Source of the DNA: Antedon mediterranea
Taxonomy: Eukaryota > Animalia > Echinodermata
Length of the DNA: 64,000 nucleotides
Assembly: GCF_964355755.1 (NCBI RefSeq)
Contig: NC_092671.1
Location: forward strand, 2,976,001 to 3,040,000
Direction: 5' to 3'
The position numbers and the translations under genes were made by a program. The notes beneath the pieces are model-generated. The model saw only the letters and a program-made list of their open reading frames with translations. It was not told where the DNA came from and ran no database searches. This document shows positions 1 through 64,000 of this stretch, one piece after another. The stretch's first letter is position 1, and each line of letters starts with the position of its first letter.

Positions 1-2129
1 TGGTGTGTCACCAATATATTGATTTTCCTGAAAACTAATAAGCATGGTCTATTGGTATGTGGCATTATCGTGCAAACAAATGTACTACACGTGACAAAAT
101 GTTATTTTGCCAAGTAAAAAAGAAACCCTAAAGCTCTGTTTACACTATCAAACTTTATGTGACAAAAAATGTGATGTGCCCATATATGGATATGATGATG
201 TCATATCACTACCATATTTGGGCATATTACTACCATATTTGGGTAAATCACACCATTTTTGTCAAACTAGTTTGGAAAAGTTGATCATTGCTAAAAATGT
301 CACATCATCATTTATAAATTCATGATTGATATGGGTTCTATTGTTCCCACAAATACAAACAATATTTTTCATAGTATGTTTTCATAAAGAAAAAAATAAA
401 TCACATCGCAATATTTACAATTACAAACTCATTAGCGTAAAGTATTTAAAAAAAACGTTTATAGCTCAAGGGGTTTATTGTGCCAGTTTTCCACCTACTG
501 GGTTGAGCCAATTTCTGATGCCTTAGTTACTTAATTTCTACTACAATTCATCTTTCATAACTGCATCAAATTACCATGTTAGTTAATTTGTCATATTATG
601 TTGATATATCCCAACCCTCGGGGCAAAGCACTTAGAGAATAAAGGTAATGCATTTTAAAATAACGACTACCTGACACTTTTAGTTCAATGGTCAGTAACA
701 TTTGATTGTTAATATGTAAACGTCGCAAATGATCAGGAATCCATTAAATAAATTTAAACTTGTCGTTTGTACAGTACATTCATGCTAAACATGACGATAT
801 ATGAATTGAAAACTAGTTCTATTCAACTACCGTGCCAAGTATATAAGAACGCTGCCGATATAAGAACGTCTGCTGCAAAAAGCTAAACATTTCATTCCGG
901 ATTTTGCTGCACAACTAAAGGCATTTCTAGGATATTTTAATATAATATGAATATAAAATATTATACAACCAATGACTGTTTATGGTGTTGAATGGTGAGA
1001 ATATTTCATGAGTTGAAATTTACAACTGTTCTATTTACTGTTAATTAGTACCACTTTTCTGTTCAATGGAACAAAATGCACAAATCGAGGTATTTTTCAG
1101 CAGTTACCTAACACATTTAATAGGTTACGTGTTTGGATATTGATTATTTTATGATAGTTTAAATGTATTTAAGGGTAAAATCTCTATAATGTTGTGATCT
1201 TTGTTTATGTTTTTGTTGCTTATTGAATACATTTTTATAGTTTATTATGTTTAGATTCAACCTGTTAGTGGCGGTTTCATCGCTGTTGGTTGACAACTGA
1301 ATAAAATAAATAAAATAAATAACTAAAATAAATGATACATTAACCAATCAAATGGTAGAAATACTCTTGGGTGTGTTATAAAAAAAAAAAAAAAATTAAA
1401 AAAATTAACTAACTAAATAGAATATACCCTTGTTCCTTTGAATAAAATAGCAGTGATCATACTTAGTACAATACAAAGTAGTATTCTTCAAAACCAAAAA
1501 GTTATTGTAGTAAATATACAAGCTACATTGGACATAGAACACTTTTGAGGACTGACAAATAATGACAGGGTAACGATAGAGGTACAGTGTAGTAATCAAT
1601 GCTAAGTAACAAAATTAGCAATGCTTAAAATGAAAAATAAAACCGATTTCAGGAATACAAGACAACATTAGCATTAACACTGGAAATCTACTTGGAAAAG
1701 GATTGAACTGAAGACTTTAGAATTAGAACTGCGGTGCCACTAAAAACAAAAATAATCCTGTTTCACCTTAGTACATTGAACAAAAATAGAGTCTCTGGAT
1801 GTATAAACTGGAGATTGACATTCCACACACAGTTTAAGAATAAATTTCATCTATTTTAGGTATGAAACAAGATTTATTTATAATGATTCCCTCAGGGGAA
1901 ATGCAATAAGTCACATTTAATTTTAATGAAATGAGTTAAACAAACAAAGTTTAAACCAAATAACCCATCCCTCTTGTAAAACTACTACTAAAAACAAACT
2001 TTCATAAAGTATGACTTATTTCCATTCTCAATAAAGGCAATCAAGTTAGTGGTATGTAGCATAGCCCCCTCTATCTGAGTGTTAATAACAAAGGGTGGCG
2101 TTTGGTGTTTAATTTAAGTGACCTCTCAC

Positions 2130-2269
2130 CTGTTTGTGGGTCATCTCCTGACCATGCTATTGTTACGCCTCCTATCTCCGAGTCACTGAAGCGTAACAAG
2201 AAATTGCCATTTGGTCGACTAAGTAACAGATCTTGAGCCTGGCTTCTGGTCACGAACCCCATGATGGAC
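2130..2269 (-). CDS. STAT5: STAT coding exon 15, SH2 ([46 protein letters not shown])
   Basis: CAG acceptor, GTGAGA donor, FLLRFSDS phosphotyrosine-pocket motif. The next SH2 exon was not found in 1-2129. Confidence 0.93.
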
Positions 2270-5200
2270 CTGAATATTAAATGAATTTATTTTAGCTGTA
2301 GTTATGTAATCTAAATTGAATGAATAAGTTTTGCCGGACCAGCAATCAATTAAACACTTGTACTTAGTCTGAATTATTGCACTACAAACTAATCAAAGTA
2401 CTTTATTAAAGTAGAAACCCCTCCTTTGGGACACCTCTATTATGAGGACACTTTCGTATCAAACTACCAAGGGGCATTATATATTTCAAAGCTCTGTCTA
2501 CACTATCAAACTCTATGTGGCAAAAACAAAAAACAATGTGATGTGCCCATATACTGTATGAACATGATGATGTCATATCACTACCATATTTGGGCACATC
2601 ACACTTTTTTTTGTCAAACTTGTTTGATAGTGTAGACAGAGCTTAACACTATAGCTAACCTCTATTTAGGAAACATCTCTATCTAGGAGACACTCTGTTG
2701 GGTTTCAAAGGGTGTTTCTTTAATATAGATTTTACTCAAAACCGTAAGCACATAAATCTGATATTTAATTTAAATTATTCTTGAAAGCGCATAAACTATT
2801 AACAAGAAAGTTTTCTTGCTATCCTGCTTAATTACCCATCATTCCATGGTCCTCGTAGGTGCTTCCGTGTAAGCTCTTGTACTCCGTGGAACCACTTCCA
2901 AAATGTGAAATTCCTACCTGGTAATGGATCCTGTAAAGAGATAGAAGCCAATCAAGTTGAAAAAACATTTATTTGTTCAACAATGGCATATTTTTTAACA
3001 GTGTAATATATAGGTGTGTACATTATTTAAATGAAACAAGGTAATAAGCCATCATTTGGGGTCTTCTCTAGAAGAAATCAAGTTTCTTGTCTCAAGAAAG
3101 ACCCCAGAAACAATACATATAAACTAATACAATTTACTACTTAAAATAATAAATAAAACAAAGAACGATGGAATAAAAATAGATACATTCAGAGTACTAC
3201 AATCATAATAATATTAAAATTAGTATAAAGAAATAAGATATTTTTTTAAATTTTACGAAAAGTATAAAGAGATTTAAAATGTGTTACTCTTTAGCAATAA
3301 TTAGGTTTAAAAGAGGGTGTGTTGTACTGTTTGTTTTCTGTATATTATTGAATATTGGATGTGATTTATTATGCTTAATATCTTGATGTTTTGACGCACC
3401 TTTTATAGATTAACTGCCACAAATATTATTAGCTTCAAAAAGGTGCGAAAATGCTGCTGTTTTTATTCAGATATTACCATTTTAACTCCATTAAAGTAAT
3501 GTTCAAATGCAATGCAAAAAAATACTTCAAAGTTAAAATTACCAATACAGTGCACTTAACCTATAATATGTGACAAACGTGTGACACTGTATGACAGATT
3601 ATTCCTAATATACTGAACAGAGATGTCCTAATAACATTGTAAGCATATGAAATACAAACCAATAGGTGAATTAAAAAAAAACCAAGCCAAACTGACCCTG
3701 TTAAATGTACTCCAAGATAGCTGGATTGTGGAATAGTCGTCTATTTGGATATTCTGGCCGCTAAATGCCTTCTGTGCTAGGTAATTAAGGTTCTCAAGTG
3801 ACAGACTTCTACCGTTAGCTGACATAAATTTAGAATTCAGAGCTTTCCCCATATCTGGCCAGGCTACTCTATCTGGTACTGCAAATGGAATCCTTCCCTA
3901 CAAAGCGTAAAATAAATTTTTACAAGATTAATTTTTGGCTTGTTATAAAAACAAAAAATCATACAATCTAGACAAAATGAATTCATTGTTTAACCTATTA
4001 ACCTATAAATCACATATTAAAAGGGTCTGTATAAATTACTGAAATACATTGAAATTATCAGAAAAAATTGGCTAATGTTTACTACAAACCAAAATTAGTT
4101 TTACTACGGTAATAGGAAATGCTGCTATTAAATATTATTATTTAGCAATTGAACTTTAATATAGAAAAAATTGATATATGCTACATTAATAAATCAATCA
4201 TTGTATTGTACAAATTCAGTATAAATAATCAAAAATAAATCTATATATTGAAAAGTTCCATTCTCATTTGAACCTGGAAACTTTAGTTACATGATGGGTA
4301 CTTAACAACTAGACCACAATGGATCATTATTATATATATTATTGTTTTCTTTATAATTAAAATATGTTATTAATTTGGTCATTCTTAAAAGATACTGTAC
4401 TATCTATAAAATATATTATATATGGTAAGAATTGGAGTTCAAAGGTCGTAATATTCAACTTACTGGCTCGGCAAAGGCATTGTCCCACAAGACTGTAGCC
4501 AATGCGTTCGACTCCTGGTTGCCGTGGACGATAACTACAACCGGGAGAGACATCGTCTGTGTGGTATGACAAGAAATTGTCCCATTTTTACGTATATTTA
4601 AGGACATCCCTAATTGGCAGAGTAAGCAGGCAGACGGCAACACAACCGTAAAAACACCAGCGTACCCACAGCAAATAAATAAATTAAAAGCAACGAAACA
4701 AAATAGAGAACCATGCAAGAACATAAACCCTTTCCAGAATAAATAAAATCAGAAAAATTAGAAAATGATTAGAGAAAATTTAGATAGCTTGTGAGTAATT
4801 CAGGAGATTTTCCATGTGTGTAGCCGTTTACCCACAATCCTCGGGAAGGAGCAACAGTTCCGATGTTCTCCCAGCATGCTTTAGCACTTACTGATTCGGC
4901 AAAAGCATTATCCCAGAGGATGGTCGCAAGAGCATTGCATTCTTGGTTACCATGCGAGACCACAACTACTGGTAGAGACATGGTCTAAAAAGAAGACGAA
5001 GAACGAAAAAAACGCAAACAAAATAAAAGAAAAGAACTGAAAGTAGCCAAAGAAAAAAAGCATTTAGTTTTCCGCAAAAGCTGCCCCAATTATTAAAACC
5101 AATTTCTATCACCAAGTAACAAAAAGAAAGAAAAACACAGACACATGAAAACACAACATGCAAATATAAGTGTAAACATTGATAATTATTATACAACAAG

Positions 5201-8200
5201 ATGAAAACATAAATATGCTGTATTCTATGTTAAAATGAATGATACATTAATAAAAAATATAAACATAATATATATAAAGTATTAGTCTCTTTCCGAGTGT
5301 AGACCACTTTTCAAAATTCTGGTCTGAAAAATGGTCTATTATTGGAGAGAGAGAGAGTGCAATTTATGGGTATATTCATAGTCATACAACAGAACTACAG
5401 TGATAATTCTAATTTGGCCACAATGATCAATGACTCATCATATAATTGTGGTTACATTTTGAAGGGTCAGGGTTAAAGATCCACCAAAAAAAAAAAATAA
5501 TAATAAAAAAAAAGCCCTCAGTGGGACTTGAACCAGGGATCTCAACTGTGAGAGGCTGGATACATAATCATTACACCAAACTCTCATCCACTACTTTGTA
5601 GTGTGCAGTTAGCCTATTTATACACTAGAACTAATAAAAAAAAATATAAAAAAAAAAAACATTTTTGGGGGGGAATTTTATGTCGGGAAATTTTACAGTA
5701 GGCGGAGGTTTGTACTCTCGGAGTACCCTCTAGTTGTAAATGTCATTTAAAGAGAAGGCCCCTGGATATCAGCTGACCTGTAGTTCAGCTGGAAGGGTTA
5801 CCCTCTTTAAATAAAGTTTAAATAAAATAAATTATAATTCAACACAAATTAAAATGAGCAGTGCAGACCAGTCAGTTTGAATTGAACTACAGTATAGTTA
5901 GCGTTTCAAACCCCATTTAAAATGTCAAAGTGGTACTTGTCACATATTTGGTTTTAAAAAGAACATTTCTCAAATAATAATTTTGGAGGATATTCTCCCC
6001 CTCCCTGACCTAACTCCATACCATGCCCAACCCATTGCCACTCCTGTACTATTTTTGGATGGTCACTTACCCTAACTTGAAACACTAGTTCACCACTGGC
6101 TATTGAAAATGTTGACTGAAACAGAATGGTAAACTTTTCTTCTGTAACAAACTGAAAATATAAATTTAAAATAATTAATTTAAATAAGTAAAACCAATTT
6201 ATAATGCACACATTTTATTGATGGTCACTTATGACAAACATTTGTTATTTGAATAAGGATAAGTATTTCATCATAATGTTAAAACACTAAGCACTGTCTA
6301 TACCATCAAACATTATGTAACAAAAAAATGTGATGTGCCCATATATGGACATGATGATGTCATATTACTACTATATTTGGAAATATCACTACCATATTTG
6401 GGCAAATCACACTTTTTGATTCACTAGTTTGATAGTGTACACAGAGCTTAAACCACATTTGTTTTCTAGAAAATGACATCAACAAATCAACAAATATTGT
6501 TTAAATGTTTTATTATTGTGTGTTTATTACTTTACATATAAGAATAAATACATTTCCTGTCAACCATATTTACCTCTGACCCCCTCCTATCTGCTCGTCG
6601 AATCCTCTTCAGTGACATATTTCTAAACGTTACAGTAAGATTGCCGGATTCTTTGTGGTATTCCATAACTCCACAGTTGTTCAAGATATCTCCACTTGTC
6701 TCACTAAAACGAAATAAGATACACAGTTAATAGAAAGCAAATGTATGTAATGTATGGTCTGCATGGCTTGTGTACTCGATTCATTCCTCTCTGATTTTGA
6801 AAGATTTGCAATTTCTTTTTGTTTTGTTTCTGTTTCTGAAGTTTTTTATTAGATCTTATCATAAATCATTAACGAATACTAGTACAAAAAGACAAAACTT
6901 TGGACATGAAGTAAAACAAACAGTAAAAAATTAGTCAACAACATTTTGTTTACAAAAAGCTGAACATGCATTAGAGTGTGTTAGTTATCACCAATAGATA
7001 ACAATTTTATTATTTTTTTTTCAGTTACGTAGGGCTATTCCGAATGACATGATGTGTAATTAATCAGAATACAATCAGGTGCGTTATAACATCCAATAGC
7101 TATAACTATTATTAAAAAATAATGATAATATGATATACTCACTTCATTCCTAAGTTATTATCATTGAGTAAATTCTTGGCTTGAGCCTCACTAACAATGG
7201 TAGCCTTAACTTGTGGGGGGTTCATGTGGACGTTTAGTTTACCCCCGACCAGTAACCGGACAGACGCTGCAAATCGTGTCTCCTTCTTCAGAACTTGTGG
7301 CGGTTGCTTCTCAATTATGAATGTACTGTTGAGAGAAAACAAATATTTGTTTTATATAATCTTAGAATTATAAAATAAAGGGAAAGGTGACTCATGTATT
7401 CATTCTCAATGTAAGGGAATGAGCTTAAGCTCCGTCTAAACTATCAAACTACTTTGACAAAATAAGTGAGATGTGCTCAAATATAGTAGCGATATGCCCA
7501 AATTTATGGTAGTGATATGACATCATCATGTCCATTATATGAGCACATCACATTCTTTTTTCATATAAAGTTTGATAGTGTAGACAAGGCTTTATTGTAC
7601 TAAGTCTTGGCATTATGTGGTAGGGTGATAAGTCTTAATGAGATATGCAACAAGTATACAGTAAATACAAATATAAACAAAGAATAAATTACATATTATT
7701 TACAATGTATGCTTTGTCATGAAAAAAAATACACAAAACAAATTAAAACACTGGAAAATAAAAACCAGTTGAGATCTTATAATTATATATAATACCTTAC
7801 ACAGTAAAAAAAGACAAATTGAAACTAAGAAAGGTACAAAATTAAGTTTAAGAAGGAACTGTATATAGATGTCATGTCATGTGGAAATCAAGGATTATCT
7901 TATATTAGATCTGAAGAATAAAAAATAAATCAAAAATAAAAATAGAAGTGTATAGCATGGCATAAACGTAGATCTGGAGTACACCAGCAGTGAAGTCAAC
8001 TGATACTATGTATCTGTCAATGATGGCCTTGTGTCTTCAGAAGAGAACGGTTACAAGAACAGTAATGTAATGTTGATAAATGATTCTATTCATCTAAGTA
8101 GGTAATGCATAAGTTTGTATCAAACAATCTTTTACTTGATGCATTGTATTAAAATTATGCATTAATTCTCATTTTGTATCATTACCATACAGTAGTACTA

Positions 8201-11200
8201 TTAGAGCTCTCTCCGTCCACTACGTCTTAAATAAATTACTCTGTATTTTCCAGCGAATGCATATACCATACGTTTGTGTTGGAAAAAAAAGAGGCTTACC
8301 ATTTCATATTCACACATTGATCTGATTTTGATGTAATATTTATGTAAATGTTCATATGTATTCGTTATGGTACCATATGTATAATGTTATTATATAATCG
8401 GGTTCTATACTTAATTAAAAAATCAAGTTAAATGGTACAAAATTCATTTAAAAGTAAATCTTCTCCATAAGTTAAAAAAAAGTTCTAAAATACTGTAGGA
8501 TTTTTTATTATTTATAAATCTGGTACCTTTAATCTGGTACCTTTAATCTGGTACCTTTAATCTGGTACCTTTAATCTGGTACCTTTAAAGTGGGGATGTT
8601 CTTTCTGTTATTTACTTAAGTATATAAATAGTAGTGGGTACAAGAAAAAATGTAAATAAAAATACGTATTTTCTGAGAAAACATCGAAAAAAGACCTAAA
8701 ACTTGTTTTTACTTTCTGTAATTGTAGTATTGAGTTCTGAAAGAAGATCTAAAACTCACCTTGTTACCAGCGTTGAGAAGAGAGCTTAATGGTGGTATTG
8801 AGTTCTGGGAAAAGATCTTTAAACTCACCTTGTTACAAACGTTGAGAAGAGAGCTGTAATGGTGGTATTGAGTTCTGAAAGAAGATCTAAAACTCACCTT
8901 GTTACCAGCGTTGAGAAGAGAGCTTAATGGTGGTATTGAGTTCTGGGAAAAGATCTTTAAACTCACCTTCTTACAAGCGTTGAGAAGAGAGCTGTAATGG
9001 TGGTATTGAGTTCTGGAAAAAGATCTAAAACTCACCTTGTTACCAGCGTTGAGAAGAGAGCTTAATGGTGGTATTAAGTTCTGGAAAAAGATCTAAAACT
9101 CACCTTGTTGCAAGAGTTGAGAGTAGAGCTGTAATGGTGGTATTGAGTTCTGGAAAAAGATCTAAAACTCACCTTGTTACAAGCGTTGAGAAGAGAGCTG
9201 TAATGGTGGTATTGAGTTCTGGAAAAAGATCTAAAACTCACCTTGTTACAAGCGTTGAGAAGAGAGCTGTAAAGGTGGTATTGAGTTCTGGAAAAAGATC
9301 TAAAACTCACCTTGTTACAAGAGTTGAGAGTAGAGCTGTAATGGTGGTATTGAGTTCTGGAAAAAGATCTAAAACTCACCTTGTTACAAGAGTTGAGAGT
9401 AGAGCTGTAATGGTGGTATTGAGTTCCGGAAGAAGATCATTACCAGGTACTTTCATTGGTAGTTGTTGTCTTAGTAACTCTACTTTCTTGATTTGTTGTC
9501 TGTTATGCCATGTGATTTCAGCTAACATTTCACACCTAAGTGTAAACAAAAATGTATTTAGGCACATTGCCAAGAATTGCCATAAGTGAATGTTATCACT
9601 GGTCTAATAGGTGACAATCTTTTCGCAAGACACTGTACATAAACAAAGTTTAACTATAACAAGACACTCTACATAAACAAATGATGGAGTGGCGTTTGCT
9701 GCTGTTGTTAAAAGCCCAGAACCCAGGGATTAATACTAACACATATTAACCACCAAATTTTATTTTTAGTTTGCTGTCATTTTATGCACCAGTTTATTAA
9801 TATTCATAAAGAAGTCAGTGAGTCTCTAGTTCTAATCATATTTGAATAAAAACTTAACCAAATATACATCAATGTTAAGTTCTGAGATTTGTAAATTTAT
9901 AAATTGGGACAAGGAGCAAATGTACACATTACAAACCCCTATTGAGGGGACACCCATATTAAGACAATTGTTTGGTTACAAATATGTCCCTTAGTAGGAG
10001 GTTCTACTGTTCAAGAAATCCATAATATACTTCTTTTTTTTAAACCATATTTACATCCAACAATTGCTGATCATTAGGGACCTTCAGAGGTTCACAAGAC
10101 AAGCATATACACAAGATGCTTGACATAAACAAAGTCTTACAAGTCTTTGGGAGTGGAGTTTTTTGTCCTTTGAAAAAATCTTGACATGTGACGGGACTTG
10201 AACCCAGTAACCATTTAATCACAGACATAAATAACATTTAGTCAAGCTCTCCTTTTAAATGTCAGAAGTACTTTCCATTATTGTTTTCAATGAAAACCTC
10301 CATTCAACTACTAAACGTATTTTAACATCGAGAAGAAATCCAAACCAAACATAGTGATTTAATGTTTCTCCGCACATACCATTTTTGTAATTGATCCAGA
10401 GTGCCCTCTAAAGGCCCTCCGATTCCAGCTAATTGTTGTCGTCGCTTCCATTGTATCAACTCGTCTTCTAAGACTGTATGCTGTACATCTTTGATTTTCT
10501 CAAACATTTGTTTGTGTTTTTCAGCCAAACTCTAAAAAAAATGTAAGGTTAACAACATTCAATTTAAAAATTATGTTTTGACTAAAGCTCTGTCTACACT
10601 ATCATACGTTATGTGACAAGAAAGTGATGTGCCCATATATAGACATGATGATGTTATATCACTACCATATTTGGGCACATCACACGATAAACATAATTGC
10701 GAGGTTTCCCTATTTTTACCAAGGAAATCCAACTTGATTAATATTAATATTCTCAAAAACTGTTTGCAGCTCTCCAAATTGTCAAGATTCGCAAATATTA
10801 ATTTCAGAATAAAATTTACATTACAAATTAATTTTCAAGTTTATTTTAATTTTGTGAAAAGCAAATGTTAATTAGAAGCAATAACACTGATTCCAGTTAT
10901 TTTCTAATTCAGATCATGAATAAATTTGTTGTTGTTAATGTTTTAATATGTCTAGCCCACACATTTCGCATAATGCTATCCAGTAGGAAAGAATGACATT
11001 TCAAAGTCCCTAGAAAGTAGTTTGTTTATGTACAGCTCTGAAATGATAAGTAAACTGATCCATGTTGTACATTAGACATAGAAAAATGTTATGACCTACA
11101 TTTGTGTACCCAGGTCAAATAATAAAAATGTCACATATATTGAGTACCCAAGTCAATGATAATTTAACATCATGTGACCAGTATTTGGCAAATTTCACAT

Positions 11201-14200
11201 ACATTGAGTACCCAAGTCAATGATAATTTAACGTCATGTCACCAGTATTTGGCAAATGTCACATATATTGAGTACCCAAGTCAACATTAATTTAACGTCA
11301 TGTGACCAGTATTTGGCAAATGTCACATATATTGAGTACCCAAGTCAATGATAATTTAACGTCATGTGACCAGTATTTGGTTAATGTCACATACATTGAG
11401 TACCCAAGTAAATGATAATTTAACATCATGTGACCAGTATTTGGCAAATGTCACATATATTGAGTACCCAAGGCAATGATAATTTAATGTCATGTGACCA
11501 GTATTTGGTTAATGTCACATACATTGAGTACCCAAGTAAATGATAATTTAACATCATGTGACCAGTATTTGGCAAATGTCACAAACACTGAGTAAGTACC
11601 CAAGTCAATGATAATTTAACATCATGTGACCAGTATTTGGCAAATGTCACATATATTGAGTACCCAAGTCAACATTAATTTAACATCATGTGACCAGTAT
11701 TGGGAAAATGTCACATACATTGAGTAGCCAAGTAAATGATAATTTAACGTCATGTGACCAGTATTTGGCAAATGTCACATATATTGAGTACCCAAGTCAA
11801 TGATAATTTAACGTCATGTGACCAGTATTTGGTTAATGTCACATACATTGAGTACCCAAGTAAATGATAATTTAACATCATGTGACCAGTATTTGGCAAA
11901 TGTCACAAACACTGAGTAAGTACCCAAGTCAATGATAATTTAACGTCATGTGACCAGTATTTGGCAAATGTCACATACATTGAGTACCCAAGTCAATGAT
12001 AATTCAACATCATGTGACCAGTATTTGGCAAATGTCACAAACACTGAGTAAGTACCCAAGTCAATGATAATTTAACATCATGTGACCAGTATTTGGTTAA
12101 TGTCACATACATTGAGTACCCAAGTAAATGATAATTTAACATCATGTGACCAGTATTTGGCAAATGTCACATACATTGAGTACCCAATATGATTTCAAGC
12201 TGTGACTGCCATGTGTCACATCTTTGACATACAAATGTCACCCACCCATGTGGTCGTCATAGAAGTAATAAATCATACATATTGACAGATGTGGTTTTAA
12301 TTCACACATTTTCATATACATGTCAGCAAGCAATAAAACTATATTATTAGAAAGTATTGGTATTCCTGAAAAATTAGAAAGAAACTCAGATATCTTGTTG
12401 GGAATAATGATGCCCGGAATATTGTAAAACTTACAATTCTCATTGTTAGCAGATGTTGTGCTTCTGTTTGTAATACAGTCTCTAGGTCCATTTTCTTTTG
12501 CTTTAGCAACGGTTCCTGAGCTAACCGATTTGGATCTCTTTCCGGCAGAGATTGTAATTGTGCTAACTGATCTGAAGATAAAGCAAACATTCATTCACTC
12601 ATCACTGGAAAATAATTTCAATTTATTAAAAATATATATACATTATGTTTGCTCAAGCATTCTGTGGTCATGGATGATTCGATTACATTTTTTAGGCAAA
12701 CTGTACCAGGGCTAATTTTGAAATCTACTTTTTATTATATTACTTAGGCCGTAAGACAAATCTTAACCAAATTTAAACCGCAGATATGTGGTCACAGAGG
12801 GCAAGCCGGACCAGGATCCCAATTCTGGACCACTCATTATTTTACTAATTTAAGGATGTACGTCAAAACTACAAGATGGATCTTTTTCACGATTCTTGAT
12901 CATCTATAGCTAATGTAGAATTTACTATGTAGATAAAACTCTGTCTACACTATAAAAAAAATGTGATGTGGCCATATATGGAAATGATGATGTCATATCG
13001 CTACCATATTTATTTAAGCATATCACCACCATATTTGAAAATATACATCACACTTTTTTTTGTCAAACTAGTTTGATAGCTTTGGGTGTTTTAGTTACTG
13101 TACTTACTTTGTAATTTCAGATTTTCTTGATATTGAAAGACAAACATCTCTTGTTTTTGTTGTAAGGTATCCAAATCCTTTTCTGTATCCTATACATGAA
13201 TAAGTATAATGACCATGCATCAATAAAATACACAAGTAAGAACTGTATATGACTACTGTATGTGGTCTAATGGTATGTTACCAACTCTGAAAGTCATGGG
13301 TCTAACTCCTCTTCTGTACCCTATAGATGAACAGTTTTAATGGCCAAATGCATTGATCAATAAAATACACTATTAAGTGTTGTATGTGGTATAATAATCC
13401 TAAAAGAGATCTTTTTTTTCATACAATAAAATTTCTTCTTCCTTGAGGAACACATTTGCATATTATTTGACAAATCTGACCTAATTTGCATATTATTTAA
13501 ATATTATTTGACTAATTATAAGATACATACAGCCGTCATGATCCTCAACTCATGTAAAGTTGTTTCAATACTTTCATGACTGTCTGACATTGGTGTTCTT
13601 GCCAAGTTACCCTGCAACATACAAAACACAAATTATTATATCAATTTTACCCCCTTTTTTTTGCGATATAAATATGTTTGATTTAGTTAGGGAGAAAGAC
13701 AGGGAGGTAATTTACTGTATAGTATAGCCACTACTGTTGACTATTACTCTAGAACCCCTCTTTTTGGACACACCTATTTAGGGGACACACCCTAAAGCTA
13801 TAGCACATTCACACTACTTGTGTTGTGATGGAAAATTAGAGTTTATCAGCGCCATCTTTCAGTGTTGATGTAGTTTTCCTCAGGGACACCAACAATTAAG
13901 GGGACACCACCTAATAAAGGGGAATTTCCTTCCTTTTTCTGAATCAACGTCAAAATATGGTTTAACAATTTGGCTAACACTATTAAGGGACACCTCTATC
14001 ATTATGACAATTTTTTGAGTCATAGAAATGTTTCCTTAAAGTTCTACTGTATCAGTGCAGTGTTTGTTGCTGTTATACAAGTCGCTTTAAATACGTCCAA
14101 CCCTGGAATACTGTAATAATGTCTGGGTTCCTAAGTTTTTAGCAGATGAGGATAGGTTGGAGAAGCTACAACAAAAGGCCACCCGATTCATTCCGGAACT

Positions 14201-17200
14201 AAGGGGTACAGAGTATGTATGTAGGATAAAAATACTTGATCTTCCTACGTTAGTTTATAGAAGAAAGAGAGCTTCTCTGATCCATGAAAGGATTCGATAA
14301 ATTGGACACTGAAACCTTTTTTAATATGTCAACTATCCATTATACTAGAGGTCATTCTTTCAAACTGTTAAAGCCGCGGGTCAAAACTAAATGGGGATCA
14401 AATAATTTTGAAGCAAGAGTAGTTAATGATTGGAACGCTTTGCCGAGAGTTGTTGTGGAGTCAAAGTCATTGAATCAGTTTAAGTCTAATTTGAAAGAAC
14501 ACTGGAAAAACCACCACCAGAAGTTTCAGCCGTATGATTGTTCCATTTCTTGCAAAAACCGGACCACTTTAGTTCTCGTAGCTACCGTACATCCCTGTGT
14601 ATTATTTTAAAAAACAATTTACTTACACCGGCATCGTCTACAAGGCTTTGTTCCACTTCAATGCAATATCTTATTGTTCGTACAAAATTTAAAGGCGATA
14701 TACTCCATCGTTGCTATAAATATAAAACATACAAGGCATTAATAATCAATTTCTAATATCACAGTATAATCCAATGCTATAAATATTTTAAATTGTATTT
14801 TTATATTATCAATAACAATTGAAAAAACATATTACCTATAATAATAAGTATAACATAAGAATAATACAGAAGGGAATTAACAATAAGGAATTTCATATAA
14901 AAGGCATAATCCAAAGTGTATGAATAAAACAGTAAATGACATTAAACTCAAATTAAATGTAAAAACATAATTGGATAAAAAGACATTACAGATCATTAAT
15001 TACATTTCCAATAAAATACTAAGAAATTAGTATGAATAAAAGATAACTGTATTTATTAATACATGTGCAAAAATGATAGCATTCTATTGTAGTAAAATCT
15101 AGCAAAGATCCCAGTAACTGGCTCGGGTTTGGCCAGTCAAACAAATGGGAATTTGTAAACTCGGACTGGGCTTGCGCAAAACTTAGAGGGCGTCTGGGAG
15201 AAGAGAGTATATTGAGATGTATGCAGACAGTTAGTCTATAAGACCTGTTTTCGTTTTCGCTGCTTCTTAAATTATCAAATAGAATATCAATTTTTAAAAA
15301 AGACAATAATTAACAATTAATTATTACATCAAAATGTCGAGCAGCATTTTTTGTAAGAAATATTTCTTGTTTCATATATATTTCATAATTTGTATAAATT
15401 ACCATGTATATTTTTCAATTTGTTTACTAATACCGTATAGTATTCTATTTTGTTTCTAATTTTCATGTGATTTGGGATTGATAGATTTAATGTTCATTAT
15501 GTTACGACAGATTCATTAATTTTCTTATTAGTTTCCTTTCCATTTCTGTCATGGCTAGAATACATGTCATCCAATTCTAATTACATGTCTCTAACTACTA
15601 CAGTATATCTATCATAGTTATCTTGTCTTATCTGGTCATTCTCATCTCCATGCTATTGTTAATTTAACTTTAGGCCATGGCAAATAAATTACATGGTTCT
15701 CATCATCAGTCGGCCACATGAAATATTTGGTCCATCATAAAAAATGTTCATTTGTATACATTGGAATCAGGGATTCTAAAGAAACGAACATGAGAAGGAT
15801 ATGAACATAAGAAGGATATGAACATAAGAAGGATATGAACATAAGAAGGATATGAACATAAGAAGGATATGAACATGTTTTAACACTACAACTACAGTAA
15901 AGCTCTGTCTACTGTACACCCATCAAAAATAAAATAAATCTAGAAAATCTCTACTTTAGCTCTGAACTTTGATTTTTTAGATCTTTGACGTAACTTAATG
16001 CATTTAACATTCAAAGTTTTGTAATTAACGTGTGTCTGGTATTATAGGATCACTACAAACGTCATCATTTTATGAACTATACTGAATACTCTTAAAATCT
16101 TGTTCACACTAGACCATTCTCCTTTAAGCTCTGTATACACTATCAAACTAGTTTGACAAAAGAATGTGATGTGCCTAAAAATGGTAGTGATATGCCCAAA
16201 TATGGTATTGATATGACATCATTATGTCCATATATGGGCACGACCTTTTTTGTCACATAAACTTTGATAGTGTAGACAGAGCTTAGGTAAATGTAGACAG
16301 CATTATGATTGGACTTTTTGAACTTTACCAAAGTCTTTCGAAAAGCTTTTAAAACAGGATTTCAAAATAAACATAGATTGTAGGTATGTCTATGTTTCTT
16401 TCCTGTCTAGACGATAAACAACATTAATAATTAAAAAATCTAGGAGTAAGAACAATATGCATATTATTATTCTATGAATTATGTATGAAATACGTATTTC
16501 CCAAAAGATTTCAGAAAAGTGTAGCATGCAAAACTTAAATTAAAATCTTTCCTCTCATGCAAGTATTTAAATAAACTGTATTCCAGATTATAAATTAAAT
16601 TCTTCAATATTTCATCCATGTTACATCACCATGACAACCATTAAACATTAATATAGGTTACCGTATGCAATTTTTAATGAACAAGAAACATGTCTGATTC
16701 ATAATTATCAGTGGATTTACTCCAATATGTTGTAAATTTTCTCACGATGAGTTACTGTAGGAGTGATTAACTCATCTGGCTCATCTACCATACTATTTAC
16801 ATACCGTATTTATTTGATTTTAGGTGGGAGGGGCGTTTATTTAATGGAGGTGTTTATTTAAAGCGGGGTGTTTATTCGAATAAATACGGTATGAATTTTG
16901 TGTGTAATTTTGTATTCCTTTAAACAACATTATGGTGAAATAAAGAAAGAAGATCTACAGTACAGTATCAATCACATGCCATACATTTTATTTCAAAATC
17001 TAAACCATTATTAAGGGACACCACACAAGCTATTATGCCAGTGTCACTAGTTAATGTAACAAATCATGTCGGAAATGATGACAAAACCACAATATTCCCT
17101 CTTAATTAATTGTACTGTAAGATAAACAATGTGTGACGTTTCAACTAATGATTTAAGAAAATAAACTAAGCTTACATCTAACTCTCTTGCAAATTGGTTT

Positions 17201-19426
17201 AGCTTCAGTCGGATTGGAAACATCATTTCATCTGACAATCCTGATGCTTTCTGGTTTACTTGCTGGATGAGTTCTTGCAGCAGCATCCTGGCATTTGGTT
17301 CCATACTAAGGTCATCGACATTGATGCCTTGCCTAACAAGAAAAATGTTTACCTCTTTTTATAATACTGTACCATGGAGATATAAAAATAAGCTGCGTCT
17401 TAAGCTCTGTCTACACTATCAAACTAGTTTGACAAAAAAAGTGTGGTGTACCTAAATATGGTAGTGATATGCCCAAATATGGTAGTGATATGACATCATC
17501 ATGTCAATATGGGCATATCACATTTTTTTTTTGATACAGTAGTGTAGACAGAGCTTAAGTAATGAGTAATACCCATGAAATTGCAAGAATGATGGGGTCT
17601 CAAGTGGGTGTCTTCACCGGTCGGTGGGAAAAAATAAAACAGTTTACTTGTCTACACGATCAAACTTTATGTGACAAAAAATGTGATGTGCCCATATATA
17701 GACATGATGATGTCATATCACTATCCTCTTTGGGCATATCACTACCCTCTTTGGGCACATCACACTTTTTTTAGTGTAGACAGAGCTTTAGGCACCCAGA
17801 GGTTTCTTGAGTTGGGTGCTGTTGCAATTTAGGCTAGGTGGAAGGCATTACCAAGATGGGTATGAGATTTTGAAGTTGGCTTTACACACTGTACCCACCT
17901 CTCTGCCTAATTACACGAATGATGTATTGCACCACTGCCATAATGACACAAAAACAAACCCACCATGGATATAAATAAGCCCACTCTGATATGATTAAGC
18001 CCACTTTGGATATAAGCCCACTCTGATACAGTATGATTAATCCCATTTTGGATATAGGCACACTCTGATATGATATGAAGTTGACTATGATATGATTTGG
18101 GTATAAATAGGCCCACTCTGATATCAATAAGCCCACTTTGGGTATAAATAAGTAATCCTTTAAATGTACAGAGTAATGTTGTTTTATAGAATGACTCATT
18201 TCAAAATTCTGCTGTGCCCACCTTGGACAGAATGGGGTAGGCCTACAGTACATTCAAGACTTTTAAGAATATAAAACTGAAATATTAATAATCTTAAATC
18301 TATTCATTGATTGAAAATGAATATTGCATGATATTTTTAAGGAAAATCAGACGATCTTTGCCTTATAACTTATATTATGAAAAAACATCAAGGCCAGTTC
18401 TTAAACAACTAATGAACAGTATAAACACATCAAATACATGAACCCAGTTTTAAGCTACCTGGATAATTTCCGATGACATGACACATATCAAATAAAGAGG
18501 CCCTGGAAATTTATTTTTAACACATTGGATTTTCCCCCATTGATATCAGATTACGGCTTACATTGTATTATCATGTAAATCTGATCCAGTCATGATATAT
18601 TTCCAACCAATGGCCTGCATCTTGTCTTTTTAAAAAGGGTGTATAGCTGAATTTAACTTAGGTAGTACAATAACTATTTACTGAACTGCGTCATGAGATC
18701 AAGAAACCTAACTTGCTTAACTCGGGGCTCTTACTACACTGTACTGTATATAAAGTAACTTGCTAATAAAATGTCCTGGTTGTAATAATATAACAGGTGG
18801 GTTTACAGTGTCACACAATATTTAGGCCTATAGCACTGCACATCAATTTCAAAAACACAGTGCAATAGTGTCTTTAATAATTAAAATTAGAGAAAATAAT
18901 GCATTGCATGTGATATGAAATCAACCAATCAAATAGTAAGGATATACAAAGTACTGTACATGGCAACTTCTGAAGGGAGGTGGTTTTTTCTTTAGGTCAA
19001 CAGCACTCTATTTATTATCGAGAGGTAGCGTGTGTGCAGTGTGTGACTCGCAAGCGATATTGCATGGTGGAGTGTTCAGGAAAAAAATAATGACTGCAGA
19101 TGGTTGTATAATGGATTAAATATCGTAAATTTGCATGCGTGTTATATTTTAATGCACAAAACAACACATACTGTACATCAAAATTCAGTTATCTTTGAAA
19201 ATGTGCAAAACCAGAAGCACAATATTAGGCCGGAAGACAGTCTAAAAAACAGGAGTGTTGGCATGTATGAGATGTGTTATAATATTTTAACCTACCAATC
19301 TTGAGCCTCAATCCATGAGGCACAGTAATATCTGATTTCCATTGGGAATTGTGTATGCATGTACAAGGCCTGCAGCTTTTGCAAGTCCTCTCCCTGCAGC
19401 TGCTGTAAGCGTAGTATAAGAGACAT
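2130..19426 (-). CDS. STAT5: STAT5/STAT6-like signal transducer and activator of transcription, multi-exon, 3'-partial (N-domain, coiled coil, DNA-binding domain, linker, start of SH2)
   Basis: 15 GT-AG exons join in one frame (1906 nt using one copy of exon 12). Motifs: [102 protein letters not shown]. Confidence 0.96.
2489..2644. mobile_element. About 160-bp MITE family A (PIF/Harbinger-like), representative full copy
   Basis: TIR AGCTCTGTCTACACTATCAAACT...AGTTTGATAGTGTAGACAGAGCT with TTA/TAA-type flanks. Other copies or fragments at about 131-274, 6289-6449, 7427-7592, 10584-10685, 12935-13080, 15899-15920, 16126-16284, 17402-17556, 17649-17789, 22657-22693, 27810-27927 and 52141-52236. 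Confidence 0.88.
2836..2930 (-). CDS. STAT5: STAT coding exon 14 ([32 protein letters not shown])
   Basis: CAG acceptor, GTAATT donor, 95 nt. Not in the ORF track. Confidence 0.95.
3697..3897 (-). CDS. STAT5: STAT coding exon 13, linker ([20 protein letters not shown]...LSWSTFNR)
   Basis: TAG acceptor, GTCAGT donor, 201 nt. Confidence 0.94.
4464..4556 (-). CDS. STAT5: STAT exon 12b, alternative copy ([31 protein letters not shown])
   Basis: CAG acceptor, GTAAGT donor, 93 nt, phase 0-0; canonical STAT5/6-type motif. Confidence 0.92.
4892..4984 (-). CDS. STAT5: STAT exon 12a, alternative copy ([31 protein letters not shown])
   Basis: TAG acceptor with a long U-rich tract, GTAAGT donor, 93 nt, phase 0-0. 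Confidence 0.9.
5514..5580 (-). mobile_element. tRNA-derived SINE head / tRNA pseudogene
   Basis: A-box TGGTGTAATGA and B-box GGTTCAAGTCC; stems imperfect. Confidence 0.55.
6071..6151 (-). CDS. STAT5: STAT coding exon 11 ([27 protein letters not shown])
   Basis: CAG acceptor, GTAAGT donor, 81 nt; VTEE motif. Confidence 0.95.
6289..6449. mobile_element. MITE family A copy
   Basis: Same TIRs and internal GTGATGTGCCCATATATGGACATGATGATGTCATAT. Confidence 0.88.
6574..6703 (-). CDS. STAT5: STAT coding exon 10 ([43 protein letters not shown])
   Basis: TAG acceptor, GTAAAT donor, 130 nt. Not in the ORF track. Confidence 0.95.
7143..7325 (-). CDS. STAT5: STAT coding exon 9, start of DNA-binding domain ([14 protein letters not shown]...NNLGM)
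   Basis: CAG acceptor, GTGAGT donor, 183 nt; close match to the STAT5 motif. Confidence 0.96.
7427..7592. mobile_element. MITE family A copy (reverse orientation)
   Basis: Same TIRs; TTA on both sides. Confidence 0.85.
8517..8587. repeat. 14-bp tandem repeat (AATCTGGTACCTTT) x5
   Basis: Read directly. Confidence 0.9.
8720..9440. repeat. 69-bp tandem array derived from the STAT exon 8 / intron junction (about 10 copies)
   Basis: ACTCAC (donor, reverse complement) at 8754, 8823, 8892, 8961, 9030, 9098, 9167, 9236, 9305 and 9374. Confidence 0.95.
9380..9535 (-). CDS. STAT5: STAT coding exon 8 ([19 protein letters not shown]...[11 protein letters not shown])
   Basis: TAG acceptor, GTGAGT donor at 9374-9379, 156 nt. 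Confidence 0.93.
10380..10531 (-). CDS. STAT5: STAT coding exon 7 (SLAEKHKQ...[28 protein letters not shown])
   Basis: TAG acceptor, GTATGT donor, 152 nt; WKRRQQLAG motif. Confidence 0.95.
11127..12187. repeat. 64-bp intronic minisatellite, about 16 copies
   Basis: Unit AATGTCACATACATTGAGTACCCAAGTCAATGATAATTTAACATCATGTGACCAGTATTTGGCA; some units carry a 4-bp insertion. Confidence 0.95.
12435..12571 (-). CDS. STAT5: STAT coding exon 6 ([16 protein letters not shown]...QHLLTMRI)
   Basis: CAG acceptor, GTAAGT donor, 137 nt, phase-consistent coiled coil. Confidence 0.88.
13108..13189 (-). CDS. STAT5: STAT coding exon 5 ([27 protein letters not shown])
   Basis: TAG acceptor, GTAAGT donor, 82 nt; resembles STAT5 [22 protein letters not shown]. 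Confidence 0.9.
13531..13611 (-). CDS. STAT5: STAT coding exon 4 ([27 protein letters not shown])
   Basis: CAG acceptor, GTATGT donor, 81 nt; resembles the start of the STAT5 coiled coil. Confidence 0.85.
13745..14052. mobile_element. Degenerate CAGTAGAACC...GGTTCTACTG (pogo/Tigger-like) MITE family B
   Basis: GGGACACC repeats and a TTCTACTGTA end; related remnants at about 2408-2740, 9930-10010, 41855-41980, 43305-43480, 45915-46045 and 49493-49695. Confidence 0.6.
14090..14540 (+). mobile_element. CR1-like LINE 3' fragment (end of the RT ORF)
   Basis: [11 protein letters not shown]...[16 protein letters not shown]...LPTLVYRR and TRGHSFKL...[10 protein letters not shown]...SLNQFK motifs; frameshifted. 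Confidence 0.85.
14627..14713 (-). CDS. STAT5: STAT coding exon 3 ([29 protein letters not shown])
   Basis: TAG acceptor, GTAAGT donor, 87 nt; resembles STAT5 PLELVRCIRHILYNEQRLV. Confidence 0.88.
15786..15876. repeat. 17-bp tandem repeat (GAACATAAGAAGGATAT) x5
   Basis: Read directly. Confidence 0.9.
16126..16284. mobile_element. MITE family A copy (reverse orientation)
   Basis: Same TIRs. Confidence 0.88.
17176..17332 (-). CDS. STAT5: STAT coding exon 2 ([25 protein letters not shown]...FARELD)
   Basis: TAG acceptor, GTAAGC donor, 157 nt, phase fits neighbours. Confidence 0.92.
17402..17789. mobile_element. Two adjacent, oppositely oriented MITE family A copies (17402-17556, 17649-17789)
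   Basis: Same TIRs and internal motifs. Confidence 0.85.
17960..18150. repeat. Degenerate tandem repeat (AAGCCCACTCTGATAT core)
   Basis: Recurrent GCCCACT motif. Confidence 0.7.
19296..19426 (-). CDS. STAT5: STAT coding exon 1 ([44 protein letters not shown])
   Basis: ATG at 19426, CAG acceptor at 19448-19450, GTAGGT donor; STAT N-domain motif. Not in the ORF track. Confidence 0.92.
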
Positions 19427-22400
19427 CACTACCTTTCTACTTCAGATCTGCAAAAACAATAACAAACTATACTTTAAATTTGCAAAATACACAAACCAAT
19501 GCAATGCATTGAGCTTGCCTTGCCTTGCCAAGATAGGAACTTGTAACAGTCCTTTGATCTTATGTCTGGCTGCGGCAAATACCAACAGTACTGTACTATG
19601 TACATATTCTTTGCGACGCGCAGTGTCTGTTGAGGTGCGTACAACCGATTGTGTCGCAGCCTATAAACACAAATGGTCTCTGGACAGATCTCAGCATCCT
19701 GTTGTTAGATTGCCCTGTACAAACTAACAGTGAGTGTTAACAGCAGCACTGGCTATTATTGGTTTATCCAGGTAAGCTACAGTAGCTAAATAGACTATAT
19801 ATACTATGCAAAACGATGAATGCAAAACAATTGTTATGCATAAATGGTGTTTTTGTCACATGTAAATGACACACGACCATTGGATAATGAATTTTAGCAT
19901 ACGTCCATCCCAAATTGTACAAATGTTTAATCGTAGTGTTGTTAATATACACTGTATGCCAAATCTTTTTTTGCAGGGCACAAAATCATCAGTTATGCAG
20001 AAGAATTGTTATTATAACATAAATGATGTTTTGTCACATGTCAATGACACGTAATTTTGATATTGAATTTTGACGCATGTTCATGCATCCCAATTGTTTA
20101 CAAAATAATGTTGAATGCGTCAAAATAAAAATCTCTATTCATCATTTAACACACAATAGACGCACAAATTAGATCGTTGTATGAAAATATGGTAATACAC
20201 TTTTAATAGCGTATGCACAATAATGAGAAGAAAAAAAGACAAAAACAGATTCCATACTCACTCCATATCGTACAACAAACATTTTGATTCAGATATCGTT
20301 TCAAATAAAAAATAGCAAACAGTTGGTTTTTTGGAAAATTGTTTAAAAAATTGGTGGCTATGGTACAGTACAGTACATGATAAATATAATTTAATAATAA
20401 TAAACTCTAAAAAAATGAATAAATTAAAATTTAATTATGACAATAAATGATTATACCATTATCAGTTTTTAAATAAAAATGAATAAATTACAATTTAATT
20501 GGACATACAACAATAAATAATTATACCAATATATTCTTTTTAAAATTAATTAATCCAAAGCAAACATCATAATGGCAGTTGTACACGTTGGTTCAGATTC
20601 TTTATATTTACAGAAAAATTAATATGAATCAATTACCACACAGTATGCAGCAATTAACATTTTTTTGTAAACATTAATATAAAATACCTGATATTAAAAT
20701 GTCAACAAAATGTCAAACTACAGTTAAAAAACCAGAACAAAAATCTGTATATTTCTATATTTTTTAATTTTTATATGTATATTTGTATGTGGTCAGCATT
20801 TGGAAAATTAATTTTCAACATGAATTTTTTATGATTGACCAATAAACTTAACTCAACTCTTTTTCATAAAATTTAAAAAATAAATATTCACCGTCAAGAA
20901 ACTTTTAATTTATTAATAACTATACAGTATATCAAGAAGCACTGTGTAAAGAAATAATAATTTAATCAAATGGTAATGTTCATTTTAATTGACCTAACCC
21001 TATTTCCCCAGGGTAGGTCTGAATGGATTATATTCACCGAGGAGCACCTTTTAATTTTTTTATAAACAACTTCCGCCTGAGAAAGATACTATCATTTCAA
21101 TGACAATCGTCGTTTCAAAAGTATAATGGTTTTTAAAGGCAATAAAGAATAATTACAAGGTGTGCAATTAAATGTGGAGGCCAAGTATCACAAAGCAACA
21201 CAAACCTTTTAGATTTTAAGTTGAGAAAGTCAATTTATTTATAGACTTTCAGCAAAGAACCATGCGCTGTATTACCGATATAGTATCTACTAACAATGTG
21301 GTAGTTTAGTCAATAGAGCATTTTGAGGATGCAACAATAACAGCTCCAATGTGAATTGTCCTTGTCATGCAAGTATAATGCCTAATTGACCTCAAATTTT
21401 CATATACCCCGACCTAAAAAAACTGCAAGTAAGTTCTAACAATTAAAGAAAAACTGTAAAATAAAAAGAACATTAAATATATACAAAATACTGTACATGT
21501 CATGTTAATTACGCTAGCTTGATACAGTATATAAATATATTAAATTACTGTATGTTAAATCAAGTACTGTAAGCTTTAGCTTTCTGTAGGCTAAACTGTA
21601 TCCTTGATTGAAAATGTATTATGTTCTTGTATTATACTTCGTAACAACTCCACAAAAGAAATCCACATTGGTATGTTGGGATGTTCCCACATGAGGGCAT
21701 GGTTGCAGACAAGTCCATTATGGTACAGTGGGTGTTCTAGGAACTTTTCAATTTCCGTATCTAAACCCTCCCTCTGGAGAGCTATTGTCGGTTCATCCAG
21801 GTAAGCTAGTCACGAAATAGACAAGAAAGGAATTGTGTGTGATGCAGTTCAAATAGTTCAAGTATACCGTACTTCAGGACATTCCAGTTGAATCTACCAA
21901 TATAATTAACAAATCCAGGAACTATAGCACAATAACAAACTAAACATAGACTATTCTTGGAGCCATTATTAACCCACAAATAAGAAAGATCATGGACTTT
22001 AAGAAGCACATAAAATAACAGAGAAAAATAATTTGTTTTTCTTGAAGCCTTTAGGCAATTCAACTTCAATTACAAAATTGCAAAATACCAGAGAAGCCCC
22101 TCAATATGTTAGTTTAACTCAAATTAATATTTTCCAAAAAATATTCTTTAAAATACAATTAGTCCTAACTAAACAGATAATGTGTATCTGTACAGTGATA
22201 CTGTATTTGATAAACTGAGTGTGCTTATGTTATACTCTGTACAGTAACCCCACTGTAAAGACACTAGGTAAAAGACCATCTATTTTTAGAAAAGAAAAAT
22301 TACCTTGAACTGGTTTATTGCCAACCACTCAAGGTCAGTGTTTTTTAAAAAATTATTGAAACCGGTTTAATTTGTCTAGATATAAAGAACGGTTTATTTT

Positions 22401-23857
22401 TTTTCTGGCTTTTTTGTCAGTTTGTATCTGGGTTAAGCAGGCTAATCTACAAATTGACAATTATTTTGTATTCACAATTAATGTACGTTTGAGGATTTTA
22501 CCCAGGGGCTGGTTATTTTCAATTTTCAATATTCTTTATTTGATCATACATACGGTAACTAAAAATTTGATTTTAATTTTGTTCGCAATTACACTAAAAC
22601 AGCAAAACAAAAAAATGAAGTGATTAAAATAATCACTGTAGATTTTTATTTAGATAAGCTCTGTCTGCACTATCAAACTTTATGTGAAAAAATATTGGTA
22701 AAAATTATACTGCTGCAGTAGTATGTAATGGTAGATTACTGCTTACATTTCAATAAAAAATATGTAATTATTGCAATAACTGCATTAGAATAATTCTAAT
22801 ATGGTCCCTTAAATAATAAAGTCTCATGTGAACAACTGCTCATGAGCATATAAAAACCTTTGTTTTTATGACGTGCCAATCAACTATGCAGTTTTTGAAT
22901 AAAATATGAATTTTATTTTATGCAGATTCAGAAACATGAACATGTACAGAATGACTTTTGTACTCAACAGCCTGCATAGTCGTGGAGTCTTCAAAATGAT
23001 AGCTTCCTATTGCCTTGGTGTACTGTAACCCGGACAGCTCTCCGGTCTTATGTCAGGCAACTTTAAACTTTTTATTTTTTTTTTATCTTTAAACAATCAT
23101 TTTTATCTGTACATAATATTTATATATATATATTTTTTAGATTCAATTTTAATGATTGTTCAACTTGATGCCTCGCAATTTTAAATTTTTATATCTTTGT
23201 CTTTTTATGGTTTACTTATATGTTCAAGTGCAGTATATGGAGAGCCATCTCGATAGTGCTTTGCACTCATGGCAATCCTCAGGGTGCTGCACCGCTGTCT
23301 TGTTGTCATGTATTTTTGTGCCTGAAAATTGAATAAAATAAAAAATAAAAATAAAATAAACCCAAGTTGCTCATGAGCATTATTTTTGTTGTGAACGATA
23401 AACTATCAGTCGTGATTAGGGTAAACAATAATTTTAGTCGCATGACAGGCATAAAAACTAGTAGTACTGTATTTCCATGTGTACATTCGGTATAAATTCT
23501 CTCTTTCAATCGTCGATACTCCTACAGAAATGCTACAGGTAATTAGAATTAGTATTCAGCAATGTATTCTCCGTGGATGACAGACACTTTCATACAAAAT
23601 AATAAATAAAGTGAAATTCATTTAATTTGCATACTCCCATAGAGATTACATCGAGATAGTAAGGAATGGCGAGCAAAATGTCAGTCTACTAGCGAAAGGT
23701 CAAATCGTTATTTTGCAAGACTTTTTATTCATAGTCTACGTTGAAATTCTATCAAACAAAAATACTAACGAAACGTTTTGTGATAGTTAAAAGTAAAACT
23801 ACAGTACATGGAAAACCCAGGTAATAAAAACTGAATCATGATACATATCTATTATAT

Positions 23858-24600
23858 ATGGGCACATGGTACAGACATGGGCACATGGTACAGACATGGG
23901 CACATGGTACAGACATGGGCACATGGTACAGACATGGGCACATGGTACAGACATGGGCACATGGTACAGACATGGGCACAGGGTACAGACATGGGCACAG
24001 GGTACAGACAAGGGCACAGGGTACAGACATGGGCACAGGTACAGACATGGGCACAGGGTACAGACAAGGGCACAGGGTACAGACAAGGGCGCAGGGTACA
24101 GACATGGGCACAGACAGGGTACAGACATGGGCACATGCTACAGACATGGGCACATGGTACAGACATGGGCACATGGTACAGACATGGGCACATGGTACAT
24201 ACATACTGTAGGCACATGGTACAGACATTGGCACATGGTACAGACATTGGCACATGGTACAGACATGGGCACAGGGTACAGACAAGGGCACAGGGTACAG
24301 ACAAGGGCACAGGGTACAGACATGGGCACAGGGTACAGACAAGGGCACAGGGTATAGACATGGGCACAGGGTACAGACAAGGGCACAGACATGGGCACAG
24401 GATACAGACATGGACACAGGGTACAACCAAGGGCACAGACAAGGGCACAGGTTACAGATATAGGCACAGACATGGGCACAGAGTATAGACATGGGCACAT
24501 GGTACAGACATGGGCACATGGTACAGGCATGGGCACATGGTACAGATATGGGCAGGGTACAGACATGGGCACAGAGTACAGACATGGGTACAGACATACT
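23858..24600. repeat. 19-bp minisatellite (ATGGGCACATGGTACAGAC), with a detached remnant at about 24845-24910
   Basis: Read directly; explains the stacked Cys/His-rich ORFs. Confidence 0.97.
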
Positions 24601-27600
24601 GTAGGCATTTACTAATTTGATTTTAGTTACTTTTTGTTTTGTTCAGGCACTTTCAACACAAGCTTTTGCTTTTTAGAAATTGTGCCTCCTTCATAATATT
24701 GTTTTATTCATGTTAAAGATGAGAAAAAAAAAATTGTATTGTTTTAACTATCTTTCTTCTCGTCATGAATTTTGTATTATATTATTTATTTTGTATATAT
24801 TATGAAGGAAATAAATGTTACTATGAAATGAAATGAAATGAAATAGGGTACAGATACGGGCACAGGGTACAGATACGGGCACAGGTACAGACATGGGAAC
24901 TGGGTACAACTACAAGTAAAGTTTACGAAGGGGTACAATATTTAAAATCATTGCCGATTCTTCGATCTGCAAATACAGATGACGACATATCTGTAATCTA
25001 AAATCACAGACACCTTTCCATGCATAGTCAATTCCCTGTGGAGGAAACAGATAGATTCTCTACTGTACAATGTTGTCTAAATGTCTATTGTGTTTAATTT
25101 AACGCAATATAATCATGACTACAGTATAGCACACTCAGGACACAAAACAACAGAGTACTGTAATGTTTATAATATAAATAAATACTGTATGATCATTATA
25201 CTGTATAATTAGGACCATGTTTACTCTTTAAATCTGTGTTATTGCAATAAATATTTAGTAAGCTTTAGGGGATAATCATACACATTGTATTGTATTCTCA
25301 TAAACGTCTACATTCAAACACTTCCAAAATCATGGTATTCCAGTAAAAAAAGTAATTGCAGTATAATAAACATGATTCCTTTATTAGATGTAATTAAGGC
25401 TCAAATTGTTATTATAGCTTGAATTCTTCACAATGGATAGTTAGTCCCTTTGTACCCTCCTACTGTAGTTTGTATAGTACATTACTAGTTTCACAACAGT
25501 TATTTTAAACTGTACTGTACAGTACCAGTGTCACAGATGTTCCAACACTTCCGATTTCTCTAAGAGCCTCCCAAATTTTTGTATCCAATCTGCTCAAAAA
25601 TGTTGGTTTTACATTAGATAAAAACATTTTTCCAACCCATTTTTACTATGCAAGTTCTTTTTTTCAGAGGGTTATTTCTGTATTTAATACATAATTACAT
25701 CCTACTACATGTATAATAATTAGTAGAATGCAGGACACAATACTGGTAAACATTGAAATGCTGATTTAAAACGTGTAAAATCCATTACCATAAACACATA
25801 GGTCTTAACATTAAAAATGTGTCAGATACTGTATGTTAAAACATGTCACTTTCATAAACCTACAGAAATTGTTAACTTGGGGGTTGTTATCCCTTGTTAT
25901 AGTATTTTGCAAATGGACAACAATAATTGGGCTAATAAAATAAGCTACTGTAGTATAAATAGTAAACTAATTCAGTGGGATAGTGACATGAAAATTACAA
26001 TAAGTTACAACTGAGCCAACCACTATACAGGTGACCTGCCAACCTGCCAAACAGTTATTTTAGTATCTAACCTGTAATCTATCAATTATATTAAATAATA
26101 ATAATAATGATTATCCATTACCTGCCACTGTAAATGAACATTAATATTAAGATTGTCTGCCTAAAAAGTCCTGCAAATGCCATGTAGTTCCGGCGGCGGT
26201 TAGAATTTGTTGGCACGAGTCCCATTTATCAGTTGCTGGATGAAAAGATATTTGAGTACAACTAAACAATAAACCGGCAGCCAGGTTATAGTTTGTGGTC
26301 ATCACCTGAAGCACGACATATTCAAGGGATCTTACTATGAATATCTCCATATTCATATCAATACCACTATTTCTTTACTGCAGCTCTGTACTGTACTTGG
26401 ACCTTTATATATAGATAACTGTATAGCAGATATAATACTTTACCCCTGGTGGTAATGCTGAGTTTAAGGGATCAACTCGACAATCTTCTCGAGCAATGTC
26501 TATACTTTTATGATTTATGTTAATTGTTTTAATCACCAGTGTCGTAAACGCATGGTACTGTTAGTTAGGACAGACATTTTCAAGACTGTAACGTCATAAT
26601 TTCAAATAATGTATAATAAAATAATAATGATTTTCTGTTTTATGTTAATTGTTATAATCATCAATACGAGTACGCACATGTATTATATTCAAATTTTGTC
26701 CAGTGATATACTATAATTATTAATTTCCGCCAAATTATAAAAGAGTTATAAACCATTAGTTTTTACCTGTTTTGGGGCATTGTGGCCCAGGGGACTCGCA
26801 ATCTAGAAGTTAAATTGATTTTAAACTGAAGTTTATTTATACCTGCCGTCGTCAGTACAGAACATTCAGTGGCCAATTTTGAAATAGGAGCCTACTGTAG
26901 GGCCTAAAAATGGTAAAATGAAATCCAGAACTGAACCTCTTGTCCTACTGTAGTGTATCTTTGCATTGCAAAAAATTTAGGAGGGAGTTGGTTAGTTGCA
27001 CCTTGGAAAAGTGTTGTTCCCTGTATTAAAGAAGACTCTCTACAATCATTGATACACCATTATCTAACGAACATAAAGCTCGCAAATACAAATTCCAACC
27101 TTTGATCAAAATACTTTATCCATACAGTATCTTATTTGTCAACATTGTTGAAATTTAAACATACCGTCATACAATATTTATATAATTATTTTATTAATAT
27201 GTGGGTGGCTGGTAGACAAAGGACACAGTTTTGAGATTAATACCTTACTGTACAGTAGTAGTAAAATACAGTTAATAATCTGGAAGCTAACTTGACCTGG
27301 GGTTAATTAAAACCACATTTATTAAATCAAAACCAATGCATTACTAATTATACACTAACTAAACAGCTACCAATTTGAACTAAAGTGTACTGTATTTTCA
27401 TTACAAATTCAAGAAAAGTACAGTATACAAGATGAAAAAACCACCGAAAACAGAAATGTAAAATCAACACACATACTGTGTGTGTATGTGAAAGCCATGA
27501 GGTTTTATAAGCCAATATTTAAAATATATTATTAGGCCAAAAAAATATTTAAGCGTCCGTCATATCTCTCATATGATTAAAAAGACGATCAATTTTAGTG

Positions 27601-29468
27601 CATTAAATGTTTTTATTGATGTTGAAAATGTGTGTACTGTAGTAATTCATTTCTTCATGTTTTAAAGGCTGGGTCCGTGTCAGTTTATCTTAAAATGGTA
27701 GCAAACATGAATTAATGTTCATGAACTATTAAAATACTGTACATAGAAATTTATTCAGAGGTTGGCGCTAAACAATGTTTGGTTTTACATACAATATACA
27801 GTAAACCTCTGTATAGTTTGAAAAAAAGAAAGTGTGATGTGCCCAAATATGGTAGTGATATGATATCATCGTGTCCATATATAGGCACATCACATCACAT
27901 AAAGTTTAATAGTGTAGACAGAGCTTTAAAACTTTAACTTTAAACTTTAAAAAGAAAAAAAATTCTTTCTACACAAATATTGGATGCCTACAGTAGACTT
28001 TTTTCAAGAGCAGCATAAACGCATTTTTAGGTGCAACATTATTTTGTGACCTCAACATTTGTGTTGAAGAAAACTAATCATGTACAGTGTGGTATAAAGT
28101 GAGAGGACTGTTAATTAAATTGTGTTAGAAGCACATTCTAAGAAAGCAGAGCCATCAACCATTCTAAATTAAAGATATTAAGTTGCCACTAACAATGTTT
28201 CTCACAGATTGACTGGTTACATAACCAGTATGATCAAAACAAAAAAAAAGATTATTGTCGCAACAGACAGGATCAACGAGGATCTACAGACGAGTGTATT
28301 CACTGTACGTACAATGAACTTGTCAACAATATTTAAAACACTATCACTGTTTTCTCTTTCGAATCACTGTGCAAACTTTGACAGCAACAAGATTGAGAGT
28401 GGTTAGAGCATTTCCAGGAAAAATCATCCTGGATGGCAAATAAAATTAAAAAGAAACAAAATCATAGGGGGTCAATTATAAGTATACATAGGAATCCTTA
28501 TGAAAAAATGCAATGTCACTGTAACTTATAACCAGAATTTACAGTAGTCTGAACACCCCTATTATGAAATGGTACGGCTATGAACCCTGGCATTTCTTCA
28601 CCCTGGCATTATTTCCCCTAGGTACTGTAGCATTATTTCTGATTCGCCCATACAGTTAGTAGGTCAGAAGAAAAAAGATTATGTTTGCAACAGACTGGAT
28701 CATTCGGGGATCATCTGACAATATTAGCGTACAGTCACCAAACGTGCATTGAACTTGGCAATATTAATAACATTTTAAATGTTGATACCATTTTCTTTGC
28801 CTTATAAAACCAAAAAAGATTGTAGGATGTACTGTACAGGTATCCAACAATGAGACAAATAATGTATAATAAAATGCTTTAGGGTATTAAAGTAGACCTA
28901 CAGTACTGTACTGTACTTTAGAGTACTGTAATATTTAAATATTTATTTATTTATTTTTATTTATCTATATTTAGCGTATATTAGCCTAGCTTGGTTATGA
29001 TCAAAAGGTAGGTGTATTCGGTGTATGGACGTCGCCAAATACAAAATAATGTATTACGACACACACTGTAGATCTTCGAATTAATGGGTGGGCTTATACC
29101 CGAGTGCCTCATTTTTCATGAAAATTAGTCAAAAGTCGGGGGTGGGCTTACTGTATACCCGAGGGTGGGCTTATACCCACGTCAGTACGGTATTTATAAC
29201 AAATACAGTTACTAGAACCAACTAACTTATTTCTCCATGCTGATAACAGGGAGTTTTCAATTTGTGATGGCCGAAGTACAGTACGTCATATTAATTCAAC
29301 GTGTGCATGCAGCGATATTACTGTACTGTAGGACGCGCTTCCTTGCTTAACGCCTCCACACAGTTTTGATGGTTTTTAGGTTCAGGCGACAAACAACATG
29401 TTAATTTACCGCCAGGGAAGGACCACAAGACAAAAACTCTTTCAACTATAGTGTACTGTAGATCAATT

Positions 29469-31867
29469 GTGGCACATGCAAGCGAAATCGGACATAAGTC
29501 GCATTTGTAGATTTATAGAAACAGCCAAAAACATTAAAAGGCTGAAAAATTTCATTTTTTTATTTTTACAGAAAATGATAGCTGAAACAATATTTATTTA
29601 CATTACCTTGGTGTTTTTCTATTTTAAAACAAATAAATAGATACATTTTAACATTTTGTTTAGTATGTTGGTTAAAAAGATGGTGTAAATTATGTATGAT
29701 TTTCAAAAAACCTATCATGTTTTATGCTTAAATTGAAAGTTGAATTTTGCATAATGCAATCGGACATCTAAAAGGTCGCAAAGCTACCCTAGATGTCACT
29801 TCTGAAATGACGTGAAATGTTGCAGGTCGCCACACAGAACCCAGTATTCGTCGACCATGTACATAGACTGTTTGAGGAAATTTGGAGAACCAAAGAAGTA
29901 CCAAGCGATTGGGGACTGTCCAAATTAACAACCATTTGGAAAAAAAAAGGCAGTCCACTTGATCCATCAATGTATAGAGGAATATCGATTGGGTCTACTT
30001 TTTCAAAAATACTTATGGTTATCATTCTTTCACGTTTTCCCATCTTTTATGAAAGTCAACTTCTACGCACACAGTTTGGATTCAGGTCCAACAGAGGGTG
30101 CAATGATGCTATATATGTAATCAAGCAGATCCAGGAAATTGCCTATCGCTCAAATCGCAAACTCTATACATGCTTCATTGATTTAACAGCAGCATTCGAC
30201 CATGTGAATCGTAACCTTCTTTTCCTAAGCGTTCGTAATAGGTTTCACTTAAACCAGTCTACTACTATGATTGACATAATACAATCACTGTACAGCTCAA
30301 CGAAAGCATACCTTGCTGACGACGATCCGAGTGATGATAAGTTCGAAACATCTTCTGGTGTGCGACAGGGTGGTATTGAGAGTTCAACCAATATTTTGAT
30401 TACGTTATCAACGCTGTAAAGATGCTAGTTTGGATGGCCTAATGATACAATACCTAATTCCAATTGAAGCTACAAATCGTGCTCAAAGATGTAAAGCACC
30501 GTCAAGGGGCATCTATGACGACTTTGAAAGTGGCTATGCTGACGACTTTGCTGTAAGCTCCTGGTCACAAGAAGAACTGGAAACCATTGTGAACATCTTG
30601 AATGAAGTTTGTCTGGAATTTGGTCTAAGAATTAGTGCCCCAAAAACAGAAACCATTATATGGAACTGGAAAGAGGAAGTTGAAGAATACCCAAGATGCA
30701 TCATACAAATTGGCAGCGTACACATTAACAACGTAACACACTTTAGATACCTTGGTGTATAGGCTACCTACAATGATGTTCATATTGGAGATCAAGAAGT
30801 AAAATACAGAATCAATTCAGGCAAAGGAGCATTTGCAGAGAATAGGGCATTGCTTACCAACAGAACGATCCACCTACAAACAAGAATGATGTTTCTTAAT
30901 GGTCTAGTTAGGAGTAGACTCACCTATGGTTGCCATGCTTGGAGGGCAACAGGAAGTGAAATGTCCAAACTTAGCACAACATACAAAACCTTCCTAAGAA
31001 GAATGCTAGTGAATGGCTTTCAAAGGGTCTGCCCACCAAACCATGTAGACATATCCTCAGATGAAGAAACAGATGAAAACTACATAGACTGGCGTTACGT
31101 AATTGATAATGACGATCTCTACAAAATTACTGGCTGTCAACCGCTAGAAGAATATGTCTACAAGCAACAATTCAACTGGATCGGACATGTAATTAGAAAA
31201 GAAAATGAAGATCCTACAAAAATTCTTACTTTTTACACAACACAACATAAACGAAGAGGTCGGAAGATACCATCAGTACTTCATAGAGTTGTACAACAAA
31301 GTCAACTTACCAGATGCAACTTCATTGGAGCCTGCTTCAACAGAAATTTATAATTCCCAGCAATGTTTTAACTGTATATATGAACTGTTTTATAAGTTGT
31401 TTTGTGACTGTGCAATTTGGTAGTAGTAGTAGTCACTCTCGTACTGTACATTTAAAAGTAACACATCCAAATGCCAACTTTAAGTCAATGGCTACCATGT
31501 CTCTGTGAGACAGTTATTTGAACCAGTACCATACCAGTATAAAAATAGTAAAACAATAGTTAATTAAGGAAGGTGCGAAGTTTCATTCAAATAAAACAAT
31601 TAGAATACCCTTTTGCTAAGGCGTAAACTTAGACGCCCTGTTTCTTTTGTTGTTGTTTTTATTTCCTGTTACTTAACTTTAAAAGCATTTTTCTCAAAAC
31701 ATTGATTGTAACAACCAAAACTTTAGACTGAGATATCTCTGGAAGTAGACATGGTATCAAGATATTTTTTTTAGCATTTTAAATCTTGGATTATGTAGTT
31801 TCAGTATTTGTGGAAATCTCAATTTTGAAAATTCCGACTTATGTCTGGTTTCCCTTGCAGATGCCAC
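29469..31867. mobile_element. Sola1-like non-autonomous TIR element interrupted by a 1.8-kb insert
   Basis: GTGGCA...TGCCAC termini, imperfect TIR of about 33 bp, AATT 4-bp TSD (29465-29468 / 31868-31871); matches 37342-37968. Confidence 0.8.
29756..31435 (+). mobile_element. 5'-truncated non-LTR retrotransposon RT pseudogene (RTE/L2-like clade, not resolved)
   Basis: YRGISI, QFGFR, FIDLTAAFDHV, GVRQG, YADD, FRYLG and WIGHVIR motifs across three broken ORFs; (TAG)n tail near 31420-31433. Confidence 0.92.
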
Positions 31868-32540
31868 AATTTTAACCTAGTTACCACAGTAAAAGATTAA
31901 TTATATTATTCAGGTGAAATTTTTATAGAATTGTCCTAACAAGACACTAATTATTTTTACATTTAAATTCTAAAAAAGAAATGCATTTTGAAACCACAAC
32001 AAAAAATGAGTTAATGAATTGAAGGCACTTCATTGTCATTCCATAATTAAATTGACAGGTGATCATGTTGTAACGCTGTTTGTAAGAAAAGTCTTTTGTT
32101 TGTTTTCACGCGCTTTTTTTTATATACTTTTTTACAGGTCATAACAAAAAATTTTTAATAATTTGTAAACCAGATTTTCCAAGAAAAACAGACTTTTTAG
32201 TTTTGGCCTCAGCGAGGTGAACACACTTTTATTGCTAACAAAGACCATATAAATTTAGTTTATAAAATAATTCTTATTTTTGTTTATATTATTAAAAACT
32301 AGTTTTTTTCACGTTTGTTCATCATTTTGCTAATTTTGATACTGTAGTTGTATTGTCATAGAGGAAACACACTTTGTTTTGAGCGAGCCTCTGTTTTAAA
32401 ATTAAAGACACCTTCCCTACAATTTGTGACTTTTTGTAAAAATAATACATATATTACTTTAAAAACATTAAACCAGGTCATTCCTTGTCTTAAATGTACG
32501 TTTTATGGTAAATTATAATAAAAAATGAGAAACAATGCAC

Positions 32541-35500
32541 TACCTAGGCTACGCTCGCGCTAAGGTCAACATTTCGTTTGCCAAAATGGCGAAAGGTTTT
32601 GAAAAACATTAGCCAAATTGAAAATCCTTTAGCCAAATTTAAAAAACCATAAAAATTCGCAAAAATGTTTATTAAATAAATAATGCATGTATTTGTATGT
32701 TATTTTACTTCTTTTACATTTATATTATTATTATTTATCCCAATGAAGCTGATTTTCATTACCGCGATTTTAACACGTTCGTGAAATTTCAAAAAAGTGA
32801 CGTGTCTTTGAAGTTAAAAATATACTATTTCTTATGTACCCATGAGAATAAAAATTATATGCCTGGAAAGATCTTGTTTAAGGGATTATTTTTATATATT
32901 TATAATCTATGTTTATTAAATATTTTAATAGAAAACGCGAGTTAAAAATGAGGTACAAAAGCCGGCAAGCCGAAATCCGCGCGCTAAAAATAACTTTGGA
33001 AAACACCTACCCATTTTCGCACCCGATCGCACGAGGTCCATAATAGGTGGTGGAGTAATTTTTGTTGCATGTTATCAGGCTTTAAATACTCTTTATTTTG
33101 ATATGTAAATCGGTTATTATTATTATGTACATCCGCCTCCAAATGTCAATTTTAACGATAAAAATTGAATTTTTGAGTCTTTCTCATTATCAAAATCTGG
33201 CTAATTTAGTATTGAATTGAAGCTAATTTATATTTCTGTTTGATAAAACACATCGTTTTATTTGACTTTGCGTGGACCTCGTGCGAAGCGGCCAACAAGA
33301 CCAACCCCTGAAAAAAATAATCCCTACCATAAATATCAGTGTTTACCATTTTCCTTACGGGGGATTCAGTTCTCCGCTTATTACTAAATTACCGTCGCCC
33401 AGGCAATGTGCATGGTATGTGGGCAATTCCATGCAAACATGGACATGACCAAAAAAATTCAAATTATTTAGTCAGCTCAAAATTTGTGTTTATGTTACTC
33501 TTTGAATATGTGGGAACTAGGTTTTTAACTTTTTCAATTCATTTATGACTTTTTGCAGCCAAAAAATTACGTTTATTCAATGTTGAATATATATTTTTTT
33601 TTAGGTGTGAAAAATAGGTAATTACGTTAACTGATTATTATTTTCCCAACAAAGCAATATTTATAAAGTAACATGTCTAAGTAATACGGTAGTACACTTA
33701 AGATGTATGGAAAATATGATATAACTACAAATGTTGAATATCCCATATAGGAGTGCTGTGTATATTCTGTTATATATTAGGGTATGTAATGCGAGTGACA
33801 AAAAAAATGATTTTTTTTTTTATACCATCATGATGATAATTTTTTTTAATGAAATTTTATAATTTAGCTATACTACTTTGAAAAATTAAAATTTGACAAA
33901 TAAAAATAAAAAATCCCCGTAAATACAAAATTGTTGAGACATTGAAAAGTGAAATGCGAGTGACGTGTAATGCGAGTGACGTTCAAAAATGGAAAATGTA
34001 ATGCGAGTGACATTACTAAAACTCTTTTTTTTGTAAAGTAAAATAGTAATTAATCTATCATTAGTTATGAATTAGTCCCAGAATTAGTATATACATTAAT
34101 TTCATAATACAATGTGTGATTTGGCCCTTATTTGGAGGCACTACAGTATAATAATTATAGCATTAGGTTTGTTGAGGGCACAATCCCTAGCAACGACCTT
34201 TTTGCAGTTAAATCATTTGAAAAATCAATCATTATAAGAGCTCATTAAATAAAAAACACTAAATCTGGTGAGATTTAACAAATTTGGTACAATCTTTTGT
34301 GAAGATAAGAAGGTAAGAATAAGTATACATTTATATTTAATCACAATTTTTAAGTTTTTTTTTCTTATATTGTTAGTGTTAATTATTTCAAATTCTATAA
34401 TTTGAAAACACCGCATATAGGCCTAGGCTATATTAATTTATTTATATATTATTATTTATATATTATTATTTACTAGGCATATTTTACATCACCAGGTCTA
34501 AAGCATTGTAGTTTTAAAAACAAAATATATACAGTAATTGCTTATTATTTAAAAATAATTTTAAAATATCATTCACATTTGCATCCTGCCTTTAGAAATG
34601 GCCGAACGACAGAGAAACTACCTAGAAAAACAGAAAGCCGAGGGAAAATACACCTCATACAGAAACAAACAAAATGAAATTTCGAAAAGAAGTAAAAAAG
34701 TAAAAGAAAAGAGAAAATTCTAGCTCTGCCACCAGCTTTGAAGAAGCAGAAGATTGATGCTCTTAAAGTTGCTAATAGAAAACGTGTGGCTATTAGTTCA
34801 GAGCAAAGAAGGCTGCTTTGGCATCAGACGGGCCATCACCTTTTAGAAGTGCTATGGCTTTGCTAAAGCCACTACCAGGGCAAAAAGAATGCTTGATGCT
34901 GGTTTGCGAAGAACTTTGAGTTCCATAATTTGTAAAATGGCTGTTTGAATTTTCTATTTTCATTTTTAGTGACCGTATAAGTGTTCTGTTACTGTGTTTG
35001 TAAAAAATCAAGATATTCTGTTAGTGTTTAAAATAGATGATGTCCTTTAGAACTTCATCCAAATGAGTTGAAATAAAAGTTTTTACTTGAAAATTGATAT
35101 AACATTCTTTGAGTGGTTTAATGTTGCATTATTTAATTATTGTCTACTTTTCTTTCTGCTTTGCTTAGTAAATACTAAGTTCATTTCTTACGGTAATGCG
35201 AGTGACAGTAATGCGAGTGACGGGACTTTTTTGTTAAAATGTAAAATATTTTTTAAATCTATGTAATGTTGAATTTTTTTATTATCCTATTTTATACTTT
35301 AAAAGTACAGCAATTAAAAATATAAGATCTTTTGATTCATATATTTTTAGTTTAAGGACACGTTCTTATCAAATCTAATCAAATTTTTGTTGTGTCCTTT
35401 TTGTGTAATGCGTGTGACAGAATTTCGCAATGTCGTCATTGTCGAAGTAAAAGACATACAATTTTTTTTATAGTAATTTATTAAAGACTTGCACCTAAAG

Positions 35501-36505
35501 TATGTTCATATAAAACATTGACTTAAAAATCCAATTAGTATAGAAAGTACAAAGCTTAGACTAACAAAAATGACTGTAATGTGTAATGCGAGTGACCATG
35601 GAATTGCCCCTGTATGTATTAGCGCGTTAATTAATGATTGGATTACCCCCGCAGTGGACTGTTCCATTTTCTGAACTAGTCTTCGCCGCACACGAGGCAT
35701 GTCGAAAAATGTCACCTCTCATCATGGAATATTTGCTTCGAAACGTCAATTTTACCGATTTATTAAATTATTTAATAATTATCAATCTATTATATAAAAC
35801 AAGAAATGTACCGCAGAAATTTAAGAAGCTTTGAATTTGCTATGCAGCGGCCGTAACCCATTCTATGTAGGCGGCCGAAACGCGCTTTGGCCATGGTTGC
35901 CGTTGCAGTATACGTTGTTTCTTAGCTATTCAATCTAAAGCGCAACTTTCGGTTAGAATAATCGAAAGGGAAATAAAATTAAACATGTTAACATTATACT
36001 ATTGAGGTAATTACTTTGTTAAATTTAAAATTCCCCTTTTTAAATAACAGAACAGCCTCGTTTACGGAAGTATTCGTCCACATGTTTCTGTTTACATTTT
36101 CTTCTCGAAGTTCATTTTCTACGTCGAAGAATAGGGACTTCTCCTTTTATTCGCTCATCATCACGTCGTCGACGGTCGGCCACGAACCAATCCATTAACT
36201 GTGTGTCATTAAAACGTCATCGAGGCACGCTCTGCGCATGTTTAAACAGAACTAAAAAAATTAACACGGCGATCGTGACGTCGTCACATAAAATGCTGTT
36301 TTGGTAAAAAGTGTACCCGAGTCAGAAAGTACCGAAGTGTGGCGAATTCTCGCTCCCATAAGAAGTCACGCCGACCAGGCTAGGCCTAGGCTTGGAAATG
36401 TATTTTCGCCAATTTGGCGAACGAGGCAATAATTATTTTCGCCAAATGGAGACTCCAGTCGCCATTGGCGAATTGGCGAGCGGTTAGCGAGAGCGTAGCT
36501 AGGTA
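32541..36505. mobile_element. Middle nested TIR element (hAT-like subterminal TTCGCCAA/TTGGCGAA motifs)
   Basis: TACCTAGGCTACGCTCGCGCTAA versus TTAGCGAGAGCGTAGCTAGGTA inverted termini. Confidence 0.55.
33421..35609 (+). mobile_element. Sola2-like deletion derivative with a transposase N-terminal relic (34598-34880)
   Basis: TIR GGGCAATTCCATG / CATGGAATTGCCC, ATGT/CTGT flanks, about 8 internal GTAATGCGAGTGAC motifs, broken basic ORF MAERQRNYLEKQK...SPFRSAMAFAK. Confidence 0.65.
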
Positions 36506-37341
36506 GCTCGCGGCGACTGACCTCTCAAGGACGGTCGTTAGGCCTAGCCTAGCTAGGCTTAGTTTTGTAGGCCTAGCTGGTAAACATCGGTAACGTACGA
36601 ACATCGTACGCTAGCTATATACCTAGCCTGACGTTGTATAGTTGCTGCATTAATTGTCTTTCTATTTTTGCCAGACTCCGTTAATACAAATTGGGGAAAA
36701 CCCGGTATTTTAGCTGAAAAGTTAGGAGTCTTCCATTTGTTTTGGCCTCACGATCGATCGAAAAGTGAGTGAATTACAGAAGAAAAACAGAAATATCAAT
36801 CCGCGAGCAATGCATTTTGGGATTTATAGCGGGCCGCTATAATTATTAGAATCGACTTATTTTTCACATTTTTAACCATTTAAAGACGAAAAAAGTTATT
36901 GCAATAGGACCATATAGTATTATTTTTAGATTAAATATAGTTTGTGATCTTAAAAAAAGATCTAAAAAACATAGGGAAGGTGTCTTTATTTAAGATTTTA
37001 TTAATATTATATTATCATGTTGCAATCAGACACTTAAACTTGTTTAAATTTTTGTGGTGTTTGTCATTATTGTTGTTACACTGATGTATTCCTTCTATAA
37101 AAAAAAGCCCTATAAGGGATGAAATAAGGATAAACTGAATTGATAATAATAGCAATACTAACCCTAAATTGAAAGATAGTGCATTGCACTATTATTATAA
37201 AGCATAGGTCATAAGGCGGTTCAAAGTATTTTAAAATTATGTTTAAATTTAAAATGCAAACTGTTGTATTAACTGGTATTCCCACATAATAATAATAATA
37301 TGGTACGATTACAATATTTAACATTTAATTTATTAATATAT

Positions 37342-37968
37342 GTGGCATATGCAAGCAAAATCGGACATAAGTCGCATTTGTAGATTTGTAGAAACAGCCA
37401 AAAACATTAAAATGCTGAAAAATTACATTTTTTTATTTTTACAGAAAATGATAGCTGAAACAATATTTATTTACATTACCTTGGTGTTTTTCTATTTTGA
37501 GACAAATAAATAGATACATTTTAACATTTTGTGTAGTATGTTTGTTAAAAAGATGGTGTAAAATGTATGACTTTCATAAAACCTATCATGTTTTATGCTT
37601 AAATTGAAAGTGTTCCATTGAGTTGATTTTAATGAAATTTTGCATAATAATAGAACAATAGTTAATTAAGGAAGGTGCGAAGTTTCATTGAAATAAAACA
37701 ATTAGAATACCATTTTTCTAAGGCGTAAACTTACACGCCCTGTTTATTTTTTTGTTGTTGTCATTTCCTGTTACTTAACTTTAAAAGCATTTTTCTCAAA
37801 ACACTGATTGTAACAACCAAAATTTTGACTGAGATATCTCTGGAAGTAGGCATGGTATCAAGATATTTTTTTCAGCAATTTAAATCTTGGATTATGTAGT
37901 TTCAGTATTTGTGGAAATCTCTATTTTAAAAATTCCGACTTATGTCTGGTTTCCCTGGCAGATGCCAC
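37342..37968. mobile_element. Sola1-like non-autonomous element, uninterrupted copy (627 bp)
   Basis: Same TIRs; ATAT 4-bp TSD (37338-37341 / 37969-37972), consistent with an AWWT target. Confidence 0.82.
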
Positions 37969-38194
37969 ATATTTTCTAATACAGAGCTTTAAGTTATCCT
38001 CTGAACATCACTCACATGCATCAATTCTGCTAACTCTCTCAATAAACTGTTTTCTCTGGCAAGGTATCATTCATATTGAATTAAACACAGTAAGCCTGGA
38101 ATATACAAAAGCACTGCTCCAGACAGCATCATTTCTCCTCGGAGGGAAATGTGGTACATAAACAAAATAGGAAAAGTTTTTTTTAACGCCGTTG

Positions 38195-38623
38195 CTAAAG
38201 ATACGGTACCGTATCCATGCTTTTAAAAACTAAAGATACGGTAATTATAGAGGGCGCTTCCGTTTGCTAAAAGTACGGTAAAATTGTATTACTAAAACTC
38301 GTACCTAAATATAAAACTCGTTCCTAAATATAAAACTCCTTCCTAAATATTAAACTCCTTCCTAAATATTAAAAACCTAACCCTCTAAATAATCTCTCTT
38401 AAATTAAAAACTAAAAAAATAAAATAAAAAAAAGACGTCAAGAAGAGCATCGAACCCCCAACCCCTTAAGCCAAAGCCTCATCACATGCCCACTAGGCTA
38501 CACAGCTAGCTTGCAGAAAACCAATGCAATAACCTATTTGATTAACATCCACATTACATAGCGCCCTCTATAATTACCGTATTTTTAGTTTTAAAAAGTA
38601 TGGATACGGTACCGTATCTTTAG
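38195..38623. mobile_element. MITE with 64-bp TIRs and an internal tRNA-like cassette
   Basis: 38195-38258 is an imperfect inverted repeat of 38560-38623. Confidence 0.8.
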
Positions 38624-39153
38624 ACATAACGTTTTTTTAAATATTATATTCAAGCCCTTAAAATGAAAATTCTAGAGGTTCCTAGATAAATCGGGAGGGT
38701 TGAAACTGTGCATGGTCCATGGATGACTTTAAATGCAACAGTAAAATTATGCAGAATATGATACCATAATATTTAATAATGGCATTGTTGGCAATGGAAA
38801 TACTAACAAACAATGCCAACAATGGCAAATGCACATTTTAATAATTTTTTTACAGCACATGACTGTATATAATTTACAAATTAAATGTTCTGATTATTTA
38901 CCTGGCGTTTATGCCATTTATCATCAGTACAAGAAAAACAGATAACTCCTACTAATATTCTAGGCCTACTACTCTCAACTAGCTAGGCCTATCTATTCTC
39001 TCCTCATTCTCACATGTCATGGCCTAGAGTTGTACTTTACCTAGCTAGACTGGACTGATCCAGCAAGACTTAGCGCCGTAGTCTTGCTAGGCCTAGCCTA
39101 CGTAACTAGTCAAACTAAGGATGATGAAAACGCAATTGTTAAATACCATTAAA

Positions 39154-39690
39154 ACTTACCATTCACTGCAACTAGATTAGTGTAGGGTCAGCATTTATCT
39201 GCGAATGAAAACAGGTAATGTCTGTCCTCTGAATTTTATTCTACATCCATAGAATTCAAAGTAAAAAAATCTGATTCTCAGAACAGAAATAGTATTTTCT
39301 ACGGACTTGAATGGCCTCTCCGATCCGACGCTTCAACAAACTTCCGCAATTTATCCAATCAAACGTTGATTCATAACGGTATTTATGATTGGGCAGAATA
39401 TGTATACATAGGGAAGTTCCGGTTCTAAATATCCTCTCACAGTGGCTGTTCGATCGATGGCGTGTGTATTTCTCGGAACCTGGGAAGGTGTTCACCCCGC
39501 CCCCCACAACTAAATATGGATACATCAATACCAAATTTGGAGCTTAGCATCATATCCGGATTTTAAATACCATAGGTAACAACGCTATTAAGTATTATAC
39601 ATTATATCATTTGAGGTTGAAATGAGTTCATATTATATCAGAGGATAAACAGAAAATGATAATTTCGACGAAAACAAGATTTCTTAGAAA
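39154..39690 (-). promoter_or_regulatory. Putative STAT promoter and 5' non-coding exon with GAS cluster
   Basis: Donor ATG|GTAAGT (39154-39159), CpG-richer sequence, GC box CCCCGCCCCC near 39495, TTCNNNGAA at 39275, 39470, 39664 and 39681. Confidence 0.55.
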
Positions 39691-40249
39691 TCACAAACGC
39701 AAGGGCTTCTCCTGTAAATTCTGATAATACTTTTATTAATAGACCTATATTCCTTAGACCACATTTCAGTACCTACAATTCCAATAATGTTTGTCAAATG
39801 GTGTGTGACGTTCTTTCCCATATAGTTCTATTTTATCTAATTAAAGGTCTACTTAAAATTATTGGATTTCGTAGAATTTCACAAAAAAAACTCCATATAT
39901 TTTACTCATAGCCCTAAACTTGCCAAACAAGAAATCGGCAATCAAGTTAATCGATAAAATCCATCAATCAATAAAATTCATAAATCAATCAACCAATTTG
40001 GTATTTGTAAAACCGTGATTTTTTACTACATGGACCTATTGGTGTGAATTCTAGTCTTCTTAAAGGCACTCTTTGAGCTAACTTACTATAGAATAAATAA
40101 ATTATAGTTTTAGTGATCATTACACTCCAGGTCATTTTAGGGTAAATATGCATGAATAACTGATTGGTCAGATATTTATTACAGCTCAAACGTAATTTTA
40201 TTTTACTAATATATATTAAGCACATGAGAATACTTACGTATTCTCGGAT

Positions 40250-40312
40250 AGGTCTCGAACCCACGACCTCCAGATCACAAGTGGCGTTCATACCTCTAGA
40301 CCATCGATCATT
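40250..40312 (-). mobile_element. tRNA-derived SINE head / tRNA pseudogene
   Basis: A-box TGGTCTAGAGG and B-box GGTTCGAGACC; no complete cloverleaf. Confidence 0.55.
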
Positions 40313-40439
40313 GAGGGATTTCATTATGCGCTGAATGGATTACGTAAGAATTAGGACAAACAGCTGACCAATCAACCATGGATTATTCTTTAATCCATGA
40401 ATCAACTTAGCTTTCCGATGACGCAAAGCTCTTGGTAGT

Positions 40440-40470
<31 letters not shown>

Positions 40471-41365
40471 GAAAGGCGGCAACTACAGTAGGCCCACTTC
40501 TCCCTCCAAAAATACACCCAATTCCTAAACTGATTGCCTAAACAATTCTTATCCGGTTCTCATATTACGTAGGCAACTGATTGGTCACAAAAATGATTAC
40601 GTTCGCTGCTTTCGTCGTGATTTTTAGTTGATTACGTCACATTGTAGACCTATTCACACAGTTTTGTTACTCAAAGTAAATTACAATTGCATTATGACGT
40701 CAGAAAGATCGTAGGCTAATTAAAGCTTGCAATTCCTCTATGATTCCAGTGAGAACGTTAATCTAAACTTGTCCACAAAACATGAAAAAAAGATGAATAA
40801 AATCTAGCTTTGAATACGCCGCCATACTTTGTAGTTTTAACAAACTGTTTTTGCTTTAAAAAAAAAGTAAATATAAAAAAGACAACATAAACAATTCACT
40901 TCCAGAAATGGGCTTTCGTTTACTTTTTTTCATGAGGTTTTTAACACATGCGAAATAGGTGCGGAATATACATCTCCAATATATCTGCCCTTTCTAACGG
41001 ATAATAAGTCGTATAACGATGAAAACTTATGCCTGTAAAACCATGGCAAAACTAAGAGTAATGTACGGTGTTAAACCCCTCCCTCTTCTTAACCTAACCA
41101 TTTGTCTTATGCTTCCTCAAATGTGGAATGATAGGAACATAATCATGTTGTACTATATACTACATTAAAATAATTGTTTAGCAACACATTTTATCGATTG
41201 TATTCAACTTTTCTATTTATAGTCTACTGTACTTAGGTAATGGTAACAAATATTCGAGTTGTTGCTCTCTTCTCGGAGAGTAGGCCAATGTCGGTTTATC
41301 TAGTTAAGCTATGCACGAAATAGACCCCTAAATTAATTGAAATTAAGTAAAAAATCATGATAGAA

Positions 41366-41590
41366 ACTTACCAAAACGCTGTCTGTAATGTGATCTGCTG
41401 TTTCTATTCTTTATACAGAATAAGACATATGCATCTTAAAAGATGAAAATAACTGTTCAAAGAATATCTTAAATTGATTAATCATCGATATAATGAAGAC
41501 ACTTAGCGATGGTTAATGTGATAATCGACCGGCACTGTACGTTATGGATGTATTAATAGCGAAGCAACGAGAAGGGGACTTCCCCAGAAA
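41366..41590 (-). promoter_or_regulatory. Possible upstream alternative STAT first exon with kappaB/N4-GAS composite
   Basis: Donor TTG|GTAAGT (41366-41371); GGGGACTTCCCC (41574-41585) overlaps TTCCCCAGAA (41580-41589). Confidence 0.4.
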
Positions 41591-42089
41591 ATACTTCAAT
41601 TCCAAGTCTGAAATTGATTATATTAAGGATGAACAAAGGCTGTAACATTAGAGAGATGATGATGTTGTGATGATGCGTTTCTGGGTTCCACAATCTTCAC
41701 TGAACATCCAATGATAAAAATTAATCGACTGCGGTTTTATTTTGAGCAGTGCCTTAAAATTGACCCCTTTGGTAGGGGTGTCTCAAAGGAGGGGGGGGGG
41801 GGGGGTGGTTGTGCTGTAATAATGTAATACAAAACTTAATGAATTGACATTATATACAGTAGTTTTAGAGGACATCTCCATATATGTTGTTACACTACAG
41901 ACAATCGCTATTCAAGGGGGACACATCTCGTAATATGGGAACACTATTTTATGAAGTGTCCTCTTCATAGGGGTTCATCTATAATGTAACAAACATAAAC
42001 AGCTTCTATAATTTAACAAGGACCGATTTTCGATTTCAATGGATACAATTTAGATAAATTAACGAGGGCGCAATAATATTGATCAATAT

Positions 42090-42150
42090 AATACAAGAAA
42101 GACAGGTGGACACTAAAGTGTACGTGCTGTTAAAAATATGCAAATTTATT
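42090..42150 (-). terminator. Putative NAB polyadenylation signal
   Basis: AATAAA on the minus strand at 42145-42150, followed about 40 nt downstream by a GU-rich element (TGTCTTTCTTGT); implies a 3' UTR of about 4.2 kb. Confidence 0.45.
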
Positions 42151-42342
42151 GTGATCTTTTGGTAGTAATATAAAATGAATGTTACACAGAAATATACTTT
42201 GAAATAATTTAACTTGTTGGTGCTAAAACAGTCTACTACGGAGAGGACATAATACTATAATCATTTTATACAACAGTTATTACACGTGACACAGGAAACA
42301 ATTAACATGGTAGAAATAACCTTTGGAACAAAGTGATCTTAA

Positions 42343-42799
42343 AGGGTAGCTCCGGGGGTTAAAATTAATATTACAAATAAATCTTTGATAATGACTCCCA
42401 CCTATTTTTCGTCAGCAGTTAAGCAAAGCAAGAACCGTGAAATAAGGCCTTTACCAAAAAAAAAGTGGTGCTACCGGAATTGTTCGTATCATTATAAGAC
42501 TTTAATTTAATTACAGTTATTACCCAGTTCCATATTTGTAATAAAATTAGTATTTTTCTATGTAAAATTGATTCTTCTTTCGATTTAATACTTTTTTAAA
42601 GAAAGAAAATGCCTTAAATTTAAATAAATGAAGCAAATTTGCCATATTTTTAGAAAGAGAAAAAGATCATGTAGCACTACCCGTACTTCAAAAAATTAAT
42701 TCTGCTTGACAAAATTGAAAATGAGTGATAATAAAATAGTTGTTGCAAAGGATTATATTATAAAATTAACAATAAAAACTTCATACCCGGAGCTATCCT
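42343..42799. mobile_element. Kolobok-like non-autonomous element in the NAB 3' UTR region
   Basis: TTAA|AGGGTAGCTCCGGG...CCCGGAGCTATCCT|TTAA; older relative at about 53494-54260. Confidence 0.75.
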
Positions 42800-44390
42800 T
42801 TAAACAAAGTGAGAGAGTAAAAATCATGAACTACATTTGTGTATTACACTTGTACACTAATAACATGATAATTTCTGGGCACTTAAATGGCGGTCACACC
42901 ATAATAAATGTACCCGATGTGAAGCTGTGTAGGATATCGATGTTCACGATGAGTGAACTCTAAAGCCTAAATACTACACGAGGATGAATTATAAAGATAC
43001 TTATTTTTATCTTTTTGGAAGGCTTCTTCCATGGTTTTTCCATATAATCGGAAATTATTTTTTTTGTACAGTACGATGTAATGTTTTATAAAGCACCTAA
43101 ATATGACCATACAAAAAAAAATACCAAAGAAAAAAGTTAAAAAAAAAAAACACATTATACATAAACATGTATAGCCTTAAAAACAACCTAACAAAAATGA
43201 TGATTACCATATTATGTATACGTTTGAAACCTAAAGTTTCACACAAGGTTACTTTTACATGAAGGTAACAATGAAACCATTTTAAATACATTACAACTAC
43301 AACTATTAAAGGGGACACCTTTGGAACATAATAAAATGTCATTTAGTGGTACCTCCTGAATAGAGAGGGAGCAACTATAGTCAGTGTTAAACATATATTG
43401 GCCCCCTTTGGATGAGAAAGTGTCATTTTAATAGAGGTGCTCCCTTAATAAAAATAATGTTCCAAAGATGGGGTTCTACTATAAAACTACATAGAGTATT
43501 TGTAATTTTCTCAGAAATTCCTGTTATCACAGAAATGATAAATATTTATCAAGTTAATTATCTAGGACTCTTGTGGATGTTTTATTCATCAGTAATGTAA
43601 TCTATCATCTATATTTCATTATAAATTTATAAAACCTATTTCTGCCCGCTCTAGTCCCAACATGATTACACCTGCTAATATAGTAAACAATGCACAGAAT
43701 AAAATAAAACCAGGGTAAACTGCAAATAAAAGATGGAATACATTGAGAATTCAACATTTCGATATACTTGATAATTTTCAAGAACCTAAATCTTTAAAGT
43801 GATCAAATAGATAGAAATGTTCTAAAAAATGTGTTCTGTCTTTTTATTTGAAGATTTGTTTTATTTTATCAAATTATTCTGTGGATATTCTGTATATATG
43901 CGCAGAATCAACAAAAGTTATTAATAATAAATAACAATACCAACAACTTTACAAAAACAAATGAAAACAAGAAACTCTCTGAAGAGAAATAAAGCGACTT
44001 AATGTCGGCAATTTTTTAAAAACAGGCTTTTTAGTTAGCACAGAAATCTCGGACCTGTCCAAGGATGTCTAGTTTTGGGAACATTGACCAAGCCATTGGT
44101 CAAATTTATACCCAATTGGCTACATTGTGGTGGACCATTGAGAACGTCTTGACGTTTTGATTGTTATACTACAAAAATGGAAATGCACAGTGTACCACAT
44201 ACTTTACAAATAACAAAACCAACATTCATAAAGTTCAGAAAGAAAAAAATAAAAGTAACAATTTTGTTAAATGGTCATTGTTAACGCGTCCTATTCAACT
44301 GTTACAAAATGCAATAGAAAAAACAGAGTAATATCAGTATATCCAAAACTAAAATAACACAACTACTTTAAAGTAGACATAATAGTGTAA

Positions 44391-44616
44391 GGGACGATGT
44401 TCAAATTAGTCTACTGCAGTTACTGCAGAAAACTAAATATTTTTTACTCTTTAACCTTGTTTATGCATTTAAATTAGTTAGCAAGATTCTGTTTGATAAT
44501 CAAATACGCTGTTTATTGTAGCGACTGCCTCATAAACTTATACATTGAAACAAACTAAAATCGGTAAAAAGGTAGTTACTGCAGTAACTGCAGTAGAATC
44601 ATTTTGACATGATCCC
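44391..44616. mobile_element. MITE with imperfect TIRs of about 45 bp
   Basis: TCTACTGCAGTTACTGCAG versus CTGCAGTAACTGCAGTAGA. Confidence 0.65.
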
Positions 44617-46383
44617 AAACATCAATAACTATTCACATAATATGTATATTATATTTATCACTAATTACAGCTTTTCAAATTCTGTACATTTTGATTATTT
44701 TTTTGAAAGCTTTAGATTGTACAAAGGCTAAAAGCCTAAATGAAAATAAGGAATTCATAATAATGGACACAAATCCATATAAGGAACGGAATTAATGCAA
44801 TTTAATATAATCATTATCTTATTTGTTAAATAACTATCTTTTAATATATAATATATAAATATAGACTATGACATCATCAGCACATTTTATTTATAAAGAT
44901 CTGAGACAACAAAACAATTTTCTAATTTGTCAATAATCATAGGCAAATTCTGTGTTCACATGTGATGCTTGTATCCTAGGCCATATGCTTAACCTAAACA
45001 AAATACAGGTATCACATGTGATAGATATGTGACACTGTATTACAGAATGTGGCTATGATACTGGCCAAACTACGCCATATGTGTACATACAGTTAATCAT
45101 AGTATTCCTTAGGTCATCTTTTGTGTTTTAATGAGGGGTGCATCTATATGGGTTTTAAATCAATACACTATAAGCAATGAAATCCATACTATACCATTTA
45201 TACAATTTTCATATATCTAATATTTTAATAAGATTTTTATATTATATCTAGTATTTTAATAGGATCTAGTCTATGCCAACATGATGGCACCCATGGAGTA
45301 TGTATTACACATTACACATTGTACTAGTTATTTAGTACACCTTTCTGTATGTGGTATATGCTCAAATCATTATCCACCCATTCTTCTATCAAATTTAATC
45401 TCACCACCCCCAATTATAAACCCCTTCTAAATCTGGAAAATCATACATCTATAGAAAGCAGTTTCTCAGAACATTTGTGTGTGGTTTTACGATTTGTGAT
45501 ACAAATTACAATTTTGTTGTTTACAATTTCTGTATTAAATTCATCATACTATGGTTTAATGATTGATTAGTACTCCCACAAATTTGACATTAAAAAAAAC
45601 ATTGTTTTGATCACTATTATACAATATTAAAATCATGATTTAGATTCATGAATTAAACATACAGTACGCTGATTTCTTATACAAATCACCGAATCAGATA
45701 AAAATTATGAGGTTTTTTATCCGATAAATTTATGATAAAATTGCGTTTGTACAATTAAAATCATGATTTCGATTAATTAATCAGCTGACTTCGGTAAAAA
45801 TCACAGATTTTAATTAATATATTTCTTTTAACCGATATATTTATGAAAGAAATCATTTTTTTGAATTAAAAGCATGATAGTTTCATATCTAAAAACAATG
45901 GTAGGATTTGACTAAACCTTTAAAGGGGACACGCCTTTGGGGGTTAAAGCGTACAGTAAATTGACCCTAATTCATTTCATGGGAAAGTGTCCGTTTATTA
46001 GAAATCTCTACTGAATAGGGTGTCCCAAGGAGGAATTCTACTATAAGTAGTATTCACGATTCAGTTTTCTAAGGTGGGACTAATTCTGACTATTACTATA
46101 ATCATACAGTAGTTGTGATTTTCCATTCCGATAAATTTTAATGTAAAATGGGTGTTAGTGTCACTATAGTGAAGATATTCTTTTATAAAGATTACAAATG
46201 AAAGTTACTGCATATTGAATGAATACTACTACCCATGTGTATATGTCACTGTTAAACTATTATTAATATTTGTGTTAGATTAATATTTTTAATAATTTGG
46301 TTGCCTCCTTTAATTTGGTTCTACCTTAATTAATTTCACAGTCACTTTGATTGGCTATGTGTTTGTTAGATCGATTAGTAAAC

Positions 46384-46805
46384 TCATTCCCCTGCTGTTA
46401 TTGGTTCTTTTTTTGTTAGATTGATAATTTCATTAATAGCCGTCTCTGAAGCCTCGTCTACTGCTGTTTCATTATTAATGAAAGGAGAACCGTTTTGGGG
46501 TTCTGTACTGTCCTCTACTCCTTCCAATTCTTGCGCAACACCCGCCATCTCACTGTCGGATTTCCTACCATTTGTGGCATGGTTTTCCGTGTCTTGTGTC
46601 AATTCGGGGTAGGCGTGTTGTTGCGCTAATCGCAGCCCTTCTCCTACTAACGTATGCCTCATTAATAGTTTCTGTGTTTGACCTTGCTTGACCTTTGGCA
46701 TCATTGACACATACGGGGATGTGTTTAACGTCGTGGCATCCACGGCATGATGATCTTCTGGCATGGGCGATGAGGTAGCACTTCGGTTACCACTATCATT
46801 ATCAC
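46384..46805 (-). CDS. NAB: NAB terminal coding exon (DNDSGNRSATSSPMPED...HTLVGEGLRLAQ...TKKEPITAGE*)
   Basis: CAG acceptor 46806-46808, TGA stop; EGLRLA motif as in the vertebrate NAB2 C-terminus. Confidence 0.88.
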
Positions 46806-49800
46806 CTGAAAAGATAAAATAGTTTAAAGATGATGAGCTACAATATGCTTATGAATAATAGTAATGCATTTGGAATTAAGATTAGTGGAGCTGTAGCTTA
46901 GTGGTTAACATGCTCGCCTTCCAATCCAAAGGTCCAGGATTCATTCCTGACCTAGTGCCACTCACAACTCTTTCAACTCCACTACCCAAGCCTCAAATGA
47001 GACTTAGTAAATTATAAAATAGATCAATTATCAATCCCGTCATTGGAAAATAGTAGTACAAAAGTACAAAAATGAAGATTAGGTTGGTGGGTCTGAGGGT
47101 AGTTGGGTATCAAAATGACCAGATTTTTAATGGAAAGTAACTACTACTAAGATGGGAGACAGGTACCCACCCTATTTCTTCTATTTCATTTCTGTGAAAA
47201 ACAACTTAATTTTGTGGATATGATTGCTTGAATGCAATGCAAGGGTCTAACTAAGCGCAAATCAAGGATGTAAGTGCAACGCAGGTAACTTGACCAGTCA
47301 TGACACGCTGAATAATAACTGTCACTTGTGATTGGTCAACTCGCTTGCACTGCATGTATGCCACGCAAAAACCAAGCTTTAGAGATACCATCGAGATATA
47401 ATGCCAATGACGAGGAATATACATACCTTCATGAGATTTTACACTTGAGTTTCCAATGTCACCAATGACCTCATCAAAATCACCATATGCTCTGGCTTTA
47501 GCATCATAGTACCTGAAGTAAAATATCATACACTGTAAAAATATGCATTTAAATTACGTGAACATGCTATCTGGAAAACCATCTAAACCGAACATAAATA
47601 AAATCTAATATGATAGAAATTTGTATCATAATATCTAATGCCAGTTTTCCACTAGGCGAATAAAAAATCTCTTAGCTTGGATTTTTGGCAAAAAAAGCAC
47701 AGTAGACGAAAATATGAATACATATCCGCATATTTCAATCACTGTAAGTTTATTCATAGAAGGTCTACCAAACATGTTACTGTATATATATTTTGATATG
47801 CATGAATAAATTCACCTAGTAGAAAACAGGCCTAAGTCTAAATGTAGCCAATCTAATACTATAGCTTCATAAACCACCTTTGTTCAAATTAGGTCACATA
47901 GAAGAGAGACGACAACGGGATTTTAATTGAGTATATAAATACATAAAATAGATTATTATCGCAAACAAAAACCAGTTAGAAAATGATATGTATACAAAAA
48001 TAAAAACATGGATACTGCCTTAGTAATTAGGGTTTTTCACCTTGCAGGTTGTTGTATATTGTCAGCTGGTTGCGGGCCGTGACCATCTTGTTGTGGCGTT
48101 CCTCCATGTGACGCAATTCGAACGACAGGTGATTTAGGCCTAGGTAGTAATAGTAGTACTATTATTATTGATTTTACCAGCCATTAGGTTTATAAATTGT
48201 TTATATTACTAAGCTAACCCATTTAGTTGTATATACTTTATTAAATTTATTTATCAAAGTTACCAAATGTACCATGCCAAAACAAAAAAAAACTTTAATA
48301 AATGTTAGTTAAGTATTCTGTTACATAGCAAAATATTTTTTAAAATTCCACCACTAAATATAGTGCAGTACACTCAGTAGTACAAATTTAGGCAGTGAAA
48401 TACTAGAGAGTTTTAGATTTCCATCGACCAACGAAGTAAGTACATAAATTTACTGTGTGGATGCAAAGATATTGGGACTTGTTCCTTTCTTCCCAACTCA
48501 ACGCAGTTTTGATGACTTCTGGTTTAGAAGATCGACGACCGATTGACCTGACCTGGGTCATCGGTCATCAAAACTGCACTTACTCTTTCATATAGTGCAT
48601 TTTTTTGTATTCTTACTGCCCAATATATGCCTTCAATTCATTTGATAATAAGCCCCAGTTTTGTCCTCCTCGCCCCACCCCACTCTCACAATGGTAGAGT
48701 CCATTATGGGTAGTTATTGTCCCGAGTGGTTATCTTTCTCTTCCCATTCTAACAATGGTAGAGTCCATTATGGGTAGTTATTGAACCGAGTGGACATCCT
48801 TCTCTCCCCAATCTAACAATGGTAGAGTCCATTGTGGGTGATTATTGTCCAATTTCCGTGTGACTGTATGTGGAATTTTCTGATTAAAAGCAACTAATTG
48901 ACCATCATTTTTAATGTAGTAGTTTACCTATCTGATCTGCGTTGTTTCTTAATTAAATCTGTCTGTTCTGTCATTAGCATTAACTGTTGCGTAGTGAGTT
49001 TTTCCAACTCAATCTGCAGATCGTAAACTGCTTGTAGATTCTCGTTCTCTTTAGCATTCTGTATGTCGGCTTTAATATTATTTTGTGTTTGTTTTATCTG
49101 ACTGAGCTGTGTGGAGATCTCATTCATTCGTTCCTGGAAATAAAATGAATAGAAAGATTATTGTAAAAGTACGCTCTTACAACAATATAATTCACACTCA
49201 AAAGAAAATGAATGGAAAAACAATAATGCGTGCATTGAGTAACAATGGACAGATGTCGATAGATACAAATTAAAGCTAACTAAAAATGAAAAAGTAAACA
49301 GAAACAAGCTTATTTGTAGTAACATTCGTTCCATTTCTCAGGGTTAGAAAGAAAAGAGTAACATTTAAAACAAGAAGGGCATGACTGATTTGAATTGTTG
49401 TAATTAAAATCAATGAATAAACAACAAATTCATAGAAACAGTGTGCCTATTTTGGAGCATGAATCATGTACCTGTACATTGTCACATCAAGATACAGTAG
49501 AATCCCTATTAGGGAGACACTTTCATGATCCAAAAGTGTGTCCCCTTATTAGGTGGCCCTTGAGTAAGGTGTGTCCCCTTATTAGGTGGCCCCTGAGTAA
49601 GGTATGTCCCCTTATTAGGTGGCCCCTGAGTAAGGTGTGTCCCCTTATTAGGTGGCCCCTGAGTAAGTATATTCTTAAGGAGAGGCTGTTCTAATTTGAT
49701 TATGGTGATTTATTTCGATACAAACACAGAAAAGAACAAACGGAAAATGCAATTATTTGTTATGATTCCAGGAATAGCTCTCTAAATTTCCAGATGGATT

Positions 49801-52800
49801 TATATCCTGAGGGGTCTCCGCAAACATAATAACAATTTGATAACAATAAAAGTGGCTTTTATCAATCGAATTAATGTAGTTTTTGTACAATATTCTTTTT
49901 ACCTCTCTCCTCAATTTCATGAGTTCAGCTTGCACTGTTCTTGGATTCGGACTATTATCAGCATCTCTATAAACGTTATCCATACGAGGGCGCTTCGCTG
50001 CCGAGTTTTCATTGATCTCTCCTTTGAAGTTGGAAGCTCTACAAAAGACTCTACCATTTATTTACATGGGTATGATTTTTAGTCGCGTGGAAGCGACTCT
50101 ATAGTTCACTATGTCGGTCGGTCTGTCTGTCGGTCCGGTATCACTATGCGTTTTATCGCTTTCTGACCTTATCTTGATATCAGTTTAATCTAGCTAAGTC
50201 AATTTTTCACAGTATATTCCTTATGGCCAGGAATCGATGTGGTTATGTTTTCACGGTGCGCACGATTTAACGAAATCACGTTTGTAATCATATCTTCACA
50301 ACCATGAATCACAATTAAATAAAATTTGGTACTCATAAATTTCAGGGCATAAATCATCATATGGCAATACAATTACATGCGTAGCGCATGTAACGCATGC
50401 GTACGCGCGCTTAAAATTTTCAAAATTTATTTTTACAAAATTGCCATGAGTGCGCAGATTTTTGCGCGCGCACTGCGCGTTCAATGTTATTGCGCACTCT
50501 TTTTGCCCGATTTCTGTTTTCTTGACTTACTTTTCAACTCGAAATTACGTTATACGAGCACGTCAAAAGTGACAGGCAACGCACGTGTAAATTAAAAAAA
50601 TATAACTGTTTTAAACATTTCAACATTTTTAAACATGTTCAGTAATTTCGGTCAGTTGGTTGGTTGGTCGGTCGGTCGGTAAACACTAAGCACGCGACTG
50701 CAGCCATCTATATGGCCTTGTTTTTTTTAGTTGCAACTCTTTCTGAGGTCAATTTTAGTTTATCTATGTATGTATGCAAAACAAAATAGACCTAACAGTT
50801 TCAAATCGTAAGACATTTAAATAAACATTTTTTTTTCTATTGTTGGTAAAATTTTAAACATTTATTTTTTACCTGGAATGTCCATGTTTGAATTTGTAGC
50901 CACTGTCTCGGACTACCTGTCGGGCAAGCGGGAACAACTTGTCTCTCTGTCCTAGTAAGTAAGGGTCCACCGAACATATCTGGGCTGCGGCCTCATTTAC
51001 TGTTGTCTGTAATACAACAATTTGCAGTGATAATTTAGTTTTACTTTTTAGTTTAGTACATAAAAATATTAGCAGTAAACCAATTGAGATAAGCAACAAA
51101 AACTTGAAAACTTAATTAAGTAATGATACGAGTCATGTCAGCTTAAAATTATAATCATGCAACAAACCCTGTCATTGGTTTAGAGGCCACCAGGGTCCAT
51201 TGGAATGGGCTCAAAAAGTGTTCAGCATTGGCTACAGTAGTAGGAAAACCTTGTTGGTTTTATACAGAGTTGTTGAGGTTTAATATCTATCTACTTCATG
51301 TATGTTATAATATTAAATGTCTCCCTCTAGTGGCCAAATTCTAATCATTTTGCATATTTTTTTTCTGCAGTACTATGCCATTTATATATTCAATAAAATT
51401 CCTTTATTATTTATAGAAGTGTGGATCTTAACGGAATGCATAGTATAACAACAAAGACCTGATAAATCTGTTATCATCAGGTTGTTATGTCAGTAAAAAC
51501 AGTAAAGATAAATACTTTAAAGCTTCATTTCCCCTACATTCATTCACGGTGCCAATACGTATCACCAAAAACCTACATAAAGTACAACCAGACACCCTTA
51601 ACACAAATAAGCTTTTAAATTTGCATGCAACGATTTCCTGTTGCCTAGCTCATGGCCTAGTTTTGTCAAACGTCCCCTCGCGCAAAGCCAGGCCAAGTGG
51701 GTACGACAACCCATTCCTGTCAAGTCTAAAGACAGGTCATGGGTATTATTCATATGTAAACCATTTTGGGCCTAGATTTTTAAAAAGTTTTGATGCCTGC
51801 CTTGTTTATCGTAAATGACTTGGCATAAACTTTGAAACTTATTGTATGAAATGAAGATGACTTTGTAAAAATGCAACTTATGATCAGTTAAATTGGGTTG
51901 GTGTTACTTCCTTATGTTGTGGGTATTGCGGGCTAAAGAAAAATAACAACTGAAACAACACTTTGCAAGCGACTTGGTCGGAAACACACAATGATTTGAA
52001 TGACTGCTGTTAGAAAAAAAAACCCTTCAAATCAAATTATTTATAAGTAGTCACTTGGATTACAATAAATAATTTACTTTCTTTTCTATTAATAAAATAA
52101 TCATAAGTCAATCAAATGAGACAACTTGAAACAATCAGTAAACTCTGTCTACAGTAGTTTGACAAAAAAAAAGTATATGCATAAATATGGTAGTAATATT
52201 CTTAAATATGGTAGTGATATGACATCATCATGTCCATAGGGGAAGTAACGGTTAGAATTATTCAAATTAGGTGGTGAAAATGTTTTTCAAATTTACATTC
52301 AATTATTTTATCTAATTAAATTTAATCTAATTATCTGTTTCAACAGTTTTATACTACAACTTAATTTAAGAGAGGCCAAATCCCAATGTTCAATTACTTA
52401 AAAATTATAAATAAAAAATGCAATAAATGTTTATATTTCTATAGTACATTGTTATCTAGAAATATGGTATTTTTAACATTTAATAAAACTATACAAATAG
52501 TATTCATTCAAATGTTTAGTTTATATTTATAACCTAGTGTTATTTATCTCTATTATAATATAGCATTTTTAGCTACAAGAAAACAATGGCGCTAGTTTAT
52601 TTCCATTTTAATATATAGAAAACAAAAAGCTATACTGTACAAGAAAACAATGGCGCTAGTTTATTTCCATTCTAATATATATAGAAAACAAAAAGCTATA
52701 CTGTATAAGAAAACAATGGCACTATAGTTTCAGCTATGTACAGTAGTTGATAGTAAGCGTCAGACTCACAGTCGAGCCTCTCCTGGGGTGTTGTCTGGTC

Positions 52801-55800
52801 AACAAATGTGATTACTGAACGGAAGCCTAAAAAATAAATGATCACCCAGTTGAGAAATGAATAAAATGGAGTGAGGAGCTTAATAGGCATTCAGGCAGAA
52901 CAGGGAGGCTGCGTGCCAACGTCTGCAGCTAGTCTTCTGTCATTACTGATTATCCCTACCAGCATTATTAATGCATTTTTATGGAGCCTAGGTTAGCTTG
53001 TTATTTTCAAATATTGTTTTGACTCACAAGCATAGAACTAACATGCATGTTTTCAAATAGAGTACAGTACAACCAGGGAAGAGTTAACTGGTACAACACT
53101 ATAAAATCTGTATTACTATTATTAGCTTCTGATAAATATGATACAGTAATTTAGTTAAAATAGTTTTAAACGAGAAAGTGTTCATCTAATTTTCATGTTC
53201 CATCAACAAGTCAACAATTAAATAAAGTCCTCTTGTAAATCATTGTATTCGAACTAGACCTCTAAACTGTTTTTGTCATTATTTTCTTTTAAATATAATT
53301 ATATACAAATGCATTTTTTCTTTTTTATTTAAGTTTCTTCTTGCAAGATCCTCTATTAATGGTTATTGTATTGTTTATTATTATATATTACCTGTTTATA
53401 TTGTATTGTTTACCATTGATAGAAATTAATAAATGTTGATAATATCGCATTTTAAACTGTGTATTTTGTGAATATTGGTACAGCACCATAGAGTTAAAGG
53501 CCACCTCCAGGTATAACACTTCTAAAGTTTATTATGAATTTTACAACAATAGATATTTAACCACACTTATTTTTCTTCAGCGGTAAAGTAAAAATAGCGA
53601 CATGAAAGAATTAAGCCCCATTAAAAAAAAAAACTGGTGCTACAGGATTTTTTCACAATGTTATAAGATAGAAATGTTACGGATGTCCAATGACTAATAC
53701 AGTAGAACAGCCTTCGTTTTACGTAGTACCCTGATTTTACGTTCCCTGGATTTTACGTACGCTTAAAATAACCGATGACGTCATCATTTTCTTACATTGC
53801 GGGCGAAATTTAACAACAACAAAGCACAAAAAATGGCTGTTTGAGAAATACTGCTGTGTGAGACAAGCTACACATGTGCATTCCCCCTACAGCAGCGACT
53901 GTTTTTATTGATAGAAAATACAAGAACATTGATATTTTAATTTACACTTTATTTAAACATCGCACAGCCTGTATATACTGTACTTTTTTTAGTTTAGGCC
54001 TCACATCTTGCTAGGCCTGCTAGCCTGGCCAGGCCTAGCTAGTGACCACCTGCATGCTGTACAGTAAAGTACGCAAACACGGTAGCTTTTATAGCTACGA
54101 TCTCTACGTATTTGGGGTCAATTTAATCCTTTGTTTTACGTGCGGCTTTCGGTCCCGTAACGTACGTAAAATGAAGGTTCTACTGTATTATAGTAATTTT
54201 CTGTGTACAATTGTTTTTTTAATTTCTATACATTTTTTCTAAAGAAAATGCTGAAAATGTATATAAATGACAGTCAATCTCGGTGAAAATTAAAAAAATG
54301 TTATTTCATGACATTTCTCAATGTGCTTTACTGTACTGCAGTGCTAATGGGAGAAAAAAAAGACATTTTTTGGAAAAAATATTTTGAACATTGCTATATG
54401 TTTGTAAATTATATATGCCACCTATTTCAAAATCCAGCTACTGTACCCAATATTATAGTACAACTGATTTATTACAATAATGTACCATAGTGTACAGTAT
54501 GTGGGTGTAGCGCTAAATGTGTCAAGCTAACAGGGTATTATAAACATCTAATTATCATACACTACAGTATAGTACATTATTATCATTAACAACATCAAAG
54601 ACAGCCTAGATATTAATGTTTTCTTTTAATATTTTTTTTTTCGTTTTGAAGAAACCTTTTTCCCTGATGGAATTATTTTATGAATATAATCAGTTCTTTA
54701 CACTAATTACTATGTCGTCGACTTAGTAACTTCATAATAAATTATTTACAACCTAAGGACATTTTTATAATCATTAACAACCTAAGGACACTTTTATAAT
54801 CATTAACAACTTAAGGACATTTTCTTACACTGACTTGTCTTTAGTACTTCCGGTTCTCATGGCAAATACCGTATATTTCGGTGTATAAGTCGCACTTTTG
54901 ACACGCAAATTTGACCTCCAAATTAAGGGTGCGTCTTATACACCGAACATAAATGCCTCACCACACAGATTGTACATAGGCCTAGGCTATCGTCACCTCG
55001 TTTGCTAGGCCTGAGTAGGCTAGGCCTAGCTACAGTAACTAACTAACGTAACGGCAACCTGCTTCTGCCTAGGCCTAGTTTTCAAGTCATTTTAGCATGA
55101 TGTTATACTAAATATGATGAAAAGATTTGTTCATTATGGCGCTCCGATAAAATTTCATTTGTAAACGTTTACGTCGTACGATTGGAATAGTATTTATTTA
55201 TACAGTAGTTATACGCACGATCGCCGTACCCCAAGCGCAAGCCCTTCTTTTGGTGGCACATGGTGTGCGGTATTCGACTAGTATATTCTCCAGGTGATTA
55301 TAGCATGGACCTAGCGTACACACTTCTCGGATACATAGATACTAATCGAATACGATTGTCCGTGAAAACGTGCGCCCTCTCGAAATGATCGAGCGAGGCT
55401 AGCCCACACACGTGCGTGTTACACACACGGTCATGCACTCGATGTTGCGGCGAAACTCATGAATAACAAGTTAGAAAGAACTTGTTGAGGCTGGGCGCGG
55501 CCGAGCCTAGGTAAGAAAAAACCTAAATAAAGGACGCCGTTGTAGATATAACAAAATATATTATCACAATAATATTGATTACAATTTAAAAAAACATTGT
55601 TTTGATGAAATATAAGGTGCGTCTTATACATCGACGATATAAAAAATACCGATATTTTACTCTCAGTTGGGGGTGCGTCTTATACACAGGTGCGACTTAT
55701 ACACCGAAATATACGGTACATCTTTAATAAAAGTTTACGTATAAAAATGAAAAAGTTTAATACGCATTATTAAGATGAATGTTTCTAAAAACAGAACAGG

Positions 55801-58800
55801 TGAATATATACATCTTGCATTGCAGTAATATGTTTGGGAGAAAAAAGTTATTTATAAAAAATAATGTAATATTTATATTAAATAATAATTAATAATAATT
55901 AGAATACTATACTTTGACATGAAGTGAGGAAAAAATGTCCAGAAATCTAACGACTATTTATACAGCATCATTATGTAAAATTATTAATTAGGTAATCGCT
56001 ATTTAGTATATGACGCTGCAATAGCATACAAATTCCTACTAGATTTAACCTGTGGCTTATACTCCAGACAGGGTTTCGATTCTGATACAGACAGTATTCT
56101 GAACATACCTTTGTCTATTCTCCCCTTGTGTAATTTATTAGGATTTTGCTATGCACAGCAAACCTTGTCTGTCTGTATTAGCATACTCCATGGCATTAGT
56201 AGATGATGACGGAGTAGCAATTGCAAGATTTTACAAACGTTTTGAACAAAGGGGGGAGGCAGCAGCTGTAAGGTGTCTATAAAGCTACTGAATTGTGCTA
56301 AATGTATTATACTCAAAAACATTCTGATACAGTACACTACAAAACTTGCGCTCTGAAAACTAGAAATCTAAATTGAGGGCAATTGAAATTTACATTGGAA
56401 AACCAGACAAACTAATCAAAGCACTAGACGTTAAACTAGGCGACAGGGCATGGACTGCTTAAAATCCATGAGAAAAACAAACCGTACAGGTCGGTCCAAA
56501 GGGTGTCTAGTGTTGGGAGAGTGTCTTGGGACAATCCAATGGTGACGTCTGGTAATGATATTAGAAAAGACTTTAGGGCCAGTCGAAAGGGTGTAATATT
56601 ATTGGAAGAGTCTCATGGGACAAGACAATGTTTTCTGGTGTAAAGTCTTTTGTTTAAAAGTCAAACGGGTGTAATGTAATATTGGGAGAGTCTTTTAGGC
56701 CAGACCAAAGGGTATAATGTTATTGGGAGTGTCTTTTGGGCCAGTTCAATTGAGGGGCTTTTTTGCCAGTCCAATCAGTGTCTGGTATTTGGAAAATCCT
56801 TTGGGCCAGTTCAATGATGTCTGGTATTAGGAAAGACGTTTGGGCCAGTTCAATGGTGTATGTTATTGGGAAAGTCTTTTGGGCCAGTTTAACAATGTCT
56901 GGTATTGAGAAAGTCTTTTACTCCAGGTCAATGGTCTTTGGAGAGTGAGTTAAACTGTAATCATTAAGATACAATGATTTTGATTATTTAATTTCTGAGA
57001 ATAAAGCAGTCTGTTTGACAAGAATAAGATCTTCCACACATTTTACAGATAATAATTAATAATTAGTTAATAATTTGTGCACACAGACTATAGTAGTTTT
57101 AGTAGGGTAGTTTATATTATCTGAAGGTCATTTACAATAAGCTACTTAACATGTTATTCATTTACATTCAGTCAATTTGCCATAGAAATTCAATTTAGAA
57201 ATTTTCCTATCTTTTAACCTTTGTCCTGCTTTTCTGTATGTTTGAAATATTTTTGTACAATTAGCCGATTCATAATACCTTTAAATATTTTTAATTTCTT
57301 GAAAAATTAAGAAAAATCACATGGGAAAAAAAATTATAAAAGATACAATGATGAAGGTGTGTTGGGTTGCTCCCATTTGATGGCAGGTTTCATGGATTGT
57401 ACCATTAAGTAATAGGGTGTTTATAGGCTGACAAAAGCTATTCACAAAATAGGAGATTGAAATATCGCATGCTTTTCCTTATGTTTTATAACGTATATTC
57501 ACAAATGAAATACATAGTATATAAACACTAACATATGGTTATTGGTTTCTTTATCGTTTTATAAATGTTTCATAACCAACATTGAGAAATTGTAACTGTC
57601 AATCCATCATATTTTTGTGGAGAGAAGTGTTCTGACCAATGACAACATGTCCACATGTGTGTATAATAAGTCACTATATCTGCTTAAACAAGTTGTCTAT
57701 ATGATAGCTATTGACAGTAAACTTGAATGGAACTAGGAAATCAGAATCTAACGGCTAGGCCACAAGGGACTATTTATATGTCATTTCCCACAAGAAGTAT
57801 TTGGCTAATGAAATTATCAAGAACATAAGTACCCAACATGTCTCTTGTCAATTTGAATTCCTATTTTTCTTTAAAATAAATCATAAATTAATCTTAAACA
57901 AATCTGTGGTTTATGGCTACCTACTGTAAGTTCTGGGGTTCAAATCCTACTTGAACGTTGATCTCAGTTCATATCTGAATAAACTGTACTGCTGATGTCA
58001 AATAATTTGTCTCAATTTTGTTTGTTCCTTTATCTTATACCGTTTTTTCATTCTAGACAGACCTTATAGTGCTTACTGTAGTCAACTCCCAATACTGAGC
58101 ACATTGAATTGGCTCAAACAGATCATGGAGGTATACCTCCATGAACAGATCTACAGTACATACACTTATCACCTAATACCACTGTAGGCACCTTGGACTG
58201 GCTCTAAAACAGATCTACATACACTTGTCACCTAATACTAGGCACCTTGGATTGGCCCACACATATGTATACAGTTCACTCCCCAACAATGGACACTTTT
58301 GGCTTGACAAAATATCTTATTTTATGAAGTCAGGGTTCCAGAATGCATTGAGAAATTAACTCATTAAAGCCTGTAGCCACAGGAACGAACATTTCATACT
58401 TTTTTTTTTTGCTTAGTGCCCTATTCAAACTTGAGACTAGCAGCGCCGAAAGTTATAGTAAATAGGCCTAAACAATTTGTGTACCTTTTGTAGAAAAATA
58501 ACTCCTCACAGGGAATATAGAGGCTGCTATACAATCTTGGATATGGGCATGGGTAACAAAATAATTCTGGTTTTGTGAGAGTATACTTCAGAAAAGCATT
58601 CTATTGTTTACTCTGAAAAAGCTATATCACTGAGCATTGTGTGAATGCTTTCCTGCCTTTAAAACAATGTACAATTGTACTATTGTTTCAGTTTCAGTTC
58701 ACTGTACATCTAAAATCTTACAGAATTTCAGTTTCTCATTTATTATTTTTCCACAAATACATTTTTTATTGTTAAATAATTCATAATGTCTGGTGGTCTT

Positions 58801-61800
58801 GCTTCACTTATTAAGACTAATAAAAATTCATGATTTTAATGAATCTGTGTCTGTATTAAATGTATTAAGTAAAAACCAACAATTTCTTTTTTAAATAACT
58901 GATTGATTGCGATTTCCTGAATTGTTTTTCCGGAAGGACAAATCAACTTCTCTAACGTTTCAACTTACAGTAGTTTTAGTTACATATTGTGGTCTACGGT
59001 AACTTTAATATTTTTTATAGAAAATGCTATAGAATTAATTAGTTTTATCAGTACAGTACTAGTAGACAAACCCTGATTGTCCTCTAAAATGAAATTGGCC
59101 ATGTTAAAAACATACTTTCTTCTTGTTTATTTTATGGTAAAGCGTTGTCTTAATAATAGGGGTATTCCAAGTTCTAATGTAATGAATAATATGGTATAAA
59201 CCATTATAATAAACTATTTTCAAATAATTTTTTGCCACTATAAAAAATACATATAATAATTAATAGATATTAAATAAATTATACAATTTCCTTTGTAATT
59301 AATATAGGATTTCGTTCTTTTCCTATTTATCCTCAAATGTCAAATTAAAATCGGAAGGAAGTACAGTATGGGTGGAAAAAGTTGACAATAATAGTGTGTT
59401 GTTACTATGTCAGTATGTATAATCAATATTGCAGTTTTGTTGGTCAAAGGTCTCAAATAACCTTTAGCCCGAATTACTACAGCACTAGCACAAATATCCA
59501 CTACAAAAAAATCCCCCACATTTTACAAAGTAAAATCCTACTATTCAGTATTTAATGGCTAATTGTTAAGCCACATGGTACAACATGTTTGGAAAGAATG
59601 TAATTGTGCAGACACAGAGAACCATCTCTAAAAGCTTTCCACACACCCTTAAAACTTAACGACTTTCACCCACACCCTAATTTTAACACAGCACCCACCC
59701 AAAAAATTCTAGGTGCCTAACCTATTAATTGTTATTTTTTACCCACCAAATGGGCCACCCACCCACCCTTTGACAACCACACCTACAGTACTTCTCAAGC
59801 TAAATCTCTGTGATAGACGTATAATAAGGTGTGGACACTTCACAGGTGTCATTGCATTTCATTATTTGAGATAAAAATCAGCTTATACTTAGAGTACAGT
59901 GCGTACAAACATTATTAACTGTAAAATATGTAATAATAATAATTAATAATAAACAATATTTATATAGCGCCTAATGGATCACTGACCTCTCTAGGTGCTT
60001 TACATTAGACCCTAACTAATGGTAATAAACTATCCCCCCGCCGGACACCATTCCGGTATTTCTTAGTCGAGGTTTCGGGGATTGAAACGATCAATAATGT
60101 GAAAGAATGTAACTATGCTTAACTAAGGTAAAACTATCCCCCGCCGGACATCATCCCGGTATTTCTGAGTCAAGGTTTCGAGGCCAGAATTAAGAATAGA
60201 GAGTAAATGAAGCATGCACTAACTTAACTAGGGTTAACGGTTAGGGTTAGGAGCAAGTTTCACAAAGTGTGGAAGTTTGTTCCAAATGAAGGTGCTATTG
60301 CTGCAAAAGACCTTCTACCATAAGCAGTGGATGATTTTGGTAATGTTAGAAGAAATTGATCACCAGACCTTAAAGAGCGCGACGGGATGTATTCAGATAT
60401 GAGCTCACGAATATAATCTGTAAACTGTATTTATTTCATTGTGTGTTGTTTCAAACAGAAATTCAGTGCAGAGTACAATATTCTAGTGGATATACAGTGT
60501 GTGTGTACTTAACAAAAGCCCATTTTTAATGGCTTCAATAACATTTTGAAGAAAAAAAATGGTTTTCTTCATTTGAAAAATATTTAGGAATGGAATACTT
60601 TCAAATGATGTTTCTTTTTTTCTTATATGTTATTGAGATTTATTGTTTTGAATTAAAGATATTATAGCAGTTTTATATGTGCGGTTTTCCTATGACAGTG
60701 TGACTGTTGCGGGCCCTGTAGACATAGACTACAGTGTATTTGGCTTCAGACTTGGCCAATTTCCCCACCATTACTAGGCATTCTTTTCAATAACAGACAT
60801 GCATATCATGTGGTAGTTAGAGTAGTCCAGGATCATTAAGAATTTCCTGTTAAATTTAACATGCTTATTGCTCTAGAACAATAGAACTATTTTCCTTTTT
60901 ACTACTGTAATAGTAGTTATTGAAAAACAAATTAAAAGTTTTCAAACAAAACTGAATAAAATTTAATACAACAAAATGGGTTTTTTTTAGTCAATTGTTG
61001 GCATGGATGGGACATTTTTTATATTAATGTGTAACCAGGTATTCATAAGTTTTTATAGAACTATTTTAACATATTGGTATTTGATAGGAATTGGTTTCTG
61101 CTGCATAGGGCCAAATAAAACGCTTATTTTAGAGACCCTATTTCTACTCCTATAACTGTTTCAATTAGTGATTGCCTGTTGAAAAAATGCACTCAGACAT
61201 ACCAAAAACGTTCGAGATACTGCAAATGTCAATAAAAAAATAACTGTTATTTTGCAATATGTATTTTCAGTAAATTTCATGAAGAAGATAGCATTTGATA
61301 GATCTCATAAATTTTGATGTTTTTAATGTGACGTTTTTAATCATAATAATTGAATTATGATTGAAAACATTATTGTGAAAATATGACAAATTACAAAGAC
61401 TACAATTTCAGACTTAAAATAGCATACAGTACATACCTCATGCAGAGTAAGCGCTTTTTCTGCTCTTCTTTTGGAATCAAAACGTCCATAAATTGCGGAC
61501 CATTTTCTTATTTCTTCAATCCTTCGAGGGTCCTCAACCGACATGTCAAATATATACGCCAATTCACGTATTGTTTTCTTATTAAGTTGTGGAGGAATTT
61601 CTGGTTTTGGTATCGTTGACATTAAAGCAATAGCTGCTGACTGAATGTTCAGAATACTGGTTTCATCAAGTTCTGCTCCTGGGAGAACCTGATACTGAGA
61701 GCCCACAAGGTTCCCAGGAACACTCCCGCCTATACTGCCCGCCGGTGAAGGTGCTCGATCGGATATACCACTCGATCTCGACACAGACAACTGTGAGGAC

Positions 61801-62204
61801 GTTGTTGCATGCGAGTGAATTGGCATATTTGTTTGTGCGCTCCACTTTACGTTGACTATAGGAGAAGACATCGCTGCAATATTTGATTGTGGTTGTAAAC
61901 GTAGTTCTGAAACCGGTGGCGCTATACTACGTGGAGGAGTCGTCAGGGGCTGTTCAAAAGCACCTGGACTCGTGACCCAGTCCTGTAGGGCTTTTTGAAG
62001 CCTCCGTACATGTAAAGGTTTTGTTGCCATACCAACCAACGCCATTATTTCTAGGAATTCCTCCTCTCCAGCCTCGCATAATTGCTGAACATCGTCGCCG
62101 CCTTGTTGTATAAAGTTATCGTAATAAGTTAGTAAATTGGCCCGTTCAAGTACTCTATACAATTGGAGTTCACTCGTGCTTATTGGCGTAATTTGAGTTG
62201 ACAT
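46384..62204 (-). CDS. NAB: NAB-family EGR corepressor (NGFI-A-binding protein), complete, 6 coding exons, 583 aa
   Basis: Join of 61437-62204, 50873-51006, 49903-50038, 48928-49133, 47427-47512 and 46384-46805 gives 1752 nt in frame. NCD1 (ELQLYRVLERANLL...GGDDVQQLCEAGEEEFLEIMALVGMATKPLHVRRLQKAL) and NCD2 (IRKWSAIYGRFDSKRR...LTLHE/TTVNEAAAQIC...LARQVVR) are present. Confidence 0.95.
46886..46960 (+). pseudogene. Degenerate tRNA-Gly(TCC)-like sequence / SINE head
   Basis: TAGCTTAGTGGTT D-arm, GCCTTCCAA anticodon-like loop, mutated T-loop GGATTCATTCC. Confidence 0.5.
47427..47512 (-). CDS. NAB: NAB coding exon 5 (YYDAKARAYGDFDEVIGDIGNSSVKSHE)
   Basis: CAG acceptor, GTATGT donor, 86 nt; bridges phase 2 to phase 1 exactly. 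Confidence 0.8.
47640..47832. mobile_element. Short Harbinger-like MITE
   Basis: GCCAGTTTTCCACTAGGCGAAT versus ATTCACCTAGTAGAAAACAGGC; TAA flanks. Confidence 0.6.
48688..48850. repeat. About 64-bp tandem repeat x2.5 (ACAATGGTAGAGTCCATTATGGG...)
   Basis: Read directly. Confidence 0.8.
48928..49133 (-). CDS. NAB: NAB coding exon 4 (ERMNEISTQLSQIKQ...KKQRRSD), coiled-coil-like
   Basis: CAG acceptor, GTAAAC donor, 206 nt, phase-consistent. Confidence 0.85.
49538..49666. repeat. About 30-bp tandem repeat x4 inside a CAGTAGAA-type MITE
   Basis: GTGTCCCCTTATTAGGTGGCCCCTGAGTAAG repeated. Confidence 0.9.
49903..50038 (-). CDS. NAB: NAB coding exon 3 (ASNFKGEINENSAAKRPRMD...ELMKLRRE)
   Basis: TAG acceptor, GTAAAA donor, 136 nt, phase-consistent; KRPR NLS-like motif. 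Confidence 0.85.
50076..50728 (+). mobile_element. Helentron-associated / DINE-1-like non-autonomous element
   Basis: T-run start, subterminal IR AGTCGCGTG / CACGCGACT, 5' short IR, (GTCG/GTCT)n microsatellites, 3' hairpin GCCATCTATATGGC, then a T-run. Confidence 0.75.
50873..51006 (-). CDS. NAB: NAB coding exon 2 (TTVNEAAAQICSVDPYLLGQRDKLFPLARQVVRDSGYKFKHGHS)
   Basis: CAG acceptor, GTAAAA donor, 134 nt; second half of NCD2. Confidence 0.94.
53700..54185. mobile_element. pogo/Tigger-like MITE
   Basis: TA|CAGTAGAAC...CCTTCGTTTTACGTA versus TACGTAAAATGAAGGTTCTACTG|TA; inserted into an old Kolobok-like remnant. Confidence 0.8.
54869..55716. mobile_element. Tc1/mariner-type non-autonomous element
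   Basis: TA|CCGTATATTTCGGTGTATAAGTCGCAC...GTGCGACTTATACACCGAAATATACGG|TA; perfect 27-bp TIR. Confidence 0.88.
56490..56945. repeat. Old degenerate tandem repeat of about 39 bp (GGGCCAGTTCAATGGTGTCTGGTATTGGGAAAGTCTTT)
   Basis: Recurrent motif, diverged copies. Confidence 0.75.
59932..60420 (-). mobile_element. L2-like LINE 3' end
   Basis: Minus-strand YIPSRSLRSGDQFLLTLPKSSTAYGRRSFAAIAP; 3' tail AAGCACCTAGAG...TAGGCGCTATATAAAT followed by (ATT)n. Confidence 0.75.
61437..62204 (-). CDS. NAB: NAB coding exon 1 (NCD1 and first half of NCD2)
   Basis: ATG 62204, acceptor 62231-62233, GTATGT donor 61431-61436; 256 codons. Confidence 0.96.
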
Positions 62205-63555
62205 GTTGGTGGTGTTTCAAGACCGAAAGCCTGAAATCGTACATTTGAATGATTAAAATAAAACTATAGTACACAATTCATAAGGTTTAACCATCTACTG
62301 TACACTATGATTTAAATAAGGCTTTTAGTAATAATTAATTACTCATTAGATGAAAATGGTGAAGAATAAAGTCCAATATTATATTGGGTATAGAATCATA
62401 ATAAATTGTTGGGATGCAATGCTAGCTCTCTTATGTTTATACTGTACATGGAATGTTTATGATAAAGGTGTATTTATAATTTTACATTTTTTGAAACTCT
62501 ACCACATACAAAAACATTGCACAGTTTAAACCAATTCCTAGTACTGTATAGCGGTTTACCCTTTTCCTCAATTGTTTTTTCCGTAAATTACTAAAAATAT
62601 GAATTAATGGAAAACATTTTTCTAGCTTGCTGACATTTTATTTTCAGTGTACATTTATTACTGATGACAATTGAACAAATGTTATAGGATACTTCTGCTC
62701 TACAGATAATAAAGTTTATAAATTCTAAGGGTGGTTGTGAAAAGTTAAGGGTATAATAACTGACACAACAGAGGTATTACTACTGCTACTACTATACTAA
62801 GAATCTTAATATTTGTACTGATTTTGTTATTTTAACAAATAATAATATTCAATCCAATGATTATATTGATTGACAAATAAAGTCAGTTACTTAAAAATTA
62901 GATTTAATTTTATTTGTATTTATTTTTTAACCATTATTAAGTTCAATAGTGAATAGTCAATACAAAAACAATTTTAACTTTAACTTGTTTTGATTTAAAT
63001 CAACGTAAAAACTTCCACAAATTAATCAGTCTACTAAAATATAATGAGTGTTTTTCAAGCTTGGACATTGTGTTGGTGATCACACCCTGTTCCCATAGCC
63101 GGGTGTAATGGATTCAATATGGTAAATTACAAAATAAATTTTAAGAACATTTTTACAATTTAAACATAAAAATAATGTTTATGATGTATCATAAGTTATA
63201 ATTTATTTCAGAATTTCTGTACATAATGTTATAATTTAACACTTGCATGAGAAAGTGTTGTCTACTGGCTAAAAATTAGGGAACCACTACCCTTTTCATG
63301 AAATGGACGATTCCAGCCTTGATGATTCCCCGGTGGTGTGTGAACGAATAACATTGGTGAGGTCAATTTTCTGGCACGACAATGCTCCCAACCCCGCGAT
63401 TATCGCTTTCCATCTGCTAGGCTTAACCACTCTCCGTCAAGCGATTGTGGCCTAGAAACTCACTCACATTAAACGGTGAAAACTAAGGTATTTTAAACAA
63501 CACATTTTTGACATCTAGCACAAATAAAAGATCTAAACACAGTGAAACAACTTAC

Positions 63556-64000
63556 CAAATGATGATTTGATGAAATGGTAAACCATTCAAAGGGTATTCG
63601 TTCGAAAATTAGCCACTCCGAAATGCTTAGTTGATCCCGTCGGTCCGTCGTGTATGATTTTTTGTCGGTCCCACTTCCTGCCTCACGAGGATTCAATTGC
63701 CTCCTCAATAATAGACGTCAGAAAATCCTGGAGGTGATATGTATTATCTTCTAATGGATTCCTAGTTTTACTGTAACACAGGAGGCGACCATGGGAGACC
63801 ATACGGATCTAATAATGTAATCCCCTTCCCCCACGCGGTGCTATAGAAAAAAGGGTGGGGATATTCCGTGACGTTGCTTAGAGTTAGTAATGCGTGAGTG
63901 TCACCTCTCCCCCGTGATTGGCCAGCAATACCCCACGTGAGTATCATCTTGTTGAGGGGCCTTGTTATGACGTCGAAGGGTCCCCTTAGGGGGTGAGGGT
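63556..64000 (-). promoter_or_regulatory. Putative NAB non-coding first exon and proximal promoter
   Basis: Strong donor TTG|GTAAGT (63550-63555) and GC/CpG enrichment; EGR-like GCGTGGGGG (63828-63836), CCAAT (63917-63921), E-box CACGTG (63934-63939), CRE-like sites (63714-63720, 63968-63974). Confidence 0.6.

Follow-up and report, generated by a model that had tools for sequence, protein, structure and literature searches.

A duplicated recognition exon in the STAT gene of echinoderms may give one gene two DNA-binding forms

Can a single invertebrate STAT gene make two DNA-binding proteins by choosing between two copies of one exon? While the diversity of STAT proteins is usually put down to gene duplication, an exon swap would be another route to the same end. 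The question is raised by a 64,000-nt stretch of the crinoid Antedon mediterranea genome (NCBI RefSeq assembly GCF_964355755.1, contig NC_092671.1, positions 2,976,001 to 3,040,000; hereafter, the window), on whose reverse strand two closely similar exons follow one another within a STAT gene. The original prediction from this sequence was that the two exons are probably mutually exclusive in splicing, possibly giving rise to proteins that read DNA differently.

Using Antedon protein P0095 as a tblastn query, we recovered 15 coding exons, running from 19426 to 2128, with 96-100% identity over most of the exon-length matches; an Anneissia protein matched the window exons with an identity somewhat below that of Antedon. 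The exon pair constitutes coding exon 12 of this STAT5-type gene. The encoded protein has five STAT Pfam domains above cut-off, namely, the N-domain, coiled coil, DNA-binding, linker, and SH2 domains, and its best PDB matches are STAT5A/B (E 1e-228). According to a structure model, the exon 12 product is predicted to form the final strand of the DNA-binding domain plus the helix following it. Since tblastn revealed no further STAT exon past 2128 (window positions 1-2127), the C-terminal STAT exons are either outside the window or absent from the assembly. The coordinates of all features are listed in Table 1.

Table 1. Features of the STAT locus, in window coordinates
Feature	Position	Strand	Remarks
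STAT5-type gene, coding exons 1-15	2128..19426	(-)	tblastn with Antedon mediterranea P0095
Upstream flanking exon 11	6071..6151	(-)	81 nt, ends in phase 0
Long U-rich pyrimidine tract ahead of exon A	4985..5060	(-)	from sequence
Exon 12A, upstream copy	4892..4984	(-)	Val9, Ser10, His11, Cys16, Ile22
Spacer intron	4557..4891	(-)	335 nt, GT-AG; weak pyrimidine tract ahead of B
Exon 12B, downstream copy	4464..4556	(-)	Ile9, Val10, His11, Ser16, Val22; STAT5/6-like
Downstream flanking exon 13	3697..3897	(-)	201 nt, phase-0 start; linker domain
MITE-like element sites	about 2490-2650, 6320-6450, 7450-7590, 10580-10690, 12990-13080, 16130-16290, 17420-17790		

The locus also harbors several repeats. 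A 69-nt unit, present 10.5 times at 8716-9438, reproduces the 3′ terminal part of STAT exon 8 including its GTGAGT donor; the array thus presents ten candidate donors in a row, and the exon frame hits a stop right after the first. Additional tandem arrays comprise 16 copies of a 64-nt unit (11126-12187, inside STAT intron 6) and 39 copies of a 19-nt unit (23858-24593). A short MITE-like element with inverted ends and very high copy number, reaching run depths in the hundreds of thousands, is found in many of the STAT introns.

The two copies of exon 12, referred to below as A (upstream) and B (downstream), are each 93 nt long, preceded by AG, followed by GTAAGT, and in phase 0 at both ends. 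They encode 31 residues of which 26 are identical, and 19 of these 26 use different codons; at the nucleotide level, 64 of 93 positions agree, with zero indels and zero stops. The originally reported counts were all recovered in the sequence. Between the copies, pS is 0.92 and pN 0.12 (Fisher p 2e-11), and synonymous sites are near saturation. A 40-codon open frame after exon A was taken as chance.

Two explanations for such a pair were ruled out. An assembly artefact is contradicted by contigs from two DNA-like runs which traverse both copies (run X2 record 9, 3695-5576; run X4 record 18, 4047-5443; both from one sample, possibly the window's own source) and by the presence of the same exon pair on an unrelated metagenome contig, L001. 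On the latter, A is followed by B at a distance of 1096 nt; the donors are the same as in the window, and the B acceptor is similar. Like copies of the window and L001 agree at 77/93 nt (A with A) and 74/93 nt (B with B), unlike copies at 61-65/93 nt. In these comparisons pN is 0.043 and pS 0.57 for A, and pN is 0.049 and pS 0.71 for B, by which measure each copy is under purifying selection; a pseudo-exon is thereby ruled out as well. The proposal of an old duplication with selection on both copies is thus backed both by pS/pN between the copies and by the comparison with relatives.

To place the pair in a wider context, we assembled STATs from 14 named echinoderm species by protein searches and cluster look-ups. 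For eight of these species, covering four classes, namely, crinoids, sea urchins, sea stars, and sea cucumbers, the databases contain isoform pairs, all of them computed models, that differ solely inside exon 12. The differences amount to five residues in Anneissia japonica (XP_033121858/XP_033121861), six each in S. purpuratus (XP_011681708/XP_011681709), Diadema setosum, and a Lytechinus species which we take to be L. variegatus, and seven in Apostichopus japonicus (XP_071826490/XP_071826492). They rise to 10-12 in the sea stars Acanthaster planci (XP_022086633/XP_022086658), Patiria miniata, and Asterias amurensis, the sea-star A exon being two residues longer (33 aa). In all eight pairs, the A isoform resembles window A more closely and the B isoform window B, and the same four positions are fixed (A/B): 9 Val/Ile, 10 Ser/Val, 16 Cys/(Ser or Ala), and 22 Ile/Val. 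The match is perfect for Anneissia, whose isoform X2 carries an exon identical to window A in 31/31 residues, while window B is equally identical to the exon of Anneissia X1 and of both Antedon models. Other records contain one type alone: B in the two Antedon models, 5/5 Amphiura proteins, three Asterias rubens proteins, and one from Diadema antillarum; A in two Lytechinus pictus proteins. Overall, 44 of the 46 echinoderm proteins that hold the segment have one copy only, a count that leaves aside three short members of the clusters in which the segment is missing. An A-then-B tandem occurs in two non-RefSeq gene models, Holothuria leucospilota P0244 and an old S. purpuratus entry, P0077.

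With A- and B-types present in four echinoderm classes, both copies have been kept in relatives, as anticipated, and the duplication must be older than the divergence between crinoids and the remaining classes. Trees, built by quick methods with the exon left out, confirmed orthology; the limit they set on dating is before the echinoderm classes split. This split occurred about 480 million years ago. Apart from exon 12, two Amphiura isoforms (P0091 and P0020) differ over 16 residues at 692-713, near the phosphotyrosine tail, which is another alternative exon in an echinoderm STAT.

Are the copies used one at a time? The predicted presence of one copy per transcript is upheld by the database models of the eight relatives; in Antedon itself, mutual exclusion is probable. 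Within run X1, which we took as RNA-like (a guess, in line with exon bins several-fold deeper than the intron bins), a spliced contig with a depth of 70.8 extends 95 nt past exon 13, and a second contig with a depth of 9.1 begins at 4528 and runs unspliced through A; the two overlap by 30 nt, ending at 4557. This geometry would fit B joined to exon 13 with no retained branch at A, and B is likely the main form. The contig ends neither show nor exclude use of A, as contigs drop minor variants. Inclusion of both copies would keep the frame, and we found nothing that forbids it. In a predicted structure of the both-copies protein P0244, however, a copy-length stretch (464-498) is left unplaced with pLDDT under 50, and the contact loop is followed by a helix at 503-518. 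The model would fit room for one copy, though less forcefully because just 1 of the 50 rows in the alignment reaches the stretch, which may partly account for the low pLDDT.

These same observations bear on another explanation: in the crinoid, exon A may be a cassette that is seldom or leakily included, or that is included along with B, with no distinct protein role. The Antedon models that list B alone, the contrast between the shallow unspliced contig through A and the deeper spliced contig that would fit B, and the two gene models carrying both copies could all be read in this way. Against this stand the full identity of A between Antedon and Anneissia, the strong purifying selection on A, and its pyrimidine tract, which is the strongest among the 14 acceptors printed; moreover, loss of minor variants is expected in assembled contigs, and the both-copies model does not appear to fold the extra copy. 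We regard a leaky cassette as improbable. The exon pair is real and echinoderm-wide, and very probably mutually exclusive.

As for what keeps the copies apart, several familiar mechanisms were considered. Exclusion by frameshift and nonsense-mediated decay does not apply to two phase-0 exons of 93 nt which keep the frame. Steric clash is contradicted by spacers of 335 nt in the window and 1096 nt in L001, with an AG ∼53 nt before the B acceptor, and mixed spliceosomes by the fact that all introns are GT-AG with U2-type donors. A search for competing RNA stems gave a folding z of -0.68 and local z values of -1.67 to +1.6, with no convincing inverted repeats; the introns of the window and L001, two distant species, have no blocks in common, and an Rfam search of 3600-6300 returned no match.

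GCATG, the Rbfox word, is found in the spacer at 4879-4875 and 4716-4712, and the spacers of both species show an excess of it (2 versus 0.26 expected, p 0.026; 5 versus 1.84, p 0.029), which is nominal and fails correction for the 36 motif-region tests; words of the Esrp, Nova-type, branch-point, and PTB-type classes were not enriched in these tests. Among the 14 acceptors printed for the gene, that of exon A is the most pyrimidine-rich (0.91) and that of exon B the least U-rich. With B seemingly the commoner form, this is a pattern known from exons under repression by pyrimidine-tract binders. The sea-urchin list of Esrp-dependent genes, as far as the accessible text of PMC5703972 gives it, includes no gene named STAT and so gives no indication of Esrp control at 24 h. 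Given that frameshift, steric, minor-spliceosome, and RNA-stem mechanisms are without support, we propose that splicing-factor proteins might pick the copy, with A possibly repressed behind its long U-rich tract and the GCATG words after A perhaps contributing.

We then asked what the swap would mean for the protein. Exon positions 1-28 align to residues 450-477 of the STAT1 chain (1yvl), with position 11 corresponding to N460; position 10 is therefore S459 of STAT1 and V414 of STAT6. In a fish STAT3 segment (P0141), read in that register, positions 10-11 are Ser-Asn. The Ser/Val difference, originally noticed as lying beside the contact residue, thereby coincides with a known DNA-contact position: in the accessible portion of PMC5737217, the pocket for the thymine methyl is assigned to S459/Q463 in STAT1 and V414/Q418 in STAT6, and the STAT1 mutants S459A and S459R are reported to lose almost all specificity. 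Ser-to-Val is absent from the STAT1 mutants described in that portion. His11 and Gln14, which are the remaining contact residues that the exon encodes, are the same in A and B.

The pair had also been suggested to switch the preferred spacing between GAS half-sites from N3 to N4. In favor of isoforms that differ in this regard, the segment holds the residue corresponding to STAT6 H415, which has been tied to spacing, and neighboring residues may turn the His side chain, a reason offered for the difference between STAT5 and STAT6 (PMC5359187). However, a spacing switch is unlikely with His in both copies; STAT5 also has His, yet prefers N3 and does not take N4, and the dimer angle, set outside exon 12, has been invoked for spacing as well (PMC5359187). 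Furthermore, in a quantitative assay, STAT1 N460H left both specificity and the N3 preference unchanged (PMC5737217, accessible portion), although the commentary PMC5359187, citing Li et al. 2016, gives the opposite outcome for this mutant. We consider a difference in spacer preference very improbable. More plausibly, position 10 would alter half-site grip or affinity.

An alternative that retains exclusive exons is that the selected difference is regulatory, with Cys16 and the helix changes tuning redox sensitivity, off-rate, or dephosphorylation. Within A, Cys16 and Ile22 show the same fixation as Ser10 (8/8 pairs), they are predicted to lie on the helix that follows the contact loop, and the contact residues His11 and Gln14 do not change between the copies. 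On the other hand, Cys16 is ordinary in single-exon lophotrochozoan STATs and may be neutral or ancestral. We deem this regulatory explanation unlikely, if less so than a leaky cassette.

The relevant comparison comes from a survey of 40 loci. Besides L001 with its two copies and L040, an 11-aa chance match, it comprised 38 lophotrochozoan-type loci, each with one same-strand copy; 19 of the 38, many of them near-identical relatives, extend across the two flanking exons, 17 with introns and 2 without, and have one copy. Two short contigs, L034 and L035, contain a second, inverted copy of the exon region; these are likely assembly fold-backs. Hemichordate models (5 proteins) and amphioxus models (12/13 cluster members with a readable segment) have one exon type only, though an unannotated exon could be missed in either. 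In the STATs of annelids, molluscs, and nemerteans, position 16 is usually Cys, so the Cys of exon A is not clearly a novelty. Its commonness in lophotrochozoans may hint at an older duplication, but weakly, as Ser/Cys is a one-base change.

Nor is the Ser-His loop peculiar to exon A. It is present in a larvacean STAT paralogue (P0437 and relatives) and in two unnamed proteins, so position 10 turned to Ser more than once. This second larvacean (Oikopleura-type) STAT, represented by P0437, P0443, and relatives, reads Ile-Ser-His-Gly-Lys at the loop, and its Ser beside His arose via gene duplication.

Our preferred explanation, which we hold to be reasonably probable, is that one STAT gene gives rise to two proteins of the same length that differ by a swapped exon 12 and are predicted to differ in their grip on the GAS half-site, not in spacer length. 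The B form, with its STAT5/6-like Ile-Val-His, would be the default, and the A form, Val-Ser-His with a STAT1/3-type Ser, a regulated alternative. The Val/Ser swap would reshape the pocket around the thymine methyls of TTC and shift affinity or half-site tolerance; A/A, A/B, and B/B dimers could form. A functional difference between the isoforms in DNA binding is plausible and, overall, somewhat probable.

If this is true, echinoderms, credited with one STAT, would possess two DNA-binding forms that are older than the split between their classes, and studies of echinoderm immunity or regeneration that measure one STAT merge two forms. The pairs, with 5-7 residue differences in an identical background and one of these at a DNA-contact position, offer a ready-made way of asking how STATs whose consensus sites are nearly the same select their targets.

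A possible parallel emerged when exon A was searched against 1.84 billion representative sequences. The top-ranked match, P0263, is an unnamed 104-aa frame reading through two tandem exon copies: a first copy that matches the STAT-b exon of Ciona, Styela, and Clavelina at every residue, an intron-like stretch of 28 codons, and a 33-aa copy with Asn for His. The Asn-type 33-aa copy occurs alone in a full-length protein of Phallusia mammillata, P0495, which compared to Ciona STAT-b is identical at 59/60 and 51/60 residues in the flanks and at 19/33 in the exon, and which is placed among the STAT-b proteins of ascidians when the exon is left out of the tree. Ascidian STAT-b, from these two protein records, thus appears to have its own duplicate of the exon, with His swapped for Asn. 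We found no description of this Asn-type copy in the literature searched. Like the echinoderm pair, it involves tandem duplication of the same exon and a protein with the alternative copy alone; it differs in that the second copy follows the canonical one, has 33 aa, and replaces the base-contacting His by Asn. The canonical copy being first in ascidians, unlike in echinoderms, favors an independent origin.

One may tentatively go further and suppose that the STAT recognition exon was duplicated and became alternatively spliced in two deuterostome lineages, mixing STAT5/6-like and partly STAT1/3-like readers within a gene. This would make it a splicing counterpart, even a relic precursor, of the vertebrate paralogue split, a reading to which we give less than even weight. 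Here, echinoderms would swap in the STAT1/3-type Ser and ascidian STAT-b the STAT1/3-type Asn. If so, nature provides protein pairs in the same background for asking what sets GAS site choice, and the ascidian His/Asn pair would be a direct test of the disputed N3/N4 role of this residue.

No published description of the echinoderm STAT exon pair was found in the literature searched, whose coverage is thin in subscription journals; this is where most echinoderm STAT cloning papers appear. Reviews of STAT evolution, in their accessible parts, speak of one sea-urchin STAT and of paralogue duplication, with no such exon (PMC3670131, PMC3296744, PMC13203501); that the sea urchin has a single STAT gene is from PMC3670131. 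The nearest precedent is in the databases: the RefSeq/GenBank isoform pairs show the same exon pair, the same diagnostic residues, and one copy per protein, but are unremarked computed isoforms, and the Antedon models list B alone. Tandem-duplicated mutually exclusive exons are well known as a kind, and the STAT pair is implicit in RefSeq without comment.

Among established systems, human TCF3 (E12/E47) and MEF2A/C swap ancient internal homologous exon pairs in a like manner (PMC8373072, accessible text). The TCF3 pair encodes the bHLH, according to the accessible supplement of that paper. TCF3 and MEF2 belong to other protein families than STAT; a further difference is that only 5 of 31 residues change in the window's STAT pair. 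STAT1, STAT3, STAT5, and STAT6 have no entry in the accessible part of the human catalogue of mutually exclusive exons given there. Known STAT splice variants, such as STAT3 alpha/beta and S701, act on the C-terminal tail (PMC4436176, in the text accessible). FGFR IIIb/IIIc, regulated by Esrp, is likewise an ancient exon duplication, whose alternative copies switch a binding surface (PMC5703972, accessible text). Finally, vertebrates and tunicates distribute the same residues over paralogues, STAT1-4/stata versus STAT5-6/statb, with Ser in STAT1/3 and Val in STAT6 (PMC5737217, accessible portion), the two sub-families having arisen through gene duplication (PMC3296744, accessible part). Echinoderms, by comparison, would obtain the Ser/Val pair by splicing within one STAT5-type gene, with His kept and the rest of the protein identical.

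Follow-up and report, generated by a model that had tools for sequence, protein, structure and literature searches.

Twin STAT exons in the echinoderm Antedon mediterranea and a predicted intronic RNA structure with a plausible role in exon choice

How can a cell include one of two adjacent homologous exons and leave out the other, when both keep the reading frame? This question is raised by a STAT gene of Antedon mediterranea, which lies in the window analysed here, a stretch of 64,000 nt (contig NC_092671.1, positions 2,976,001 to 3,040,000; all coordinates below are those of the window). The gene is on the minus strand, with coding exons from about 19426 to beyond 2128. Many of the exon matches are 100% identical to the A. 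mediterranea RefSeq proteins P0035 and P0115 (tblastn), and the exons match RefSeq STAT5-like proteins. Compared with solved structures, the ortholog P0007 scores 755 bits against STAT5A, 390 against STAT6 and 254 against STAT3, and is thus closest to STAT5. The segment of interest comprises the following elements.

6071 to 6151, minus strand: constitutive STAT exon 11, which precedes the pair (tblastn with Antedon RefSeq proteins; 3' end joined to exon 12b in the X5 and X9 contigs).
4892 to 4984, minus strand: exon 12a, 93 nt, Ser-His form of the DNA-contacting segment (AG/GT boundaries, open frame).
4557 to 4891, minus strand: intron between 12a and 12b, 335 nt (from the sequence).
4464 to 4556, minus strand: exon 12b, 93 nt, Val-His form (present in Antedon RefSeq P0035 and P0115; joined to exons 11 and 13 in the X5 and X9 contigs).
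3697 to 3897, minus strand: STAT exon 13, constitutive, downstream of the pair (protein matches; contig comparison).

The two exons are adjacent, homologous and equal in length and phase, with intact AG/GT splice sites. They are identical at 64 of 93 nt and differ by five amino acids, while 19 further codons differ synonymously. As both are 93 nt long, frameshift followed by NMD cannot enforce exclusivity, a point that the initial annotation had made correctly, together with the intron length. Exon 12a of the window is 100% identical to Anneissia isoform X2 (P0007) and is missing from both A. mediterranea proteins of the cluster. The spliced contigs of runs X5 and X9 contain 12b without 12a; as rare forms drop out of such assembled contigs, the absence of 12a there says nothing about its expression. 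The frame of 12a remains open for 40 codons into the intron and that of 12b for 64 codons upstream (4557-4748), which we attribute to chance, the strand being poor in A. Use of the AGs at 4611 and 4731 would add 54 and 174 nt in frame to 12b; no such use was seen.

The pair is found well beyond Antedon. Of the two exons, 12a alone is present in 10 of 34 echinoderm proteins and 12b alone in 22, and one protein lacks the region; the remaining one, P0097, a gene model of the S. purpuratus cluster, carries 12a and 12b consecutively, so that double inclusion occurs in one of the 34 proteins. Both forms are annotated in the gene models of five species from three classes (one crinoid, three sea urchins and one sea cucumber), namely Anneissia, S. 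purpuratus, one Lytechinus set, Diadema setosum and Apostichopus; the RefSeq isoforms XP_033121858.1 and XP_033121861.1 of Anneissia japonica are an example. These three classes separated in the early Palaeozoic. A single form is observed in Patiria (12a only), in Amphiura (12b only) and in hemichordates, where three proteins are all of one type. The echinoderm pair was also present in one of the best 80 of 125 confirmed metagenome places. This locus, L001, shows 12a and 12b in the same order as the window, with an intron of 1096 nt. Codon changes between the window and L001 are mostly synonymous, with 12 synonymous to 3 non-synonymous in 12a and 16 to 1 in 12b. The first two codons of 12b are common to both loci, and those of 12a differ. 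Judged by these sequences and by the gene models of relatives, in which they are used as alternatives, the twin STAT exons are real and old.

The genome-contig scan returned only two irrelevant bacterial loci, and no crinoid ORF was found among the read-through ORFs that might reveal intron conservation. Three other echinoderm-type ORFs gave nothing in a degenerate comparison with both introns. Of six ORF-ORF pairs, two passed through low-complexity stretches; the two that have urchin-like exon ends failed (203 of 300). Two further metagenome loci, L063 and L064, each carry a second, inverted copy of an annelid-type exon, possibly an assembly artefact. In the literature searched, in which subscription journals are thinly covered, no title or abstract deals with twin STAT exons of echinoderms or tunicates or with their RNA structure. 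The same two exons are already public as alternative isoforms in the gene models of five species.

The structure in question lies in the intron between the twins, where the initial annotation had proposed a long-range stem. Its parts, including the extensions revealed by folding, are as follows.

4817 to 4835, minus strand: 5' arm of the stem (pairing and fold; no listed change in organism B, a close relative).
4626 to 4644, minus strand: 3' arm of the stem (pairing and fold; no listed change in organism B).
4787 to 4816, minus strand: inner extension of the rod, 5' side, pairing with 4646-4672 (P 0.81-1.0 for 4797-4791 with 4663-4669, weaker between).
4646 to 4672, minus strand: inner extension of the rod, 3' side (predicted fold).
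4673 to 4786, minus strand: U-rich terminal loop of the rod, with several branch-point-like motifs (4769, 4758, 4749) (fold; five of the six located organism B intron changes are here).

The pairing of 4835-4817 with 4644-4626 at 17 of 19 positions, including three G-U pairs, was confirmed on the minus strand, and the stem appears in both the MFE and the centroid structure of intron 4557-4891. The additional outer pairing of 4870-4862 with 4608-4600 did not survive: it amounts to -5.4 kcal/mol, with P at or below 0.01 in all nine folds. The stem duplex itself has -23.3 kcal/mol and pair probabilities of 0.69-1.0 in the intron at 37 C, and it is kept at P 0.89-0.98 in all 15 folds, whether or not exon 12a is included. 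It is the central part of a longer rod in the prediction (4842-4787 with 4620-4672). The best long-range duplex of the intron reaches -26.0 kcal/mol against a shuffle mean of -19.2 (sd 2.1), and none of 200 shuffles is as strong; the stability of the intron as a whole is ordinary (z -0.15). Duplexes as strong or stronger are found in 11 of 382 genomic windows of 335 nt, in 8 of 150 GC-matched windows and in 4 of 59 sense windows of the gene. The strongest of these rival windows look like inverted-repeat elements, probably, as they recur on both strands. The stem arm is not a repeat family, with one other match in 64 kb, at 2 mismatches. In the segment from exon 11 to exon 13, the best non-overlapping alternative partner of the arms is at most -18.2 in strength, versus -23.8 to -24.7 for each other, and a scan of the same segment found no docking site/selector system of the Dscam exon 6 or 14-3-3 type. 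Rfam gave no match. The stem is a real, above-chance feature beside a real, old pair of alternative exons.

A second complementarity emerged post hoc from a scan for partners from exon 11 to exon 13. It involves a purine-rich segment after the 12a donor, which we call element A.

4854 to 4879, minus strand: element A, which is complementary to the acceptor and first nucleotides of 12b and can instead form a local hairpin at 4872-4847 (22 pairs, -28.1 kcal/mol; hairpin P 0.6-0.76 in the intron alone).
4537 to 4560, minus strand: target of element A, the acceptor ACAG and the first 20 nt of 12b (duplex prediction).

In the predicted duplex, 4879-4861 pairs with the exon at 4537-4555 and 4857-4854 pairs with the acceptor at 4557-4560. 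Shuffling gave this energy once in 2000 trials for the element region (first 60 nt) and twice in 2000 for the whole intron, the latter being the fairer test as element A was found after the fact. The z-score is -4.24 at 12b, versus -0.91 to +1.71 at 14 other acceptors of the gene. When 388 genomic windows were compared with A, only the exon's own complement was stronger, and one unrelated window reached -28.0 kcal/mol. Element A matches 12b at exon nucleotides 3 and 12, which are synonymous sites where 12a differs. With the start of 12a, A reaches -16.0 kcal/mol, a value found in 264 of 2000 shuffles, with P at or below 0.001, and a search for an upstream partner of A between 5120 and 4931 gave at best -17.8. 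Given this weak pairing with 12a, we reject for the window a symmetric scheme with A as a mask of either exon.

The duplex of A with 12b nests outside the stem, and adding 20 nt of 12b to the folded intron shifts the z-score from -0.15 to -2.32 (3 of 100 shuffles). Its probability is 0.62-0.84 if the fold starts at the intron and 0.07-0.22 with exon 12a included. The ensemble-energy cost of forcing it is 0.7 kcal/mol if the stem is present and 3.0 if it is absent. This difference, and the competition between the duplex and the local hairpin of A, are the reasons for which we view the stem as a scaffold and the system as a two-state switch. The initial annotation had suggested masking of the weak 12b acceptor as one of two possible effects of the stem. 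This idea fits better than the steric one, but by a different pairing, in which 4875-4854 of A covers the acceptor AG and 17 nt at the start of 12b. In these predictions, the pairing over the 12b acceptor is more telling than the stem.

The reading that we prefer, with about an even chance of being correct, is that the stem serves as a scaffold by which element A would be placed on the 12b acceptor and mask it. Folding predicts two states, closed and open, that are nearly equal. In the closed one, A would pair across the AG and the exon start of 12b, so that 12b would be hidden and 12a would splice to exon 13. In the open one, A would be held in its own hairpin and 12b would be available, while the rod would keep the 12a donor near the likely 12b branch point and hinder joining of 12a to 12b. 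As A pairs poorly with the start of 12a, we found no silencer of 12a here. Should the intron adopt these folds in vivo, the rod likely helps the cell to use one exon copy at a time.

The steric part of this scheme concerns the following site.

4622 to 4628, minus strand: candidate 12b branch point, A4623, at the base of the stem (consensus match; A unpaired with P 0.97, 4628-4626 and 4622 paired).

Of the good branch-point matches, A4623 lies closest to the 12b acceptor; it is 3 nt from the base of the stem. Looping had been expected to bring the 12a donor close to the 12b branch region, and the path between donor and A4623 is indeed shortened, from 268 nt in the linear intron to a median of 34 steps in 300 sampled folds. 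Shuffled introns, however, have a median path of 69, with 7 of 100 reaching 34 and 19 of 100 at or under 50. Because some shuffled introns give paths as short, steric geometry alone is a weak argument, and in the open state exclusivity would depend on it; it is the weakest step of the model.

A simpler possibility is that the stem alone enforces exclusivity by looping, the donor and the 12b branch point being brought too close, with A incidental. The stem is stable in every fold, the consensus branch point sits at its base, the rod of L001 also ends 12-20 nt from the AG of 12b, and the folded path is below the steric-exclusion threshold of about 50 nt given in PMC7969005. That threshold is defined for linear distance, though, and is likewise undercut by the shuffles mentioned above, while A4623 is a candidate only. 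Moreover, long-range pairing has been described as bridging splice sites and aiding splicing (PMC11802352), and a stem acting alone leaves the stronger duplex of A with 12b unexplained. We consider this explanation unlikely compared with a stem that serves as a scaffold for A.

The initial annotation had drawn an analogy with Dscam exon 17. For Dscam1 exons 17.1 and 17.2, Yue et al. in 2013 reportedly ascribed the steric block to linear closeness of the branch point and the choice between exons to RNA structure, with an intron-exon pairing that is said to mask a splice site and structures conserved over many species. The likeness to the STAT intron lies in a two-exon pair in which RNA structure is combined with a branch-point constraint. 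If so, the analogy is not exact, as the block there is linear, whereas the STAT donor and candidate branch point are 268 nt apart in linear distance and conservation is seen only in a close relative.

The exons 4a and 4b of OGDH (PMC7969005) resemble the STAT pair in being tandem exons with a short intervening intron and a U-rich tract far from the acceptor. In OGDH, according to that paper, 25-41 nt separate the branch points from the donor and there is an AG exclusion zone. By consensus match, the intron of the window has no branch-point candidate 12-90 nt from the donor, and such a zone is missing from both loci, with AGs at positions 4731 and 4611 of the window and, in L001, 11 AGs within some 200 nt upstream of the acceptor.

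Conservation was assessed with organism B, a close relative represented by contigs of runs X6 and X7 (two samples of one study) that span the intron. They differ from the window in the intron by four substitutions and two single-base insertions. Five of these six changes fall within the terminal loop, and the sixth, at 4879, is on the outer margin of A; the arms, the core of A and both exons have no listed change. The in-frame AG at 4731-4730 is altered in organism B. The long contig of run X1 shows 11 differences. The surroundings also diverge little.

4300 to 5193, no strand assigned: low-divergence block around the exon pair, with 12 substitutions in 894 nt (2 of the 12 not located).

A neighbouring background intron has 83 substitutions in 813 nt. 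The 221 paired and splice-proximal nucleotides have no located substitution, versus 22.6 expected at this background and versus 4 in the 114-nt loop (Fisher p 0.013). For the arms alone, the low substitution gives p 0.017, and for A alone p 0.09. The flanking introns have 6-8 substitutions in 373 nt, which differs from the paired part with p 0.03-0.09, or 0.008 with indels; because they are conserved as well, the constraint is not specific to pairing. Invariant pairs are evidence of constraint and not proof of pairing. No covariation of the stem was seen: the arms have no listed change in organism B and are not recognisably conserved in L001, and no compensatory change turned up.

As about 900 nt are conserved, much of it beyond the helices, it could also be that linear signals and splicing proteins exclude one exon, through a distant branch point, a U-rich tract, the weak 12b acceptor and factors bound to the conserved block, the structures tuning the ratio at most. 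The 12b acceptor is pyrimidine-poor in both loci (4557-4570 in the window, L001:1410-1423), the last 12 nt being similar. Both introns have long U-rich tracts far from this acceptor, and in L001 an A at 359, which is 32 nt past the 12a donor and ahead of a poly-U run, resembles a branch point, by consensus only. A pair of alternative exons 3 in Rdl is reported to work by linear signals and proteins (PMC13762713). The best motifs of the window (4769, 4758 and 4749), in contrast, are 122-142 nt from the donor, the AGs at 4731 and 4611 precede the true acceptor, and the U-rich loop that carries the motifs is the most variable part of the intron. This mechanism is improbable in our estimation, to the same degree as looping by the stem alone.

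For the intron of L001, too, folding predicts a long rod, whose ends lie at about 429-460 and 1380-1411 and in whose core 547-625 pairs with 1250-1325, mostly at P above 0.9. This intron-spanning rod covers about 980 nt (429-1411) and ends close to the 12b AG, at the distance given above. It includes 125 pairs spanning more than 500 nt, versus at most 98 in 60 shuffles, with a stability z-score of only -1.83 (4 of 60 shuffles as stable). The 12b acceptor of L001 sits in a local intron-exon hairpin with P of about 0.75. As a masking element resembling A, L001 offers a G-rich stretch 34-50 nt after the donor, which pairs with both exon starts no better than shuffles do (1305 and 1424 of 2000, the latter at -17.0 kcal/mol). 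A helix of 541-550 with 610-619, with 10 nt identical to the 3' arm of the window, was considered as a homologue of the stem and rejected, as 60 of 360 shuffles are equal and its P is 0 in eight folds. The architecture, a rod and a covered 12b acceptor, may thus be shared by the window and L001, and the individual helices are not.

The lack of sequence conservation in L001 and the ordinary stability of the whole intron would suit a further explanation, that the stem and the match between A and 12b are neutral by-products of GC-rich islands or of an old local inverted duplication; so would the 11 genomic windows with an equal or stronger duplex, four of them sense windows of this gene. Yet two independent nested helices beat the shuffles (0 of 200 and 2 of 2000), one of them lying exactly on the acceptor of the alternative exon, the paired part is spared by the changes in organism B, and the arm is not a repeat family. 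We regard neutral origin as very unlikely, less probable than either of the two preceding alternatives, and masking of the 12b acceptor by A on the stem scaffold as the better account.

Among known systems, human ATE1 exons 7a and 7b offer the closest parallel to masking by A, in that an element of the intervening intron pairs over the downstream acceptor and suppresses it (PMC7797038). According to Kalinina et al. (PMC7797038), element R3 of ATE1 pairs with regions overlapping the acceptors, in competing R1R3 and R3R4 structures; R3 serves both acceptor regions, is conserved across vertebrates and is supported by compensatory mutants. Element A differs in pairing strongly with 12b only, in having a local hairpin as its competitor, in having a mostly exonic target and in being a prediction only. 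A strong predicted pairing with the downstream acceptor region was found, and a comparable one with the upstream acceptor was not. By this analogy, the STAT switch would work most like the R3R4 half of ATE1, and we do not file it as ATE1-type because a second, equal partner at the upstream exon is missing. Structures of the ATE1 type are usually not conserved over long distances, as stated in PMC7797038, and since such structures are seldom conserved far, one distant ortholog such as L001 neither confirms nor refutes the model.

The window contains other repeats and genes. A very abundant short element with apparent terminal inverted repeats occurs in several STAT introns (about 2346-2680, 6290-6450, 7371-7700, 16081-16415 and 17421-17755); in four of these windows the predicted stems exceed in strength the one between 12a and 12b, and the copy near 6300-6420 has very high depth. 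An array at 8716-9438 (unit of 69 nt, 10.5 copies, 92% matches) is built from the last part of STAT exon 8 and the GT donor that follows it, and judging from its sequence is a run of decoy donor sites in the intron. Minisatellites occupy 11126-12187 (64 nt, 16.4 copies) and 23858-24593 (19 nt, 39.5 copies). Upstream of STAT, minus-strand frames at 61344-62216 and 46387-49157 look like exons of what we take to be a NAB (NGFI-A-binding) gene. In vertebrates, NAB2 adjoins STAT6.

One of the residues in which the two exons differ immediately precedes the conserved, base-contacting His and is Ser in 12a and Val in 12b. From the x-H/N-x-x-Q spacing and the structure matches, this position probably corresponds to the DNA-contacting S459 of STAT1, S465 of STAT3 and V414 of STAT6. 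In STAT1, the S459 position helps to form a pocket for thymine methyls, and the S459A and S459R variants are described as nearly non-specific (PMC5737217).

A comparable pair was observed in a tunicate-like STAT (L034:1524-1768, L036:428-672 and ORF P0001), which carries twin copies of the same DNA-binding exon and is closest to the STAT of Phallusia mammillata, at 72-92% on three segments. A His form of 93 nt comes first and an Asn form of 99 nt second, separated by an intron of 53 nt, which would allow plain steric exclusion. The first exon reads Val-His and the second Val-Asn, Asn being the base-contacting residue of STAT1 and STAT3; the Phallusia protein P0264 carries the Asn form. From its sequence, this duplication likely swaps the base-contacting residue itself. 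As the order and the residues differ from those of the echinoderm pair, it probably arose independently.

It is tempting, if doubtful, to generalise: a single echinoderm STAT might have two DNA-binding modes through an RNA-structure switch, a STAT1/3-like Ser and a STAT5/6-like Val, tunicates having independently arrived at a His/Asn choice, so that splicing in invertebrate deuterostomes would have produced the division in DNA recognition for which vertebrates used gene duplication. The sea urchin genome is reported to have a single STAT (PMC3670131). A structural role in the exon choice described here is plausible, given the predicted folds. Acceptor masking by RNA structure is already known as a class of mechanism, and this locus, if the model is true, would provide a compact unit of 520 nt in which to test it outside insects and mammals. 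If RNA folding sets the choice between 12a and 12b, the way in which an immune and developmental STAT of echinoderms reads DNA would be tuned by it.
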